Positions 1 through 64,000 of a stretch of DNA of 64,000 nucleotides are shown here, one piece after another. Location of the stretch: assembly GCA_003220475.1 (NCBI GenBank), contig QHSO01000004.1, positions 6,163-70,162 on the forward strand, given 5' to 3'. The notes beneath the pieces were generated by a model. It saw nothing but the letters and a program-made list of their open reading frames with translations, was not told the origin of the DNA and did not search any database. The DNA is from Candidatus Rokuibacteriota bacterium (GTDB lineage: Bacteria; Methylomirabilota; Methylomirabilia; Rokubacteriales; CSP1-6). Position numbers and translations under genes: made by a program. The stretch's first letter is position 1. Each line of letters begins with the position of its first letter.

Positions 1-951
1 GTGGGCCGCGTGCTGATGGGCTCAGGACACACACTCGGCACCCTCGGCCTGCTGACGACCATCTTGCGGGTTCGCGCCGAACATCGACTCGCCTCCGCGC
101 TCAACGCGTCGGAGTTCAGCGCCATGCTCGGGATGCTCGGCGGCGTTGGTCTCGTGGGCGCGCTGCCAGGCACGCTGTCCTGGCAGGCCGCCTTCGTCAT
201 CGGCTGCTCGCCGATCGTCGCGGCGTTCGTCTCGCTGCACGCGCTGCTGGCGCTCCTGCCCGACGACGGTGAAGGGCGACCATGGTTCGCGCGCAGCGCG
301 GACGCCGCGGTGCCCAGCGATGCGACGAGGGCGCGCCGCGGCACGTCGGCGCTCGCCTTCGCCGCCGGCTGTGCCGTCGCGCTCGCCTACGCGACGCTCG
401 AGCAGTTCGTCATCCCCGTGCGCGGCAGCCGCGAGTTCGGTCTCGAGCGCTCGGGCATTGCGCGCCTGCTGATGCTGGCGCAACTCTCCGACACGATCGC
501 GCTTCTGCCGGTCGGAGCGCTGGCGGACCGCGTCGGCACCGCGCGCGTGCTCGGCGTCGTGCTGCTGAGCTTCGCGGCGGCGGTGGCGATGGTGGGCCTC
601 GGGCCACTGCCGATGGTCATCGGCGGCTGCGTCGTCTTCGGCATGAGCATGGCGGGCTGGATGCTGCCGGTCGGCTTGCTGCGCGCGGCCACGCCGGCGT
701 CGCAGGTCGCATGGCGCACGGCGCTCTTTCGCGTCTTCGTTGACGGTGGGATGTTCCTCGGCCCATTCGCGAGCGGTCTGCTGGGGCCGATGCACCCGCG
801 CGTGCTGCCGGCGGCGCTGTCGGTCGCCCTGTGCGTCGTGGGCGTGATGCTGCTCGCGCGCTCCGCGGCGGGCCGCCCGCGGCGCGCGGAACATCTGGCG
901 GCCGCGTCGGCGCGCCGTGGCGGTGACGACGACGGTCGTTTCGCCGGCTGA
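1..951 (+). CDS. MFS-type transporter, C-terminal part (5' end outside window)
   Basis: The frame is open from base 1 to TGA 949-951. The product is a series of hydrophobic helices typical of the second half of an MFS permease, and GC3 is high. Confidence 0.7.
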   Translation: MGRVLMGSGHTLGTLGLLTTILRVRAEHRLASALNASEFSAMLGMLGGVGLVGALPGTLSWQAAFVIGCSPIVAAFVSLHALLALLPDDGEGRPWFARSADAAVPSDATRARRGTSALAFAAGCAVALAYATLEQFVIPVRGSREFGLERSGIARLLMLAQLSDTIALLPVGALADRVGTARVLGVVLLSFAAAVAMVGLGPLPMVIGGCVVFGMSMAGWMLPVGLLRAATPASQVAWRTALFRVFVDGGMFLGPFASGLLGPMHPRVLPAALSVALCVVGVMLLARSAAGRPRRAEHLAAASARRGGDDDGRFAG

Positions 952-957
952 CGTCGC

Positions 958-973
958 TGGCACTGTGCTTGCT
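958..973 (+). promoter_or_regulatory. sigma54 (-24/-12) promoter candidate
   Basis: TGGCAC-TGTGC-TTGCT is an exact match to the consensus TGGCAC-N5-TTGCW. The GG and GC are 12 nt apart, and the site lies 23 nt upstream of ATG 996. Confidence 0.6.
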
Positions 974-995
974 CCGTGAATGAGTGGGGTAGAGC

Positions 996-2600
996 ATGCG
1001 GAATCCCCTCAGAGGAATCGGCAGCTGGTTCGGACGCCACTGGCTCTGGTTTGCCGTTCCCGTGGCCGTCGTCGTCGTGCTGGCCGTCGTCATCGCGTTC
1101 TTCATCGACGAGCCGCTGCGGCGCATGACCGAGCGCGAGATGAACCGCAAGATGAAGGGCTACACCGCGCACATCCGCAAGCTCGACTTCCACCCCATCG
1201 GATTCTCCATCGACTTCTACGACGTGCAGTTCATCCAGAACGCCAATCCCGAGCCGCCCGTCATGCGGATCGAGCGGCTCAGCGCCAGCGTGCAATGGCG
1301 TGCGCTGATCCACCGCGCGCTGGTGGCCGACTTCAAGCTGGTCAAGCCGATCATCTACGTCGACAAGTCGCACTTCGAGACCGAGCTCAAGGATCCGACG
1401 CCGGTCAAGGAGCATGGCTGGCAGGACGCCTTGCAGGCGATGTACCCGCTGAATATCAACGAGTTCAAGATCGTCGACGGGGAGGCGACCTACATCGAGA
1501 CGCCGCAGGCGCGGCCGCTGCGCGTGACGAAGATCCAGGCGACGGTCCAGGACATTCGCAACGTGCGCTCGGCGGAAGGCGAGTACCCCTCGCCGCTGCG
1601 CCTCCAGGCCGTCGTCTTCGACCGCGGCCAGATCCAGGTCGACGGCAATGCCGACTTCCTGCTCGAGCCCTACGCCGGCGTGAAAGGCCACCTCGAGATT
1701 CGCGACGTGCCGCTCGACTACTTCGCGCCGGTGGCCGCGCGCGCCAACGTCACCCTGAAGCGCGGTGCCGTCAGCGGGCGCGGCGACGTCGAGTACTCGC
1801 CCAAGATCGCCACGCTCTGGCTCGAGCGCTTCCAGGTGGATGGCCTGGTCGCCGACTACCAGTACATGAAGGTCGACGCGCCGGCGCACGCGGAGGTCGT
1901 CAAGGAAGGCGCGCAGAAAGCGCAACAGGTCAGCAATGCGCGCGACGTCGTCCTGCACGTCGAAGACTTGCGCGTGGTGAACGCCAACATCGGCTTCATC
2001 AACAAGAACACGAACCCGGAATACCGTGTGTTCATCGATGAGATGAACCTGGCGATGAAGAAGTTCAGCAACCAGAAGGACGAGGGCTACGGCCACGCGA
2101 CGCTGACCGGCCGCTTCCTCGGCAGCGGCGCCACCGTCGTGGACGCCACCTTCCGCCCGGAGAACAAGGGCCCCGACTTCTCGTTGAACGCGAAGGTCGA
2201 GAACACCGACATGCGGAAGATGAACGACCTGCTGCGTGCCCACGCGAAGTTCGACGTGGTATCGGGCGTGTTCTCGGTGTACTCGGAGCTGCGCGTCCAC
2301 AATAACCGCATCGACGGTTACGTGAAGCCACTCTTCCGCGACTTGAAGGTCTACGGCAAGGACAAGGACGAAGACCGCACGTTCGGCCAGAAGGTGAAAG
2401 AAAAGGCCATCGACGTCGCGGCCAAGGTCCTCAAGAACCGTCCGCGCAAGGAAGTCGCGACGGTGGTGGACATCTCGGGACCGATCGACAGCCCGCAGAC
2501 CAAAACCTGGCCGGTCCTCGTCCGGCTCATCCAGAACGCGTTCATCAAGGCCATCCTGCCCGGATTCCAGCGAGAGGCGTCGCGGGCCGAGCGCGACTAG
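996..2600 (+). CDS. DUF748/AsmA-like envelope protein (N-terminal TM anchor)
   Basis: The 534-aa ORF has a TM helix (WLWFAVPVAVVVVLAVVIAFF) followed by a long beta-rich soluble region. The architecture resembles the DUF748 family, which is recalled and not searched. Confidence 0.7.
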   Translation: MRNPLRGIGSWFGRHWLWFAVPVAVVVVLAVVIAFFIDEPLRRMTEREMNRKMKGYTAHIRKLDFHPIGFSIDFYDVQFIQNANPEPPVMRIERLSASVQWRALIHRALVADFKLVKPIIYVDKSHFETELKDPTPVKEHGWQDALQAMYPLNINEFKIVDGEATYIETPQARPLRVTKIQATVQDIRNVRSAEGEYPSPLRLQAVVFDRGQIQVDGNADFLLEPYAGVKGHLEIRDVPLDYFAPVAARANVTLKRGAVSGRGDVEYSPKIATLWLERFQVDGLVADYQYMKVDAPAHAEVVKEGAQKAQQVSNARDVVLHVEDLRVVNANIGFINKNTNPEYRVFIDEMNLAMKKFSNQKDEGYGHATLTGRFLGSGATVVDATFRPENKGPDFSLNAKVENTDMRKMNDLLRAHAKFDVVSGVFSVYSELRVHNNRIDGYVKPLFRDLKVYGKDKDEDRTFGQKVKEKAIDVAAKVLKNRPRKEVATVVDISGPIDSPQTKTWPVLVRLIQNAFIKAILPGFQREASRAERD

Positions 2601-2618
2601 CGCGAGCCGTGGTGCGCG

Positions 2619-3059
2619 TCAGGCCAGGATGATCTTCCAGGCCCGCGCCAAGATTCCGAGGAACCAGAGCGAGCGTGGCAACCAGTGCTCGCTCTGCGCC
2701 CACGCCCCGAGCCCGACCACCGCGAGCACCGACGTCGTCGCCATCCAATCGGGCAGGCTGAACCAGCGCACGACCGGGAGCACGAAGCCACCGAGCGCCG
2801 CCACCGCGAAGATCAGCAGCACCACGGCGACGAAGACCGCGAACGGTGCCAGGAACAGTGTGGAGAAGACGAGGATCAGCGCGTCGGCGCGTCCGAAGTT
2901 CGGGTCGGCGAACGCCTGCGACACCTCGGGACGAGCCGCGAAATAGTGCGCGATCTCGCGCGGCTGCACGAGCCCCGCGTAGATTGCGAGCGCGAGCGTC
3001 GAGCCGAGGGCGACGAGCCAGTGCGGCAGGCGCCAAGCAGTAGGGGTCAGCAAAACCAT
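2619..3059 (-). CDS. small integral membrane protein (about 4 TM), unknown family
   Basis: It lies inside the longer ORF 2619..3647. ATG 3059 is preceded by GGAGGA (3064-3070). The product is 146 aa and mostly hydrophobic helices, whereas the upstream part of the long ORF is Arg/Ser-rich junk. Confidence 0.6.
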   Translation of the reverse strand: MVLLTPTAWRLPHWLVALGSTLALAIYAGLVQPREIAHYFAARPEVSQAFADPNFGRADALILVFSTLFLAPFAVFVAVVLLIFAVAALGGFVLPVVRWFSLPDWMATTSVLAVVGLGAWAQSEHWLPRSLWFLGILARAWKIILA

Positions 3060-3081
3060 CTCAGTCCTCCTGCGCGTATTT

Positions 3082-3097
3082 CGCAAGGAGGGTGCCA
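3082..3097 (-). promoter_or_regulatory. sigma54 (-24/-12) promoter candidate
   Basis: The minus strand reads TGGCAC-CCTCC-TTGCG with exact spacing. The predicted TSS near 3071 leaves a 12-nt leader starting at the SD of the 3059 gene. Confidence 0.6.
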
Positions 3098-3240
3098 CGC
3101 TCTGCCTCAATGAAATCGCTCGCTTGCCGCAGGGCGACGGCTCGGTCGTGTCGGCGCGCTGACATCCCCCGGTGCCAGACCGCGCCGCGCGCCGCCGCCG
3201 TCGGCGTGGGGTACGATACCGGCACTTCGCGGAGGCCATC

Positions 3241-4035
3241 ATGACCAACGACCTGCTCGAGAGCGTGAAAGACGGCGTGGCGCTGCTCACTCTCAACCGA
3301 CCTGATCGCCTCAACGCGTTGTCGGGCCCGATGCTCGACGCGCTGCTCGAGGCGCTGCCGCGGCTGGCCGCGGAGAGCGAGGTCGGCGCGATCGTGCTCA
3401 CCGGCGCCGGCCGCGGATTCTGCGCGGGCGGCGACGTCAAGGCGATGGCCGAGGGTCGCGAGTTCGCCGAAACCGGGCTCGAAGACAAGGCGCACGGGCT
3501 GCGCAGCAAGATGGAGGTCTCACGGCTGCTACACGAGATTCCCAAGCCGACCATCGCGATGGTGCGCGGCGCGGCGGCCGGGGCGGGGCTCTCGATGGCG
3601 CTCGCGTGTGATCTCCGCGTGGCGGGCGAGAGCGCGAAGTTCGCCACGGCGTTCGCGCGCGTGGGCTACTCGGGGGATTTCGGCGGCTCGTGGTTCCTCA
3701 CCCAGCTCGTCGGCACCGCAAAGGCGCGCGAGCTCTACTACACCGCCGAGATCGTCGACGCCCGCCAGGCGCTCGCGCTCGGCATCGTCAATCGCGTCGT
3801 GGCCGACGAGAAGCTGGAGGACGAGACGCTGACGCTGGCGCGCAAGCTCGCGCAGGGACCGCGCATCGCGCTGCGCTACATGAAGCGGAACATGAACGCC
3901 GCGGAGACGCAGACGCTCGCGCAGTGTCTGGATCTCGAGGCGATGCACCACACGCGCACCGGGTTCACCGAGGACCATCGTGAAGCCGCGCGCGCATTCG
4001 TCGAGAAGCGGGAGCCCGTCTTCAAAGGACGCTGA
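3241..4035 (+). CDS. enoyl-CoA hydratase/isomerase family protein
   Basis: ATG 3241 follows GGAGG. Crotonase motifs LTLNRPDRLNAL and GAGRGFCAGGDV are present. Confidence 0.9.
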   Translation: MTNDLLESVKDGVALLTLNRPDRLNALSGPMLDALLEALPRLAAESEVGAIVLTGAGRGFCAGGDVKAMAEGREFAETGLEDKAHGLRSKMEVSRLLHEIPKPTIAMVRGAAAGAGLSMALACDLRVAGESAKFATAFARVGYSGDFGGSWFLTQLVGTAKARELYYTAEIVDARQALALGIVNRVVADEKLEDETLTLARKLAQGPRIALRYMKRNMNAAETQTLAQCLDLEAMHHTRTGFTEDHREAARAFVEKREPVFKGR

Positions 4036-4152
4036 CGCGCGCGAGCGCAGCGCGCCCCACGATGATCATGATGGTGCGTGCGACCAGGCAAGGTTTGCAT
4101 GGTGCGCCACGCGCGCAGTCGGCGGCATGTGCGGTGCAGCAAGCCGGCGACC

Positions 4153-5823
4153 ATGATTACCGCCGGAATGCATCAGCGTGGTGCGACGAAGTCGACCCTC
4201 GGGAGCAGCATCGCGGTCATCATCGTGATCGCGCTGCTGACTGCGGTATCCGTCGGCGCGCAGACGCCGATTCCCCAGCTCGCGCTGTGGGAAGCCAACA
4301 TGCGCAGCTACGGGCAGCTCGCGTGTGAGTATCTCGGCCAGCCGCACAGCTTCGACGAGTACCTCACGGAGGTCTATTACGACGCCGAGCGCGCGTTCCA
4401 GCAGGTCGCCGAGTACACCGGCGACGGCGCCTGGTTGACGTGCACGCAGCGCGCGGCGGCGATCTATCGCGACCAGTACGTCATGGGCGCGCCATGCTGG
4501 GGTGGCGGCTTCGGGTGTGTGCCCGGGTATTGGAACTTCACCCACGGCCTCACGATGGATTACCTCAGGACAGGCGACGCCGCGTCGAGAGATGCGGTGA
4601 TGGCGCTGTCCGAACATGCCGCGTACGCTGTCGACACGACGCCGCTCGAAGAGACGGTCTCGCCGTGGCTGAGCCGCGAGGTCGCGTACGCGATCATGAG
4701 CTACATCAACGCCGAGAAAGTCGGCGCCGCGCCGCGCGCGCGCTTGCCCCAACTCGTCGATCAGGCGCTCGGCCACCTCGATCAGTGGTTCGTCTCTCGA
4801 TCGTTTCGCTGCCCGAGCTTCTGCCAGCCCGCCGAGGCCGCGGGCCAGTACTACATCCAGCCGTTCATGCTCGGGCTCACCGCCGAGGCCCTCATCATGT
4901 ACGCGGACAAGACGGGGGATGGCCGGATCCTCCCCGCGATCAAAACGGCGCTGGACTGGTTGTGGGACAACGCCTGGGTCGTCGCGGACCAATCGTTCTG
5001 GTACGAGAACTGGGTTTCCGATCCGTCGATACCATTCCCGGCGCGGCGCGGCGCGCCGGATCTCAATCTCGTCATCGCGCCGGCGTTCGCGTGGGTCTAC
5101 CAGCAAACCGGTGACCTCACGTACCGCGATCGGGGTGACGCGGTGTTCGCCGGTGGCGTCCTGAACGCCTATCTCGCCGGCGGCAAACAGTTCGATCAGA
5201 ACTACAGCTGGAGCTTCGACTACGTGAAGTGGCGTGGCGCAGCGGCGGCGCCACCACCGCCGCCACCGCTGCCGCTCACGGCCGACATCACGACGCCGGT
5301 CGCCGGCGCAAAGGTGAGCGGTACGAGCGCCGTCGTCATGGCGGCGGGCGGCGGTGCGACGCCCTACACGTACACGCTCGACCTCGACGGTGCGACCCTC
5401 ACCTCGGGCGGGGACGCGACGTATGCGTGGAATACGACGACGGTCAGCGATACCTCGCACGCGCTCACGCTGACTGTCCGCGATGCCGCCGGGGCGAGCG
5501 CGACCACCACGCGCAGCGTGAACGTCGCCAACCGTCCGAGCGGCCCCTGGCTGTACGTCGCGCAGCCGACCAACGGCGCCACCGTCAGCGGGACGACGTC
5601 GGCCGTCGTCTGGCTCAAGAGCCTCTACGACGGCACGAACGTGTACACGGTCCGCGTCAATGGTCAGGTCGTCGCGACGCAAACGACGAGCTCGACGGGA
5701 CCGATATCGCTGCCGTGGGATACCACGAGCACGGCCAATGGGCCGCAGACGGTCAGCGTGGAGGCGCGCGACGCCGTCGGCGACATCGGAACGGCCAGCA
5801 TCACGGTCACCGTGGCCAACTGA
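4153..5823 (+). CDS. secreted protein: helical-toroid-like domain plus two tandem Ig-like domains
   Basis: It has a signal/anchor (SSIAVIIVIALLTAVSVGAQT), a helical region of about 360 aa, a PPPPPP linker, and two repeats of about 85 aa with the same pattern (xGAxVSGTxxVV...W(N/D)TT...xxRDAxG...VAN). The start is either 4153 or 4168. Confidence 0.7.
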   Translation: MITAGMHQRGATKSTLGSSIAVIIVIALLTAVSVGAQTPIPQLALWEANMRSYGQLACEYLGQPHSFDEYLTEVYYDAERAFQQVAEYTGDGAWLTCTQRAAAIYRDQYVMGAPCWGGGFGCVPGYWNFTHGLTMDYLRTGDAASRDAVMALSEHAAYAVDTTPLEETVSPWLSREVAYAIMSYINAEKVGAAPRARLPQLVDQALGHLDQWFVSRSFRCPSFCQPAEAAGQYYIQPFMLGLTAEALIMYADKTGDGRILPAIKTALDWLWDNAWVVADQSFWYENWVSDPSIPFPARRGAPDLNLVIAPAFAWVYQQTGDLTYRDRGDAVFAGGVLNAYLAGGKQFDQNYSWSFDYVKWRGAAAAPPPPPPLPLTADITTPVAGAKVSGTSAVVMAAGGGATPYTYTLDLDGATLTSGGDATYAWNTTTVSDTSHALTLTVRDAAGASATTTRSVNVANRPSGPWLYVAQPTNGATVSGTTSAVVWLKSLYDGTNVYTVRVNGQVVATQTTSSTGPISLPWDTTSTANGPQTVSVEARDAVGDIGTASITVTVAN

Positions 5824-5837
5824 GGCTCGGCGCCTCA
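5821..5837. terminator. short hairpin between convergent genes (no U-tract)
   Basis: The stem is tgaggc / gcctca with loop tcggc. The two stems contain the stop codons of both convergent genes. Confidence 0.25.
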
Positions 5838-6488
5838 GCCCAGTAGCGCGAGGAGCTCGTCGACCGCGGAGGCCGCGAAGGCGGTGGCCGTGCGCGCGCC
5901 GAGATCGTGTCCGGCGTCGCGCACCGTCACCAGCCGAGTCGGGCCGGGCATGAGCCCACGCGCCTCCTCCATCTCGTCGAGAAGCCCGAACGGATCGCGC
6001 GTGCCGTGTACGAAGACCGTCGGCGTGCGCAGCGTGATGAGGTGCTCGGTGCGCCGGCGCTCCGGGCGCCCGGGCGGGTGCAACGGATACGCGAGTAGCA
6101 ACAGCGCGCGCGCGAGCGCCGGCGTGTCGGCGAGCAGCATGCTCGCCTGGCGGCCGCCGTACGAGTGACCGCCGAGCATGAGCCTGCCGCTGCAGCGGCG
6201 CGCGAGCACGGCGAGCGCGTGACGCAGGCCCTCGCGATCGCGCGCCGCCCACGCCGGCGACGGCGGCCCTTTCCCGCGCGCCTGGCGAAACGGCAGATCG
6301 ATGCGCAGCGCGGCCACCCCACGCGCGGCGAATGCGGTCGCGACCGCGCGCAGCACGGGTGAGTCGCGATTCGACCCGGCGCCGTGGGCGAGCACGATGC
6401 CGTCGCCCCTCGGAAGGCGCGGCTGGTGCAGCACGCCGCGCACGGTGCGCTCGCCGTCGCCCTCCTCGAGAGGCTCGACATCGCTCAC
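5835..6488 (-). CDS. alpha/beta hydrolase (small KANL3/Tex30- or dienelactone-hydrolase-like)
   Basis: GTG 6488 (VSDVEPLEE...) lies within ORF 5835..6632. It has the nucleophile elbow GGHSYGG and a C-terminal RDAGHDL. Confidence 0.75.
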   Translation of the reverse strand: MSDVEPLEEGDGERTVRGVLHQPRLPRGDGIVLAHGAGSNRDSPVLRAVATAFAARGVAALRIDLPFRQARGKGPPSPAWAARDREGLRHALAVLARRCSGRLMLGGHSYGGRQASMLLADTPALARALLLLAYPLHPPGRPERRRTEHLITLRTPTVFVHGTRDPFGLLDEMEEARGLMPGPTRLVTVRDAGHDLGARTATAFAASAVDELLALLG

Positions 6489-6556
6489 GGTGCCCGAGCA
6501 TAGCGCGGCGCCATCCGCGGCGTCCCTGTACGATAGACGGGAATGCGAGGAGGACG

Positions 6557-6964
6557 ATGATGCGGACGATGCTGCTGGCGCTGGTCGTCGCGGTGGCGGC
6601 GGCCGGCTGCATGACCGCCGATGTGACGCCATCGGCGTCGGTCACGACGCTGATGCCCGACAGCGAGCGGTGGTTTAAGCTCAGCTGGGACGCGACGCCC
6701 GAGAAGCAGGGCGATCTGCGCCGCCTGCGCGGCTACGTCGAGAACACGTACGGAGAGGCGGCGGGCAGGGTTCAGTTGCTCGGCCAGGCGCTGGACGCGA
6801 GCGGCGCCGTCGTCGGCCAGAAGATCTCGTGGCTGTCCGGCACCGTGGGGGGCTTCGGCCGCGTCTACTTCGAGATCCCCAACATGCCGCCGGCGGACCA
6901 CTATCGCGTGACCGTGTGGACGTACGAGCGGATCCAGGCCCCGGGCGGCTGGGTCATACGCTGA
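6557..6964 (+). CDS. lipoprotein, unknown function
   Basis: ATG 6557 follows GAGGAGGA. The lipobox is LVVAVAAAGC and the product is 135 aa. Confidence 0.6.
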   Translation: MMRTMLLALVVAVAAAGCMTADVTPSASVTTLMPDSERWFKLSWDATPEKQGDLRRLRGYVENTYGEAAGRVQLLGQALDASGAVVGQKISWLSGTVGGFGRVYFEIPNMPPADHYRVTVWTYERIQAPGGWVIR

Positions 6965-6974
6965 TTCCTGGGAC

Positions 6975-7667
6975 GTGACGCACGCCTCCCCCGCGGTGGC
7001 GGTCATGGCGAAGGCGCCGGGCTTCGCGCCGGTGAAGTCGCGCCTGCAGCCGCCGCTGACCGCGGACGAGGCGCGCGCACTCGCGACGGCGTTCCTGCTC
7101 GATCGCCTCGATGCGGTCGCCGCGCTCGCGGACGCCGCGGCCGTGCTGGCGTTCGCGCCGGCCGAGGCGGCGGCAGTCCTGCGCACGCTGATCCCGCCTG
7201 GAGTGCGGCTGCTCGCGCAGCGCGGCGACGACCTCGGAGCGCGGCTGACGCACGTGTTCGACGATCTTCTCGCGCAGCACGCCGCGGTGCTCGTGCTCGA
7301 CGCCGACAGCCCGACGCTGCCGATGACCTGGGTCGCCGAGGGCGTCGCGATGCTGGCGGCGGAGCAGGCCGACGTCGTGCTCGGCCCGAGTGACGACGGC
7401 GGCTACTGGTCGATCGGGCTCCGCACGCGATGCCCCGCGCTGTTCGCCGATGTGCCGTGGAGCACCGAGCGCGTGCTCGAGACGACGCTCGCGCGCGCGC
7501 AGACGCTGCGACTGCGCGTGGCGCTGCTGCCGCGCTGGTTCGACGTCGATACCGAGGCGGATCTGCGACGGCTGTGCGACGACGTTGCGGTGTCCGGTGG
7601 GCCATGGCGCACGGCCGCGCTCGTTCCGGCGCTGGCCGCTCGACTGGCGGCGGGAGCCACGAGATGA
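6975..7667 (+). CDS. DUF2064 (glycosyl/nucleotidyl-transferase-like) protein
   Basis: It starts at GTG 6975. Motifs VLVLDADSP and GPSDDGGYW are typical of the DUF2064 fold (family recalled). Confidence 0.7.
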   Translation: MTHASPAVAVMAKAPGFAPVKSRLQPPLTADEARALATAFLLDRLDAVAALADAAAVLAFAPAEAAAVLRTLIPPGVRLLAQRGDDLGARLTHVFDDLLAQHAAVLVLDADSPTLPMTWVAEGVAMLAAEQADVVLGPSDDGGYWSIGLRTRCPALFADVPWSTERVLETTLARAQTLRLRVALLPRWFDVDTEADLRRLCDDVAVSGGPWRTAALVPALAARLAAGATR

Positions 7668-8596
7668 GCGCGCTGCGGCTCGACGAGACGGCGCGCGGCG
7701 TCTTTCCGATCTCCGCGACACCGTTCACGTCCGGCGGCGCCCTCGATCTCGACAGCCTCGATCAGCTCGTCGACTTCTACCTCGCGCGCCGCGTTCATGG
7801 CCTCACGCTGCTCGGCATCATGGGCGAGGCGCCGAAGCTCACGCCGGCCGAATCACGCGCGGTTGTACGCCGCGCGCTGGCGCGTGTGCGCGGACGTGTG
7901 CCGGTCGTCGTCGGCGTCTCGAATCCAAATCTGATGGTGCTCGCCGCCCTCGCGAACGACGCGATGGCCGCCGGCGCTGCCGGCGTGATGGTGGCGCCAC
8001 CCGTCGGGATCGCCGGCGACGATGCACTGCTCGCGTACATGACGGCGGTCGTCGCGGCAGTCGATCCCGGGACGCCGCTCGTTTATCAGGATTATCCGCA
8101 GGCGACGGGAGTGACGCTGACGGTCGAGGCCTTCCATCGCATGGTGGACGCGTTCGAGCAGCTCGTGATGCTCAAGCACGAAGACTGCCCCGGGCTCACG
8201 AAGCTCGCCCGGATCCGCGCCGAAGCGGCGCGCGCGGGACGCCGGCGCGTCAGCGTGCTCGTCGGCAACAACGCCATCTACTACCCTCAAGAGCTGGCCC
8301 GCGGCGCGGACGGCGCGATGACCGGCTTCGCGTATCTGGAGATGCTCGTGGAAGTGTACGAGCGCTTCGTCGCCGGCGACACCGAAGGCGCGGAGGACGT
8401 CTTCGACGTCTACCTGCCGCTGTTGCGCTACGAGGCGCAGCCAGGCGTCGGCCTGGCCGTGCGCAAGGAGCTGTTGTTTCGCCGCGGCGCGCTCGCGTCG
8501 CCCGCGGTGCGGGCCCCCGGCCCCACGCTCACGCCGGAAGATCGCCGGGAGCTCGATCGCCTCGTCGGGCGGCTCGAGCGCCGGCTCAAGGCCTGA
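7664..8596 (+). CDS. dihydrodipicolinate synthase/N-acetylneuraminate lyase family protein
   Basis: ATG 7664 overlaps the upstream stop (ATGA). The product shows the DapA-family TIM-barrel pattern (GLTLLGIMGEAPKLTPAE ...). Confidence 0.85.
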   Translation: MSALRLDETARGVFPISATPFTSGGALDLDSLDQLVDFYLARRVHGLTLLGIMGEAPKLTPAESRAVVRRALARVRGRVPVVVGVSNPNLMVLAALANDAMAAGAAGVMVAPPVGIAGDDALLAYMTAVVAAVDPGTPLVYQDYPQATGVTLTVEAFHRMVDAFEQLVMLKHEDCPGLTKLARIRAEAARAGRRRVSVLVGNNAIYYPQELARGADGAMTGFAYLEMLVEVYERFVAGDTEGAEDVFDVYLPLLRYEAQPGVGLAVRKELLFRRGALASPAVRAPGPTLTPEDRRELDRLVGRLERRLKA

Positions 8597-8599
8597 GCT

Positions 8600-8977
8600 T
8601 CACCCCGTCATCACTTCGACGACGGTGCGACACAGCACCTCGGGATCCACGGGCTTGGCGAGGTGCGCGCGGAAGCCCGCTTCGAGCGCCCTCGTGCGCG
8701 GATGCTGCCCCGCGAACGCCGTCACGGCGACGGCAGGCACGTCCCGCGCGTTGAGCGTGCGCGCGACTTCGCGCACGAGCCAGTAGCCGTCCTCGCCGGG
8801 CATGGCGATGTCGCTGACGATCGCATCGGGGCGTGATCTCAAGAACGCTTCGAGGCCGCTCTTCGCCGACTCTGCGACCAGCACCGTCGCGCCGCACAGC
8901 TCGAGCATGGCCCGGATCATCTCGCGCGTGTCGTCGTCGTCCTCGACGACGAGCACCGTGGCGCCTTCGAGCTCCAT
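8600..8977 (-). CDS. stand-alone response regulator receiver (CheY-like)
   Basis: ATG 8977 gives a 125-aa product. Receiver signatures are VLVVEDDDD, the phospho-Asp in AIVSDIAMPG, VAVTAF and LAKPV. There is no output domain. Confidence 0.85.
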   Translation of the reverse strand: MELEGATVLVVEDDDDTREMIRAMLELCGATVLVAESAKSGLEAFLRSRPDAIVSDIAMPGEDGYWLVREVARTLNARDVPAVAVTAFAGQHPRTRALEAGFRAHLAKPVDPEVLCRTVVEVMTG

Positions 8978-9109
8978 GGCCGACCGTTGTACACCATCCG
9001 GCTCGCGGCGCGATATGGAAAACTTTTGCCCGCAGAAATGTGGACGCGAGGCGAAAAGGTGAATTCCGAGAGCCGCGGAAGTGTTAGGATGGCGCGCGAA
9101 AACCGGGCC

Positions 9110-9125
9110 TGGCATTCCGCTTGCG
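9110..9125 (+). promoter_or_regulatory. sigma54 (-24/-12) promoter candidate
   Basis: TGGCAT-TCCGC-TTGCG has correct spacing. The predicted TSS near 9136 gives a 15-nt leader containing GGAGG before ATG 9151. Confidence 0.55.
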
Positions 9126-9150
9126 GTCGCGGCCGGCACGGAGGTGCGGC

Positions 9151-10155
9151 ATGAAGTTTCTTCTCGTGCTTCTCAGCGTCGTCGTCCTGTTTGCCACGGC
9201 CGTGCCGGCCGTCGCCGGTCCAGGGGATCCGCGGCTCGTCAACGGCATCCTCGAGTGGCCGCGCGCCGTGAGCAACGAGCCGTTCATCGTCGTCCGCGGC
9301 GATGACGGCGTGCTGTACTACGTCGCCGTCGGCGCCGCGCGGCACGACGCGTCGCTGACCGCCGGCGGGCGTGTCGCAGTGCTGGGCCTCGAGGGCCGCA
9401 GCGCTCACGAGATCAACGCGCTCGGCATAGGCGCCGGTGAGTCGGTGGAGGCTGCGCTGGGGAATCTGCAGGGCGCACGGCCGTCGCCGACCGTCGCCGC
9501 ACCGCCACCGCCAGCGGCGAGCACACCGCCCGCGCCGGCGGCGGCCGCACCCGCCGCGCCGTCACCAAACGGCGCCGCCGCCGCGATCGCTGCACCGGCC
9601 GCGAAGCCGTTGGCGCCCACACCGCCCGCCGCGTCCGCACCGGCGCCGAACGGGAAATCGGCGGTGGCGCCGACGTCGCCCGCCGCGACGGCATCCGCCC
9701 CGGCGGTGACGCCGTCCGCGCCCACGCCATCCGCGCCCCTGGTCACAGCGCCTGCGCCGCCCGCATCGACCTCACCCGCGCCGGCGGTCACGCCGCCCCC
9801 CGTGGGCGGTGCGCCGTTGATCATCAGCACACCGACGCCGTCGCCTGTTCGATCCGCGGCCGTGTCGCCGCCACCCGCGCGGCGCTCGACCGTCGAGGTG
9901 ACCACGCCGGCCGCGGTGCCGGCATCGTCGACCGACGAGCGCCGCTGGACCGAGATCAGCGGCGTGGTCGAGTCACTCGTCGGACGCACGCTGATACTGC
10001 GCTCGGACGAAGGCCGCGTTGCCGTCGACCTCTCGAGCCTGAGTCAAAATATCGACCGCGCGATCACGCCGGGCGCACACGTTCGCGTTTACGGCGTGCC
10101 GGTCGAGATCAGGTTCAAGGCGATGGGGTTCTTCGATCCGGGCACGCGTCCCTGA
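9151..10155 (+). CDS. secreted protein with two small beta domains joined by a long Ala/Pro-rich linker
   Basis: ATG 9151 follows GGAGG, and the signal peptide is MKFLLVLLSVVVLFATAVPAVAG. About 170 aa of A/P/S/T low complexity (about 9480-9950) separate the terminal domains. Confidence 0.6.
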   Translation: MKFLLVLLSVVVLFATAVPAVAGPGDPRLVNGILEWPRAVSNEPFIVVRGDDGVLYYVAVGAARHDASLTAGGRVAVLGLEGRSAHEINALGIGAGESVEAALGNLQGARPSPTVAAPPPPAASTPPAPAAAAPAAPSPNGAAAAIAAPAAKPLAPTPPAASAPAPNGKSAVAPTSPAATASAPAVTPSAPTPSAPLVTAPAPPASTSPAPAVTPPPVGGAPLIISTPTPSPVRSAAVSPPPARRSTVEVTTPAAVPASSTDERRWTEISGVVESLVGRTLILRSDEGRVAVDLSSLSQNIDRAITPGAHVRVYGVPVEIRFKAMGFFDPGTRP

Positions 10156-10178
10156 CCCCGCGCGTGCAGCCGCGGACT

Positions 10179-10206
10179 CGTAGTTCTACGGTCTCGTAGT
10201 CTTACG
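10179..10206. promoter_or_regulatory. two tandem 12-bp palindromic operator-like sites
   Basis: CGTAG-tt-CTACG (10179-10190) and CGTAG-tc-TTACG (10195-10206) have centres 16 bp apart. They lie in an AT-rich patch of a GC-rich genome. Confidence 0.4.
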
Positions 10207-10222
10207 TATTTCCTGCAGTCGA

Positions 10223-10238
10223 TGGCCCCGGTATTGCG
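10223..10238 (+). promoter_or_regulatory. weak sigma54-like -24/-12 motif
   Basis: TGGCCC-CGGTA-TTGCG has correct GG/GC spacing but a non-consensus -24 hexamer. It would leave only about 4 nt of leader before ATG 10253. Confidence 0.3.
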
Positions 10239-10252
10239 ACGCTCCATGGCCG

Positions 10253-10441
10253 ATGGGCCGGGAACGCTGCCTGTTCTGCGACCGCTTCATCTTCGAAGGA
10301 GACGATACGGCCCGGCCCGCCTCGCTCGGCGTGACCGTGCACCGTCATTGTTACGTCCGTGACGCGGGGCTCGACGGCCACCACGTAGACACCTCGATCG
10401 AGCGCAATCCCGAAGACTCGGACGACTCCGACGAGCAGTAG
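10253..10441 (+). CDS. small hypothetical protein (CxxC...HxHC, acidic tail)
   Basis: The ORF is 62 aa. GC3 is clearly higher than in the overlapping antisense ORF 10202..10384. CLFC and HRHC could form a small zinc site. No family was recognised. Confidence 0.35.
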   Translation: MGRERCLFCDRFIFEGDDTARPASLGVTVHRHCYVRDAGLDGHHVDTSIERNPEDSDDSDEQ

Positions 10442-10447
10442 CCTCGG

Positions 10448-11092
10448 CTAGCGCTCGCCGCGCTTGCGCCCGGGACTGGCCGCCGGCTCCGCGGCCGGGG
10501 ACTCCTTGGCGCGCAGCCGCTGCACGAGGGCGTCATATGACTCGGTCTGCACGATCTTGTTGAACTGCGTGCGATAGTTCGACACCAGACTCACACCCTC
10601 GATGATGACGTCGTAGACGAGCCAGCGGCCGTCCTTGAGGTGCATCCGGTAATCGACCGGAATGCTCTCGCTGCCTTTTTTGGCCGAGATCAGGGTCTTG
10701 ACGCTCGCGTCGTCACGATCGATCGTCTCCCCGACGTACTGGACCCGCTCGCCCTGGTACAGCTCGATCTTGGAGATATAGGAACGGTCGAGCACATCGG
10801 AGAACAATTTTACGAACTCCTGCTGCTGCTGCGGTGTGCGTGCATTCCAGTGCGGACCGAGCGCGCGTCGCGCGGTGTCCGGATAGTCGAAAATACTCTC
10901 GGCGACCTTCCGCACCTGCGTGCGTCGCGCCTCCGGCTTGTCGGCCAGGGCGGGATCGCTGAGGAGTTTCACCACCTGATCGACGGTCTGCTTCAGGGCG
11001 TCGGTCGGCGCCCCCGCCACGGCGGTGGAGACGAGGGACAGCACGAGCGCGGCAACGAACGAGACGAGGAATGGACGATGATAGGTGCGCAT
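10448..11092 (-). CDS. mlaC: MlaC/Ttg2D-family phospholipid-binding periplasmic protein
   Basis: ATG 11092 gives 214 aa with signal peptide FLVSFVAALVLSLVSTAVAG. The body matches the toluene-tolerance Ttg2D pattern (FDYPDTARRALGPHW ... VDYRMHLKDGRWLVYDVIIEGVSLV). Confidence 0.85.
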   Translation of the reverse strand: MRTYHRPFLVSFVAALVLSLVSTAVAGAPTDALKQTVDQVVKLLSDPALADKPEARRTQVRKVAESIFDYPDTARRALGPHWNARTPQQQQEFVKLFSDVLDRSYISKIELYQGERVQYVGETIDRDDASVKTLISAKKGSESIPVDYRMHLKDGRWLVYDVIIEGVSLVSNYRTQFNKIVQTESYDALVQRLRAKESPAAEPAASPGRKRGER

Positions 11093-11105
11093 GTTTCGCA
11101 AATGC

Positions 11106-11121
11106 TGCAACGCAGGTGCCA
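11106..11121 (-). promoter_or_regulatory. sigma54 (-24/-12) promoter candidate
   Basis: The minus strand reads TGGCAC-CTGCG-TTGCA, an exact consensus. The -12 element lies only about 15 nt before ATG 11092, so the leader would be very short. Confidence 0.55.
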
Positions 11122-11177
11122 CCGGCGGCGTCAGCAGGCCGACGCAGCTCGCAGCGGCACCGCGCCTCGCTCGCACG

Positions 11178-12338
11178 TCAGACGACGTGGTCGCGATGCA
11201 GCGCAGCGATCTCGTCCTTCGTATACCCGAGATCGGTGAGAATCGCGTCCGTGTGCGCGCCCATGTCGGGCGATGCCGTGCGCACCGCGCCCGGCGTGCG
11301 CGACAGCGTGACGGGCACGTTCTGCACCACCTGCTTGCCAAGCCGCGGATGCTCGACAGCGGTCGCGAGCCCCAGCGCCTGCACGTGCGGATCGTCGAAC
11401 ACTTCCTTCACGTTGTAGATCGGCCCGGTCGGCACGCCGGCCTTGTTGAGCACCTCGACCCAGTGCGCGCTCGGCTTGTGCATCAGCACGCCGTCCAGCT
11501 CCTCGTTCATCACGCGCCGGTTCTTCGAGCGGTCGGCGGGCGACTTGAAGCGCGGATCGTCGATCAGCGCCGGCGCGCCGATCGCCTCGCAGAGTCGGCG
11601 ATACATCACCTGGCCCGACGCGGCGATGTTGATGTGGCCATCGGAAGTCTTGAACACGCCCGTCGGGATCCCGGTTGGATGGTCGTTGCCCGCCTGCGGC
11701 GGGATTTCCTTGCCGAGCGTCCAGCGCGACGCCTGAAAGTCCAGCATGCGGATCATCGCCTCGAGCAGCGACGTGTGCACCCACTGGCCGCGTCCGGAGC
11801 GCTCGCGCTCGAGCAGCGCGACGAGGATCCCGTGCGCGAGGAACATGCCCGCGGTGAGATCCGCCACCGGAATGCCCACGCGCACAGGGCCCTGACCCGG
11901 CAGCCCGGTGATGGACATCAATCCGCCCATGCCCTGCGCGATCTGATCGTAGCCGGGACGGTCGCGATATGGACCCGACTGACCGAAGCCGGAGATGCTG
12001 CCGTACACGAGCCGCGGGTTGACCTTGCTCAGCGTTTCGTAATCGATGCCGAGACGGTGCTTGACGTCCGGACGATAGTTCTCGACCAGCACGTCCGCCT
12101 TCGCGACCAGACGCTTGAGCACGTCGACGCCACGCGGGTTCTTCAGGTCGAGGGTGATCGAGCGCTTGTTGCGGTGCAGGTTCTGGAAGTCGAACCCGTC
12201 GCGCGCGAAGTCGTCCTCGGCGCGGTTCTCCACCTTGATGATGTTGGCGCCCATCTCGGCGAGCTGGCGGACGCAGGTGGGACCGGAGCGCGCACGCGTG
12301 AGATCGATGACGGTGTACGGCTCGAGCGGCAGGGTCAT
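11178..12338 (-). CDS. CaiB/BaiF family (class III) CoA-transferase
   Basis: The product is 386 aa. N-terminal VIDLTRARSGPTCVRQLAEMGANIIKVE and YRPDV/GIDYETL are typical of family III CoA transferases. Confidence 0.9.
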   Translation of the reverse strand: MTLPLEPYTVIDLTRARSGPTCVRQLAEMGANIIKVENRAEDDFARDGFDFQNLHRNKRSITLDLKNPRGVDVLKRLVAKADVLVENYRPDVKHRLGIDYETLSKVNPRLVYGSISGFGQSGPYRDRPGYDQIAQGMGGLMSITGLPGQGPVRVGIPVADLTAGMFLAHGILVALLERERSGRGQWVHTSLLEAMIRMLDFQASRWTLGKEIPPQAGNDHPTGIPTGVFKTSDGHINIAASGQVMYRRLCEAIGAPALIDDPRFKSPADRSKNRRVMNEELDGVLMHKPSAHWVEVLNKAGVPTGPIYNVKEVFDDPHVQALGLATAVEHPRLGKQVVQNVPVTLSRTPGAVRTASPDMGAHTDAILTDLGYTKDEIAALHRDHVV

Positions 12339-12448
12339 ATCGGCCTCCGTGTCATTCGTGGCCCCGATGCTACCACCGGTGGCGGCGAATCACCCGCCGC
12401 GCCGGGCGGGGCGGCACCGAACACGGCGTTTTTTCTCGCCGGACATGT

Positions 12449-13240
12449 GTGGCGCGGCCTTTGCGGGTCATACTCATGGGGGCGTTTGCCGTGGATAGAC
12501 TGCGCCGCGAGCTCTGGCTGCACCAGCCGTCGGCGAACCTCTGGGCCGTGGAGGTGAGCGGGCGCGACGAGAGTCTGCTCGCCTGTTGCGGACCGTTCAC
12601 CGCGCGCGCGGCGCGGGTGGTGGCGCTCGACGAGCTGGCGTACGAGCGTGGCGCGACGCTCGAGTGGCTGCGGGGCCACCGTGCGGAGTTCGCGCGCTAC
12701 GACGCGCGTGGCGACGGCGGACGACCGGTCGCGGCGCCGCGTGCCGGCGCGGTGTCGGCGGAGGCCGTCGACACGCTCCTCGCGGAGGCGCGACGCCTCA
12801 CGCGCGCGGAGGCCGGCACCGTGTACATCCGGGAGCCGGCCGGCCTGCGCTTCGCGGCCGCGCACAACGAGGCGCTCGAGCGGCGGCACGGCTGGGCCGA
12901 GGCGCGGCGGCGCTTGACGATGGGCTCGCTGCCGCTGGCCGAGCGCAGCATCGCGAGCTACGTGCTCCTCACGCATCGAGCGGTCAACGTGCCGGACGCC
13001 TATGCCGTGGGCGACGATCGCCCGTACGTGTTCAATCCGGCGTGGGACGTCAAGAACGACTACTGCACGCGCTCGATGCTCGCGTTGCCGATCCGTGACG
13101 CGCGCGGCGATGTCGTCGGCGTCCTCCAGCTCATCAACGCGCGGGACGAGATCGGCACGATCGTGACGTTCTCGCGTGCGCTCGAAGACGCGGTCGGGCT
13201 CCTCGTGGTCGGCTGGGCGCAGCGGCTCGCTCACGTCTAG
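12449..13240 (+). CDS. GAF domain-containing protein
   Basis: The C-terminal about 150 aa have the GAF pattern (AEAGTVYI...SMLALPIRDARGDVVGVLQLINA). The start is GTG 12449 or ATG 12476. Confidence 0.7.
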   Translation: MARPLRVILMGAFAVDRLRRELWLHQPSANLWAVEVSGRDESLLACCGPFTARAARVVALDELAYERGATLEWLRGHRAEFARYDARGDGGRPVAAPRAGAVSAEAVDTLLAEARRLTRAEAGTVYIREPAGLRFAAAHNEALERRHGWAEARRRLTMGSLPLAERSIASYVLLTHRAVNVPDAYAVGDDRPYVFNPAWDVKNDYCTRSMLALPIRDARGDVVGVLQLINARDEIGTIVTFSRALEDAVGLLVVGWAQRLAHV

Positions 13241-13266
13241 TCGTCCCGCGCCTTGACGCGCAGCGC

Positions 13267-13295
13267 TTGACTCCGGCGGCGCGCGGCTCTAGCGT
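13267..13295 (+). promoter_or_regulatory. possible sigma70-type promoter
   Basis: TTGACT - 17 nt - TAGCGT lies about 30 nt upstream of ATG 13325. The -10 element is weak. Confidence 0.2.
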
Positions 13296-13324
13296 TCAGC
13301 CAACACCGCGACCCGGAGGCCGTC

Positions 13325-14077
13325 ATGACCGCCAGCGCCCTGAACGTCCCGTCCCTTCGCGGCAAGGTCTCGCCCGAGGAGTGGTCCGCCCGCGTCGACC
13401 TCGCCGCCGCGTATCGGCTCGTCTCGCTCTACAAGTGGGAGGATCTCGTCTTCACGCACATCTCGCTACGCGTGCCGGGAGCCGAGGACGAATTCCTCAT
13501 CAACCCGTACGGCGTCTTCTTCGACGAGATCACGGCCTCGAGCCTGGTGAAGATCGACCTCAAGGGGCAGAAGATCGACGACTCGCCCTTCGAGGTGAAC
13601 CCGGCAGGCTTCGTGATTCACAGCGCCATCCACGCCGCGCGGCACGACGCGAAGTGCGTGCTGCACACCCACACCCTGAACGGCGTCGCCGTGTCGGCGC
13701 AGCGCGGCGGACTGCGGCCGATCTCCCAGCACTCGATGTTCTCGCTGGCGAGTCTCGCCTATCACGATTTCGAGGGACCCGCCCTCAACGACGACGAGAA
13801 GCCGCGTCTGGTGGCCGATCTCGGTGACAAGACCTCGCTGATCCTGCGCAATCACGGGCTGCTGACCGTGGGCGAAACCGTCGCCGACGCGTGGGTGGCG
13901 ATGTATTACCTCGAGGCCTCGTGCGCGATCCAGGTGCGCGCGCAGGCGGGCGGCGAGCTGATCTCGGTGCCCAAGGACGTTCTCGATCAGGCGGTATCGC
14001 GCCAGCGCCAGGGCGCGCGCGTGTGGCCGGGACTGATCCGGCGCCTGGACCGCCTCGATCCGTCGTACCAGAACTGA
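13325..14077 (+). CDS. class II aldolase/adducin family protein
   Basis: The product is 250 aa. Motifs are LINPYG, FVIHSAIHAARHDAKCVLHTHT (metal His cluster) and ILRNHGLLTVG. Confidence 0.9.
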   Translation: MTASALNVPSLRGKVSPEEWSARVDLAAAYRLVSLYKWEDLVFTHISLRVPGAEDEFLINPYGVFFDEITASSLVKIDLKGQKIDDSPFEVNPAGFVIHSAIHAARHDAKCVLHTHTLNGVAVSAQRGGLRPISQHSMFSLASLAYHDFEGPALNDDEKPRLVADLGDKTSLILRNHGLLTVGETVADAWVAMYYLEASCAIQVRAQAGGELISVPKDVLDQAVSRQRQGARVWPGLIRRLDRLDPSYQN

Positions 14078-14087
14078 GGAGGACGCC

Positions 14088-15272
14088 ATGAAGGACGGGC
14101 TGCGGTTCGTCGACTGTGACATGCACATCATGGAGCCGCCCGATCTCTTCGAGCGCTACCTCGATCCCGCGTTCAAGCATCGCGTGATCCTGCCCATCGG
14201 CGCCGACGGTCGACCCGTGCGCGGCACCATCGTGGTGGACGGCCTGCCGACCACCATGGACGCCGAGCTGCAGCAGTATCGGAAGAAGAGCAAGGCTGCC
14301 GTCGACACCAGTCAGAGCACGCAGCCGCTGTCCGGCTCGCGAATCACCGGGCGTCTGGACTTCGCGATCCAGCGCAAGTACGACCCCGAGGCGCAGCTGA
14401 TGGGGATGGAGATGGAGGGCGTCGACATCGCGGTCCTCTATCCGACCACGGGCCTCAGCCTCCTCGCGCGCGACAACATGGATCCGCGGCTCTCGCTGGC
14501 GCTCTGCCAGGCCTACAACAACTGGATCCACGAGTTCTGCCGCCACCGGCCCGAGCGCCTGAAGTTCGTCGCGATGTTGCCGCCGCACGACGTGAACCTG
14601 GCCTGCCGCGAGCTGCTCCGCTGCGTGCGCGAGCTGGGCGCCGTCGGTTCGTTCATGCGTCCCAATCTCGTCAACGGTCACTACTGGCACTCGAACTACT
14701 GGACGCCGCTCTACGCGCTGCACGAAGAGCTGAACGTCACGTGGGGCTTCCACGAGGGCACCGGCGCCTGGTACTCACACATGAACGTGCTGTACGGCGA
14801 GAACCGCTTCTTCCGCCACGTGGCCAGCCACTGGATCGAGATGCAGCAGGCGCTGATCGCCATGGTCATCGGCGGAGTCTTCGAGTTCCATCCGCGGCTG
14901 CGCGTGGGCTTCCTCGAGGCCCAGAACTCCTGGGTGCCCGGCGTGCTGTCGCGCATCGAGTGGGACTATCCGCAATACCGCGACTCGCACGCGCCGTATC
15001 TGGCACTGACGCCCAAGGAATACTTCCGCCGCAACTGCTGGGCGGCGGTCGAGGGCAGCGAGCCCGAGATCGAGGCGACGGCCGGGCTGATCGGCGCCGA
15101 TCGCATGTGCATCTCCACCGACTACCCGCACTTCGACTCGAACTTCCCCTATGTCTCGACGAACCTCCTGAAGAACGTGCCCAAGGAGATGGCGGGGCCG
15201 ATCCTCGAGGGCGGCGCGCATCTCTACGGCTTCACCGAGGACCATTTCAAGAAGGCGGCCGCGGTCGCGTGA
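14088..15272 (+). CDS. amidohydrolase-2 (ACMSD-like) family protein
   Basis: The product is 394 aa. The N-terminus is FVDCDMHIMEP and the C-terminus is ISTDYPHFDS. Confidence 0.9.
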   Translation: MKDGLRFVDCDMHIMEPPDLFERYLDPAFKHRVILPIGADGRPVRGTIVVDGLPTTMDAELQQYRKKSKAAVDTSQSTQPLSGSRITGRLDFAIQRKYDPEAQLMGMEMEGVDIAVLYPTTGLSLLARDNMDPRLSLALCQAYNNWIHEFCRHRPERLKFVAMLPPHDVNLACRELLRCVRELGAVGSFMRPNLVNGHYWHSNYWTPLYALHEELNVTWGFHEGTGAWYSHMNVLYGENRFFRHVASHWIEMQQALIAMVIGGVFEFHPRLRVGFLEAQNSWVPGVLSRIEWDYPQYRDSHAPYLALTPKEYFRRNCWAAVEGSEPEIEATAGLIGADRMCISTDYPHFDSNFPYVSTNLLKNVPKEMAGPILEGGAHLYGFTEDHFKKAAAVA

Positions 15273-16321
15273 CGCCCGCCCTCACGACATCGCCCGCGTG
15301 GGTCGGATCCGAGTTGGCCGGGTCGACGGACTGGATCCTGCCCGTGTCCGCCGCGGCCATCGCCGAGTGGGACGCGGCCCTGGCCGGTCTGGCGCGCCGG
15401 GGCCTGGCGTGGCCGAACTTCGGGCGGGACGACTTTCCGGTGCCGACGTTCGCGCGCGAGCTCGACGCCGTGCTCGACGAGCTGGAGAACGGCCGCGGCG
15501 TCGTGCTGCTGCGTGGCATCCCGGTCGAGCGCTACACCGAGCACGAGCTGAAGAATCTCTACTGGGGCCTCGGCAGCCACCTCGGCCACATCCGCTACCA
15601 GAACGCGCGCGGTGAGCTGATCGGCGAGGTGCGCGACGAGATCGTGCGCTACGGCGCCGTGCGCGAGGGGCCGGCGGCCGATGCCGTCCTCGGGCGCTCG
15701 TCGCGCAGCAAGGCGCGCTCGAGCGGGCCGCTGCGCTTCCATACCGATCGCTGCGACGTCGTGAGCCTCCTCGTCGTGCGCACGGCGCGCGCAGGTGGCC
15801 TGTCCAAGGTCGTCAGCGCCGTGAGCGTGGCAGCCGCGATCCGCGAGCGGCGTCCCGACCTGCACGCCCTGCTCTATGCCGACTACTGGCGCAGCCGGCA
15901 GGGCGAGGAGGTGGGCGGTGAGCGTGAAGTTTATGCGCTGCCCATCTTCGCGGAGCACGCGGGGAAATTCACCACGCAGTACTCGCGCACGTTCGTCGAG
16001 GCGGCGCAGAAGCTGCCCGATGTTCCGCGGCTGAGCGCCGCGCAGGACGAGGCGCTGGACCTGCACGCGGCCGTCTGCGAGGAGCTCTGCTTCGCGATGG
16101 AATTCCGGCCGGGCGACCTGCAGCTGCTCAACAACCACGTCGTCTACCACGCCCGCACCGCCTTCGAGGACACGCCCGGAGTCGACAACGACCGGCTGCT
16201 GCTGCGACTCTGGCTCGCGCCGCGCAACAGCCGGGCGCTGCCGCCCGGCTTCGACGTGCTCTGGGGCACGACCGCGCCCGGCGCCCCTCGTGGCGGCATC
16301 GGACAGCGGCCCGCGCCATGA
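15269..16321 (+). CDS. TauD/TfdA-family Fe(II)/2-oxoglutarate dioxygenase
   Basis: GTG 15269 overlaps the upstream stop (GTGA). The facial triad is present as LRFHTDRCD and NNHVVYHAR. Confidence 0.85.
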   Translation: MTPALTTSPAWVGSELAGSTDWILPVSAAAIAEWDAALAGLARRGLAWPNFGRDDFPVPTFARELDAVLDELENGRGVVLLRGIPVERYTEHELKNLYWGLGSHLGHIRYQNARGELIGEVRDEIVRYGAVREGPAADAVLGRSSRSKARSSGPLRFHTDRCDVVSLLVVRTARAGGLSKVVSAVSVAAAIRERRPDLHALLYADYWRSRQGEEVGGEREVYALPIFAEHAGKFTTQYSRTFVEAAQKLPDVPRLSAAQDEALDLHAAVCEELCFAMEFRPGDLQLLNNHVVYHARTAFEDTPGVDNDRLLLRLWLAPRNSRALPPGFDVLWGTTAPGAPRGGIGQRPAP

Positions 16322-17304
16322 CCACGCGCGTCGAGGCGCCGCCGATGCTCCCGGGCGACGTGCGCGACGCCCGCGCGTGGCGGCGCGATCAGCTGACGCC
16401 GCGCGAGTGGCTGGTGCCCCTGTCGCCCCGCTGCCTCGACGAGCTCGACGCGGTCGCCCGCAGGCTGCGGCGTGATCCGCTGCCGCCGCTCGTGCTGAGC
16501 CCCCAAGATTTCGCGCTCGACGCCTGTGCGGACGTCATGCGACGCGTGCGCGAGCAGCTGTGCAACGGCATCGGTCTCGCGGTGCTCGATCGCGTCCCCG
16601 TCGAGCGCTACTCGCTCGAAGAAAATCGCGCGCTCGCGTGGCTGCTCGGCAGTCTCCTCGGGCGCCTCGCCGCGCAGAAGTGGGACGGCGCGATGGTCTA
16701 CGACGTTCGCGACACGGGCCGCCAGCTCGAGTACGGCGTGCGCCGCTCGGTCACCAACCTCGACCTCGTCTTTCACACCGATGCGGCATGGCTCGATCTG
16801 CCCCCGGAGCTCGTGGGCCTGTACTGCATCAACCCCGCGCGCGAAGGCGGCGTCAGCCGATTCGTGAGCCTGGTCACGGTGCACAACGAGCTGGTGCGGC
16901 GGCACGCGCCGGTGCTGCCGCGGCTCTACCGCGCGTTTCCGTGGGACCGGCAGGCCGAGCACGCTCCCGAGGATGTCAAAGTCGCGTGGCGTCCGATCTT
17001 TTCGTACGACGGCCGCGGCTTCATGGCCTGCGTGAACGACAAGCTGATCGAGACGGGCGCGGAGCTTGCCGGTGAGGCGCTCGACGACGAGGCGCGCGCG
17101 TCACTGACGGCGATGCGCGCGCTGCTCGATGCGCCGGAGCTCCGGGTGGAGTTCACGATCGAGCGCGGACAGGTGCAGTTCATCAACAACCGTCAGTTCG
17201 CCCACAGCCGCACCGACTTCACGGACGCGCCCGAGCCACACCTCAAACGTCACATGATCCGCCTCTGGACGCGCGAGGAAGGCCGGCGGACGTTCCACGG
17301 CTGA
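16318..17304 (+). CDS. TauD/TfdA-family Fe(II)/2-oxoglutarate dioxygenase (paralogue)
   Basis: ATG 16318 overlaps the upstream stop (ATGA). Motifs are LVFHTDAAW and NNRQFAHSR. Confidence 0.85.
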   Translation: MTTRVEAPPMLPGDVRDARAWRRDQLTPREWLVPLSPRCLDELDAVARRLRRDPLPPLVLSPQDFALDACADVMRRVREQLCNGIGLAVLDRVPVERYSLEENRALAWLLGSLLGRLAAQKWDGAMVYDVRDTGRQLEYGVRRSVTNLDLVFHTDAAWLDLPPELVGLYCINPAREGGVSRFVSLVTVHNELVRRHAPVLPRLYRAFPWDRQAEHAPEDVKVAWRPIFSYDGRGFMACVNDKLIETGAELAGEALDDEARASLTAMRALLDAPELRVEFTIERGQVQFINNRQFAHSRTDFTDAPEPHLKRHMIRLWTREEGRRTFHG

Positions 17305-17341
17305 TCCGCCACTGAGCACCGCCCCGCGGCGCATCCTGATC

Positions 17342-17704
17342 GTGGACGACGAGCCGCTGATCGTCGAGGTGCTCGGCGACCACTTCCGAGCCTCGTACAC
17401 CATCGACACGGCGCGGAACGGCGCCGAGGCGCTCGCCGCCGTGCGGCAGGCGCGGCCGGACATCGTGTTCCTGGACATCACCATGCCGGGAATGAGCGGC
17501 CTCGAAGTCTTGAAGGAGATCAGGACGCTCGATCCGACGATCGCGATCGTGATGGTGACCGCCAACGAGCACGTCGCGCTCGCGGCCGAGGCCATCAAGA
17601 GCGGCGCGGTCAGCTACGTGCCGAAGCCGTTCGACCTGCGGTACCTCGACCATCTCGTCGCCGAGCTGGTGGCCAATCGCTCGCGACCGGGCCGGCCGCG
17701 GTGA
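17342..17704 (+). CDS. stand-alone response regulator receiver
   Basis: Receiver signatures are DDE, IVFLDITMPG, VMVTA and VPKPF. GTG 17342 is the first canonical start, but the beta1 strand (RRILIV) is encoded in frame just upstream. The true start may be non-canonical, for example CTG 17312. Confidence 0.8.
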   Translation: MDDEPLIVEVLGDHFRASYTIDTARNGAEALAAVRQARPDIVFLDITMPGMSGLEVLKEIRTLDPTIAIVMVTANEHVALAAEAIKSGAVSYVPKPFDLRYLDHLVAELVANRSRPGRPR

Positions 17705-17720
17705 CGGAACGGCCGGCGCC

Positions 17721-18773
17721 CTACGTCGCGAGCGCGCGTCGCACCGCCGGCAGGATCTCGCGCGCCACGCGCGCGGTGTAGTCCCGCTCGCCGTCGGCGG
17801 GCCACGACGGATTCGGGATCGGATGCAGGACGACATAGTCGAAACTCGCCGGCGCCGCCCGCAGCACGTCGATCAGCTGCCGCGTGACCTCGGCCGGCCC
17901 CCCACGCAGCGCGAACGCGTCGGCCGCCTGCGTTGGCAGGAAGTCGACGACGCGGCCACTCATCTCCAGATCCGTCGCGTGATGGAAGTCGGGCCACACG
18001 TGGCGCTCGCGCTTGAGCGTCTCGGGGTCGGCGCCCGTCCACTTCAGGCCGGGGCGATCGAAGAGCATCGGCGAGTATTCGTAGTACCCCGCGGCCATCG
18101 ACTTGGCCATCGTGAGCGCGCGCGCGGCGTCGTCGACGAGCACCGTGTGGAAGATCGCGCCGAGGCGCACGCGCTCCGGATGGCGCCCGGCCTCGGCGGC
18201 CCCCGCACGGATCGCCTCGATCGACGCCGCGATGTTCGCGGCGTGGGTGCCGACGCGGATGAACACGCCGTCGGCGACGCCACCCGCCATCCGCAGCGTG
18301 CGCGGTCCGCCGGCCGCGAGCCAGATCGGGACGGGCCGCGCGTGGGGCAGGCGGGCCGGCTGCTCGGCACCGACCTCGACCGCCTCGCCGTCGAGCAGCG
18401 CGCGCACGAGTCGCGTGGCGCTCTCCAGCTCCTTCACGCGCGCGGGCCGCAGTCCCGCGAGCCGCACGGCCGTGTCGCCGACACCCCAGCCCAGCAGCAC
18501 GCGGCCCGGTGCGAGCTCGTCGATCGTCGCGATCGACGAAGCCGTCACCGTCGGATGACGATTGACGGGATTGGCGAGCAGCGGTCCCAGCGTCACCCGT
18601 TTCGTCGTCCGCGCGGCGGCGGCGAGCAGCACGTAGGTATCGCGGCGGCGCAGCTGCGAGTCCGGCTGCAGCACGGCGTCCCAGCCGAGCGCTTCGGCGC
18701 GCGCCGCATCGGCGGCGAACGCGTCGACCGAGCGCGCGTCGAAACGGTTGAGGCCGAAGCGCGGAATGCTCAC
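17721..18773 (-). CDS. LLM-class (luciferase-like) flavin/F420-dependent oxidoreductase
   Basis: LLM pattern present (RFGLNRF..., [11 protein letters not shown]). GTG 18773 is preferred over ATG 18824, which would leave only 11 nt to the divergent gene. Confidence 0.85.
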
Positions 18774-18835
18774 GGCAGCGTTGTTGTACCCCAGGACGCG
18801 CCCTTCATCCACTGTGGCGTACACTGTGCGGCGCG

Positions 18836-19594
18836 ATGGGACGCCTCGACGGACGCGTGGCGCTGGTGACCGGCGCGAGCCGCGGCTTCGGTCGCGCCAT
18901 CGCGCTGGCCTTCGGTCAGGAGGGCGCCGACGTCGTCGTCAACTATCACGCCAGCGCGCCCGCCGCGGCCGAGGTGGTGACCGCGCTCGAAAAGCTCGGC
19001 CGTCGCGCGCTGGCCGTGAAGGCGGACGTCGCCGACGAGCACGAGGTCGGCGCGCTGATCGACACCGCCATGAAGCGGTTCGATCGCCTGGACGTGCTCG
19101 TCAACAACGCCGGCATCATGGACCGCGGCCTGTTCGCGCAGACGCCGGTCGCGAGTTATGCACGGATGCTCGCGATCAACGTCACCGGCACCATGCTCTG
19201 CACGCGCGCCGCGCTGCCCGCGATGATCGAGCGCAAGTATGGCCGCATCGTCAATCTCTCCTCGCAGCTCGCACGCGCCGGCGTTGGCACCGGCGGCTTC
19301 GCCGCGTACGCCGCGACGAAGGGCGCGATCGAGGCGCTCACCCGCGCCCTGGCGCACGAGGTCGGCGAGCACGGCGTCACGGTGAACGCGATCGCGCCGG
19401 GCGGCATCGACACCGACATGAGCAAGGCGGTCATGACGCCGGAGTATCGCGCGCGACGCATGCGCGAGCTGCCCGTGCGCCACCTCGGCACGCTCGACGA
19501 CGTCGCCTACTGCGCGCTGTTCCTCGCGGACGAGGCGGGCGGCTATCTCACCGGTCAGGTGCTGCAGCCCAACGGCGGCTGGGTGATGCCGTGA
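18836..19594 (+). CDS. SDR-family oxidoreductase
   Basis: Motifs are [12 protein letters not shown] and YAATKGA. Confidence 0.9.
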
Positions 19595-20469
19595 CGCGCC
19601 CGGCGCTCGAGCGGCGACCGTTCGGCCGCACCGGTCATCAGAGCAGCGTGATGTTGTTCGGCGCGGCGGCGCTCGCTCGCGCGAGCCAGGACGATGCCGA
19701 CCGCGCCCTCGAGGTGCTGCTGCGCTACGGCGTCAATCACATCGACACGGCCGCGCGCTATGGAGATTCCGAGCTCCGCATCGGACCGTGGATGGCGCGC
19801 CACCGCAAGGACTTCTTCCTGGCCACCAAGACCGGCAGCCGCACGGCGCGCGAGGCGCGCGAGGACCTGCATCGCTCGCTCGAGCGGCTGCGCGTGGATC
19901 ACGTCGATCTGATCCAGCTGCACTCGCTCGGTCATCCCGACGACTGGGACCGGGCGATGGGGCCCGACGGCGCCCTCGAAGCCTGTGTGCGCGCCAAGGC
20001 CGAGGGGCTCGCGCGCTTCATCGGCGTCACCGGCCACGGCTGGACGATCGCGGCCATGCATCGCCGCAGCCTCGCGCGCTACGACTTCGACTCGGTCCTG
20101 CTGCCGTACAATTTCTTCATGGCGCAGGACGCCCGCTATCGCGAGGCGTTCGAGTCGGTGCTGGCGATCTGCCGCGAGCGCCACACGGCCGTGCAGGTCA
20201 TCAAGTCGATCGCGCGCGGGCCGTGGGCGACGACGGAGCGCACGCACTCGACCTGGTACCAACCGCTCGAGGCGCAGGCCGACATCGATCGCGCCGTGCA
20301 CTGGGCGCTCGGCGTGCCGGGCGTGCACCTCAACACCGCCGGTGATCTCGCCCTGCTGCCGAAGGTGCTGGACGCCGCCGCACGCTACGAGCGCCGTCCC
20401 AGCGATGCGGACATGTCGGCGCTGGCGGCGTCCGCGCGAATGACGTCGCTGTTCGGGCTGCCGACGTAG
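19591..20469 (+). CDS. aldo/keto reductase
   Basis: GTG 19591 overlaps the SDR stop (GTGA). Motifs are [12 protein letters not shown] and VDLIQLH. Confidence 0.9.
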
Positions 20470-21629
20470 CGCGCGACGGCGGCGCCACGCCGTATGCCGA
20501 GCGCCAGCGCGCCGACGCCCATCGCGGCGAACGCGCCGCCCACCGCGAAGCCGGCCGCATACGAGTAGCGGTCGGCGACGGCGCCGATGAGCGTGGAGCC
20601 GATGACGACGCCGAGATCCCACGCGCCCGATAGCGTGCCGAGCGCGAGGCCGCGCTCGGACTCCGGCGCGCGGTCGACGACGAGGGCCGCGAGCGTCGGG
20701 TAGAGGAGGGCGTTGCCGCTGGCGAGCACGAGCGCCGCCAGCGCCAGGGAGAGCGGCGTCGGCGGCAGCGCGATGATGAGGTAGGCGACGGCGACCACCG
20801 ACATCGCGAACAAACCCACGCGGAAGTGTCCGAGACGGTCCGAGACGCCGCGCAGCAGTGCGCGCCACGTGATCAGCCACGCCGGGTAGATCGCGAAGAA
20901 CCATGCGAGCGCCGCCGTCTCCCCGCGCCCCAGCGCGTAGAGGGGCAGGAAGGCGAACACCGAGCTGTGGCCGATCGTGGAGAGGACGAGCGCGAACGAC
21001 ACGGGCAGCGCCGACCGGCTGATCAGCCGCGGGGCTCGTGCGCTCGCCGCGGGACGCGCGGCCCCCGACGGCAAGCGCGCCACGACCAGCACGAGCAGCA
21101 CCGCCATCACGGTGACCATCGCGAACGCCAGCCGCATGCCGCCGACGGCGCGCAAACCAAAGGCCAGCGGCGGACCGATGGCGACGCCGAGTGAGCTCGC
21201 CAGGTAATAGGTCCCGAGCGCTTCGCCGCGATGCGCGGCGGGGCTGCTCAGCGCCGTCAGCACGCTCGCGGGCGTGCTGATGAGGCCGTTGGCGACGCCG
21301 AGGCCGATCATGAGCACGATGATCGTAACCGGCGTCGCCGCGAGCTGCAGCGCGAGCGTGGTCAACGCCAGCGCCGCGATACCCGGCGCGATGACGGGAC
21401 GCGCGCCGAAGCGATCGACCCAGCCGCCCACGGTAGGCCGCAGGAACATCGACACGACCGTCATGACCGAAAAGAGCAGGCCCACCTGCGTCTTCGTGCC
21501 GCCGAGGTCGGCGACGTGCAGCGGCAACAGCGTGTTGAGCACGATCGAGGCGACGTGGACGGCGGCGGTGATCGCGTAGCAGGCGAGCAGCGTCGGCGTA
21601 AAGACGGCCCGCGAACCGAGCAGGGACAT
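20385..21629 (-). CDS. MFS transporter
   Basis: The product is 414 aa with about 12 hydrophobic helices and the loop motif [14 protein letters not shown]. Its 3' end overlaps the convergent AKR gene by 85 nt. Confidence 0.85.
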
Positions 21630-21635
21630 CCGGCG

Positions 21636-22961
21636 CTATCCGCGCCGGGGAAGCGACAGCTCGCTGGTGCGTGTGTTACGCGCGACGATGCGGCCGGCCT
21701 TCAGCACGTAGAGCTTCTCCGCCTGCTCGGTGATCGCCTGCGCCGCGTCGCGCGCGTCCAGCACGACGACGTCGGCGCGGCAGCCCGGGGCCAGACCGTA
21801 GCCCTCCAGCCCGAGCGCGCGCGACGGGTTCGTCGTGATCAGCTCCGGCAGCCACGCGAGCTGGTCGAGATTGCCGAGATGCGCGGCCATGGCGGTCACG
21901 AGCGCCTGGCGCAGGAGGTCGGGATGCCCGTACGGCGTGAACGGGTTGACGATGTTGTTGGTGGAGATCGACACGTTGACGCCGGCATCGCGCAGCTCGC
22001 CGATCCGGGTGACGCCCCGCCACGTGCGGCGGGTGTCGGTGCGCGCCTTCACGTGCAGCTCCGTCGCGGGCAGGCTGATCACATGGATCCCCGCCTCGCG
22101 GATCTGCCCGATCAGGCGCGCACGATGCGCGGGCTCGAGCACGTCGAGCATGCAGAGATGGCCGAGCGTGACCCGCCCTTGCATCGCACGCGCGAGCGTC
22201 TGCTGGGCGATGTAATCGGTCGTCAACTGCGCGGGGTCGTCGGAGGAATCGGCGTGGAAGTCGAGGGGAACGCCGAACTCCTGCGCCGTCTCGAAGCACC
22301 AGTCGATGTGGGCGCGCTGGTCCCCATCCATATATGGACAGCCGCCGAGTACCCGGAGCCCCGCCTTGAGCGCCTCGCGCAGCAGGTCTTTCGTGACCGT
22401 GTCGTGGAAGATGCCCTCCTGCGCGAACGCGATCAGCTCCAGGTCGAGCACGCCGGCGACGTCGGCCTGCAGACGACGCATCGCCTCCACGCCGCGCAGC
22501 TCGACGAACGCGTCCACCTCGACGTGGGCGCGCATCGTCGTGCAGCCGTGGCGCACGGCGAGCTCGAGCACACGGCGCGCGCGAGCGTAGATATCGTCCA
22601 CGGTAAACGTCTTCTTCAGCTCGGCGACGAGATGCTGCGGCGTCGGGCCGCCGGCGCGCAGCCCCTGCGTGCGGTCCGCGATGAAGGCCTTGTCGGGATG
22701 AATGTGGCTCTCGACGAAGCCCGGCAGCAACAGGCGGTCGGTGACGTCGAGCGTCTCGTAGCCGGCGGCGTCCAGAGGCGCGCCGAGGCGCTCGATGCGG
22801 CCGTCGCGGATCGCGACATCCTGCCGGCGTCCGCCGACGAGGCCGCCGCGTAGCAAGAGCGGCTCCGCGCGCTTCGTTGCGCCGTCCACCATGCGTGGCG
22901 CGCGCTCCGCGCGCTTCGTTGCGCCGTCCACCACGCGTAGCGCGCGCTCCGCGCGCTTCAT
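21636..22961 (-). CDS. amidohydrolase (cytosine-deaminase-like metallo-dependent hydrolase)
   Basis: The motif PGFVESHIHPDK and a TIM-barrel amidohydrolase body are present. ATG 22961 overlaps the SDR stop (ATGA), and the alternative start is ATG 22892. The N-terminus is encoded by the 42-bp tandem repeat. Confidence 0.85.
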   Translation of the reverse strand: MKRAERALRVVDGATKRAERAPRMVDGATKRAEPLLLRGGLVGGRRQDVAIRDGRIERLGAPLDAAGYETLDVTDRLLLPGFVESHIHPDKAFIADRTQGLRAGGPTPQHLVAELKKTFTVDDIYARARRVLELAVRHGCTTMRAHVEVDAFVELRGVEAMRRLQADVAGVLDLELIAFAQEGIFHDTVTKDLLREALKAGLRVLGGCPYMDGDQRAHIDWCFETAQEFGVPLDFHADSSDDPAQLTTDYIAQQTLARAMQGRVTLGHLCMLDVLEPAHRARLIGQIREAGIHVISLPATELHVKARTDTRRTWRGVTRIGELRDAGVNVSISTNNIVNPFTPYGHPDLLRQALVTAMAAHLGNLDQLAWLPELITTNPSRALGLEGYGLAPGCRADVVVLDARDAAQAITEQAEKLYVLKAGRIVARNTRTSELSLPRRG

Positions 22962-22972
22962 TGCGCGGTCCA
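22862..22972. repeat. 42-bp tandem repeat, 2.6 copies, in frame
   Basis: Copies at 22862-22903 and 22904-22945 are 40/42 identical. A partial third copy at 22946-22972 matches 25/27 and spans the SDR stop / amidohydrolase start junction. Confidence 0.9.
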
Positions 22973-23710
22973 GCCGCCGTCGATGACGAGCTCGCTGCCG
23001 GTCACGAAGGCCGACTCGTCGGAGGCGAGATAGAGAACCGCGTAGGCGACTTCGTCGGGCTCGCCGTACCGGCCGAGCGGAATCCGCGACAGCATGAGCT
23101 TGTAGGTCTCGGGATCGGCGCGGCGCTTCTCGGTCATCGCGGTCACGATCGGCCCGGGATGCACGGAGTTGGCGCGGATGCGTTCCTTCGCGTACTGGAT
23201 GGCCGTCACCTTCGTCAGCAGACGCACGGCGCCCTTCGAGGCAGGGTACATGGGGCTCGTGATGTCGGTGCCCACGAGGCCGAGCTGCGACGAGATGTTG
23301 ACGATCGAGCCGCCGTCCGCGCGCCGCATGGCCGGGATGGCGGCCTTCGTGCCGAGGAAGACGCCGGTCGCGTTCACGTCCATCACGCGTTGCCACGCTT
23401 CCAGTGAGGTGTCCTCCACGCGGCCGGCCGCGCTGATTCCCGCGTTGTTGACGAGCACGTTGAGCTTGCCGAAGCGCTGCTCGGCCAGCGCGACCGCCTG
23501 CTGCCAATCGGCCTCGCGGGTGACGTCGAGCCGCACGAACGCTGCTTTGCCGCCCTTGGCGGCGACCTCGGCTTCGACGGCGCGGCCCTCGTCTTCGAGC
23601 ACGTCGCCGATGACGACTTGCGCGCCCTCGCGCGCGAACATTTTCGCCTCCGCCGCGCCCATGCCGCGCGCGCCGCCGCTGATCAGCGCCACCTTTCCCG
23701 CGAGTCTCAT
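22958..23710 (-). CDS. SDR-family oxidoreductase
   Basis: ATG 23710 follows GGGAGG. Motifs are SGGARGMG, NNAG and YPASKGA. Confidence 0.9.
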   Translation of the reverse strand: MRLAGKVALISGGARGMGAAEAKMFAREGAQVVIGDVLEDEGRAVEAEVAAKGGKAAFVRLDVTREADWQQAVALAEQRFGKLNVLVNNAGISAAGRVEDTSLEAWQRVMDVNATGVFLGTKAAIPAMRRADGGSIVNISSQLGLVGTDITSPMYPASKGAVRLLTKVTAIQYAKERIRANSVHPGPIVTAMTEKRRADPETYKLMLSRIPLGRYGEPDEVAYAVLYLASDESAFVTGSELVIDGGWTAQ

Positions 23711-23797
23711 GTCGCCTCCCGACTCGGGCCCATTCATATGCTCGCTGGCCCGGCGTGCTATCGTACCGCCGAATCGTCCGGCGAAAGGACACCGCCC

Positions 23798-24856
23798 ATG
23801 GCCAATCCGTCGAGAGCGTCGCGCGTCTACGTCGGCGTCGGGTCGTACACCTCCGGCAAGCGCCCGGGAATTTTCCGTCGCGTCGGCGACGGCGACTGGG
23901 AGCAGCTCACGAAGGGCCTGCCCGAGACGACGAAGGTGCAGGCCATCACCGTCGATCCCGCGAACCCCGACATCATCTATATCGGCACGCACGACGGACC
24001 GTACCGCAGCCGCAACGGCGGTGACTCCTGGGAGCGATTGGCCCTGCCCGAACGTGACCTCCAGGTGTGGTCGATGGTCGTGCATCCACGCGACTCACGG
24101 CGGATCTACGCCGGCACCTCGCCGGTCGGCGTGTTTCGCAGTGACGATGGCGGCGACACCTGGCGGCGTTTGCCGAAGGCGGTCATGCCCGAGCGCGTCA
24201 AGATGGGGTTCGCGTGTCGCGTGATGCGCCTGGCCGCGGATCCTGTGCGGCCCGAAACGATCTGGGCGGGGCTCGAGGTCGGCGGCATCATGAAGACGGA
24301 TGATGGCGGTGAGACGTGGACCGACTGCACCGACACTCTCGTCAAGCTTGCCGAGCTGCCGCACCTCAAGAGCCGGATCGTGAGCGATACGGAGATCGAG
24401 GGCATGCTGGACATCCATGCCGTCGCGCTGACGGCGGCGAAGCCCGGCGTGGCGTATGCCGCGATCCGGATGGGTCTGTTCCAGAGCACTGATGGCGGCG
24501 CGCACTGGAAGGACATGCAGGTGGGCCGGTTCTCGCCGCTCACGTACGGCCGCGACATTCGCGTCAGCCCGCAAGATCCGCGCGTGATGTACGCGTGCCT
24601 CAGCCCCGCCGCGCGCAGTCAGGACGGCTCGCTCTATCGCAGCGACGACGTTGGCGAGACGTGGAAGCGCTTCGACCATGGCGTCAAGGCGGAGACGACG
24701 ATGATGGCGGTGGCGCTGCACCCGATCGACGCCGATCGCGTCTACTGCGTGAGCCGCACCGGGCAGGTCTTCGGCACCGAGGACGGTGGCCGTTCGTGGC
24801 GCGAGCACCGCTTGCCGGACGGCGTCGAGGACGTGTACGCGCTGGCCTGCGCCTGA
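23798..24856 (+). CDS. BNR/Asp-box repeat beta-propeller protein (sialidase/Ycf48-like fold)
   Basis: ATG 23798 gives 352 aa. Six Asp-box-like motifs are present: SRNGGDSW, SDDGGDTW, TDDGGETW, STDGGAHW, SDDVGETW and TEDGGRSW. Confidence 0.75.
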   Translation: MANPSRASRVYVGVGSYTSGKRPGIFRRVGDGDWEQLTKGLPETTKVQAITVDPANPDIIYIGTHDGPYRSRNGGDSWERLALPERDLQVWSMVVHPRDSRRIYAGTSPVGVFRSDDGGDTWRRLPKAVMPERVKMGFACRVMRLAADPVRPETIWAGLEVGGIMKTDDGGETWTDCTDTLVKLAELPHLKSRIVSDTEIEGMLDIHAVALTAAKPGVAYAAIRMGLFQSTDGGAHWKDMQVGRFSPLTYGRDIRVSPQDPRVMYACLSPAARSQDGSLYRSDDVGETWKRFDHGVKAETTMMAVALHPIDADRVYCVSRTGQVFGTEDGGRSWREHRLPDGVEDVYALACA

Positions 24857-25080
24857 GTCGCGCGCGCGGGCTATCGCGCCGGCACGCTAGCGGCTCCCGC
24901 CCGGGCGGCGACGTCGGCCGCAATCTTGCCCGCCGTCTGCTCAGACGCTGCGCGAGCAGTCCCGCCTTCGTGAGGTGGTCCGGGAGCGTTTTCGACATGA
25001 CCTCGATCAACTCGCGTGCCGAATCGAGGCGCGTGAGGCGCCATGGTATCGTGTGCGCGGCCGCTCAAGGAGGCTCGTGA

Positions 25081-26520
25081 ATGCGTGTCCGTCGCTTACT
25101 GATGACCACCGCGCTTGTCCTCGCGTATCTCGTGAGCATGGGGACCCCGGCGTCGCCCGCGCCGCAGGACGGGACGCTCACCATCGGCGTCCATGTCACG
25201 CTCGTCAATCGCTGGCTCGATCCCGGCGAGACGGAGGCGCTGATCACGCCCTTCATGGTGCTCTACGCGCTGCACGACGCGCTCGTGAAGCCGATGCCCA
25301 AGAACATCATGACGCCGAGCCTCGCGGAGTCGTGGACGGCGTCCAAGGACGGGCTGAGCTACGACTTCGTGATCCGGAAGAACGCGAAGTTCCACAACGG
25401 CGATCCAGTGACCGCCGAGGACGTGAAGTTCACGTTCGAGCGCTACAAGGGCGCGTCCGCGAAGATCCTCAAGGACCACGTCAAGGAGATCCAGCTTCCG
25501 GCTCCCAATCGCGTCCGCTTCGTGCTGCAAGCGGCGTGGCCGGACTTCATGGCCTTCTATGGCACCTCGGCCACCGGCGCCGGCTGGATCGTGCCCAAGA
25601 AATACATCGAGAAGGTCGGCGAGGACGGATTCAAGAAGGCGCCCGTCGGAGCGGGGCCCTACAAGTTCGTCTCCTTCCAACCCGGCGTCGAGCTCGTGCA
25701 GACCGGCGAGGTCGACCTCGCATATCTGTTCACCGGGCCCGCCGCCGAGGAGCTGAAACGCTCGCCCGGCGTGCGGATCGTCGCCCCGGTCCTCTATGGC
25801 ATGTACTGGCTCGACTTCCCCGACCAGTGGGATCCGAAGTCGCCCTGGCATGACAAGCGTGTGCGCATGGCGGCCAATCTCGTCATCGATCGCAAGGGCA
25901 TCAATCAGTCGGAGATGCTCGGGCTGGGCAAGCTCGCGTCGTCCAACATTCCCCCGGAATTCGACTTCGCGCTGAAGCTCGAGCCGCCCGCGTATGATCC
26001 CAAGCGCGCCAAGCAGCTCATGGTGGAGGCGGGCTACGCCAACGGCTTCGACACGGGCGATCTGACGCCGCTGCCGCCCTACACGACGCTGGCCGAATCC
26101 GTCGCGGGCATGCTGCAGTCGATCGGCATCCGCTCGCACGTCCGCGCGATGGAGCGCGCCACCTTCCTGACGACGTGGCGCGAGAAGAAGCTGCACGGCC
26201 TCATCCTTCCCGCCACCGGCGCCGCCGGCAACGCCGCCGCGCGCATCGAGCCGTTCTTCACCAAGAACGGTTTCTACGCGTACGGCTCGATGCCGGAGAT
26301 CGACGATCTGTTCGAGCGCCAGGCCAAGGAGCTGGATCGCAAGCAGCGTGAGGCGCTGCTGCATCAGATCCAGAAGCTCATCGCCGACAACGTGCTCATC
26401 GCGCCGATCTTCCAGCAGGCGTTCATCTGGGGCGTGAGCGCCCGGGTCGCCGAGCCCGCCGCGGGGCTGATCGAAGGCTACCCGTACATCGGCCCGGCCG
26501 AAGACCTGAAGCTCAAGTAG
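25081..26520 (+). CDS. ABC transporter substrate-binding protein, family 5 (shortened)
   Basis: It has a signal peptide and family-5 SBP motifs (FHNGDPVTAEDVKFTFER, GAGPYKF). It is about 55 aa shorter than the paralogue at 62165, and no permease or ATPase genes are adjacent. Confidence 0.8.
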   Translation: MRVRRLLMTTALVLAYLVSMGTPASPAPQDGTLTIGVHVTLVNRWLDPGETEALITPFMVLYALHDALVKPMPKNIMTPSLAESWTASKDGLSYDFVIRKNAKFHNGDPVTAEDVKFTFERYKGASAKILKDHVKEIQLPAPNRVRFVLQAAWPDFMAFYGTSATGAGWIVPKKYIEKVGEDGFKKAPVGAGPYKFVSFQPGVELVQTGEVDLAYLFTGPAAEELKRSPGVRIVAPVLYGMYWLDFPDQWDPKSPWHDKRVRMAANLVIDRKGINQSEMLGLGKLASSNIPPEFDFALKLEPPAYDPKRAKQLMVEAGYANGFDTGDLTPLPPYTTLAESVAGMLQSIGIRSHVRAMERATFLTTWREKKLHGLILPATGAAGNAAARIEPFFTKNGFYAYGSMPEIDDLFERQAKELDRKQREALLHQIQKLIADNVLIAPIFQQAFIWGVSARVAEPAAGLIEGYPYIGPAEDLKLK

Positions 26521-28874
26521 TGGGCGAGCCGGTTACCGTCGAGAAGTTCGCCATCGGGCAAGCCGTGCGCCGCGTCGAGGACGCGCGGCTGCTCCACGGC
26601 CTCGGCCGCTACTCCGACGACCTCGACGTGCCGCGCCAAGCGTACGGGGTGCTCGTGCGCTCGCCCCACGCCCACGCGCGCATCGTCCGGATCGACGCGC
26701 GCGCGGCGTCGAGTGCTCCGGGCGTCCTCGCCGTGCTCACAGGCGCCGACCTGGCCGCCGACGGCGTGGGCAACATGCCGAGCGATCGCGCGCGCAAGCG
26801 CCGCGACGGCACGCCGGCCGTTGCCACGCCGCGCCCGCTGCTGGCGCGCGAGCGCGTGCGCCACGTCGGCGATCCCGTCGTCCTCGTCGTCGCGGACACG
26901 CGTGAGCACGCCGTCGACGCCGCCGACCTCGTCGTCGTGGAATACGCGCCGTTACCCGCGGTCGTCGCGACCGCCGACGCCGGCAGGCCGGGAGCGCCGG
27001 CCGTGTGGGACGAAGCGCCCGACAACGTCGCGTTCGTCTGGGCGGCCGGGCAAAAAGAGGCGGTGACTCGCGCGTTCGAGCGCGCGCCGCACGTCACGCG
27101 CCTCGACTTCGTCGTGAGCCGCGTGGCGGTGGCCCCGATGGAGCCGCGCGCGGCCGTCGGCGAATACGACCGGCGCACCGAGCGCTACACGCTGCACACG
27201 GGCATCCAGGGGCCGCACGGCACGCGCACGCTGCTGGCCGCCACGCTGGGCGTGGAGCAGAACCGCATACGCGTGATCAGCGCCGACGTCGGCGGCTCCT
27301 TCGGGATGCGCAGTGGGCTCTATCCCGAGATGGCGCTCGTGCTGTGGGCGGCAAGGCGGCTGGGCCGGCCCGTGAAGTGGACGTCCAGCCGCCGGGAAGG
27401 GATGCTCACGGACGAGGCCGGGCGCGACAACGTCTCCACCGTCGAGCTCGCGCTCGATCGCGACGGCACGTTTCTCGCGCTGCGCATCGCCGTCACGCTG
27501 AACATCGGCGCCTATCTCACGCCGCGGAGCGCGGGGCCGGGGACCAACAACGTCGGCGGCGTGGCCGGCGTGTACCGGACGCCCGCGATCCATCACGAGA
27601 CGACCGGCGTGTTCACGCACACGACGCCGACCGGTCCGTACCGCGGCGCGGGCCGGCCGGAGGCCACGTACGCGATCGAGCGCGTCATCGACGTGGCGGC
27701 GCGCGAGCTCGGGATCGATCCCATCGAGCTGCGGCGGCGTAATCTCATTCCGCCCTCGGCGATGCCGTTCAAGACGGGGCTCGTGTTCACGTACGATTGC
27801 GGCGACTTCGCGCGCGGCATGGACATGGCGCTCGCGCTGGCCGATCATGCCGGCTTCGCCAAGCGACGCGCTCAGGCACGCGAGCAGGGAAAGCTGCGCG
27901 GCCTCGGGGTCGCCAACGCCATCGAGGTGGCGGGTGGCCCCTACACGGCGGTGAATCCCGACACGGCGCAGATCCGCGTGAACCCCGACGGCTCGGTGAC
28001 CCTCTTCGCGGGCTCGACGACGATGGGGCAGGGCAACGACACGGCGTTCACGCAGATCATCGCCGATCGGCTCGGCGTGCCGCCCGCGCGCGTGCAGGTG
28101 CTGTCCGGCGACACGGATGCGCTCGGCTCGGGGCGTGGCAACGGCGGCTCAGGGGCGCTCACGGTCGGCGGCTCGGCCGTGCTCCGCGCGACGGACAAGA
28201 TCGTCGAGCGTGGCCGGCGTATCGCCGCGCAGCTCCTCGAGGCCGCTCCCGAAGACGTCGCGCTGCGTGACGGCCGCTTCGCCGTCGCCGGTACCGACCG
28301 CGGCGTGACGTTCGCCGACGTGGCGCGCGCGGCGTACGTGCCGAAGTCGCTGCCCGCGGGCCTCGAACCCGGCTTCAGCGAGACCGCGGCGTTCACGCCG
28401 CCCGCGGTGACGTTCCCCAACGGCTGCCACGTCTGCGAGGTCGAGATCGACGAGGCGACCGGCGTGGTGCGGATCGTGCGTCACACGGTCGTCGACGACG
28501 TGGGACGCATCGTCAATCCGATGCTCGTGAAGGGACAGATCCACGGTGGCGTCGTGCAGGGTCTGGGGCAGGGCCTCTGCGAGGCGCTGGTCTACGACGA
28601 GACGGGACAGCTGCTCGCCGGCTCGTTCATGGATTACGCGATGCCGCGCGCCGACGACGTCCCCGCCTTCGAGGTGGACTCGTACGAGGTGCCGACGCGC
28701 GTGAACCCGCTCGGCGCCAAGGGCGTCGGCGAGGCGGGCACGGTCGGCGCGCTGCCGGCGCTGATGAACGCCGTCAACGATGCGCTGGCGCCGCTGGGCC
28801 TGCGGCACATCGACATGCCGGTGACAGCCGAACGGGTCTGGCGAGCCATCGGCGGAGCCCGGATGCACGCGTAG
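26520..28874 (+). CDS. xanthine dehydrogenase/CoxL-family molybdopterin-binding large subunit
   Basis: The product is 784 aa, and GTG 26520 overlaps the upstream TAG by 1 nt. The N-terminus is GQAVRRVEDARLL, and the active-site loop is GPYRGAGRPE rather than the VAYRCSFR of true CO dehydrogenases. Confidence 0.9.
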   Translation: MGEPVTVEKFAIGQAVRRVEDARLLHGLGRYSDDLDVPRQAYGVLVRSPHAHARIVRIDARAASSAPGVLAVLTGADLAADGVGNMPSDRARKRRDGTPAVATPRPLLARERVRHVGDPVVLVVADTREHAVDAADLVVVEYAPLPAVVATADAGRPGAPAVWDEAPDNVAFVWAAGQKEAVTRAFERAPHVTRLDFVVSRVAVAPMEPRAAVGEYDRRTERYTLHTGIQGPHGTRTLLAATLGVEQNRIRVISADVGGSFGMRSGLYPEMALVLWAARRLGRPVKWTSSRREGMLTDEAGRDNVSTVELALDRDGTFLALRIAVTLNIGAYLTPRSAGPGTNNVGGVAGVYRTPAIHHETTGVFTHTTPTGPYRGAGRPEATYAIERVIDVAARELGIDPIELRRRNLIPPSAMPFKTGLVFTYDCGDFARGMDMALALADHAGFAKRRAQAREQGKLRGLGVANAIEVAGGPYTAVNPDTAQIRVNPDGSVTLFAGSTTMGQGNDTAFTQIIADRLGVPPARVQVLSGDTDALGSGRGNGGSGALTVGGSAVLRATDKIVERGRRIAAQLLEAAPEDVALRDGRFAVAGTDRGVTFADVARAAYVPKSLPAGLEPGFSETAAFTPPAVTFPNGCHVCEVEIDEATGVVRIVRHTVVDDVGRIVNPMLVKGQIHGGVVQGLGQGLCEALVYDETGQLLAGSFMDYAMPRADDVPAFEVDSYEVPTRVNPLGAKGVGEAGTVGALPALMNAVNDALAPLGLRHIDMPVTAERVWRAIGGARMHA

Positions 28875-28912
28875 CCGAAGCGCGGTATTGTTGGCGCCAC
28901 CGGAGGATACTC

Positions 28913-29818
28913 ATGCACGTCGGCATCTTCGTGGAGGAGCGGCGCCGCGGCACCAGCGAGGCCACCGCGTTCGCCGAGGCGTTGGAGCTGGCGGAGGCCA
29001 GCGAGGCGTGGGGCCTCGACGGCGTGTGGCTCGGCGAGATCCACTTCAACCCGTGGCGCTCCGTGCAGTCCGCGCCGATGAATCTCGCGGCGTTCATGGC
29101 CGCCCGCACCAATCGATTCGGCATCGCGTACGGCGAGAGCCAGCCGCGCTTCGAGGAGGCGCTCGCCATCATGCGCGAGGCGTGGAAGGGCGAGCGCTTC
29201 GACTATGAGGGCAAGTTCTTCACCGTACGCGATACGGTGGTCTCCCCGACGCCGCTGCAGAAGCCGCACCCGCCGCTGCGCATGGCCGCCAACTCCAGGG
29301 AGACGTTTCCGTGGGTCGGGCGCGCCGGGCTGCGGCTCTTCGTCGGCTTGCGCGACGTCGATCTGCCGGAGCTCCGCGAAAACCTCAAGGCGTACCGGCA
29401 GGCGTGGCGCGACGCCGGCCATCCCGGCAACGGCGACGTGTGCCTCCGTATTCCGGTCTACGCCGCGCCGACGGAACAGGAAGCGCTCGAGGAGCCGCGC
29501 GAGAACATCACCTACTTCTTCGAGCGCCACCAGGAGCTGACGCGCACGCGTCTGGGCCGCGACGACACCGGCCCGCTGGAGCGGCACGAGGCGCGGCTGG
29601 CGAAGCTGAGGGCCATGGACTACGACGAGATTCTGGAAAAGCGCGTCGCGTTCGGCACCGCGAGCATGCTCAAGGAGCGGCTCGGGACGCTGACGTCGGA
29701 CCTCGGCCTCGACGGATTCATCGTCGAGCTCAACCCCGGCGGCCTGCTGCCGATGGACCGCATGCTCAGGACGCTACGCATCCTGACGCACGAGGTGCTT
29801 CCCGCCCTCAAGGGCTGA
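28913..29818 (+). CDS. LLM-class oxidoreductase, probably degenerate (internal in-frame deletion)
   Basis: The N- and C-terminal LLM parts are present. About 50 aa are missing after ARTNR compared with the LLM paralogues at 34483 and 45960. Confidence 0.65.
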   Translation: MHVGIFVEERRRGTSEATAFAEALELAEASEAWGLDGVWLGEIHFNPWRSVQSAPMNLAAFMAARTNRFGIAYGESQPRFEEALAIMREAWKGERFDYEGKFFTVRDTVVSPTPLQKPHPPLRMAANSRETFPWVGRAGLRLFVGLRDVDLPELRENLKAYRQAWRDAGHPGNGDVCLRIPVYAAPTEQEALEEPRENITYFFERHQELTRTRLGRDDTGPLERHEARLAKLRAMDYDEILEKRVAFGTASMLKERLGTLTSDLGLDGFIVELNPGGLLPMDRMLRTLRILTHEVLPALKG

Positions 29819-30215
29819 CGCGGTAACCGCGCGCGTCGCTCGCCGCGCCGTCCTTGTACGTCACGATGCGCTGGGGTGAGGCGTGCGTGCCGAGCAGGCG
29901 CAGCGTCTCACCGCCGACGACTCTGAACGCGTGCGGCGTGTCCGGCGGGATCGCCATCGTGTCGCCCCGGCGCAGCGTCACGGCCTCGTCTTCACGTCCC
30001 TCGATCCACGCCTCGGCAGCGCCGTCGAGGATGTGGAGGATCTCGACGTACGGGTGCTGGTGCACCGGCGCGACGTAGCCCGGCTTCGCCGTCTGGATGC
30101 CGGTGCGCACGGGCGTGCTGCCCTCGTCGTCGCCGATGATCAGCTGGTAGTGCGAGAGCGGGCCGAAGCTCACTTGCTCGGTATCTTCGAGGCGAACGAC
30201 CGTCGGCTCTTTCAT
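29808..30215 (-). CDS. cupin domain protein
   Basis: ATG 30215 gives 135 aa. Cupin motifs are PVHQHPYVEILHILDG and GDTMAIPPDTPHAF. Confidence 0.8.
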   Translation of the reverse strand: MKEPTVVRLEDTEQVSFGPLSHYQLIIGDDEGSTPVRTGIQTAKPGYVAPVHQHPYVEILHILDGAAEAWIEGREDEAVTLRRGDTMAIPPDTPHAFRVVGGETLRLLGTHASPQRIVTYKDGAASDARGYRVSP

Positions 30216-30285
30216 CGTGTCTTCTCCGTGATGGCCCACCTGCCTGTTGCGATCAAGGCTGGAGGGTATCATCCTACGCAGCACC

Positions 30286-31530
30286 ATGCTCAGCGCCGCC
30301 GAGAACGAGACGCTGACGCGCGTCGGGACCGGCACGCCGATGGGCGAGCTCCTGCGGCGTTACTGGCAGCCCGTCGCCGCCGTCGCTCAGCTCGACGAAC
30401 AGCCCACGCTGGCCGTGCGCCTCATGGGCGAGGATCTCGTGCTCTACAAGGACACGCGCGGCGGCTATGGCCTGCTCGACCGCCACTGTCCACACAGGCG
30501 CGCCGATCTCTGCTATGGCGTACCCGAGGACCGCGGACTGCGCTGCCACTACCACGGCTGGCTCTTCGACAGCGCCGGCGCGTGCCTGCAGCAGCCGTTC
30601 GAGGAGATCGCGCGGCCCGAGGCGCGCTTTCGCGACAAGATCCGCACGACCGCATATCCGGTCCAGGCCAAGGCCGGCCTGCTCTGGGCGTATCTCGGAC
30701 CCGCACCGGCGCCGCTCGTGCCCGACTGGGATCTCTTCGGCGAGCGCGGCTACAAGCAGATCGTGTTCTCAGAAATCCCGTGCAACTGGTTCCAGGGCCA
30801 GGAGAACTCGATCGATCCCATCCACTTCGAGTGGCTGCACTCGAACTGGTCGGCCGCGCTGCGCGGCGAGCCCGGCGCGCGCGCGCCGCGACACCTGAAG
30901 ATCGCGTTCGAAGAATTCGAGTGGGGCTTCGTCTACCGCCGGGTGCGTGAGGACACGACCGAGGACGACGAGCTGTGGACCGTCGGCCGCGTGTGCCTCT
31001 GGCCGAATTGCCTGTACACGGGGAAGTTCGAGTGGCGCGTGCCGATCGACGACGCGCGCACGCTGCACGTGGCGTGGTTCAACGATGCCGTGCCGGGCGA
31101 CGCGCCGTTCGAGCAAGCCCAGATCCCGTACTGGCACGGGGCGATCACCGATCCGGCCAGCGGTCGCTTCATCACGAGCCACATCATGAACCAGGACTTC
31201 GTCGCGTGGGTCGGCCAGGGCGCGATCGCCGACCGCACGAAGGAGCATCTGGGGGAGAGCGATCGCGGCGTGATCCTGCTGCGCAAGCGCATGCTCGAGG
31301 AGGCGGCCGTGGTCGCCAGGGGCGGCGATCCGAAGGCCGTCATCCGCGATCCGTCGAAGAACGTCTCGCTGCCACTGCCGCGCGTGCGCACGGGCCGGGG
31401 TGCGCGGGTGGCGCCGCCCGGCAAGCCGCGGCCGATGCTGTTTCACGCGGGCCAGCCGCGCGAGATCGTCGAGGAGATCGATCGCATCTGGGTCGAGCGG
31501 AGTCAATCGGGCCAAGAACGGCGGCGATGA
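30286..31530 (+). CDS. Rieske [2Fe-2S] aromatic-ring-hydroxylating oxygenase, alpha subunit
   Basis: It starts at ATG 30286. The Rieske site is CPHRRADL...CHYHGW and the mononuclear iron motif is NSIDPIHFEWLH. Confidence 0.9.
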   Translation: MLSAAENETLTRVGTGTPMGELLRRYWQPVAAVAQLDEQPTLAVRLMGEDLVLYKDTRGGYGLLDRHCPHRRADLCYGVPEDRGLRCHYHGWLFDSAGACLQQPFEEIARPEARFRDKIRTTAYPVQAKAGLLWAYLGPAPAPLVPDWDLFGERGYKQIVFSEIPCNWFQGQENSIDPIHFEWLHSNWSAALRGEPGARAPRHLKIAFEEFEWGFVYRRVREDTTEDDELWTVGRVCLWPNCLYTGKFEWRVPIDDARTLHVAWFNDAVPGDAPFEQAQIPYWHGAITDPASGRFITSHIMNQDFVAWVGQGAIADRTKEHLGESDRGVILLRKRMLEEAAVVARGGDPKAVIRDPSKNVSLPLPRVRTGRGARVAPPGKPRPMLFHAGQPREIVEEIDRIWVERSQSGQERRR

Positions 31531-31907
31531 CCCAGCTTCGCTATCGCGCTCCGGTGCTCGCGCTGTTCGAGGAGCTCGGACGAGCGTTTCCTGCCTCTGC
31601 GAATGCGACTCGACCGCAATCATCCAGAGATGGATCTCGGCCTGGATATTCCCGAACAGAACGGCCAAGACGACGAGCGTTCTTCACCGCCGGCCCGTTT
31701 CGGTGCAGCGGGCATCCGACGGATCGTGAAGACGTCATCGCCTGGTGCCGCGAGGCGGCGAAGGGCATATTATCGGGCTCGTGCAGAATCGTCGTCCACT
31801 ATCGCGGACGCTGAGCGCTCGGCAGCGAGCTGCAGCACGGTTCTTCGTGTCGGCTGTGATCCGAATGGCGTTTAACCGCCCGCCCGCTTCGCATTCTGGC
31901 AGGAGGT

Positions 31908-32318
31908 GTGAAAGTGATACCGAAGCCTGTTGTCGCCGCGGTGGCCGCTCTGCTCTGGACCGGCATGGCCGGCTGCGCGACGTCGAGCGCGACGGATCGC
32001 GCGGCCGTGACGTCGACCACCGCGCTTGGCCGTCGCGTCGATCTGAACGAATCCGGCGCGCTCGAGGCGGTTGCCCGCGCCAATCCGGCGCACTACGAAA
32101 AGATTCGGCGAATCCTAACCGGCATCCTGCAGCAGCCGGAAGCCAGCGTGCCTCGGTGGATCCAGGCCAACTTCGACGGCCGCGACGTCACATATGCGCC
32201 CGTCGTGCTCACGAGCCATCCGCCCAAGCGGCGGCTCTCGTTCGCGCTCGATGCCACGCGCTACGAGGCGATCATCGTCCTCACGAACGTCCGCGGTGAC
32301 ATCGTCCCGTTGAGGTGA
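31908..32318 (+). CDS. lipoprotein, unknown function
   Basis: GTG 31908 follows AGGAGG. The lipobox is LWTGMAGC and the product is 136 aa. Confidence 0.55.
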   Translation: MKVIPKPVVAAVAALLWTGMAGCATSSATDRAAVTSTTALGRRVDLNESGALEAVARANPAHYEKIRRILTGILQQPEASVPRWIQANFDGRDVTYAPVVLTSHPPKRRLSFALDATRYEAIIVLTNVRGDIVPLR

Positions 32319-33187
32319 GCGCGACCGTGAAGGCGTCGACGCGGCTGCGGACGTTGCTTGGCGCCGGCGACGTCATCGTGGCGCCCGGCGTCTGGGACGG
32401 ATTGTCGTCGCGCCTCGTGGCGCGGGCGGGATTTTCGGCGGTCTACGCCACCGGCGGCGGTATCGCACGCAGCATGGGCTACCCCGACCTCGGCCTCCTT
32501 TCCCTGAGCGAGATCGTCGATCGGCTCGCCAACATCGTCGAGCACGCCGGCGTGCCCGTCATCGCGGATGCCGACACCGGCTATGGCAATGCGCTGAACA
32601 CCCAGCGTGCCGTGCGCGAGTTCGAGCGCGCCGGCGTCGCGGCGTTGCACCTCGAGGACCAGACGTTTCCCAAGCGCTGCGGGCACTACGACGACAAGTC
32701 GGTGATCTCCGCGAGCGAGATGGCGCAGAAGCTGCGCGCGGCGCGCGACGCCACGGGCGACGCGGACCTGGTGCTCATCGCGCGCACGGATGCGCTGGCC
32801 ATCGAAGGTCTCGACGCGGCGATCGCGCGGGCGCACGTCTACGCCGCGGCGGGCGCCGACGTGATCTTCGTCGAGGCGCCGGTGAGCATCGAGCAGATCG
32901 AGACGATCGCGCACCGCGTGCCGCAGCCGAAGCTGATCAACATGTTCCAGGGCGGCAAGACGCCGCTCGTGCCGGTGGCACGCCTCAAGGCCCTCGGCTA
33001 TCAGATCGTCATCATCCCCTCCGACATGCAGCGCGCCGCCATTCGCGCGATGGACGACGTGCTCGCCGCCCTCGCGCGCGACGGCTCCTGCGCCGCCCTC
33101 GCCGATCGGATGGCGACGTTCAAGGAGCGCGAGGACGTCGTGGACACCGCCGGTTGGCTCGCCCACGCCGCGAAATACGGCGGCTGA
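32315..33187 (+). CDS. isocitrate lyase/PEP mutase family protein (methylisocitrate-lyase/CPEP-mutase-like)
   Basis: GTG 32315 overlaps the upstream stop (GTGA). Motifs are DADTGYGN and LEDQTFPKRCGH. Confidence 0.9.
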   Translation: MSATVKASTRLRTLLGAGDVIVAPGVWDGLSSRLVARAGFSAVYATGGGIARSMGYPDLGLLSLSEIVDRLANIVEHAGVPVIADADTGYGNALNTQRAVREFERAGVAALHLEDQTFPKRCGHYDDKSVISASEMAQKLRAARDATGDADLVLIARTDALAIEGLDAAIARAHVYAAAGADVIFVEAPVSIEQIETIAHRVPQPKLINMFQGGKTPLVPVARLKALGYQIVIIPSDMQRAAIRAMDDVLAALARDGSCAALADRMATFKEREDVVDTAGWLAHAAKYGG

Positions 33188-33216
33188 AGAGACACGCGAA
33201 TGGAAGGGAGGGCTCC

Positions 33217-33594
33217 GTGACACACCCGACGGCGATCTCGCTCTGCGGAGCCGCAACCGTGTTCGTCGTGCAGGATGTGCTTCGAGCCGTGGAGCACTAT
33301 CGTGATGTGCTCGGCTTCCAAACGGGATTCACGTATGGCTAACCGGTGTTCTATGCCGGCGTCGAAAGAGACGGCGTGATGATTCATCTGCAAGCGGCGA
33401 GTGAGACGAAGCGACAGCCGGGCCATGGCGCGGTGAATGTGTTCGTCACTGACGTCGACGCGCTGTATCGGGAGTTGAAATCTCGCGGCGCCAGAACTCT
33501 CAACGAGCCGAAGGACTACGCGTACGGCATGCGCGATTTCGACATCCATGACCTGGATGGCAATCAGCTGTGGTTCGTGATGAAGTCGAACTAG
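33217..33594 (+). pseudogene. VOC (glyoxalase/bleomycin-resistance) family gene interrupted by in-frame TAA
   Basis: GTG 33217 follows GGGAGGG. ORFs 33154..33342 and 33346..33594 share a frame and are separated only by TAA 33340-33342 (...GFTYG*PVFYAGVERDGVMIHL...). Together they make one VOC domain of about 125 aa. Confidence 0.65.
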
Positions 33595-33780
33595 CAGATA
33601 CCGTAATCTCGACGCCACGCCGGAGAGCCGGCAGGCAACTTCCAACCGGAGAGGGGACGCGACGCTACGCCCGCTGAGGGGTGCGACGCCGGCGCGCTCG
33701 CCCTCGCGGCGTCCGAGTCCAGAGCTCAGTACGATTACACGCGCGTCCCGGACGGCGTCGAGACGCCTCCGGCGCCTTCT

Positions 33781-33909
33781 TTCGAAGGCGTGCGCCGCGC
33801 CGACATGCCGGGCCAGGACGGCTCCGTGCGAAGCTCCGCCTACTACTCGATCGTGCGGACCGAATGGCCCGCCGTGCGCAAAAAGCTCGAAGAAGCGCTG
33901 GCTCGCTGA
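33781..33909 (+). pseudogene. 3' remnant of a GNAT acetyltransferase gene
   Basis: The frame ending at TGA 33907-33909 reads FEGVRRADMPGQDGSVRSSAYYSIVRTEWPAVRKKLEEALAR, which looks like a GNAT C-terminus. The N-terminal two-thirds of the domain has no counterpart upstream. Confidence 0.3.
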
Positions 33910-33916
33910 ACTGGAG

Positions 33917-34477
33917 CTAGTAGCGGAAGCGAACGCCGTACAGCAGGTCGTAGCCTGGCGTGCCGTCCGCCGGCGCTCTCGCGCCTCGCGACGCGACCCC
34001 GTCGGTCGTCGTCGTGACGTCGTACGAGCCGAACAGCGTCGCGTCTCTGTTCAGCCGCCAGTTGAAACCGGCACCCGCTTTTGCCCCGAGACGAAAGGTC
34101 GGATCACCCGGGACTGCGCTGAGGCCGGAAAGATCCTGCGGCTGCTCGACGAACAGCGCCGGACCAAGCACCAGATACGGCTCGATCGGCAGATCCGCCG
34201 TCGGCCATCTCAGCTTCAGATCGAATGACACCGCTCGCCCGCGCGGCTCCCCGAGTAGCCTCTCGGCGGCAGCCGAACCGGCAACGCTTTCCGGGGGAGC
34301 GAGGGGCTCCCAGTGAAGCGCCGAGACGCCGAACCCGAGACCGACCGAAGCGCCGCTCCTGGTCGCGAGCTCGAGGAGATTATCGCTCGCCGCGCCGGCG
34401 AGCACCGAGGCCGGCGCGGCGACCACCGCGACAGTCACCGCAACGATTGCGAGCCAGCGCGAGACACGTCGGTTCAT
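33917..34477 (-). CDS. outer-membrane beta-barrel protein (OmpW/porin-like)
   Basis: ATG 34477 gives 186 aa with a signal peptide, alternating beta-strand pattern and a terminal ...YGVRFRY aromatic beta-signal. Confidence 0.6.
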   Translation of the reverse strand: MNRRVSRWLAIVAVTVAVVAAPASVLAGAASDNLLELATRSGASVGLGFGVSALHWEPLAPPESVAGSAAAERLLGEPRGRAVSFDLKLRWPTADLPIEPYLVLGPALFVEQPQDLSGLSAVPGDPTFRLGAKAGAGFNWRLNRDATLFGSYDVTTTTDGVASRGARAPADGTPGYDLLYGVRFRY

Positions 34478-34482
34478 AGCCC

Positions 34483-35697
34483 TCACGGCGTCGTCGTCGT
34501 CCCCTCGATGTCGCGCGAGCCGGATGCGCGCTGCAGGAAGTCCTTCGGGACCTCGCGGCCGGCGTCGGTGTACGCGCGGCGGATCGCCTCCACGTTGGGA
34601 CTGAAAATCGTCTTGCGGTTGCCGCGCGCCCACTCGTTGGAGCTCTGTGGACCGTCGGCGGAACCCTGAAAGCGCGGCATCACGTAGCGCGCGAACAGCT
34701 CGTAGCTGTGCAGCGTCTGCTGCCGCGTGGCCCAGTTGTGCGCTCGGAAGAGCACGCCTCCGAAGCCGCCGTTCGACAGCTGCCACAATTTTTCGATCCC
34801 TTTGATGACAGTCTCCACCGAGCCGACGAGCGTGGTGCCCATCTTCACGCCGTCGGTCAGCGGATCGTCGGAGCGGCCGGGCGGACGGCCGAGCGTTTCC
34901 TCGAAATAGGTGATCGTCTCGTGGCGCTCGGCGCGCTTCACCTGACGCATCGCCTCCTCGTCGTCGTCGGCAACGTGCACGTTGACGACGAGCTTCCAGT
35001 TCTTTCGGTCCAGCGTCTTGCCGTGCCGGGCCGCCGTCTCCTCGCCGATCTTCCACTGGTTGGCGAGCGCCTCGGGGCCGCCGGGAATGCCGGCGCCGAG
35101 CGAGAGCACGCCGAGGCCGTGACGGCCGGCGGCGATCACGCCCGACGGCGTCATCACGCTGGCGATGGCGATCGGAAAGTGCGGCTCGGTGTAGGGCGCC
35201 AGGTGCAGGCGCGCCTGCCGCATCTCGAACCAGTCCGTCTTCAGCGTCACCGGCTCGTCGCCCTTCAGCAGCAACATGATCGCGTCGAGCGCCTCGTCCA
35301 TGCGTGGCCGCTGCGTCACCGGCTCGATGCCCATCATGTACGCGTCCGACACGAGCGCGCCCGGACCGCAGCCGAGCATCGTGCGCCCGCGCGTCATGTG
35401 ATCGAGCTGCACGAAGCGCTGCGCGACCAGGAACGGATGGTGATACGGCAGGCTCGTCACCCCCGAGCCGAGCATGATGTGGCGGGTGCGCTCGGCGGCG
35501 GCGGCGATGAAGATCTCGGGCGACGCGATCAATTCCCAGCCGGCCGAGTGATGCTCGCCGACCCAGACCTCGTCATAGCCGAGCCAGTCGAGCCACTCGA
35601 TCAGCTCCATGTCGCGCGCCATGGCGAGCGTAGGATTTTCACCGAGGCGGTGAAACGGGGCGAGGAAGATGCCGAACTTCATTCCTTTGTGGGCCAT
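34483..35697 (-). CDS. LLM-class flavin-dependent monooxygenase (LimB-like)
   Basis: The start is ATG 35697 or ATG 35682 (MKFGIFLAPFH...). The EVWVGEHH motif is present. The remainder of the 785-aa ORF upstream is antisense to the esterase and SDR genes. Confidence 0.9.
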   Translation of the reverse strand: MAHKGMKFGIFLAPFHRLGENPTLAMARDMELIEWLDWLGYDEVWVGEHHSAGWELIASPEIFIAAAAERTRHIMLGSGVTSLPYHHPFLVAQRFVQLDHMTRGRTMLGCGPGALVSDAYMMGIEPVTQRPRMDEALDAIMLLLKGDEPVTLKTDWFEMRQARLHLAPYTEPHFPIAIASVMTPSGVIAAGRHGLGVLSLGAGIPGGPEALANQWKIGEETAARHGKTLDRKNWKLVVNVHVADDDEEAMRQVKRAERHETITYFEETLGRPPGRSDDPLTDGVKMGTTLVGSVETVIKGIEKLWQLSNGGFGGVLFRAHNWATRQQTLHSYELFARYVMPRFQGSADGPQSSNEWARGNRKTIFSPNVEAIRRAYTDAGREVPKDFLQRASGSRDIEGTTTTP

Positions 35698-35754
35698 GGG
35701 CCAGACTGTAGCACGAGAGGTCCGGCGTCTCCTTTTGGCGTACCATGTCGCGCC

Positions 35755-36651
35755 ATGAGCGACAAAGGCATTCATCTCGTTCGCGAGCATCTGGCGAAGC
35801 TGCCGCCGCCGAACACGCTCACCATCGAGCAGCGGCGGGCCCAGTACGAGCGCGCCGAGCGCGTCTTTCCGACGCCGCCGGACGTGAAGGTCGAGACGAT
35901 CGCGGCGCCCGCGCGCCCCGCGGAGTGGCTGACGCCGCCGGGGGTCCGCACCGACGCCGTCGTGCTCTACTTGCACGGCGGCGGCTACGTGATCGGCTCG
36001 CCGCGCTCGCATCGCCACCTGGCGGCCGCCATCGCGCGCTCGGCCGGGACGCGCGCGTTGCTGCTCGACTATCGGCTGGCGCCGGAGCATCCGTTCCCGG
36101 CCGCGTTGGAGGACTCCGTCGCCGCCTATCAGTGGCTGCTCGGGCAGGGCATCGCGCCGGAGCGCGTCGTCGTGGCCGGCGACTCGGCGGGCGGCGGACT
36201 GACGGTGGCGACGCTGCTCGCACTGCGCGACCGAGGGCTGCCGCGGCCGGCCGGCGGCGTCTGCATCTCGCCCTGGGTCGATCTCACGAACAGCGCCGCG
36301 AGCTACGTCACACGGGCGGCCGCCGACCCTATCGTCACGCGCGACGCCATCGAGGGCCTGACGCAGGCCTACATCGGCGCCGGCGATCGCAAGGCGCCGC
36401 TGGTCTCGCCGCTCTACGCCGACCTCCGTCATCTGCCGCCACTGCTGGTGCAGGTCGGCGGCGACGAGGTGCTGCTCGACGACGCGCGTGGCCTCGAACA
36501 GCGCGCGAAGGCGGCCGGCGTGGACGTCACGCTGGAGGAATGGCCCTCGATGATCCACGTCTGGCATTGGTTCCTGCCCATGCTCGACGAGGCCGAGCGC
36601 GCGATCGAGGTCATCGGCCGGTTCGTGAGGAGGGTCCATGGCGCAGCGTGA
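35755..36651 (+). CDS. alpha/beta hydrolase, hormone-sensitive-lipase-type esterase
   Basis: It starts at ATG 35755. Motifs are HGGGY (oxyanion hole) and GDSAGG (nucleophile). Confidence 0.9.
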   Translation: MSDKGIHLVREHLAKLPPPNTLTIEQRRAQYERAERVFPTPPDVKVETIAAPARPAEWLTPPGVRTDAVVLYLHGGGYVIGSPRSHRHLAAAIARSAGTRALLLDYRLAPEHPFPAALEDSVAAYQWLLGQGIAPERVVVAGDSAGGGLTVATLLALRDRGLPRPAGGVCISPWVDLTNSAASYVTRAAADPIVTRDAIEGLTQAYIGAGDRKAPLVSPLYADLRHLPPLLVQVGGDEVLLDDARGLEQRAKAAGVDVTLEEWPSMIHVWHWFLPMLDEAERAIEVIGRFVRRVHGAA

Positions 36652-37429
36652 CGGTCGCACCGTGCTGATCACCGGCGCCGCGCGCGGCATCGGCGCGGCG
36701 ACGGCCCGCCGTTTGGCGCGTGACGGCGGGCGGCTGGTGCTGTCCGACGTCGACGGCGTCGGCGTGGAGAAGCTCGCCGCCGAGCTGGGCGGCGTCGCCG
36801 TGCGCGCCGACGTCACGAACGCCGCCGACATCGCGCGCATGGTCGACGAGCCCTATCAGCGCTGGGGCCGGCTCGACGTGCTTTTCAACAACGCCGGCGT
36901 CATCCGTCTGCAGCCGCTGCTCGACGTGACCGAGGCCGAGTGGAACCGCGTCCTCGACGTCAATCTCAAGGCCGTGTTCTTCGTGCTCCAGGCGGTCGCG
37001 CGTCGCATGAAGACGCAGTCGCCGATGCCGGGCTCGGAGCTGCGCGGCAAGCTGATCCAGACGGCGTCGATCGCCGGCTATCGCGGCGGCAATCATCTGA
37101 TGACGCCGTACTCGGCGTCCAAAGCGGGCGTGATCAGCCTCACGCGCTCGGCGGCGCAGGCGCTCGCGGCCGATCGCATCACGTCCAACTGCGTCTGTCC
37201 CGGCGCCGTCGACACCGCGATGTGGGAGCAGATCGACCGTGAATGGGGCGCGCTGCACGGCTGGGGGCCGCGCGAGGCGTGGAAGCGGCGGATCGCCGGG
37301 ATTCCGCTTGGCCGCCCCGAGACGCCGGACGACGTCGCCGGTGTCATCGCGTTTCTCGCGAGTGCCGATTCGGACTACATGACGGGCCAGGCCATCAAGG
37401 TCGACGGCGGCATGGTGATGGGAGACTGA
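36638..37429 (+). CDS. SDR-family oxidoreductase
   Basis: It overlaps the esterase gene by 14 nt. Motifs are TGAARGIG, NNAG and YSASKAG. Confidence 0.9.
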   Translation: MAQRDGRTVLITGAARGIGAATARRLARDGGRLVLSDVDGVGVEKLAAELGGVAVRADVTNAADIARMVDEPYQRWGRLDVLFNNAGVIRLQPLLDVTEAEWNRVLDVNLKAVFFVLQAVARRMKTQSPMPGSELRGKLIQTASIAGYRGGNHLMTPYSASKAGVISLTRSAAQALAADRITSNCVCPGAVDTAMWEQIDREWGALHGWGPREAWKRRIAGIPLGRPETPDDVAGVIAFLASADSDYMTGQAIKVDGGMVMGD

Positions 37430-38194
37430 GTGCTCGCGACGGCCGATCGCGCGACCGTCATCACGTACGCGGCGCTCCTCGTCGTCACCGCGGCCGCCTG
37501 GCTCGCAATGTTCTGGTCACCGATGGCCGGCGAAGACATGGCCGGCATGGAGATGGCGATCACGCCGACGCTCGGCGACGGCGTCGCGTTCGTCGCGGCA
37601 TGGGCCATCATGATGGCGGCGATGATGTTGCCGAGCGCGATGCCCATGATCGGCCTCTACGCGGCGACACAGCGCAGCGCCGTGAACGCCACGAGGACCA
37701 GCGTCGCGGTCAGCGCGTTTGCACTGATGTACGTGGCGCTGTGGGCGCTGACGGGGGTGCCCATCTACTTCGCGAGCGTCGCGTTGATGGCGGTGGCGCC
37801 GGCGACGCTGGCCTACACGATCGCCGCCGTCCTGATCGTCGCTGGCGTCTTTCAGCTTTCACCGCTCAAACAGGTCTGTCTGCGGCACTGCCGAAGCCCG
37901 CTCGGATTCCTGCTCGGGCACTGGCGCGCGGGCTGGCGCGGCGCCGTGAGCATGGGATGGGCGCACGCGCTCTACTGTCTGGGCTGTTGCGGGGCGCTGA
38001 TGGTGGTGCTCGTCGTCGCTGGCGCGATGGGACTGCCGTGGGTGCTGCTGATCGCGTGCGTCGTGGCCGCCGAGAAGATCCTGCCGCGCGGCGAGTGGAT
38101 CGCGCGCATGACCGGTGTGGCGCTCGCGCTGCTCGGCGTCGCAGTCGCCGCGGAGCCAGGTCTGGCGGCGCTGCTGCGCGCGTGGGCGATGTGA
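37430..38194 (+). CDS. DUF2182 family predicted metal-binding integral membrane protein
   Basis: GTG 37430 immediately follows the SDR stop, with GGAGA upstream. Motifs are MMAAMMLPSAMP, CLRHCRSPLGF and YCLGCCGALM. Confidence 0.85.
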   Translation: MLATADRATVITYAALLVVTAAAWLAMFWSPMAGEDMAGMEMAITPTLGDGVAFVAAWAIMMAAMMLPSAMPMIGLYAATQRSAVNATRTSVAVSAFALMYVALWALTGVPIYFASVALMAVAPATLAYTIAAVLIVAGVFQLSPLKQVCLRHCRSPLGFLLGHWRAGWRGAVSMGWAHALYCLGCCGALMVVLVVAGAMGLPWVLLIACVVAAEKILPRGEWIARMTGVALALLGVAVAAEPGLAALLRAWAM

Positions 38195-38225
38195 CCGTGC
38201 TCGACGTGGTCAACGGAGGCGTGTG

Positions 38226-38846
38226 ATGGCCAACGTTCAGTGGCAGATCAACGGCGAGTATTTTGAGGCGTGCAACTGCGACTCGGTGTGTCCGTGTCCG
38301 ACGTCGGGCCTGGCGGCGCGTCCGACCAAGGGTGTGTGCGACGCCGGCCTTGTGTTCCAGGTTCAGCGTGGTCGCTACGGCAGTAGCACGCTCGACGGAC
38401 TCAGCTTCGCCGTACTCTTGCACACGCCCGGCCCGATGATCCAGGGCAACTGGACGGTCGGCCTCATCCTGGACGAGCGCGCGTCGAAGGAGCAGCGCGA
38501 GGCGCTCACGACGATCGCGAGCGGCCAGGGCGGCGGCCCGATGGCCGCCCTCGCACCGCTCATCGGGAAGTTCGCCGGCGCGGAGGCCAAGCCGATCAAG
38601 ATCGAGAGCAGTGGGATGCGCCGCTCGGTGTCCATTCCAGGCGTCCTCGACCTCATGGTCGAAGGGATTCCCGGCGCCAACCAGGGGGAGCCGATCTATC
38701 TCGACAACGTGGGGCATCCGGCGGCTTCGCGCCTGGCGCTGGCCAAGGCGTCGCGCAGCCACATGCACGCGTTCGGGATCAACTGGGACGACACGTCCGG
38801 TCGCAACAACGGCCACTTCGCGCCGTTCTCGTGGAAGTCGGCATGA
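38226..38846 (+). CDS. DUF1326 family protein (Cys-rich N-terminus)
   Basis: It starts at ATG 38226. The N-terminus reads QINGEYFEACNCDSVCPCP. DUF1326 is the usual genomic partner of DUF2182 (recalled). Confidence 0.85.
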   Translation: MANVQWQINGEYFEACNCDSVCPCPTSGLAARPTKGVCDAGLVFQVQRGRYGSSTLDGLSFAVLLHTPGPMIQGNWTVGLILDERASKEQREALTTIASGQGGGPMAALAPLIGKFAGAEAKPIKIESSGMRRSVSIPGVLDLMVEGIPGANQGEPIYLDNVGHPAASRLALAKASRSHMHAFGINWDDTSGRNNGHFAPFSWKSA

Positions 38847-40480
38847 GCAACATGACCGTTCTGGACCCGACCGGCTATCCGCCGAAGATCTCCGCCAAGC
38901 AACTCGCGCCGCGACTCGACACGCTGAACGGCAGGACGGTATATCTCGTCGACTGTCGCTTCGACGACTCCGGGCTGTTCCTCGAGCAGATGCGGGCGTG
39001 GCTCGCCGAGCACCTGCCCGGCGTGACGACCGTGCTGAAGCCGATCTCCAGCGTGTATCTCGTCGACGATCCGAAGACGTGGGAGGAGATCCGGGCGCGC
39101 GGCCACGCCGCGATCCTCGGCGTCGGCCACTGAAGCACCTGCGCGCCGGCGGTCGCCGCGCACGCGATGACGCTCGAAGCCAAGTACGGCGTGCCCACCG
39201 TGGCCGTGCACACCGACAAGTTCGACAAGGTCGTGCGCTCGGTGGCCGAGGTCAGCGGCATGCCCGATCTCGCGCAGGTGTTCGTACCGCAGCCGATCAT
39301 GGGCAAGACGCCGGCGCAGCTGCGCGCGTACGTCGATGGCACCGATCCGATCAGCGGCCGCCACGTCATGCAGGAGGTGATCGACGGTCTCACGCGTCCG
39401 CGTGACGGCGGGCGTGGGGCCGGCGAGTACGATCGTTCGACGCCGCGCCTCGTCGAGCCCGACTCCGAGGAGAACCTGCATCGCCTCTTCCTCGAGCGGA
39501 ACTGGACGGACACGCTGCCGATCGTGTTGCCGACGGAAGAACGTGTGGGCGCGATGCTCGGCGGCACGCGGCGCAAGCCCGACGAGATCGTCGGGCGCAT
39601 GCGCTCGACGCACTTCCGCGAGTACTGGCAGTACACCGTCGAGAAGGTCGCGGTGAACGCGGTGATGGCGGGGGCGCGGCCGGAGTACTTCCCCGTGATT
39701 CTCGCGCTGGCGGCGACGGGCGTCACCGCACGCGGGTCGTCCTCGAGCGCGGTGGCGGCGATGGCGGTGGTGAACGGGCCGATTCGTCGCGAGATCGGGA
39801 TGAACGCCGGCACCGGTGCGATGGGACCCTACAACCACGCCAACGCGACGATCGGCCGGGCGTACGGCCTGCTGTCGCAGAACGGACAGGGCGGCTCGGT
39901 GCCCGGCCTTTCGTACATGGGCAACCAGGGCAACAACTATGCGTACAACAGCGTGACGTTCGCCGAGAACGAAGAGCGCAGCCCGTGGGAGCCGTTCCAC
40001 GTTCAGCACGGCCTGGCCCTCTCGGACAGCGCGGTGAGCGTCTTCTCCGGCGTGCGCTCGACGGCGTTCACGCTCGGACTGCGCGAGAAGCACTGGCGCG
40101 AGCACGTCGGCCATCTGCTGCGCGGCATGGACCCGCACGGGCCGCCCGCGCTGCTGCTCGATCCGATCGCCGCGCGCCAGTTCGTCGACCGCGGCGGGTT
40201 CACCAAGAAGGACGCGCTGATCGACTGGCTCCACGACGCGGCGCGCATGCGCGCCGGCGAGTACTGGGACTATCAGCTGATCCAGAACTACATCTATCCG
40301 CGCGCGACGTTCGGCGAGGAGCCGTGGGCGAGCAAGCTCGAGGCGGCCGCCGACGAGGAAATCCCCATGTTCCGCCGCGAGGACATCCACGTGATCGTGG
40401 TCGGCGGCGAGACCAACGGCTACTGGCGGATCATGGGCTGCAACTATCAAACGACGGAGTCGGTGGACGCGTGGCGCTGA
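38843..40480 (+). CDS. candidate selenoprotein: UGSC-like (U-x-x-C) domain fused to an uncharacterised C-terminal domain; TGA 39131-39133 read as Sec
   Basis: ATG 38843 overlaps the DUF1326 stop (ATGA). ORFs 38831..39133 and 39167..40480 are in the same frame with no other stop between them. The junction reads ILGVGH-U-STCAPAV. ATG 39167 has no RBS. The alternative reading is two separate CDS. Confidence 0.5.
39140..39162 (+). other. candidate bacterial SECIS hairpin
   Basis: The stem is tgcgcg/cgcgca (6 bp). After a C.C mismatch it extends by C:G, G:C and G.U to a CGG triloop whose apex is 17-21 nt after the UGA. GC-rich sequence forms such hairpins easily. Confidence 0.3.
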
Positions 40481-40863
40481 TCTTCGCCGTCCTCGTCGTG
40501 CTGCTGAGCGCCGAGCTCGCGACGGCGGACGACGCAATGCGGCTGGCCATGGCTCGCCTACGGCTGACCACCGACCCCAAGATTCCCGTCGGCTGCACGC
40601 CCCTTGGCTCCGTGGACGACAACTCCGTGAAGCGTCTGCGGGTCAAGGTCGTTCGGCTCGGAGGCGACACGGCGCTGCTGTCGTTTCCGACCGAGCGGCT
40701 GGAGCGCATCACCGCGATCGTGTTCCGCTGCCCACCGGCGGCGGCCGAGCCGAGCACGCCACCGGCGGTGACGTCGGAGCCGCCGGCCGCGCCGAGCGTG
40801 CCGCCACCCGCCAGCGCACCGCCACCGCCGCCACCACCCGGATCGGCACCAGCACCGCGATAG
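40471..40863 (+). CDS. small secreted protein (DUF4156-like core, Pro-rich tail)
   Basis: GTG 40471 overlaps the upstream gene by 10 nt. The signal peptide is ALIFAVLVVLLSAELATA. The core LRLTTDPKIPVGCTPLGSV...VRLGGDTALL resembles DUF4156 lipoproteins (recalled). Confidence 0.45.
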   Translation: MALIFAVLVVLLSAELATADDAMRLAMARLRLTTDPKIPVGCTPLGSVDDNSVKRLRVKVVRLGGDTALLSFPTERLERITAIVFRCPPAAAEPSTPPAVTSEPPAAPSVPPPASAPPPPPPPGSAPAPR

Positions 40864-40919
40864 CGCGATCACCCGCGACCACGTTGCGCCGTCGCGCGCG
40901 TTGTGGTCCACTCCCCGCC

Positions 40920-42074
40920 ATGCCGGCCGTCTTCCGCTTCGCGCTCAACGACCTGCCGCCGGAGGCGGAGAGCCTCCGCGCGGAGGTGCGCGAGTTCCTC
41001 CGCAAGGAATTCAGCGGCGCCGCGCCGGTCAAGCGCGCGAAGTCGTGGGGCGGGTTCGACCGCGAGTTCTCGCGTCGCGTGGGCGCGCGCGGCTGGATCG
41101 GCATGACGTGGCCCAAGACGTACGGCGGCCACGAGCGCTCGTTCCTCGAGCGCTACGTGGTCATGGAGGAGATGCTGGCCGCCGGCGCGCCGGTGAGCGC
41201 CCACTGGGTGGCCGACCGGCAGAGCGGGCCGTTGCTGCTGCGCTTCGGCACGGAGGCGCAGCGGCAGAAGATCCTGCCGAGCATCGTGCGCGGCGAGCTG
41301 GCGTTCGCCATCGGCATGAGCGAGCCCGACTCGGGCTCGGACCTCGCGTCGATCCGCACGCGCGCCACCAAGACGGACGGCGGCTATCTCGTCAACGGCA
41401 CCAAGGTGTGGACGTCGAACGCGCACCTGTCCGATTACGCGATCTCGCTGTTCCGCACCCAGGTCGTGCCGGACAAGAAGCACGAGGGCCTCACGCAGTT
41501 CCTCGTCGATCTGCGCAACACCACGGGCATCACCATCCGCCCCATCATCGACCTCGCCGGCAAGCATCACTTCAACGAGGTCAACTTCACGGACGCGTTC
41601 GTGCCCGACGAGGCGCGCGTGGGCAACGAGGGTGACGGCTGGAAGCAGGTGACCACCGAGCTGGGCTTCGAGCGCAGCGGGCCCGAGCGCTACCTGTCGT
41701 CGATCGCGCTGATCCGCGAGGTGGTGCGCGAGGTGAGCGCGCATCCCGACGACCGTGGAACCGAGTCGATCGGCCGAATGGTCGCGAGCCTGGCGACGCT
41801 GCGGCAGATGTCGACGTCGGTGGCCGGGATGCTGCAGGCAGGCGAGACCGTCAACCTCGAGGCGGCCGCGGTCAAGGACGTCGGCACCACGTTCGAGCAG
41901 TCCATCCCCGAGCTCGCGCACGCGCTGCTCGACCTCGAGCCCACGCTGACGAGCGGCTCCGACCTGCAGCAGGTGCTCGGCTACATCACGCAAACCGCGC
42001 CCTCCTTCTCGCTGCGCGGCGGCACGCGCGAAATCCTGCGCGGCATCATCGCCCGAGGTCTCGGATTACGGTGA
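40920..42074 (+). CDS. acyl-CoA dehydrogenase family protein
   Basis: ATG 40920 gives 384 aa. Motifs are GMSEPDSGSDLASIRT and SLRGGTREILRGIIAR. Confidence 0.9.
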   Translation: MPAVFRFALNDLPPEAESLRAEVREFLRKEFSGAAPVKRAKSWGGFDREFSRRVGARGWIGMTWPKTYGGHERSFLERYVVMEEMLAAGAPVSAHWVADRQSGPLLLRFGTEAQRQKILPSIVRGELAFAIGMSEPDSGSDLASIRTRATKTDGGYLVNGTKVWTSNAHLSDYAISLFRTQVVPDKKHEGLTQFLVDLRNTTGITIRPIIDLAGKHHFNEVNFTDAFVPDEARVGNEGDGWKQVTTELGFERSGPERYLSSIALIREVVREVSAHPDDRGTESIGRMVASLATLRQMSTSVAGMLQAGETVNLEAAAVKDVGTTFEQSIPELAHALLDLEPTLTSGSDLQQVLGYITQTAPSFSLRGGTREILRGIIARGLGLR

Positions 42075-42129
42075 GTGCGCGTCAGCCGCGCCCACCTAGG
42101 GCAGGCCACCCACGAACCGAGCCGACCTC

Positions 42130-43038
42130 GTGGACCCCGCTACAGTGACCAAAGACCTCCGCTCGCTGCTTTCCGACACCGTCACGCGGCTGTTCACCGA
42201 TCTCGCGACCAAGGAGCTGATCGAGGCCGCCGAGAAGGGCACGTGGCCCGACAAGCTCTGGCGCGCGCTCGAAGAAGGCGGTCTCGGGCCGCTCACGCTC
42301 GCCCCGGTGCGCCGCGCCGAGCGGCTCAGTTTGACCGACCGCGGCGGTGGCGTCACCGTCGACGGCCGTGTCACGCGGGTGCCGTGGGGACGCGACGCCG
42401 GCCACGTCGTGACCGTGGGCGATCTGGACGGTCGCCCCACCGTGGCGCTGATCGCCCGCGGCGCCGCGACGATCGAGGAGGATCGCAACCTCGCGCTCGA
42501 GCCGCGCGACACGCTGATCTTCCGCGAGGCGCGCGCGGTCGCGGCCGCGCCCGCGGACGTTGCCGCCGACGCCATCCGGCGGCTCGGCGCCATGGCGCGC
42601 GCCGCGCAGATGGCGGGCGCGCTCGAGTCGTGTCTGGTGCAATCGGTGCGCTATGCCACCGAGCGAAAGCAGTTCGGCCGTCCGATCGGCAGCTTCCAGG
42701 CGATCCAGCAGAATCTCGCCGTGCTCGCCGGGCACGTCGCGGCCGCGGGCATCGCGGCCGAGTCCGCGTTCCGCGCGGCGGAGCGCGGGGACGCGCGCTT
42801 CGAGATCGCGGTGGCCAAGGTGCGCGTGGGCGAGGCGGCCGGCGTCGGTGCGGGCATCGCCCATCAAACGCACGGCGCCATCGGGTTCACCTACGAGCAT
42901 TCGCTGCACTTCGCGACGCGCCGCTTGTGGTCGTGGCGCGCGGAATTCGGCAGCGAGAGCGCGTGGGCACGCGAGCTGGGCCACGCCGTCGCCGCTCGCG
43001 GCGCCGATGCGCTCTGGAGCGACTTGACCGCGCGCTGA
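42130..43038 (+). CDS. acyl-CoA dehydrogenase-like protein (short, partner-subunit type)
   Basis: The product is 302 aa. The C-terminal ACAD helical domain is present (YATERKQFGRPIGSFQAIQ), but the N-terminal and middle domains are reduced. Confidence 0.8.
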   Translation: MDPATVTKDLRSLLSDTVTRLFTDLATKELIEAAEKGTWPDKLWRALEEGGLGPLTLAPVRRAERLSLTDRGGGVTVDGRVTRVPWGRDAGHVVTVGDLDGRPTVALIARGAATIEEDRNLALEPRDTLIFREARAVAAAPADVAADAIRRLGAMARAAQMAGALESCLVQSVRYATERKQFGRPIGSFQAIQQNLAVLAGHVAAAGIAAESAFRAAERGDARFEIAVAKVRVGEAAGVGAGIAHQTHGAIGFTYEHSLHFATRRLWSWRAEFGSESAWARELGHAVAARGADALWSDLTAR

Positions 43039-43051
43039 GCCAGGAGAGTCG

Positions 43052-43897
43052 ATGGGCCGGATCGTGTTCGCCGCCGCGATGTCCCACGTCCTCGATCCCG
43101 ACTACTACGAACGCGTGTGCGGCGCCGTGGGGCGACGCAAGACCGACGAGGCCATGGCCGCCATCGCCGCGATGGGTGAGCGGTTCTCGGCGACGGGCGC
43201 CGACGCGCTCGTCGTCGTGGCCGACGATCACCTCAACGCGTTTTCGTTCAACTGCGTGCCCGCCATATGCGTGCGGATCGGCCGGGACGTGCCGCGCATG
43301 CGTCAGGATCACGCCGAGGCCTTCGACGCCGTGCTCGAGCACATGCCGATCAGTTATCCGCTGCACGAGGCGCTCGCCAACGCGATTCTCGAGCAGGGCA
43401 CGGCGGCAGGATTCGACCTCGCGCTGTCGTGGGAGGCGCCCGTCGACCACGCCTTCCTGGCCCCCGTCAACACGATGCACGGCACGCGCCCGATCCCGCC
43501 GCTGGTGCCGATCTGGATCAACTGCTTCGTCGCGCCGCAGCCGACCGCGCGGCGCTGCTTCGCCTTCGGCCAGCACATCGCGCGCGTCGTCGCGCGCGGC
43601 GACTGGAATGTCGGCATCATCGCGACGGGCGGACTCTCGCACTTCCCGGAGCTGTCGGTGGCCCGCATCGGCGACACCGACAGCGTGTTCGACGGCAGGC
43701 TGATCCACTGGATGGAGCGGGGCGAGCACGAGCCGCTGCAGGCGCTCAGCGGCGACGAGCTGCACAAGAGCGGCAGTCACGAGTTCCTCAACTGGATGGT
43801 GCTGCTCGGCGCAGTGAGCCCCGCGCGCGCCGAGGTGCGCTACTTCGGCGAGCTGCCGCGGATCAACCTGGCGGCCGTGGAGTGGAACCTCGCGTGA
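43052..43897 (+). CDS. class III extradiol ring-cleavage dioxygenase, LigB-type catalytic subunit
   Basis: ATG 43052 follows AGGAGAG. Metal and catalytic residues are in context: AAMSHVL, VADDHLNAF, GGLSHFPE and GSHEFLNW. Confidence 0.85.
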   Translation: MGRIVFAAAMSHVLDPDYYERVCGAVGRRKTDEAMAAIAAMGERFSATGADALVVVADDHLNAFSFNCVPAICVRIGRDVPRMRQDHAEAFDAVLEHMPISYPLHEALANAILEQGTAAGFDLALSWEAPVDHAFLAPVNTMHGTRPIPPLVPIWINCFVAPQPTARRCFAFGQHIARVVARGDWNVGIIATGGLSHFPELSVARIGDTDSVFDGRLIHWMERGEHEPLQALSGDELHKSGSHEFLNWMVLLGAVSPARAEVRYFGELPRINLAAVEWNLA

Positions 43898-44121
43898 GCC
43901 GCTACGCCGTGAACAGCCTGCTGTACCGGCTCAAGAAGGATCCCGAGTTTCGCGCGCGCTTCGGCGCGGACCCGCTGGCCGCCATTGCCGACGCGGATCT
44001 CAGCGCCGACGAGCGCGCCGCCTTCGCGGCCCGCGACATGCGGCGGATCAACGAGCTCGGCGGCTATCTGCATCTCGTGCTCTCGATTCCCGGCCTCGCC
44101 GTCCATCCGCCACGGCACTGA
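43894..44121 (+). CDS. LigA-like small subunit of extradiol dioxygenase
   Basis: GTG 43894 overlaps the LigB stop (GTGA). The 75-aa product contains YAVNSLLYRLKKDPEFRARF...LSADERAAFAARDMRRINELGGY. Confidence 0.6.
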   Translation: MSRYAVNSLLYRLKKDPEFRARFGADPLAAIADADLSADERAAFAARDMRRINELGGYLHLVLSIPGLAVHPPRH

Positions 44122-44131
44122 CGCGCTCGCC

Positions 44132-44593
44132 TCACCGCTTCTTCGCGGCGCTGTTCGGACCCAGGTGCTTGAGGTCGCCGACCTCGCGGATGGCGTTGAT
44201 CATCTCGGTCGGAATCGGCATGGCCTTCAGCGTGCCGTCCTCCATGATCCGCGCGTAGACGCGCGTGGCGCGACCCTCACTCACCGCGGCGCCGGTCATC
44301 GCGTTCTTGGCCTTACAGTTCCAGTGCAGCGTGTGCTCACCGATCTCCGCGAGGGTGATCGTCGTGAGGATGCGATCGCCGTAGGCGGCGGGACCGATGA
44401 AGCGGAAGTGGATCTCGCCCATCACGAACGTCGTCCGATCGTTCTTGATCATCTGCTCGATCGGATAACCGATGATGCGGAACAGCTCGTGCTCGGTGTC
44501 GTTGAACCAGGCCACGATGCGCGGATAGTAGACGAGACCGAACGGGTCGGACTCGCCCCAGTTCACCGTGATTTCCCGCCAGTACATCGCCAT
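44132..44593 (-). CDS. hotdog-fold acyl-CoA thioesterase (4HBT/YbgC-like)
   Basis: ATG 44593 follows GGGAGGA and gives 153 aa. The N-terminus contains WGESDPFGLVYYP with the catalytic Asp. Confidence 0.85.
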   Translation of the reverse strand: MAMYWREITVNWGESDPFGLVYYPRIVAWFNDTEHELFRIIGYPIEQMIKNDRTTFVMGEIHFRFIGPAAYGDRILTTITLAEIGEHTLHWNCKAKNAMTGAAVSEGRATRVYARIMEDGTLKAMPIPTEMINAIREVGDLKHLGPNSAAKKR

Positions 44594-44763
44594 GCCTGGT
44601 TCCTCCCGGCCGGTATTGTAGCCGCACCCCTTCGCGGCGGGGTCAAGCGGGCAGCGGCCTGTCACGACGCCCAGCATTTTGGTCAGAATCCATCCGGCCG
44701 CCACGGCGCGCGCGGGAGCTTAACTCATCGGCGCGAAAGCACTTCCCCCCGGCATGCGCGGTT

Positions 44764-44779
44764 TGGTACTCGCATTGCT
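44764..44779 (+). promoter_or_regulatory. sigma54-like (-24/-12) promoter candidate
   Basis: TGGTAC-TCGCA-TTGCT has one mismatch to consensus and exact spacing. It lies upstream of the membrane GGDEF gene. The implied TSS near 44790 falls after GTG 44782, which favours ATG 44890 as the start. Confidence 0.4.
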
Positions 44780-44781
44780 CT

Positions 44782-45947
44782 GTGACGCCCCGGGGCGTTT
44801 TGCTCGCCCCGGAGGAGACTGCCATCAAGCGATCGGCATCATCGCTCATCGCTCCTGCACTGCTTCTGCCGACGGTGGCCCTGGTGTCGATGACGCCGGG
44901 CGTTCGGGACTCGGTCGTCGTCCATGCCGCACCGCTGCTCGTTTTCGGCGGCGGCGCGCTGCTCGGACTCATGACGGGACGCGGCCGCTTGCTGCTCGGA
45001 TTGATGGTGTTGGCGCTCACGACGGCGGCGTTGATCAACTTCGGCACGCGCACGACGTTCTATGCGGCGGCGCTGCTGCTGCCGCTCAATCTCGGCGTGA
45101 TTGCGTGGTTCGGCGAGACACGCGCGCTCTCGCGTCGCGGAGCGTCGTGGCTGGGGCTGATCCTGCTCCAGGCCGGCCTCGTCGGGCTCCTTCAAGTCCT
45201 GCATCCGACCGCGCTCGATGCCTCGCTCGAGCAGCCGCTCGTCGCCGTCGGCGGCGGCACGTGGACCTCTCTCCCACAGCTCGCCGTCTTTGCGTTCGCC
45301 GTGATGCGGGCGGGCCCTCCGAGCTCCACTTCGCGGCGGCCGGCATGCTGCTCGCGCTCGGCACGGTGCTCGAGCCGCGGCCCATGGTGCATCGCGACCC
45401 CGTCACCGGATTACCGGCCAGCCTCGAGTTCAACAAGATGATGCGGCACCTGTCACGGCACTATGCGCTCGCCTGCGTGGCCATCGACGACTTCAGGTCG
45501 TTTCGCCAGGAGCAGGGAGCCGAAGTCGCCGACCGGATGCTCCGGCGCGTGGCGCAGGAGCTCGCCAAGATTGGCGGCGGTGGACGCGTGTTCTACCTGA
45601 TGCGGGACCATCAGTTCGCGGTGGTGTTCCGGCACAAGTCGCCGGAAACGGCCGCCAGCCACCTCGATGTCGTCCGGCGTGCCGTCGAGCACGTGACCCT
45701 GGACGTCAAGGTCGCGCAGCCGACGAAATCAGGTCAGAAGGCGCCGGTGATCGTCCAGCGCACAGTTGGCGGCACGATCAGCGCAGGCATCGCCGAGCCG
45801 CAACGCGCCGACGTCGATCTGTTCAACGTGCTGCGAGACGCGGAGGATTCGCTGCGGCGCGCACAGCACGAGGGCATGAACCGCATCGTCGTGCACGTGT
45901 CGGCGGACGCATCGTCGGTGGTTCGCTCGGTCCCCGAAGCGATCTGA
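44782..45947 (+). pseudogene. membrane-anchored degenerate-GGDEF protein, frameshifted near 45305-45325
   Basis: A hydrophobic 5-6 TM N-terminus in frame 1 (ORF 44782..45441) continues as TM plus GGDEF domain in frame 0 (ORF 44754..45947 from ...SELHFAAAGMLLALG). The switch occurs at gcgggcgggccc. The signature motif is RDHQF instead of GG(D/E)EF. Confidence 0.55.
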
Positions 45948-45959
45948 AGGCCCGCCGGA

Positions 45960-47117
45960 TCAGCGCTTCGTGAACGTCGGCATCACGTCGGTCGCGAACG
46001 CGCGCAGCTGCTCCAGCATCACCGATTTCGGCGTGCCCATGCTGATGCTGACGTTGACGTACTCCAGCCCGGGATACCGCGACTCGATGTCCTTCAAGTA
46101 GGCGGTGAGCTCCTCCGGCGGGCCCGCGAACCAGGCGCCGTTCTTCATGTAGTGCTCGACCGTCGGCACGCCGGCGGCGTCCCAGCCGCCGCGCTTTGTC
46201 GAGGCCTCGAGCTGCGACGGCGTGATGCCGGGTACGAAGCCGAGCGGCCCGAACATCTTCACGTGCTCCTCGTAGAACGGCTTGATCTCGCGGATGGCCT
46301 TCTCGCGCGTCTCGGCCAGATGGATGAAAATCCCCAGGCAAAGGTTTTCGCCGAGCTTGAGGTTCTTGCCGGCGCGCGCGCCTGCCTCCCGATACGCGTG
46401 GAACGGCCCCTCGGCCATCGTGGCGGCGCCGCCGCCGATGATGCCCTTGATGCCGTGGCGGACCATGAAATCCAGCGCACGCGGTTTGGCGCTGACGATC
46501 GGCTGCCAGCACTCGACGGGGCGATGGATCGGGCGCGGTACGAGGGTCAGCTCCTTCAGCTCGTAGCCGCGGTACGGCACGGCGGGCGGCAACGTGTAGT
46601 GCTTGCCCTGGTGCGAGAACCGCTCGTTGTCGAACGCCTTGAAGATGATCTCGACCTGCTCCTCGAACAGCTCGCGGTTGGCCTCCTGATCCAGGATCGG
46701 GGCGCCGAACGTCTCGACCTCGCGCGAGTGATAGCCGCGACCGAGGCCGAAGATGACCCGGCCCTTCGTCAGGATGTCGGCGACGGCATAGTCCTCCGCC
46801 AACCGCAGCGGATGCCACATGGGGGCGATGTTGAAGCCGCAGCCAATCTTGATGCGCTTCGTGACGTGGGCGAGGTGGACGGCGTGGAGCAAGAGGTTGG
46901 GAATGACCTCGTAGCCCTCGTGCTGGAAATGGTGCTCCGCGAGCCAGATCGCGTAATAGCCCGCCTCGTCCATGCATTTCGCGATGGCGTCGGTCTTGTC
47001 GAAGACGGACGCCAGGCGCTCGTTGGAGAAGCGCCGCTCGTTGGCGGGCGTCGCGTCCTGGCCCATGTCCGGCAGGTCCACGTGGCCGGCGTAGACGGTC
47101 GCGAATTTGGTGATCAT
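45960..47117 (-). CDS. LLM-class flavin-dependent oxidoreductase
   Basis: ATG 47117 overlaps the upstream stop (ATGA) and gives 385 aa. Motifs are IWLAEHHF and GRVIFGLGRGY. Confidence 0.9.
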   Translation of the reverse strand: MITKFATVYAGHVDLPDMGQDATPANERRFSNERLASVFDKTDAIAKCMDEAGYYAIWLAEHHFQHEGYEVIPNLLLHAVHLAHVTKRIKIGCGFNIAPMWHPLRLAEDYAVADILTKGRVIFGLGRGYHSREVETFGAPILDQEANRELFEEQVEIIFKAFDNERFSHQGKHYTLPPAVPYRGYELKELTLVPRPIHRPVECWQPIVSAKPRALDFMVRHGIKGIIGGGAATMAEGPFHAYREAGARAGKNLKLGENLCLGIFIHLAETREKAIREIKPFYEEHVKMFGPLGFVPGITPSQLEASTKRGGWDAAGVPTVEHYMKNGAWFAGPPEELTAYLKDIESRYPGLEYVNVSISMGTPKSVMLEQLRAFATDVMPTFTKR

Positions 47118-48118
47118 TTGGGCGGCTCGATCAGCTCGGGGATGATCCACAACGGCTTGCGGCCGGCGGCGACGCGCTGGATGTTGTCGAAACCGTTGCG
47201 GAAGCGCCCGAGCCAGTTCTCCCACGTCGGTCCCGCGGAGTGCGGCGTGAGCGTGACGTTGGGGAGTGTGAACAGCGGATTGTCCTTCGCCGGAGGCTCG
47301 TCCACCAGCACGTCGAGCCCGGCGCCGCCGATCTTGCGGTCCCGGAGCGCCTGGTAGAGGGCCGGTTCGTCCACGACCGGTCCGCGGCAGGTGTTGATCA
47401 GGATCGCGTCCTTCTTCATCAGGCCCAGCTCGCGGGCACCGATCATGCCGCGCGTGACGTCGGTGAGCGGCACGTGCAGGGTCACGATGTCGGAGCTCCG
47501 CAGCAGCTCGGCCAACAGCACGAAGCGGATACTGAGCGCGTCTTCTTCGGCCTCGGTGAGGCGCAGGACGTCGTAGTACTGCACGCGCGCATCGAAGCCC
47601 CGGGCGCGCCGCGCCACCTTCTTGCCGATGTTGCCGAGCCCGACCACGCCCACCGTCCGCCCCGCCAGCTCCAGCACAGGAGCCTCCGAGGACGCCGGCG
47701 GCCGCCACCGGCCGGCCACCACGTCCTGATGGAAGCGCACGAGCTGCTTGAGCACCGCGAGCATCAGGAGGATCGTGTGCTCGGCCACGGCGATGGCGTT
47801 GGCGCCGCCGTTGTTGGCCACCGGGACCTTCGCCTTGCGGGCCGACTCGACGTCGACGCGATCGTAGCCCGCGCTGAGCAGCTGGACGAGCTTGAGCTTG
47901 GGCGCCGAGCGGAAGAATTCGCCGCCCATGTTGCGGGCCAGGCCCATGAAGTACTCCGCCTCGGCGGCGGCGTTGATGAACTCCGGCGTGCCGAAGTCGG
48001 CCATCACCAGCTCGAAGCCGGGCGGCGTGAGCGATTTCGCGATGTCGGTGATGACAGGATCCTGCTTGGGCGCGAACAGAATCTTCGTCGGCTGCGCCGT
48101 GGCGGCCTGGGGGCTCAT
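47114..48118 (-). CDS. D-isomer-specific 2-hydroxyacid dehydrogenase family protein
   Basis: The product is 334 aa. Motifs are GVVGLGNIGKKVA (NAD binding) and NTCRGPVVDE...TPHSAG. Confidence 0.9.
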   Translation of the reverse strand: MSPQAATAQPTKILFAPKQDPVITDIAKSLTPPGFELVMADFGTPEFINAAAEAEYFMGLARNMGGEFFRSAPKLKLVQLLSAGYDRVDVESARKAKVPVANNGGANAIAVAEHTILLMLAVLKQLVRFHQDVVAGRWRPPASSEAPVLELAGRTVGVVGLGNIGKKVARRARGFDARVQYYDVLRLTEAEEDALSIRFVLLAELLRSSDIVTLHVPLTDVTRGMIGARELGLMKKDAILINTCRGPVVDEPALYQALRDRKIGGAGLDVLVDEPPAKDNPLFTLPNVTLTPHSAGPTWENWLGRFRNGFDNIQRVAAGRKPLWIIPELIEPPK

Positions 48119-48459
48119 TGCTGCGCCAGCGGCACGGTCGCGGTCAGCACCGGCTCGCCGCCCACCACCCGCGTCGTATGGCCCTTGCCGGTGGTGTCCT
48201 CGACCAGGCGCGCGTCGCCGGGACCGAACACCTGCGTGCTGCCGTCACCGCAGCCGATCTCGAGCTGCCCCGAGAGAATGATGACGAACTGTCGGCGCGG
48301 CGCCGGGTGCCAGTCGAGGAACCGATCCTTCGGCCAGACGCTGAACGAGATCTGCGTGGTCGGCAGGCCCTTGAGCCAGTCGCCCTTCTTCTCGATGTCG
48401 ATCGGCTCGAGATGCGACTGCCCGTCCGCCCCGGTGTAGAGCCGCCAGGTCTTCTTCAT
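48115..48459 (-). CDS. small cupin-like protein
   Basis: ATG 48459 gives 114 aa. Both ends overlap neighbouring genes by ATGA. Confidence 0.7.
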   Translation of the reverse strand: MKKTWRLYTGADGQSHLEPIDIEKKGDWLKGLPTTQISFSVWPKDRFLDWHPAPRRQFVIILSGQLEIGCGDGSTQVFGPGDARLVEDTTGKGHTTRVVGGEPVLTATVPLAQQ

Positions 48460-49670
48460 CGCGCGCTGCCCTCGAGCGCGAAGCCGTAGAGCTGCGCGGC
48501 GTTCTCGCAGACGATCTTGCGGCGGACGTCGGCGGGCAGGTGGCCCAGCTCGCGCTGCACGTACTCGCGCGAGTCCGGCCACACGCCGTCGGGATGCGGG
48601 AAGTCCGAGCCCCACATGATCTTGTCGACGCCGAGCTCGTCGATGAGCTTGATCCCGATCGGATCCGTCTGGTACGTGGCCCAGCACTGCCGCTTCCAGT
48701 ACTCGCTCGGCGGCATCGTCAGCGAGAGGTCCTTGAACTGGTCCTCCCACTCGGCGTCCATGCGCCAGAGGATGTAGGGGATCCAGCCGATGCCCGACTC
48801 GCCGAGCACCAGGCGCATCCCGCGATAGCGCTCGAGCGCGCCCGAGAAGATGATCGAAGCGAGGATGTTCGCCATGTTGACCTGGAACTGCGTGATGCTC
48901 GTGGCGAAGGCCGCGCGGGCGACGGGCAGCTCGACGGCCGGCGCATCGGGCAGCGCCGCCCGCGACGGATCGCTACCCACGAAGATGATCTTGCGGATGT
49001 GGTCGGGCACGTAGCCGCCGACGGTGTGGAAGTGCAGCGGCAGTCCCGACGCGTTGACGACTTCCCACAGCGGATTCCAGTACGGATCCCACAGCGGCTT
49101 GAGATCGGGCGAGTTCGCGATGTCCAGCCCGCGCAGCGCGCCGCGCTTGGCCACGCGCTCGACCTCCGTGATGGCGGCATCGAGCGGATGGTTCGGGATC
49201 GACGCGAGGCCGGCATAGCGCTCGGGGTGCGCCGAGCAGAAGTCGGCGAGCCACTCGTTGTAGACCCGCATCACTTCGACGGTGGCCTCGGGATCGTTCA
49301 TGCGGCTCGTCGCGCCGAGGATGCCGTAGAGCACCTCGGCCTGCACGCCGTCGCGGTCTTGATCTTTCAGGCGCAGGTCCGGATCGCTCAGCCGCCGGAT
49401 GCCCTTCTTGCCGTCCTCGTACAGTCCCGTCGCCGCCATGCGGTCGGCGCGATGGATGCGGCCCGGCACGTACTCGCGTCCTGCGGAGCCCATGCCGTTG
49501 ACGAGCCCGAGGTTCGCGCCCTTCTTCGTCACCCAGCGCTTGCCCTTCGGATCGTCGGCCACGTACGGCATGCGGTCACGCATGTCCGCCGAGGCGTGCG
49601 AGACGAAGAGATCGGTCGGCAGCCAGCAGAGGTCGAGGTGGCAATCGGCGGAGATCATCTCGTAACGCAT
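48456..49670 (-). CDS. amidohydrolase-2 family protein
   Basis: ATG 49670 follows AGGAGG. Motifs are ISADCHLD, LHFHT and WGSDFPHPD. Confidence 0.9.
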   Translation of the reverse strand: MRYEMISADCHLDLCWLPTDLFVSHASADMRDRMPYVADDPKGKRWVTKKGANLGLVNGMGSAGREYVPGRIHRADRMAATGLYEDGKKGIRRLSDPDLRLKDQDRDGVQAEVLYGILGATSRMNDPEATVEVMRVYNEWLADFCSAHPERYAGLASIPNHPLDAAITEVERVAKRGALRGLDIANSPDLKPLWDPYWNPLWEVVNASGLPLHFHTVGGYVPDHIRKIIFVGSDPSRAALPDAPAVELPVARAAFATSITQFQVNMANILASIIFSGALERYRGMRLVLGESGIGWIPYILWRMDAEWEDQFKDLSLTMPPSEYWKRQCWATYQTDPIGIKLIDELGVDKIMWGSDFPHPDGVWPDSREYVQRELGHLPADVRRKIVCENAAQLYGFALEGSAR

Positions 49671-49678
49671 GGGTCCTC

Positions 49679-50430
49679 CTAGAGTCCGCGCCAGTAGCGC
49701 CGGCCTTCGAGTCGCACGATGCGGCCGAAGCCCGGCGCCTCGAAGTGGCCTGCCGCGACGACGATTTCCTCGCGCTCGACCCGATCGAGCAGCGTGCGCC
49801 GCGTCTGACGGGTGAGGTCCGGATCCATGTCCGCGCGCGAGACCCAGTCGGGCTCCTGCAATTGCACCGGGCTGTGCGCGGCATCGCCCAGCACGAGGGC
49901 GCGCTCGCCGTGCGAGGTGACCAGGATCGACATGTGGCCCGGCGTGTGGCCGGGCGTCGGCACCGCGGTGAGCGTGCGCGTGAGCGCGTGCTCGCCCTTC
50001 ATGAACTCGACCAGACCGAGATCCGCGAGCGGCCAGACGCATGTCGGCGCGTTCGGAAAACGCGTGGGCTGCACGTCGGGCTGGTGGCACGCCTCCCAGT
50101 CCTTGGTGCTCACCCAGTACCGCGCCTTCGGAAACGTCGGCACCCAGCGCCCGCCCGCGTCGGTGAGATTCCAGCCGACGTGATCGCGGTGGGCGTCTCC
50201 TTCGGCCGCGGGCCCAGTCCCGTGTCGATCAGGATCGTGCGGCCGTCCGCCCGGATCAGATACGAGCCGAGGTTGAAGCGGACCTTGTGCTCGTCGGTGA
50301 GATGGGCGTCGTACGGCTGCCACTGTTCTTCGGGGATGGTCGGGAAGAAGTTGCAGAGGTCGAACTCGAGGGAGCCGTCGGAGAGCGCCATGATCTCGAC
50401 GTCGCCGACGCGGATCACGTGGTTGGGCAT
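49679..50430 (-). pseudogene. MBL-fold metallo-hydrolase with internal deletion and frameshift
   Basis: The N-terminal ORF (ATG 50430 ... RTILIDTGLGP) and the C-terminal ORF (...HRDHVGWN...PTPGHTPGH...) are in different frames. Only 17 nt (50192-50208) separate GLGP from HRDH, where MBL enzymes have about 35-50 aa. Confidence 0.6.
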
Positions 50431-50537
50431 GGTGGGGCGGAAGCGTACCACAGGCGCGTGACCGGCCGCTTCCGGCGCACGGCGTGCTGATACACTACCG
50501 GCCGACCGACGACCCAGAGCCGCGAATGGAGGAGCGC

Positions 50538-51566
50538 ATGTCGAAGCGAATCCCATCGGTGATGGCCGCCGCGCTCGGCGTGCTCGTCGCCGTGTCGTCC
50601 GCGCCGGCGCAGACCACGACGCTCACGATGTCGTCGTGGGTGTCGCCGCAGCATCATCTGACCGCCAACGTTCTGCAGGGCTGGGCCAACGAGGTCGAGA
50701 AGGCGACCGGCGGCCGCGTGAAGTTCACGATGCTGCCCAAGCACCCGTCGGCGCCGCCCGGGACCTTCGACGCCGTGCGCGACGGTCTCGTCGATCTCTC
50801 GTACGTGACGGCGTCGTACACACCCGCGCGCCACATCCTGCCGCTCATGGCCGAGCTGCCCGGCGCCGGCGACACCGCGCTCGCCAATTCCGTGGCGTAC
50901 TCGCGGATCCACTGGAAGTATTTCCAGAAGGTCGGCGAGTACAAGGGCGTGAAGCTGCTCGGCGTGTTCACGCACGGGCCCGGGCAGATGTTCACCAAGA
51001 AGCCGGTGAACGGCATCGCCGACGTGCAGGGTCTGAAGATCCGCACGGGCGGCGGCATCGCGGAGCAGGTCGGGAAAGCGCTCGGCGCCTCGGCCTTCGT
51101 CAAGCCGGCGCCGGAATCGTACGAGCTACTGTCGAGCGGCGTCGCCGACGGCGTCTTTTTCCCGCTGGAGTCGATCATCTCGTTCAAGCTCGACACGGTG
51201 CTCGAGCAGGCCACGCTCTTTCCCGGCGGCATGTACTCGTCGTCGTTCGGCTTCTTCATGAACGAGGACAAGTGGAACAAGCTGCCGAAGCAGGATCAGG
51301 AGGCCATCGAGAAGATCTCCGGCGAGCACATCGCGCGGCTGGCTGGCAAATCCTGGGACGAGGCCGACGCCAAGGGCCTGGAGGCGCTCAAGAAGTCCGG
51401 CGTGAAGATCGTGCAGGCCGGTCCCGCCTTCGTCGCCGAGGTGAAGAAGCGCTCGGCGCCGATCGTCGACGACTGGATCACGAAGGCCAGCGCGAAGGGC
51501 GTCGACGCGGCGAAGATCCTCAAGGAGTTCCACGAGGAGCTGAAGAAGGCCGCCGCCGGCAAGTGA
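50538..51566 (+). CDS. TRAP transporter substrate-binding protein (DctP family)
   Basis: ATG 50538 follows GGAGGAG. A signal peptide and the DctP-family body are present. Confidence 0.9.
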   Translation: MSKRIPSVMAAALGVLVAVSSAPAQTTTLTMSSWVSPQHHLTANVLQGWANEVEKATGGRVKFTMLPKHPSAPPGTFDAVRDGLVDLSYVTASYTPARHILPLMAELPGAGDTALANSVAYSRIHWKYFQKVGEYKGVKLLGVFTHGPGQMFTKKPVNGIADVQGLKIRTGGGIAEQVGKALGASAFVKPAPESYELLSSGVADGVFFPLESIISFKLDTVLEQATLFPGGMYSSSFGFFMNEDKWNKLPKQDQEAIEKISGEHIARLAGKSWDEADAKGLEALKKSGVKIVQAGPAFVAEVKKRSAPIVDDWITKASAKGVDAAKILKEFHEELKKAAAGK

Positions 51567-52450
51567 CCGTTCCGGTCGGCCTCAACGTCTGGTCGCGCCT
51601 GGTCGAAGCGACCTTTCCGTACTTCGATCGCACCGTCGGTCCGTTCGACTCCGTGTGGCTGCCCGATCACGTTCAGTACAACGGCCACAAGGTCGCCGAA
51701 GGCTGGACGCTGCTGACGTGGGCGCTGGCGCGCTACCCGGACAAGACGTGCGGCCACGAGGTGCTCTGCAACAGCTTCCGCAATCCCGCGCACACGGCCA
51801 AGATGGTGGCCACCGCGCAGGCGCTCTCCGGTGGCCGCGTCATTCTCGGCATCGGTGCGGGCTGGAATCGCGAGGAGTATCTCGCCTACGGCTGGCCGTT
51901 TCCGCCGACGCCGGTGCGCATCGCCCAGCTCGGCGAGGCGATCGAGCTCATCCGGCGTCTGTGGAGCGACTCGCCGGCGTCGTATGCGGGCGAGCACTAT
52001 CGCATCGCCGACGCCCACTGTGAGCCGCCCCCGGTGCCGATTCCGCCGATCATGGTCGGCGGCCACGGCGAGAAGCATCTGCTGCGCGCAGTCGCCCGGC
52101 ACGCCGACTGGTGGAATTACGGCTTCACCGAGCACGACCTCTACGCGCACAAGCAGGCGGTCCTCAGGGCGCACTGCAAGGAGGTCGGACGCGACTACGA
52201 CTCGATCGTGCAGGTCGTTCGCGTCGGCATCCTGATCGCCGAGACCGAGCGCGAGGTCGAGCGACTCAAGACCGCGCCGGGCGTTCGGCCGATGAGCGAC
52301 ATCCGGCTCGCCGGCACGCCCGCGCAGGTGACGGAGACGCTGCAGCGTATCGTGCGTCAGGGCGCGCAGCGCCTGACGGTCAACTTCGCCGATGCGCCGC
52401 GGCCCGACGGGACCCTGCTGTTCGCGCAGACCGTTCTCCCGTGGCTCTAG
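51563..52450 (+). CDS. LLM-class F420/flavin-dependent oxidoreductase
   Basis: GTG 51563 overlaps the DctP stop (GTGA) and gives 295 aa. Motifs are GRVILGIGAGW and IMVGGHGEK. Confidence 0.85.
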   Translation: MTVPVGLNVWSRLVEATFPYFDRTVGPFDSVWLPDHVQYNGHKVAEGWTLLTWALARYPDKTCGHEVLCNSFRNPAHTAKMVATAQALSGGRVILGIGAGWNREEYLAYGWPFPPTPVRIAQLGEAIELIRRLWSDSPASYAGEHYRIADAHCEPPPVPIPPIMVGGHGEKHLLRAVARHADWWNYGFTEHDLYAHKQAVLRAHCKEVGRDYDSIVQVVRVGILIAETEREVERLKTAPGVRPMSDIRLAGTPAQVTETLQRIVRQGAQRLTVNFADAPRPDGTLLFAQTVLPWL

Positions 52451-52932
52451 CCGGGCCGCCCGTCGCCGCCCAGCCGCCGGACAAGCCGCGCGCCGATGCG
52501 CTGCTCGGCATCGCCGCCTCCGCAATCCTCCTGGCGATGATGCTGCTGACGGTGGTCGACGTGGTCGCGCGCTACGTCTTCAGCCGGCCGGTGCGCGGCG
52601 CCTTCGAGGTCACCGAGCTGATGCTGGTCGTGCTGATCTTCGCCGGACTGCCGCTGGTGTCGTTCTCCGAGGAGCACGCGGTCATGGACTTCATCGATCG
52701 CGTTACCGGCACCCGGGCGCGGCGGTGGCTGCGGCGCGCCGTCGAGGCGGCGAGCGCGGCCTTCATGTTCCTGATGGCGTGGCTCATGTGGGTCAAGGCC
52801 GACCGTATCTGGGCCTATCGCGACGCCACCGACGTCCTGCGCATCCTGTACGGCCCGTTCGTGTACTTCATGGTCCTCACGCTCGCGCTCGCCGGTCTCA
52901 TCCACCTCCGCAAGGCCGTGGCGCGCCGGTGA
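52441..52932 (+). CDS. TRAP transporter small permease (DctQ family)
   Basis: GTG 52441 overlaps the LLM gene by 10 nt. The product has 4 TM helices and the motif VVDVVARYVFSRP. The start is uncertain. Confidence 0.75.
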   Translation: MALAGPPVAAQPPDKPRADALLGIAASAILLAMMLLTVVDVVARYVFSRPVRGAFEVTELMLVVLIFAGLPLVSFSEEHAVMDFIDRVTGTRARRWLRRAVEAASAAFMFLMAWLMWVKADRIWAYRDATDVLRILYGPFVYFMVLTLALAGLIHLRKAVARR

Positions 52933-54227
52933 TCGAAGGACTCGTCGGTCTCGGCATCATGATGCTGCTCTGCGCGCTGCGCGTGCCCATCGCATTCGCG
53001 ATGGCCATCGTCGGCATCGCCGGCTACGCGTACATGCGCGACTGGAACTGGACGGTGGCCTTCGCGATGACGCAGACGAAGCTCTACGAGACGGGCCGCA
53101 ACTACACGCTGTCCGTGGTGCCACTGTTCATCCTGATGGGCAACTTCGTCACCCGCGCCGGCATGTCGCAGGAGCTGTTCCGCGCCGCGTACGCGTTCAT
53201 CGGCCACCTGCGCGGCGGGCTGGCGATGGCGACGGTGTGGGCCTCGGCGGGCTTCGGCGGTATCTGCGGCTCGTCGATCGCCACCGCCGCGACGTTCGCC
53301 AAGGTCGCGTACCCATCGATGAAGAAGTTCGGTTACTCCGACCGCCTCGCCGCCGGCGTCGTCGCGGGCGGCGGCACGCTCGGCATCATGATCCCGCCCT
53401 CCACGATCATGGTCATCTACGGCATTTTCACCGAGACCAACATCGGCAAGCTCTTCGCCGCCGGCATCGTGCCCGGGATCGTCGGCGCCATTCTGCTTTG
53501 CGGCGCCGTGCAGTACATGACCTGGCGCGACCCCACCTCCGGCCCGCGCGGCGAGCGCTCGAGCTGGCATGAGCGCCTGCGCGCGCTGAAGGACGTGTGG
53601 GCCGTCGGCGCGCTGTTCTTGTTCGTGATGGGCGGCATCTACGGTGGGCTCTTCACGGCCACCGAGGGGGCGGCCATGGGCGCGTTCGGCGCGATGATCT
53701 TCGCGCTCTGGCGCCGCGCGCTCACGTGGCGCACCCTCTACGCCGCGCTGCTGGAGAGCGCGCGCACGACATCCATGCTGTTCATGATCCTGATCGGCGC
53801 GCTCATCTTCGCCGAGTTCGTGAACATCACCACCATGCCGGCGGATCTCAAGGCGTGGGTCACGCACTTCAACGTGCGGCCCACCGTCGTCGTGGCCGCG
53901 ATCTGCGCCGTCTACGTGGTGCTCGGCACGGCCATGGAAGAGCTGTCGATGATCCTGCTCACGATCCCGGTCTTCTTCCCGGTCATCGTGCACCTGGGCT
54001 TCGATCCGATCTGGTTCGGCATCATCATCGTGTGCGTGGTCGAGATCGGCCTCATCAGCCCCCCGGTCGGCATGAACATGTTCGTCCTGCGAACGCTCAT
54101 CCCCGAGCTCAGCACGGCGACCATCTTCAGCGGGGTGCTGCCGTTCATGTGGGCCGACGTCCTGCGCCTGGCCATTCTGGTGGCGTTTCCGTGGCTTGCG
54201 CTGTGGCTGCCAAGCATGATGCGATGA
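52929..54227 (+). CDS. TRAP transporter large permease (DctM family)
   Basis: GTG 52929 overlaps the DctQ stop (GTGA). The product is a 432-aa polytopic membrane protein. Confidence 0.9.
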   Translation: MIEGLVGLGIMMLLCALRVPIAFAMAIVGIAGYAYMRDWNWTVAFAMTQTKLYETGRNYTLSVVPLFILMGNFVTRAGMSQELFRAAYAFIGHLRGGLAMATVWASAGFGGICGSSIATAATFAKVAYPSMKKFGYSDRLAAGVVAGGGTLGIMIPPSTIMVIYGIFTETNIGKLFAAGIVPGIVGAILLCGAVQYMTWRDPTSGPRGERSSWHERLRALKDVWAVGALFLFVMGGIYGGLFTATEGAAMGAFGAMIFALWRRALTWRTLYAALLESARTTSMLFMILIGALIFAEFVNITTMPADLKAWVTHFNVRPTVVVAAICAVYVVLGTAMEELSMILLTIPVFFPVIVHLGFDPIWFGIIIVCVVEIGLISPPVGMNMFVLRTLIPELSTATIFSGVLPFMWADVLRLAILVAFPWLALWLPSMMR

Positions 54228-54231
54228 GGGG

Positions 54232-55854
54232 GTGACCAGCACCGCCCGGCGCGACGCTGGCAGTCTCGAGTCCCACGATCGGCTCGCCGACTGGCTGATC
54301 GCCGTCGTCATCGCGCAGCTCGTCGTCGTCGCCTTCTCCCCGGCGCTCTGGGCCGGCTTCGTGCTGTGGGACGACGACGCGTACTTCCTCCACAATCCGT
54401 ATTACCGCGGCCTCGGCCCCGCACAGCTGCGCTGGATGTTCACGGTCATGTCCGGCCACTACATGCCGCTGACCTGGCTGACGCACGGGCTCGACTACGT
54501 GCTGTGGGGCATGCGCCCGGCCGGCTATCACGCCGTCAACGTGGGGCTGCACGCGCTCGCGGCGGTGATCGCGTATTTCGTCGCGCGCCGCGTCCTGGCC
54601 GCGGCCGTGGGACCGGTCCAGGCGGGCGCCCTGCGCGCCGGCGCCGCCGTGGCGGCGCTGATCTTTGCCGTGCACCCGTTGCGCGTGGAGTCCGTGGCGT
54701 GGATCACCGAGCGGCGCGACGTGCTCTGCGGCGTCTTCTTCCTTCTCGCAGTGCTGTGCTACCTGCGCGCGCTCGACAGCGGCGCGCGGCGGCGCTGGTA
54801 CTGGTTGGCGGTCGCCCTGGCCGCGCTCGCGCTGGCGTCGAAAGCGATGGCGGTCACGCTGCCGGCGGTGCTGCTGCTGCTCGACGTCTATCCGCTCGGC
54901 CGTCTCGGCCCCGGCCGCTGGCTGCGCCGCGACGTGTGGCTCGAGAAGCTTCCGTTCGCGCTGCTGAGCGCGGCGGCCGCGATACTCGCCATCGTCGCCC
55001 AGCGCTCCGTCGGCACACTGAGCGATCTGCGCGACGTCGGCATCGCCGAGCGGCTCGGGCTGGCGGCCTATGGGCTCGTCTTCTATGTATGGAAGACGCT
55101 GGTGCCGACGGGGCTCGCGCCGCTCTACGAGACGCCGTACGACGGGGCGACGCTGACGCCGTGGTTCGCGGCGAGCGCCGTCATCGTGGCCGCGGGCGCG
55201 GTCGCGCTCGTGCGTGTGCGCCGCCGCTGGCCCGGCGTGACAGCCGCCGGCGCCGCGTTCGTCGTGCTCCTGCTCCCGGTTCTCGGCCTGCTGCACTTCG
55301 GCCTGCACATCGTCGCCGATCGCAACACGTACTTCGCCGGGCTCGTCCTCGCGCTGCTCGCGGGCGCCGCCGTGCTCCGCGTGCTGCACGGTGTACAGTC
55401 CCCAATGGCCGCCCGGGCCACCGGCGCCGCCGCGCTCGTGGTCATCGTCCTTCTCGGCGTGCTCACGTGGCGGCAGAGCGGAGTCTGGCGCGACTCACGA
55501 ACGCTGTGGACTCACGCGGTCGCGGTGAGCCCGTCGTCGGTCGCCCACGCCAAGCTCGGCGTGCTGCTCGATGCCGAGGGGCGGACGGAGGAGGCAATCG
55601 GGCATTTCCGCGAGGCAGTGCGGCTGCGGCCGGATAGCGCCTACGCCGAGAACAACTGGGGCATCGCGCTCGGCAACGTCTGGCGCTTCGACGAGGCCGT
55701 CGCGCACTTCGAGGCGGCGATACGCGCCGAGCCCACGTATGCCGAGGCGCACAGGAATCTGCAGCTGACCCGCGAGCGCCTCGCCAACCCGCTCGGCTAC
55801 CTCGCCGCGCAGCGCGCGAGGCGCGAGCGCCTCACGCGCGGGATCGCGCGCTGA
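54232..55854 (+). CDS. GT39/PMT-like polytopic membrane protein with C-terminal TPR repeats (TMTC/DUF1736-like)
   Basis: The product is 540 aa. It has about 10 TM helices with FAVHPLRVESVAWITERRDVL, followed by TPR repeats (AIGHFREAVRLRPDSAYAENNWG...). Confidence 0.8.
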   Translation: MTSTARRDAGSLESHDRLADWLIAVVIAQLVVVAFSPALWAGFVLWDDDAYFLHNPYYRGLGPAQLRWMFTVMSGHYMPLTWLTHGLDYVLWGMRPAGYHAVNVGLHALAAVIAYFVARRVLAAAVGPVQAGALRAGAAVAALIFAVHPLRVESVAWITERRDVLCGVFFLLAVLCYLRALDSGARRRWYWLAVALAALALASKAMAVTLPAVLLLLDVYPLGRLGPGRWLRRDVWLEKLPFALLSAAAAILAIVAQRSVGTLSDLRDVGIAERLGLAAYGLVFYVWKTLVPTGLAPLYETPYDGATLTPWFAASAVIVAAGAVALVRVRRRWPGVTAAGAAFVVLLLPVLGLLHFGLHIVADRNTYFAGLVLALLAGAAVLRVLHGVQSPMAARATGAAALVVIVLLGVLTWRQSGVWRDSRTLWTHAVAVSPSSVAHAKLGVLLDAEGRTEEAIGHFREAVRLRPDSAYAENNWGIALGNVWRFDEAVAHFEAAIRAEPTYAEAHRNLQLTRERLANPLGYLAAQRARRERLTRGIAR

Positions 55855-55866
55855 GCCGCCCCGCGC

Positions 55867-56313
55867 CTACTCGGGTCGAAAGCTCTGCGTGCCGATCCAG
55901 CCGGTTTCCGATACGTCGACCGTGACGCCGTCGGGGCCGGTGTACTTGACCTCCACGTTGCCGTAGCGCTTGGCCCCGCTCTCGGCATGCCCACCCACGC
56001 CGAGCGCCTCGTTGATGTCGTCGCGGCGCGGCGCGTTGGCGGCGGCGAGCCGCTCGCTGGTGTCGTCGAGGTCGTCGACCTGGAAGCCGAAGTGATGGAT
56101 GCCCGACCAGTCCTTGCCGCGCTCGACGCCGGCGACCTTGTCGTTCTTGAACTTGAGGATGGCGAGGTTGATCTCGCCGTCCGTGAGGTAGTAGCCGCTG
56201 GTGTTGGGATTGTCGATGCGGCCGACCTGCTTCAACCCGAACACGTCGACATAGAACTTGGCGGTCGCGTCGGGATCCTGCGTGGACAGCGCGATGTGCT
56301 TGATCTTCGCCAT
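55867..56313 (-). CDS. VOC (glyoxalase) family protein
   Basis: ATG 56313 follows AGGAGG and gives 148 aa. Motifs are IKHIALSTQDPDATAKFY and HHFGFQVDD. Confidence 0.85.
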   Translation of the reverse strand: MAKIKHIALSTQDPDATAKFYVDVFGLKQVGRIDNPNTSGYYLTDGEINLAILKFKNDKVAGVERGKDWSGIHHFGFQVDDLDDTSERLAAANAPRRDDINEALGVGGHAESGAKRYGNVEVKYTGPDGVTVDVSETGWIGTQSFRPE

Positions 56314-56403
56314 GGGGCCTCCTGGGATCTGGCGCCTAGCATACCGCCGTCGGGTCGATCGTGTAGAGTGTCCCGACCGGGGCGGCAAGGGGAGGGCAGG
56401 CTG

Positions 56404-57594
56404 ATGGCTGACATCCAGTTCAACCCGATGGATCCGGAGTTCGTGGCGGATCCCTACCCGATGTACCACCGTCTGCGTACCGACGATCCCGTGCACCATA
56501 GCGCGCTCGGGTTCTGGGTGCTGACGCGGTACGACGACGTGGTGGCGGCGCTGCGCGATCCGCGCCTGGCCAAGGAAGCGATCGCCTCGTTCGTGGCCGC
56601 ACGCTTCGGCGCGCCCGTGCCGGCGATGGGGCTGTCGATGCTCGACCGCGATCCGCCGGACCACACCCGGCTGCGCGGGCTCGTCAGCAAGGCCTTCACC
56701 CCGCGCGTGGTCGAGGGGCTACGGCCGCGCATCCAGCAGATCGTCGACGGCCTGCTCGACGGCGTGACCGCGCGCGGGTCGATGGACCTGATCGAAGAGT
56801 TCGCCTATCCGATTCCCGTCATCGTCATCTGCGAGATGCTCGGCGTGCCGGTCGAGGACCACGAGCGCTTCAAGGGCTGGAGCCTCGACATCGCGCGCGG
56901 TCTCGACCTGATCTGGCTCGGTCCCGAGTCCGAGGTGGGGCGCCGCAGCGTCGCGGCGCGGCAGTCACTGGCCGAGTACTTCCGCGGCCTCATCGCGCAG
57001 CGCCGCGCGGCACCGCGCGGCGATCTGCTCTCGGGCTTGATCGCCGCCGAGGAGGCCGGTGACAAGCTCAACGAGGTCGAGCTGCTCGCCACGTGCATCC
57101 TGCTGCTGATCGCCGGCCACGAGACTACCGTCAACCTGATCGGCAACGGCACGCTCGCGCTGCTGCGCCATCGCGATCAGCTGCAGCGCCTGCAGCGCGA
57201 TCCGGGACTCACCGCCAGCGCGATCGAGGAGCTGCTGCGCTTCGACGGGCCCGTGCAGCGGACGGCGCGCATTCCGAGCGAGGACATCGTCATCGGCGGC
57301 CGCACCATCGCGAAGGGCGAGATGGTGATGCCGTTCATCGGCGCCGCCGACCGCGACCCCGTGCAGTTCCCCGATCCCGATCGGCTCGACATCGGTCGCG
57401 CCGACAACCGGCACATCGCCTTCGGCTGGGGCATCCATTTCTGCCTGGGCGCGCCGCTGGCGCGCATCGAGGGACAGATCGCGATCAGCACGCTCGTGCG
57501 CCGCATGCCGAAGCTCGAGCTGGCGACCGCGCAGCCGGAGTACCGCCAGAGCCTCACGCTGCGCGGCTTGAAGGCACTGCCGGTGAGGTTCTGA
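56404..57594 (+). CDS. cytochrome P450
   Basis: It starts at ATG 56404. It has the I-helix AGHETT, EELLR (ExxR) and the heme loop FGWGIHFCLGAPLAR. Confidence 0.92.
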   Translation: MADIQFNPMDPEFVADPYPMYHRLRTDDPVHHSALGFWVLTRYDDVVAALRDPRLAKEAIASFVAARFGAPVPAMGLSMLDRDPPDHTRLRGLVSKAFTPRVVEGLRPRIQQIVDGLLDGVTARGSMDLIEEFAYPIPVIVICEMLGVPVEDHERFKGWSLDIARGLDLIWLGPESEVGRRSVAARQSLAEYFRGLIAQRRAAPRGDLLSGLIAAEEAGDKLNEVELLATCILLLIAGHETTVNLIGNGTLALLRHRDQLQRLQRDPGLTASAIEELLRFDGPVQRTARIPSEDIVIGGRTIAKGEMVMPFIGAADRDPVQFPDPDRLDIGRADNRHIAFGWGIHFCLGAPLARIEGQIAISTLVRRMPKLELATAQPEYRQSLTLRGLKALPVRF

Positions 57595-57604
57595 CCGGCC
57601 GGCG

Positions 57605-57620
57605 CTTCACACTTCTTAAC
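57605..57620 (+). promoter_or_regulatory. OmpR/CpxR-type direct-repeat box candidate
   Basis: cTTCACacttcTTAAC lies 38 nt upstream of ATG 57658. The 13-mer cttcacacttctt recurs at 59784-59796. The complement GTTAA-N5-GTGAA resembles the CpxR box GTAAA-N5-GTAAA. Confidence 0.4.
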
Positions 57621-57657
57621 CGTCCGTGACGTGCGGCTCCCGCGTTCCGGGTGTTCA

Positions 57658-58404
57658 ATGGGACACGTGGGATCGCCCAGCGCCCCGAGCGCGGTCACGC
57701 GCGTCCTCCTCGTGGACGACGACGCCGAGCTGGCCGAGCTCGTAGGCGAATACCTCGCGCGCGAGGGATTCGCGCTCGAGGCCGAGGTGGACGGCACGCG
57801 CGCCATCGACCGCGCCGTCGCCGGCGATCACCAGCTCGTCGTGCTCGACGTGATGCTGCCCGGCGTGAACGGCTTCGACGTCCTGCGCTCCATCCGCGCG
57901 AGCTCGCACATCCCGGTGCTGATGCTCACCGCGCGCGGCGACGAGGTCGATCGCATCGTGGGGCTCGAGCTCGGCGCGGACGATTACCTGTCCAAGCCGT
58001 TCAATCCCCGCGAGCTCGTCGCGCGCATCCGCGCGGTGCTGCGCCGCACGCAGCCGGAGACGCGGGTGGCCGGCGAGCGCGCCGACCGGCTCACGGTGGA
58101 CGACGTCGTCGTCGACCTCGGCCGGCGCCTCGTGCGCCGCGGCGGCGCCGCCGTCGAGCTCACCGCCGTGGAGTTCGCGCTGCTCGAGCTGCTGATGCGC
58201 GCGGCCGGCACCGTCGTGCGGCGCGACGACCTCGCGCGCGGCGCGCTCGGCCGCAACCTGCTGCCCTTCGACCGCAGCATCGACGTCCACGTCAGCCGCA
58301 TGCGCAAGAAGCTCGGCCCGCGCCCGGACGGCGGTGAGCGGATCACGACGCTGCGGGCGGTGGGCTACCTCTATACGCGCGCCGGCGAGCCGAGCGGAGG
58401 CTGA
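57658..58404 (+). CDS. OmpR/PhoB-family response regulator (CpxR-like)
   Basis: It has a receiver domain (VLLVDDD, LVVLDVMLPG, KPF) plus a winged-helix output domain (LTAVEFALLELL ... LRAVGYLY). Confidence 0.9.
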   Translation: MGHVGSPSAPSAVTRVLLVDDDAELAELVGEYLAREGFALEAEVDGTRAIDRAVAGDHQLVVLDVMLPGVNGFDVLRSIRASSHIPVLMLTARGDEVDRIVGLELGADDYLSKPFNPRELVARIRAVLRRTQPETRVAGERADRLTVDDVVVDLGRRLVRRGGAAVELTAVEFALLELLMRAAGTVVRRDDLARGALGRNLLPFDRSIDVHVSRMRKKLGPRPDGGERITTLRAVGYLYTRAGEPSGG

Positions 58405-58406
58405 GC

Positions 58407-59771
58407 GTGCGCGGCGTCTTCGTCAAGATCCTCCTCTGGTTCTGGACGTCGCTCGTGCTCGTTGCGCTGGCGCTCGAGCTCGCGATCACCGCGACGACGA
58501 CGCCGGTCGAGGTGCGCATCGCGCGCTTCAGCGACAGCGTGCTCAGCGGCCGCGCGCGCGAGGCGGTGGCGATCCTCGATCGCGACGGACCGGCGGGCGT
58601 CGCGCGGTTTCTGGACCAGCTGGAGCGCACCACGCACGTCCACGCGCGGCTGCTCGATGCCGACGGCCGCGACGTCGCCGGACGCGTGGTCCCGCCCCGC
58701 GCGATCGCGGTGGCGGCGCGCGCGCTGGACACCGGTCAGACGGAGATGGAGGCCGACGGGCAAGCGGCGGTCAAGGCACGCGCGGTGGCGGTCAGCGGCG
58801 GCCGCCGCTACGTTCTCGTCGCGGCGGTGCCCGTCGGTATCACGCGGCTCCTGCACGATGGACCCGTCGCCCAGCTCCTGCGACTGCTCGCCGTCATGGT
58901 GACGGCGGCCGCCGCCTGCTATGGCCTGGCCCGGTACGTGACGCGCCCGCTGGCGATCCTGCGCGGCGCCACGCGCGCGCTGGCCCGCGGCGATCTCGCC
59001 GTGCGCGTGGGATCCACGATGGGCCGCGGCGCCGACGAGTTCGCGGAGCTCGGCCGCGACTTCGATCGCATGGCCGGGCGCCTCGACGCGCTGGTCACCG
59101 CGGAGCGCCGGCTGCTGCGCGACATCTCGCACGAGCTGCGCTCGCCGCTGGCGCGTCTGAACGTCGCGCTCGGCCTCGCGCGACAGCGCGCGGGAGACGA
59201 CCAGGGCGCGCTCGACCGCATCGAGCGCGAGGCCGATCGTCTCAACTCGCTCATCGGTCAGCTCCTGATGCTGGCGCGGATGGAAAGCGGCACCACGAGC
59301 GCCGTGCGCGAGACGATCGATCTCATCGCCATCGTGCACGAGGTCGTCGAGGACGCCGCCTTCGAGGCCAAGAGCCGTGGGCGCGCCGTGCAGCTCACCG
59401 AGACGTGCGACGCGCTCGTCCGCGGCGATCCCGAGCTGCTTCGCAGCGCCGTGGAGAACGTCGTCCGCAACGCGGTCCGCCACACGCGCGAGGGAACCGC
59501 GGTGGAGGTGAGTCTGCGCCGCGAGGGTGCGGCCGGCGTGCGGATCCGGGTGCGCGACCACGGCAGCGGCGTCCCCGAGGCGGCGCTGCCCTACATCTTC
59601 CAGCCGTTTTACCGCGTCGGCGACGCCCGCGAGCGGGGGACCGGCGGCGTCGGCCTGGGGCTGACCATCGCGCACCGGACCCTCAAGCTGCACGACGGCA
59701 CGGTCCGTGCCGCCAACGTCGCGGGCGGCGGCCTGGTCGTCGAGCTGACGCTGCCCGCCCTGCAGATCTAG
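58407..59771 (+). CDS. sensor histidine kinase (periplasmic loop-HAMP-HisKA-HATPase; CpxA/EnvZ-like)
   Basis: GTG 58407 lies 2 nt after the RR stop. It has two TM helices, the H-box SHELRSPL, the N-box NVVRNAVRHT, and G-boxes DHGSGV and GGVGLGL. Confidence 0.9.
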   Translation: MRGVFVKILLWFWTSLVLVALALELAITATTTPVEVRIARFSDSVLSGRAREAVAILDRDGPAGVARFLDQLERTTHVHARLLDADGRDVAGRVVPPRAIAVAARALDTGQTEMEADGQAAVKARAVAVSGGRRYVLVAAVPVGITRLLHDGPVAQLLRLLAVMVTAAAACYGLARYVTRPLAILRGATRALARGDLAVRVGSTMGRGADEFAELGRDFDRMAGRLDALVTAERRLLRDISHELRSPLARLNVALGLARQRAGDDQGALDRIEREADRLNSLIGQLLMLARMESGTTSAVRETIDLIAIVHEVVEDAAFEAKSRGRAVQLTETCDALVRGDPELLRSAVENVVRNAVRHTREGTAVEVSLRREGAAGVRIRVRDHGSGVPEAALPYIFQPFYRVGDARERGTGGVGLGLTIAHRTLKLHDGTVRAANVAGGGLVVELTLPALQI

Positions 59772-59780
59772 CCGCCCCCG

Positions 59781-59810
59781 TAACTTCACACTTCTTGTCG
59801 AACTCTTAAC
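59781..59810 (+). promoter_or_regulatory. OmpR/CpxR-type direct-repeat box candidate (three phased pentamers)
   Basis: taacTTCACacttcTTGTCgaactcTTAAC has pentamers phased at 10 and 11 bp. It is flanked by cccccg / cggggg and lies 49 nt upstream of ATG 59859. Confidence 0.4.
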
Positions 59811-59858
59811 TGCGGGGGTCCTCCTCGCCCGGTACACCGGAAGTGAGGAGGAGCGCTG

Positions 59859-60203
59859 ATGCTGATGCTCAGGAGAGATCGATTCCTTCGACTCGTGATG
59901 GTCGTGTCGGCCACGGCGGTGCTCGGCGCGCCCGTGATCGCGTCGGCCCAAACCCCGGCGGCGGGATCTGCGGCGACCGAGGGGGACGTCTGTATCTACT
60001 TGCAGGGCAAAACCGACACGCCCGAGATCGGCCCGCTGCCGTGCGACACGTCGCGCCGCTACATGATCGGGCGGTCCGGGTTCGGCAGCTCGCGGATTCC
60101 TGCCGACTCGACCTCGACCGATTCGTCGGAGCCCGACGGCACGTCCGCGTCGCCGTCGAGCGATGCGAACTCGGATCGGTCCATCGATACCGAAGCACCG
60201 TGA
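59859..60203 (+). CDS. small secreted protein, unknown function
   Basis: ATG 59859 follows GAGGAGGAG. The signal peptide is FLRLVMVVSATAVLGAPVIASA. The product has two Cys and a Ser/Asp-rich tail. Confidence 0.5.
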   Translation: MLMLRRDRFLRLVMVVSATAVLGAPVIASAQTPAAGSAATEGDVCIYLQGKTDTPEIGPLPCDTSRRYMIGRSGFGSSRIPADSTSTDSSEPDGTSASPSSDANSDRSIDTEAP

Positions 60204-60224
60204 GCGAGTGACGGAGCACGAGGC

Positions 60225-60542
60225 ATGAGCATGCGGCCGCTCATCCGCGTCGCGATCAGCGCCATCGTCGTCGCCATCGCGGGCGTCGCCGGCGCGGCGG
60301 CACCGGAGCCCGATTATCGCGGCCAGGCGATCGGCACCATCCGGTCGATCGATCGCACGCACCAGACGGTCACGATGGGTGATGGCCTGCGCCTTCGCGC
60401 CGCCGACGCGCAGATGCTGGAGGAGTTGCAGGAAGGCGAGCTGGTGAAGCTGGAGTTCGTCCACGAGCGCGACGGCTGGCTCATCCGGAGCATCGAGGCG
60501 GCCGACGCGGGCGGCGAGCCGTCGGACACGGAGGCTGAATGA
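60225..60542 (+). CDS. small periplasmic protein (DUF1344-like single beta domain)
   Basis: It has a signal peptide. The core GTIRSIDRTHQTVTMGDGLRL...GELVKLEFVHERDGWLIRSIE resembles DUF1344 (recalled). Confidence 0.5.
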   Translation: MSMRPLIRVAISAIVVAIAGVAGAAAPEPDYRGQAIGTIRSIDRTHQTVTMGDGLRLRAADAQMLEELQEGELVKLEFVHERDGWLIRSIEAADAGGEPSDTEAE

Positions 60543-60979
60543 ACAGGGAGGATGACCAAACGATGAACGGGTTGCCAGGGGCGCGACTTCGGCGCGTGAC
60601 GGAATTCATCGACGACAACCTTGCCCGGGCGCTGCCGCTCGCCGACCTCAGTGCCGAGGCGCACATGAGCCAGTATCACTTCGCCCGGCTGTTCAAGGAG
60701 AGCACCGGGCTGCCGCCGCACCGCTTCGTCGTGCAGCGGCGCATCGAGCGTGCCTGCGAGCTTCTGGCCGCGGGGCAGATGTCGATCGATGCCATCGCGC
60801 GCGCGGTCGGCTTTCGCACGCGCAGCCACTTCTCGATGATGTTCCATCGGCTGACCGGCAATCCGCCGACCGCGTATCGCGCGTTCGCGGCGTTGCGAAA
60901 AACCGGCGGCGACGTACACGAGCCCCCTGCCGAGAACGGCGGGGCCCACGGTCACAACGAGGCCGTGCAAGGGAGGTGA
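60539..60979 (+). CDS. AraC-family transcriptional regulator (HTH domain only)
   Basis: ATG 60539 overlaps the upstream stop (ATGA). The AraC HTH is present: AHMSQYHFARLFKESTGLPPHRF ... GFRTRSHFSMMFHRLTGNPP. Confidence 0.85.
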   Translation: MNREDDQTMNGLPGARLRRVTEFIDDNLARALPLADLSAEAHMSQYHFARLFKESTGLPPHRFVVQRRIERACELLAAGQMSIDAIARAVGFRTRSHFSMMFHRLTGNPPTAYRAFAALRKTGGDVHEPPAENGGAHGHNEAVQGR

Positions 60980-60981
60980 GA

Positions 60982-61002
60982 GGCGGGGCACCTTCCCCCG
61001 CC
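60982..61002 (+). terminator. GC hairpin after araC-like gene (no U-tract)
   Basis: The 7-bp stem is ggcgggg / ccccgcc with loop caccttc, starting 3 nt after the stop. Confidence 0.25.
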
Positions 61003-61037
61003 CCGCCCTCGCGGCGGCGGTGTAGCATACGCGGGCC

Positions 61038-62114
61038 ATGAAGATCACCCGCGTCGAGACGCAGGTCGTGACGCTGCCGATGGTCATCACGGGCGCGACG
61101 CCGCGACTGCGCGATCGCGCGGTGACCAGCATCGACGTCCTCCTCGTGCGGATCGACACCGACGAGGGCATCAGCGGGTGGGGCGAGTCGTTCGGTCATC
61201 GCATCTTCCCCGCGACGCGCGCGGCCATCGACACCGTGCTCGGCCCGATGTGCGTGGGCCGGGAGGCGACGCAGATCGCGGCGATCCACGACGACCTGCA
61301 GCGGCTGCTGCACGGCATCGGACGCAACGGGCCGACGATCTACGCGCTCTCCGGCATCGACATCGCGCTCTGGGACATCGCGGGCAAAGTCGCGGGGCTG
61401 CCGCTCTACCGGCTGCTCGGCGGCGGCCCGCGCGCGGACCTGCCGGCGTACGCGAGCCTGCTGCGCTACGGCGACGCGAAGGCCGTCGCGTTCTATACCG
61501 AGCAGGCGCTCAAGCGCGGCTATCGCGACATCAAGCTGCACGAGATCACGCTGCCCGAGGTGAAGGCGGCGCGCGACGTGGCCGGCGCCGGCGCGCGCAT
61601 CATGCTCGACACCAACTGTCCGTGGACCGTCGTCGAGGCCGTCGAGATGGCGCGGCGGCTGGCGCCGCTCGACCTGCGCTGGCTGGAGGAGCCGGTGTTT
61701 CCGCCGGAAAATGTCGAGGGGCTCGCGCTCGTGCGCCAGCGCGGCGGCATTCCGACGGCGGCCGGCGAGAACTACGGCACCGTGTGGGACTTTCGCCGCG
61801 CGTTCGAGGCCGGCGCCCTGGACTACGCGCAGCCGAGCGTCACCAAGATCGGCGGCGTGACCGAGCTGCGGCGCGTGACGACGCTGGCCGAGACGTTCGG
61901 CGTCACGGTGGTGCCGCATTCCGCGTACTTCGGCCCGGGCCTGCTGGCCTCGATCCACTGCATCGCAGCCATGCCGGGCGAGACGCTCGTGGAGCGCTTC
62001 TACTGCGATTTCGCCGAGAATCCGCTCGGCGCCGCGATCGATCCGGTCAACGGACGGATCGCGGTGCCGCAGGGACCGGGACTCGGCGTGGACCCCGATC
62101 TGCGCATGCTGTAG
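61038..62114 (+). CDS. mandelate racemase/muconate lactonizing enzyme family (enolase superfamily)
   Basis: The product is 358 aa. Motifs are DIALWDIAGK, IMLDTNC, LEEP and AAGEN (metal ligands). Confidence 0.9.
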   Translation: MKITRVETQVVTLPMVITGATPRLRDRAVTSIDVLLVRIDTDEGISGWGESFGHRIFPATRAAIDTVLGPMCVGREATQIAAIHDDLQRLLHGIGRNGPTIYALSGIDIALWDIAGKVAGLPLYRLLGGGPRADLPAYASLLRYGDAKAVAFYTEQALKRGYRDIKLHEITLPEVKAARDVAGAGARIMLDTNCPWTVVEAVEMARRLAPLDLRWLEEPVFPPENVEGLALVRQRGGIPTAAGENYGTVWDFRRAFEAGALDYAQPSVTKIGGVTELRRVTTLAETFGVTVVPHSAYFGPGLLASIHCIAAMPGETLVERFYCDFAENPLGAAIDPVNGRIAVPQGPGLGVDPDLRML

Positions 62115-62164
62115 ACTCGCGCACTCACAGACGCCCAACGATGCGCTCGCGGAGGTTGGCCCCC

Positions 62165-63772
62165 ATGACGCCGCTCCGACGCTCCGTCCGTCTCGCCGCG
62201 CTCGCCCTCGTGCTCGTGCTCGCCCTCACGCTGCCGGTGCCGGCGCAGGCGCCGAAGTCCGGCGGCGTGCTCACGATCCACCCGCTCACCGCGCCGCCGA
62301 GCCTCTCGCCGCACGAGGAGTCGACGATCGCGACGGTGCAGCAGGTGAGCGCGTGCTACTCGAACCTCGTCTACTTCGATCCTGCGAAGAAGCAGGAGAG
62401 CATCGACACCGTCATCCCCGAGCTGGCGGAGAAGTGGTCGTGGCAGGACAACTATCGCAACCTCGTCGTCCTCCTGCGCCGCGACGTCACCTGGCACGAC
62501 GGCAAGCCGTTGACCTCACGCGACGTGAAGTACACGTTCGACGTCGTGCGCGGCGCCCCCGACGCCCCGGTCAAGCTGCGGATCAATCCGCGCAAGCTCT
62601 GGTACGAAAACGTCGAGGCGATCGAGGCGCCCGATCCGCACACGGTCGTGTTCCGACTCAAGCGGCCGCAGCCCTCGCTGGTGCTCCTGCTCGCTTCCGG
62701 CTACTCGCCGATCTATCCGGCCCACGTGCCGATCGCGGACCTCAAAACCACCTGCGTCGGCACCGGGCCCTACAAGCTGAAGGACTACCGACCCGGCGAG
62801 TTCGTCGAGTACGTGCGGAATCCGAACTACTTCGTGAAGGGCCGTCCCTATCTCGATGGCGTGAAGTGGGTGCACATCAAGGACCGCTCGACGCAGATCG
62901 CCGCCTTGCAGGCGGGGCAACTCGATGTCGCCGGCAGCGGCTGGAACCGCACGAATGCCGAGACGGCCAAGAAGGGCAAGCCGGAGCTGACCGTGATCGA
63001 GAGCGACTCGAACGTGAACGACAACGTGCTGATCAACGCCAAACGCGCGCCGCTGACCGACGAGGGCGTGCGCCGCGCGATCAATCTCGCGCTCGATCGC
63101 AAGGCGTACCTCGTGGGGCCACGCCAGGGCGCGGCGACCTTCGGCGGCGCGATGCAGCCGCGGCCGTCGGGCGTGTGGGGCCTGCCGCAGGCGGAGGTCG
63201 GCACGCTGCCGGGCATGGGTGATCCCGTGAAGCAGAAGGCCGAGGCCAAGAAGCTGCTCGCCGCCGCCGGGTACGGGCCGAGCAACCCGATGAAGCTCAC
63301 CGTCTCCACGCGCGCGCTCGCCATCTACGTCGACACCGCGAGCTGGATGGTGGACCAGCTGCGGCAGGTCGGCATCGACGCGGTGCTCGAGCAGATCGAG
63401 ACCGGCGTGTGGCATCCGAAGATGACGCGGCTCGACTTCCAGGTGGCGCTCAACCTCACCGGTACCGCCGTCGACGACCCCGACGCGATGTTCTTCGAGA
63501 ACTACCGCTGCGGCTCGCAGCGCAACTTCTCAGGGTACTGCTCCGAGGAGATCGATCGGCTGATGGTCGAGCAGTCGCAGACGCTCGACCACGCCAAGCG
63601 GCTCAAGCTCGTGCACGAGATCGATCGCAAGCTGCAGGCCGAGGGCGCGCGTCCGATCCTCGGCTGGGGCAAGCAGTACGCCGTCTACTGGCCGCGGGTG
63701 AAGGCGTTCGCGCAGCACGAGAACTCGATCTTCAACGTCTGGAGGCTGCAGGACGTCTGGCTGGACAAGTAG
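62165..63772 (+). CDS. ABC transporter substrate-binding protein, family 5
   Basis: ATG 62165 lies 9 nt after GGAGG (alternative start ATG 62141). It has a signal peptide and the motifs WHDGKPLTSRDVKYTFD and GTGPYKLKDY. Confidence 0.9.
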   Translation: MTPLRRSVRLAALALVLVLALTLPVPAQAPKSGGVLTIHPLTAPPSLSPHEESTIATVQQVSACYSNLVYFDPAKKQESIDTVIPELAEKWSWQDNYRNLVVLLRRDVTWHDGKPLTSRDVKYTFDVVRGAPDAPVKLRINPRKLWYENVEAIEAPDPHTVVFRLKRPQPSLVLLLASGYSPIYPAHVPIADLKTTCVGTGPYKLKDYRPGEFVEYVRNPNYFVKGRPYLDGVKWVHIKDRSTQIAALQAGQLDVAGSGWNRTNAETAKKGKPELTVIESDSNVNDNVLINAKRAPLTDEGVRRAINLALDRKAYLVGPRQGAATFGGAMQPRPSGVWGLPQAEVGTLPGMGDPVKQKAEAKKLLAAAGYGPSNPMKLTVSTRALAIYVDTASWMVDQLRQVGIDAVLEQIETGVWHPKMTRLDFQVALNLTGTAVDDPDAMFFENYRCGSQRNFSGYCSEEIDRLMVEQSQTLDHAKRLKLVHEIDRKLQAEGARPILGWGKQYAVYWPRVKAFAQHENSIFNVWRLQDVWLDK

Positions 63773-63784
63773 AAGGCGCTCCGC

Positions 63785-64000
63785 ATGCGCGGCTACGTCA
63801 CCAAGCGGCTCCTGATCGCCGTCGTCACGCTGTTCGGGATGTCGATCGTGATCTTCTCGCTCATGCGGCTGGCGCCCGGCAACATCGTCGACATCCTGTT
63901 CGAGTCGGCCGGCTACGTGGATCAGGCCGACAAGAAGCAGCTCGAGCGCGAGCTGGGCGTGGACCGCCCGCTCGCGGTGCAGTACTCGCGCTGGGTCGGC
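63785..64000 (+). CDS. ABC transporter permease (DppB/OppB-like), 5' part; continues beyond window
   Basis: It starts at ATG 63785. The N-terminus YVTKRLLIAVVTLFGMSIVIFSLMRLAPGN is typical of the family. Confidence 0.85.
   Translation, partial: MRGYVTKRLLIAVVTLFGMSIVIFSLMRLAPGNIVDILFESAGYVDQADKKQLERELGVDRPLAVQYSRWVG

Follow-up and report, generated by a model that had tools for sequence, protein, structure and literature searches.

A Single Gene Interrupted by an In-Frame UGA

Positions 38843..40480 of the window (by which we mean the whole 64 kb stretch of DNA that was analyzed) very probably constitute a single 545-residue UGSC-family selenoprotein gene, in which the UGA at positions 39131–39133 would be decoded as selenocysteine. 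An earlier note had joined two open reading frames across this UGA, and the layout it described holds in all its parts: ORF 38843..39133 and ORF 39167..40480 lie on the same strand (+) and in the same frame (39167 − 38831 = 336, a multiple of 3), and are split by the TGA and a further 33 nt that contain no stop, with all 11 of the linking codons ending in G or C. These G/C endings carry little weight, because at a third-position GC content (GC3) of ~0.9 the corresponding expectation, 0.9^11, is ~0.3. Both pieces are of coding type, with GC3 values of 0.89 before the UGA and 0.92 after it. A longer upstream start option is available in frame at GTG 38831, with ATG 38843 further in; the latter shares bases with the stop codon of the DUF1326 gene that precedes it (ATGA 38843–38846), and read-through from it yields a product of 545 aa, in which the UGA is residue 97 and residue 100 is a Cys. 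The features of the gene are collected in Table 1.

Table 1. Positions (in the Window) of the Features of the Read-Through Gene and Its Product
Feature	Position	Strand	Details
Complete read-through CDS, with predicted Sec at residue 97	38843..40480	+	545 codons + stop TGA 40478–40480; TGA 39131 is the sole frame break; the public upstream piece starts at the same ATG
GGAAG, likely ribosome-binding site	38833..38837	+	5 nt before ATG 38843; read from the sequence
UGSC domain, residues 5–165	38855..39337	+	alpha/beta; U-S-T-C motif between a beta strand and a helix start; Pfam PF24696
In-frame UGA, putative selenocysteine codon, residue 97	39131..39133	+	TGA in 80/80 genome loci; Cys in full-length homologues
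TGC, Cys100, partner Cys of U-x-x-C	39140..39142	+	kept in 168/168 UGA paralogue sites, as counted by a motif search that required U-x-x-C, and in Cys forms
Putative SECIS hairpin, GCGC-C-GGC[GGUC]GCC-GCGC	39143..39161	+	7 bp; bulged C 39147; apical loop GGUC 39151–39154; RNAalifold consensus
C-terminal domain, 347 residues, no recognizable relative	39437..40477	+	no Pfam/NCBIfam match; AF2 pLDDT 79, pTM 0.83

As the earlier note had pointed out, the ATG at 39167, from which the downstream piece could be started, lacks a purine-rich ribosome-binding site, the sequence that precedes it being GCCGCGCACGCG-ATG. Public gene calls nevertheless divide the gene at the UGA, into products of 96 and 437 aa, and do so in three independent assemblies; both pieces match PF24696. 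The recurrence of this same split in three independent assemblies rules out a read error at this position. Furthermore, UGA serves as the stop of 35 of the 43 predicted genes in the window, and a change in the genetic code is thus excluded. We also looked throughout the 64 kb window for additional in-frame TGAs with coding-type sequence on either side, and obtained no further candidate.

Assignment to the UGSC Family

When Cys is substituted for the UGA in the query, the read-through product matches PF24696 (UGSC family) with 94.4 bits, against a cutoff of 25 (E = 1.1e-26), such that residues 5–165 of the protein correspond to profile positions 1–160 of 172. As this match covers both sides of the UGA, the domain runs across it, which bears out both the family assignment made in the earlier note and its argument that stopping at the TGA would cut a domain in two. 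The NCBIfam equivalog model NF041046 (“UGSC family (seleno)protein”) gives 61.9 bits, under its cutoff of 125, and the ~380 residues that lie outside the UGSC domain are without a match in Pfam or NCBIfam. The window protein is a divergent, long member of the UGSC family, and not the canonical short D-U-G-S-C protein: its motif is H-U-S-T-C where that of the canonical family is D-U-G-S-C, and it carries a C-terminal domain of 347 residues that lies outside the 147 positions of the NF041046 model. What it shares with the family is the PF24696 match, a U-x-x-C column directly after a strand end of the form G-[VI]-G-x, the existence of both Sec and Cys forms, and a putative SECIS directly after the UGA.

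The U-x-x-C pair described in the earlier note, after the segment ILGVG, is also found as stated, at residues 97 and 100. It occupies the end of a G-x-G-x strand, where GVGH-U-STC in the window protein aligns with GVGD-U-GSC (in locus L130), GVGG-U-EAC, GVAG-U-PGC and others, and the Cys forms have GVGH-C-STC at the same motif column. The peptide across the UGA reads ILGVGH-U-STCAPAVAAHAMTLEAK.

A UGSC-containing protein was reported as a selenoprotein family by Zhang and Gladyshev in 2007–2008 (PMC1976440, PMC2398784). In metagenomes from aquatic habitats it ranks among the most abundant families of selenoproteins, and it is thought to be redox-active, with its function unassigned in the literature; such proteins are occasionally fused to an unknown domain, and a “UGSC/Unknown_1” fusion was reported in 2008. 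NCBI, in turn, names homologues of 465–556 aa “UGSC family (seleno)protein”. The gene in the window thus joins a selenoprotein family that is already described and named, which makes this a correct but ordinary finding, and one that will not surprise a specialist, because the phylum has already been reported to be rich in selenoproteins (Deng et al. 2026).

Homologues and the UGA/Cys Column

The UGA of the window gene is homologous to a Cys codon. To this column the earlier note had attached an alignment check, on whether Cys or Sec aligns with residue 97, and the outcome is that every full-length homologue carries Cys and every genome locus carries TGA. Our genome scan, in which each species was represented by a single genome, yielded 80 loci; the best of these, at 92% identity, comes from a Methylomirabilota MAG, and the others belong mainly to Rokubacteria, Chloroflexota, Binatia and delta-proteobacteria. 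TGA stands at the homologous codon in all 80, with the peptide conserved on both sides, and the peptide STCAPAVAAHA, between the UGA and ATG 39167, is likewise conserved among these loci. Homologues do not terminate at the UGA, nor is the downstream part a separate protein in them, because conservation extends over both sides within a single frame; the aligned column holds either Cys or TGA. Two of the conditions that the earlier note had named as refuting its reading thus fail to refute it.

The relatives available in protein databases fall into two classes. Those of the first are 436–438 aa long, are 84–92% identical to the window protein and begin with the Met that follows the UGA, having been truncated by gene callers. 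Those of the second are 546–558 aa long and 66–71% identical (one of them bears the NCBI name “UGSC family (seleno)protein”), and in 12 of 12 aligned homologues of this class the motif is GVGH-C-STCAP, with Cys at the UGA column and an alignment that runs from end to end.

A metagenome scan seeded with a Cys form added 80 more loci, with 18 Cys-type matches and many more of the TGA type. Across the resulting 160 loci, the motif search requiring U-x-x-C located 168 UGA sites of the UGSC type, of which 88 have H-U-S-T-C, 22 G-U-E-A-C, 19 G-U-P-G-C, 11 G-U-H-G-C, 8 G-U-D-G-C, 7 L-U-S-T-C and 3 D-U-G-S-C, with other motifs making up the rest. Two to four UGA-containing paralogues are present at 23 of the 160 loci, with up to four of them side by side.

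A Constrained Hairpin Downstream of the UGA

The earlier note had proposed a SECIS-like hairpin at positions 39140–39162. A hairpin is present here, and comparison with relatives makes it SECIS-like, although the RNAalifold consensus, computed from 76 distinct sequences, places it at 39143–39161, and the argument from the single sequence proves weak. When folded on its own, the sequence after the UGA is no more stable than its shuffles (z = 0.47), and such a single-sequence fold carries no information because the DNA is 69% GC. Published criteria for bacterial SECIS elements comprise a loop of 3–9 nt, a stem of 4–16 bp, a G in the first two loop positions, a distance of 16–37 nt from the UGA and an MFE ≤ −7.5, and the hairpin lies within all of these, with its 4-nt GGUC loop, 7 bp, a 17-nt spacing and −10.4 kcal mol–1 for the hairpin alone. 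In our own implementation of these criteria, however, 169 of 431 control positions (39%) pass, compared to 95% of UGA sites, and we consequently rejected the generic criteria as sufficient evidence in genes as GC-rich as these. Taking the z-score and the control pass rate together, the case for a SECIS has to be made by comparison with relatives.

This comparison reveals that the hairpin is constrained at the nucleotide level. When 80 sequences are aligned by codon, the five four-fold-degenerate codons at +4 to +8 after the UGA (GCG CCG GCG GTC GCC) have a codon entropy of 0–0.1 bit; the 182 other conserved columns that are at least four-fold degenerate average 1.24 bits, and the lowest of them stands at 0.33, which leaves none at or below 0.1. 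In the Cys forms (15 distinct sequences) the same third positions vary and the hairpin is not formed. It is this freeze of synonymous sites, along with the absence of the hairpin from the Cys forms, that provides the decisive support for a predicted SECIS function. The pair 39145–39159 is GC in 39, GU in 36 and AU in 1 of the 76 sequences. The stem hardly varies within the closest clade, so that true compensatory change is confined to one sequence there, and most of the covariation comes from paralogues. In the paralogous subfamilies (U-S-S-C, U-P-G-C, U-E-A-C, U-D-G-C and others) the stems differ, as in GCCCGAC[GGUC]GUCGGG, CGCCGGA[GGUC]UCCGGC and GCGGCGA[GUG]UCGCCGC, while a GGUC or GUG loop is kept and the distance between the loop and the UGA is constant. 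We note that a search of Rfam returned no family above the gathering thresholds.

The loop of the window hairpin lies 18–21 nt after the UGA. If nucleotides are numbered from the U of the UGA, the hairpin occupies nt 13–31, with the bulge at nt 17, the loop at nt 21–24 and its G-U at nt 22–23, which brings its geometry close to that of the SECIS of the E. coli fdhF type. The latter spans nt 15–31, and its bulged U17 and the loop nucleotides G23 and U24 are the SelB contacts. Both elements lie in the coding sequence just after the UGA, have a short upper stem and a hairpin end at nt 31, and show a G-U in a small apical loop, and in each of them one pyrimidine, nt 17, bulges from the 5′ side; the loop of the E. 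coli fdhF SECIS is also GGUC. The differences are that in the window hairpin the bulged base is C and not U, that the G-U of the loop is at nt 22–23 and not 23–24, and that there are three base pairs between the bulge and the loop.

Alternative Readings of the UGA

If the UGA were a real stop, the locus would hold either two separate genes, of 96 and 437 aa, or a pseudogene broken by a nonsense mutation. Public gene callers do annotate two pieces, and ATG 39167 could start the second of them, but a nonsense mutation would not be expected to persist at one codon in 80 of 80 loci across several phyla, and the 11 codons from the UGA to this ATG are conserved as a peptide. When also taking into account that a single Pfam domain spans the junction, that the internal ATG lacks a ribosome-binding site, and that the Cys forms are continuous, we consider a genuine stop at this position to be very improbable. 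Even less credible is a TGC or TGT that was turned into TGA by faulty sequencing or assembly: the TGA is only one base away from a Cys codon, and Cys homologues do exist, but the split is identical in the three assemblies, 80 independent MAGs carry the TGA, and the constraint on the hairpin is specific to the TGA forms.

This leaves the identity of the inserted residue, as the UGA could also be read as a standard amino acid (by near-cognate Trp or Cys insertion, or local recoding), with the hairpin only stimulating read-through. The inserted residue is not identifiable from sequence alone, and the Sec machinery is not seen within the window, where we found no selA, selB, selD or tRNA-Sec; specifically, ARAGORN returned no tRNA in the 64 kb, a Pfam scan of 30 window ORFs no sel gene, and tblastn with E. 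coli SelD no match, although a window of 64 kb bears little weight on the sel content of a whole genome. No tRNA-Sec was found in the 160 homologous loci (L001–L160) either, and the same SelD query gave one weak tblastn match among them, at the edge of L111. Against insertion of a standard residue, the loop sequence, bulge and spacing of the hairpin are those of a SelB-binding SECIS, the UGA aligns with Cys in the manner typical of Sec/Cys pairs, and UGSC proteins are already established as a family of selenoproteins. Methylomirabilota, to which the closest relatives belong, is moreover described as a selenoprotein-rich phylum, one MAG from it being credited with 63 predicted selenoprotein genes (Deng et al. 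2026). We therefore regard decoding as a standard residue as improbable, if somewhat less so than a real stop, and selenocysteine as by far the best candidate for residue 97.

Domain Architecture, Gene Neighbors, and Possible Mechanism

We used the AF2 model of the Cys homologue P0015, which is 71% identical to the window protein (pLDDT 73), to read the structure of the N-terminal domain. In this model, a strand at residues 92–98 is followed by Cys100 and Cys103, and then by a helix at residues 103–117, so that, within an alpha/beta domain, the U/C-x-x-C motif is predicted to sit where a beta strand gives way to the N-terminus of a helix. Foldseek searches with the whole P0015 model gave weak matches to the PDB (best E 2.4e-3), and the better superpositions were mostly with flavodoxin-like domains; at this level of similarity we do not accept these matches as homology. 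A search of the PDB with the family profile returned chance matches only (E 0.41).

The C-terminal domain is conserved in paralogues that have other U-x-x-C motifs, and the D-U-G-S-C gene in L130 has the same domain. It contains no conserved Cys in the homologue alignment. A Foldseek search of the PDB with the AF2 model of the C-terminal domain of the window protein gave a best E of 1.4e-3 with a TM of about 0.25; the class I fumarate hydratase found at this level, with an rmsd of 17 Å, was rejected as a homologue.

The neighbors of the gene in the window are an SDR, PpoB2 and DUF1326 upstream, and acyl-CoA dehydrogenases and LigB downstream. We do not take this neighborhood as a functional operon clue, as the SDR, PpoB2, DUF1326 and acyl-CoA dehydrogenase genes are common only to the three closest loci. 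Elsewhere, the recurring neighbor is a gene for a thioredoxin-reductase-like (TrxR-like) flavoprotein with a C-A-[ST]-C site, for which the best match is TIGR01292 (300 bits, below the cutoff of 343). This gene lies at most 400 nt downstream on the same strand at 20 of 34 loci from Chloroflexota, Binatia and delta-proteobacteria, and at 15 of 60 metagenome loci; it adjoins none of the 34 loci of the window’s own clade, and there is none in the window.

Most likely, the hairpin at 39143–39161 acts as a bacterial SECIS, whose GGUC loop and bulged base would recruit SelB carrying Sec-tRNA(Sec) while the ribosome pauses at the UGA. In the resulting protein, Sec97 and Cys100, at the start of the helix, may make up a redox-active selenol/thiol couple, with a selenenylsulfide as the intermediate of its cycle. 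This reading as a redox enzyme derives from the motif, as the C-terminal domain lacks both a conserved Cys and a structural match. A TrxR-type system might then reduce the selenol/thiol center, which would in turn serve the fused C-terminal domain: the TrxR-like gene that adjoins the loci of other lineages suggests that the reductant of the U-x-x-C pair is driven by NAD(P)H, and since there is no such neighbor in the window, this role would have to fall to the general thioredoxin system here. Our tentative suggestion, which we consider possible but rather doubtful, is that the long UGSC proteins are an uncharacterized class of selenium-dependent enzymes, in which a flavodoxin-like U-x-x-C domain is reduced by the TrxR-like protein and feeds electrons to a C-terminal catalytic domain. 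If true, this would be a reductase system akin in its logic to glycine or proline reductase, yet unrelated to either.

Pairs of thioredoxin and thioredoxin reductase offer one parallel, in that they too have a redox dyad at a strand-to-helix junction, and a TrxR-like gene adjoins many of the related loci on the same strand; the predicted N-terminal domain, however, gives weak Foldseek matches to flavodoxin-like alpha/beta domains and not to the thioredoxin fold. The other parallel is with GrdB and PrdB, which share with the window protein the placement of Sec in a larger enzyme rather than in a small thioredoxin-like protein, and a U-x-x-C motif is listed for PrdB. The likeness to these reductases suggested in the earlier note has no backing in the sequence, however, as the window protein has no match to PF07355 at E ≤ 1, and a Pfam scan of the window ORFs found no Grd or Prd genes nearby.

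Implications for Annotation

In public annotation the gene appears as two “hypothetical proteins”, and reading through the UGA corrects what is a systematic error: most of the close database relatives are pieces of 436–438 aa that begin after the UGA. Because these relatives were called as post-UGA fragments, the family is systematically truncated, and the databases lack its putative active-site residue. For the phylum, which has already been described as selenoprotein-rich, the gene is one more member. Leads toward a function are provided by the conserved fused domain, which has no match among solved structures, and by the recurring TrxR-like neighbor. The family itself is large and mostly Sec-containing; an exhaustive search with the part of the protein after the UGA retrieved 4272 clusters (formed at 50% identity) with E ≤ 0.001, of which 2532 reach E ≤ 1e-10.

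Long-form fusions and UGSC paralogues

Coordinates of the features discussed here are collected in the table below, where L-numbers denote related loci from other genomes or metagenomes. The fusion of the UGSC domain to the long-form C-terminal domain is not confined to the H-U-S-T-C subfamily, since a gene in one such locus (L130) combines the canonical D-U-G-S-C motif with the same C-terminal domain as the window selenoprotein (LPIVPPTRE..., AVNAVMAGAKPEYFPVILAA...), and this may be the "UGSC/Unknown_1" fusion of 2008 (Zhang and Gladyshev). The same locus is one of five (with L116, L121, L123 and L158), each ~11 kb long, in which three or four long UGSC paralogues with a UGA codon occur together and differ in their U-x-x-C motifs (U-E-A-C, U-P-G-C, U-H-G-C, U-N-A-C and U-G-S-C); this side-by-side arrangement suggests either paralogue arrays or multi-subunit selenoprotein assemblies. 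In a Rokubacteria MAG (L022), the long-form gene is followed after ~700 nt by a second selenoprotein gene, which appears to be a short form.

Positions of features in the window and in related loci
Feature	Locus	Coordinates	Strand
D-U-G-S-C gene with long-form C-terminal domain	L130	10183-11613	
Second selenoprotein gene, canonical SGIGD-U-GSC	L022	about 8650-9240 (TGA at 8959)	
Thioredoxin-reductase-like gene adjoining long UGSC gene	L044	7722-8684	same as UGSC gene
	L088	6647-7591	same as UGSC gene
	38 other loci		same as UGSC gene
Catabolic-type genes	window	30247-31530, 43052-43897, 11178-12338, 14088-15272, 48456-50090	
Xanthine-dehydrogenase-type molybdoenzyme	window	26520-28874	
785-aa ORF, luciferase-like monooxygenase domain	window	34483-36840	-
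130-aa predicted ORF (public gene calls)	window	40471-40863	+

Gene neighborhood

The thioredoxin-reductase-like gene, which has a C-A-[ST]-C site and scores 291-300 bits against TIGR01292 (below the cutoff of 343), adjoins both Sec and Cys forms of the long UGSC gene, and is found neither in the window nor in Methylomirabilota-type loci. The window itself is rich in gene types frequent in aromatic or organic-acid catabolism, the molybdoenzyme among them, together with a Rieske/LigXa-like oxygenase, a LigB-type extradiol dioxygenase, a family III CoA-transferase, Amidohydro_2 proteins and a TRAP transporter; in other genomes the selenoprotein gene is linked to none of these.

In the 785-aa ORF, the luciferase-like monooxygenase domain is confined to residues 387-684, and because the long N-terminal part overlaps plus-strand ORFs and the start of the SDR gene, translation probably begins far downstream of the first codon of this ORF. 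The predicted 130-aa ORF, which is without a Pfam match, overlaps the final 10 bases of the selenoprotein gene and occupies most of the ~400-base gap ahead of the acyl-CoA dehydrogenase gene at 40884.
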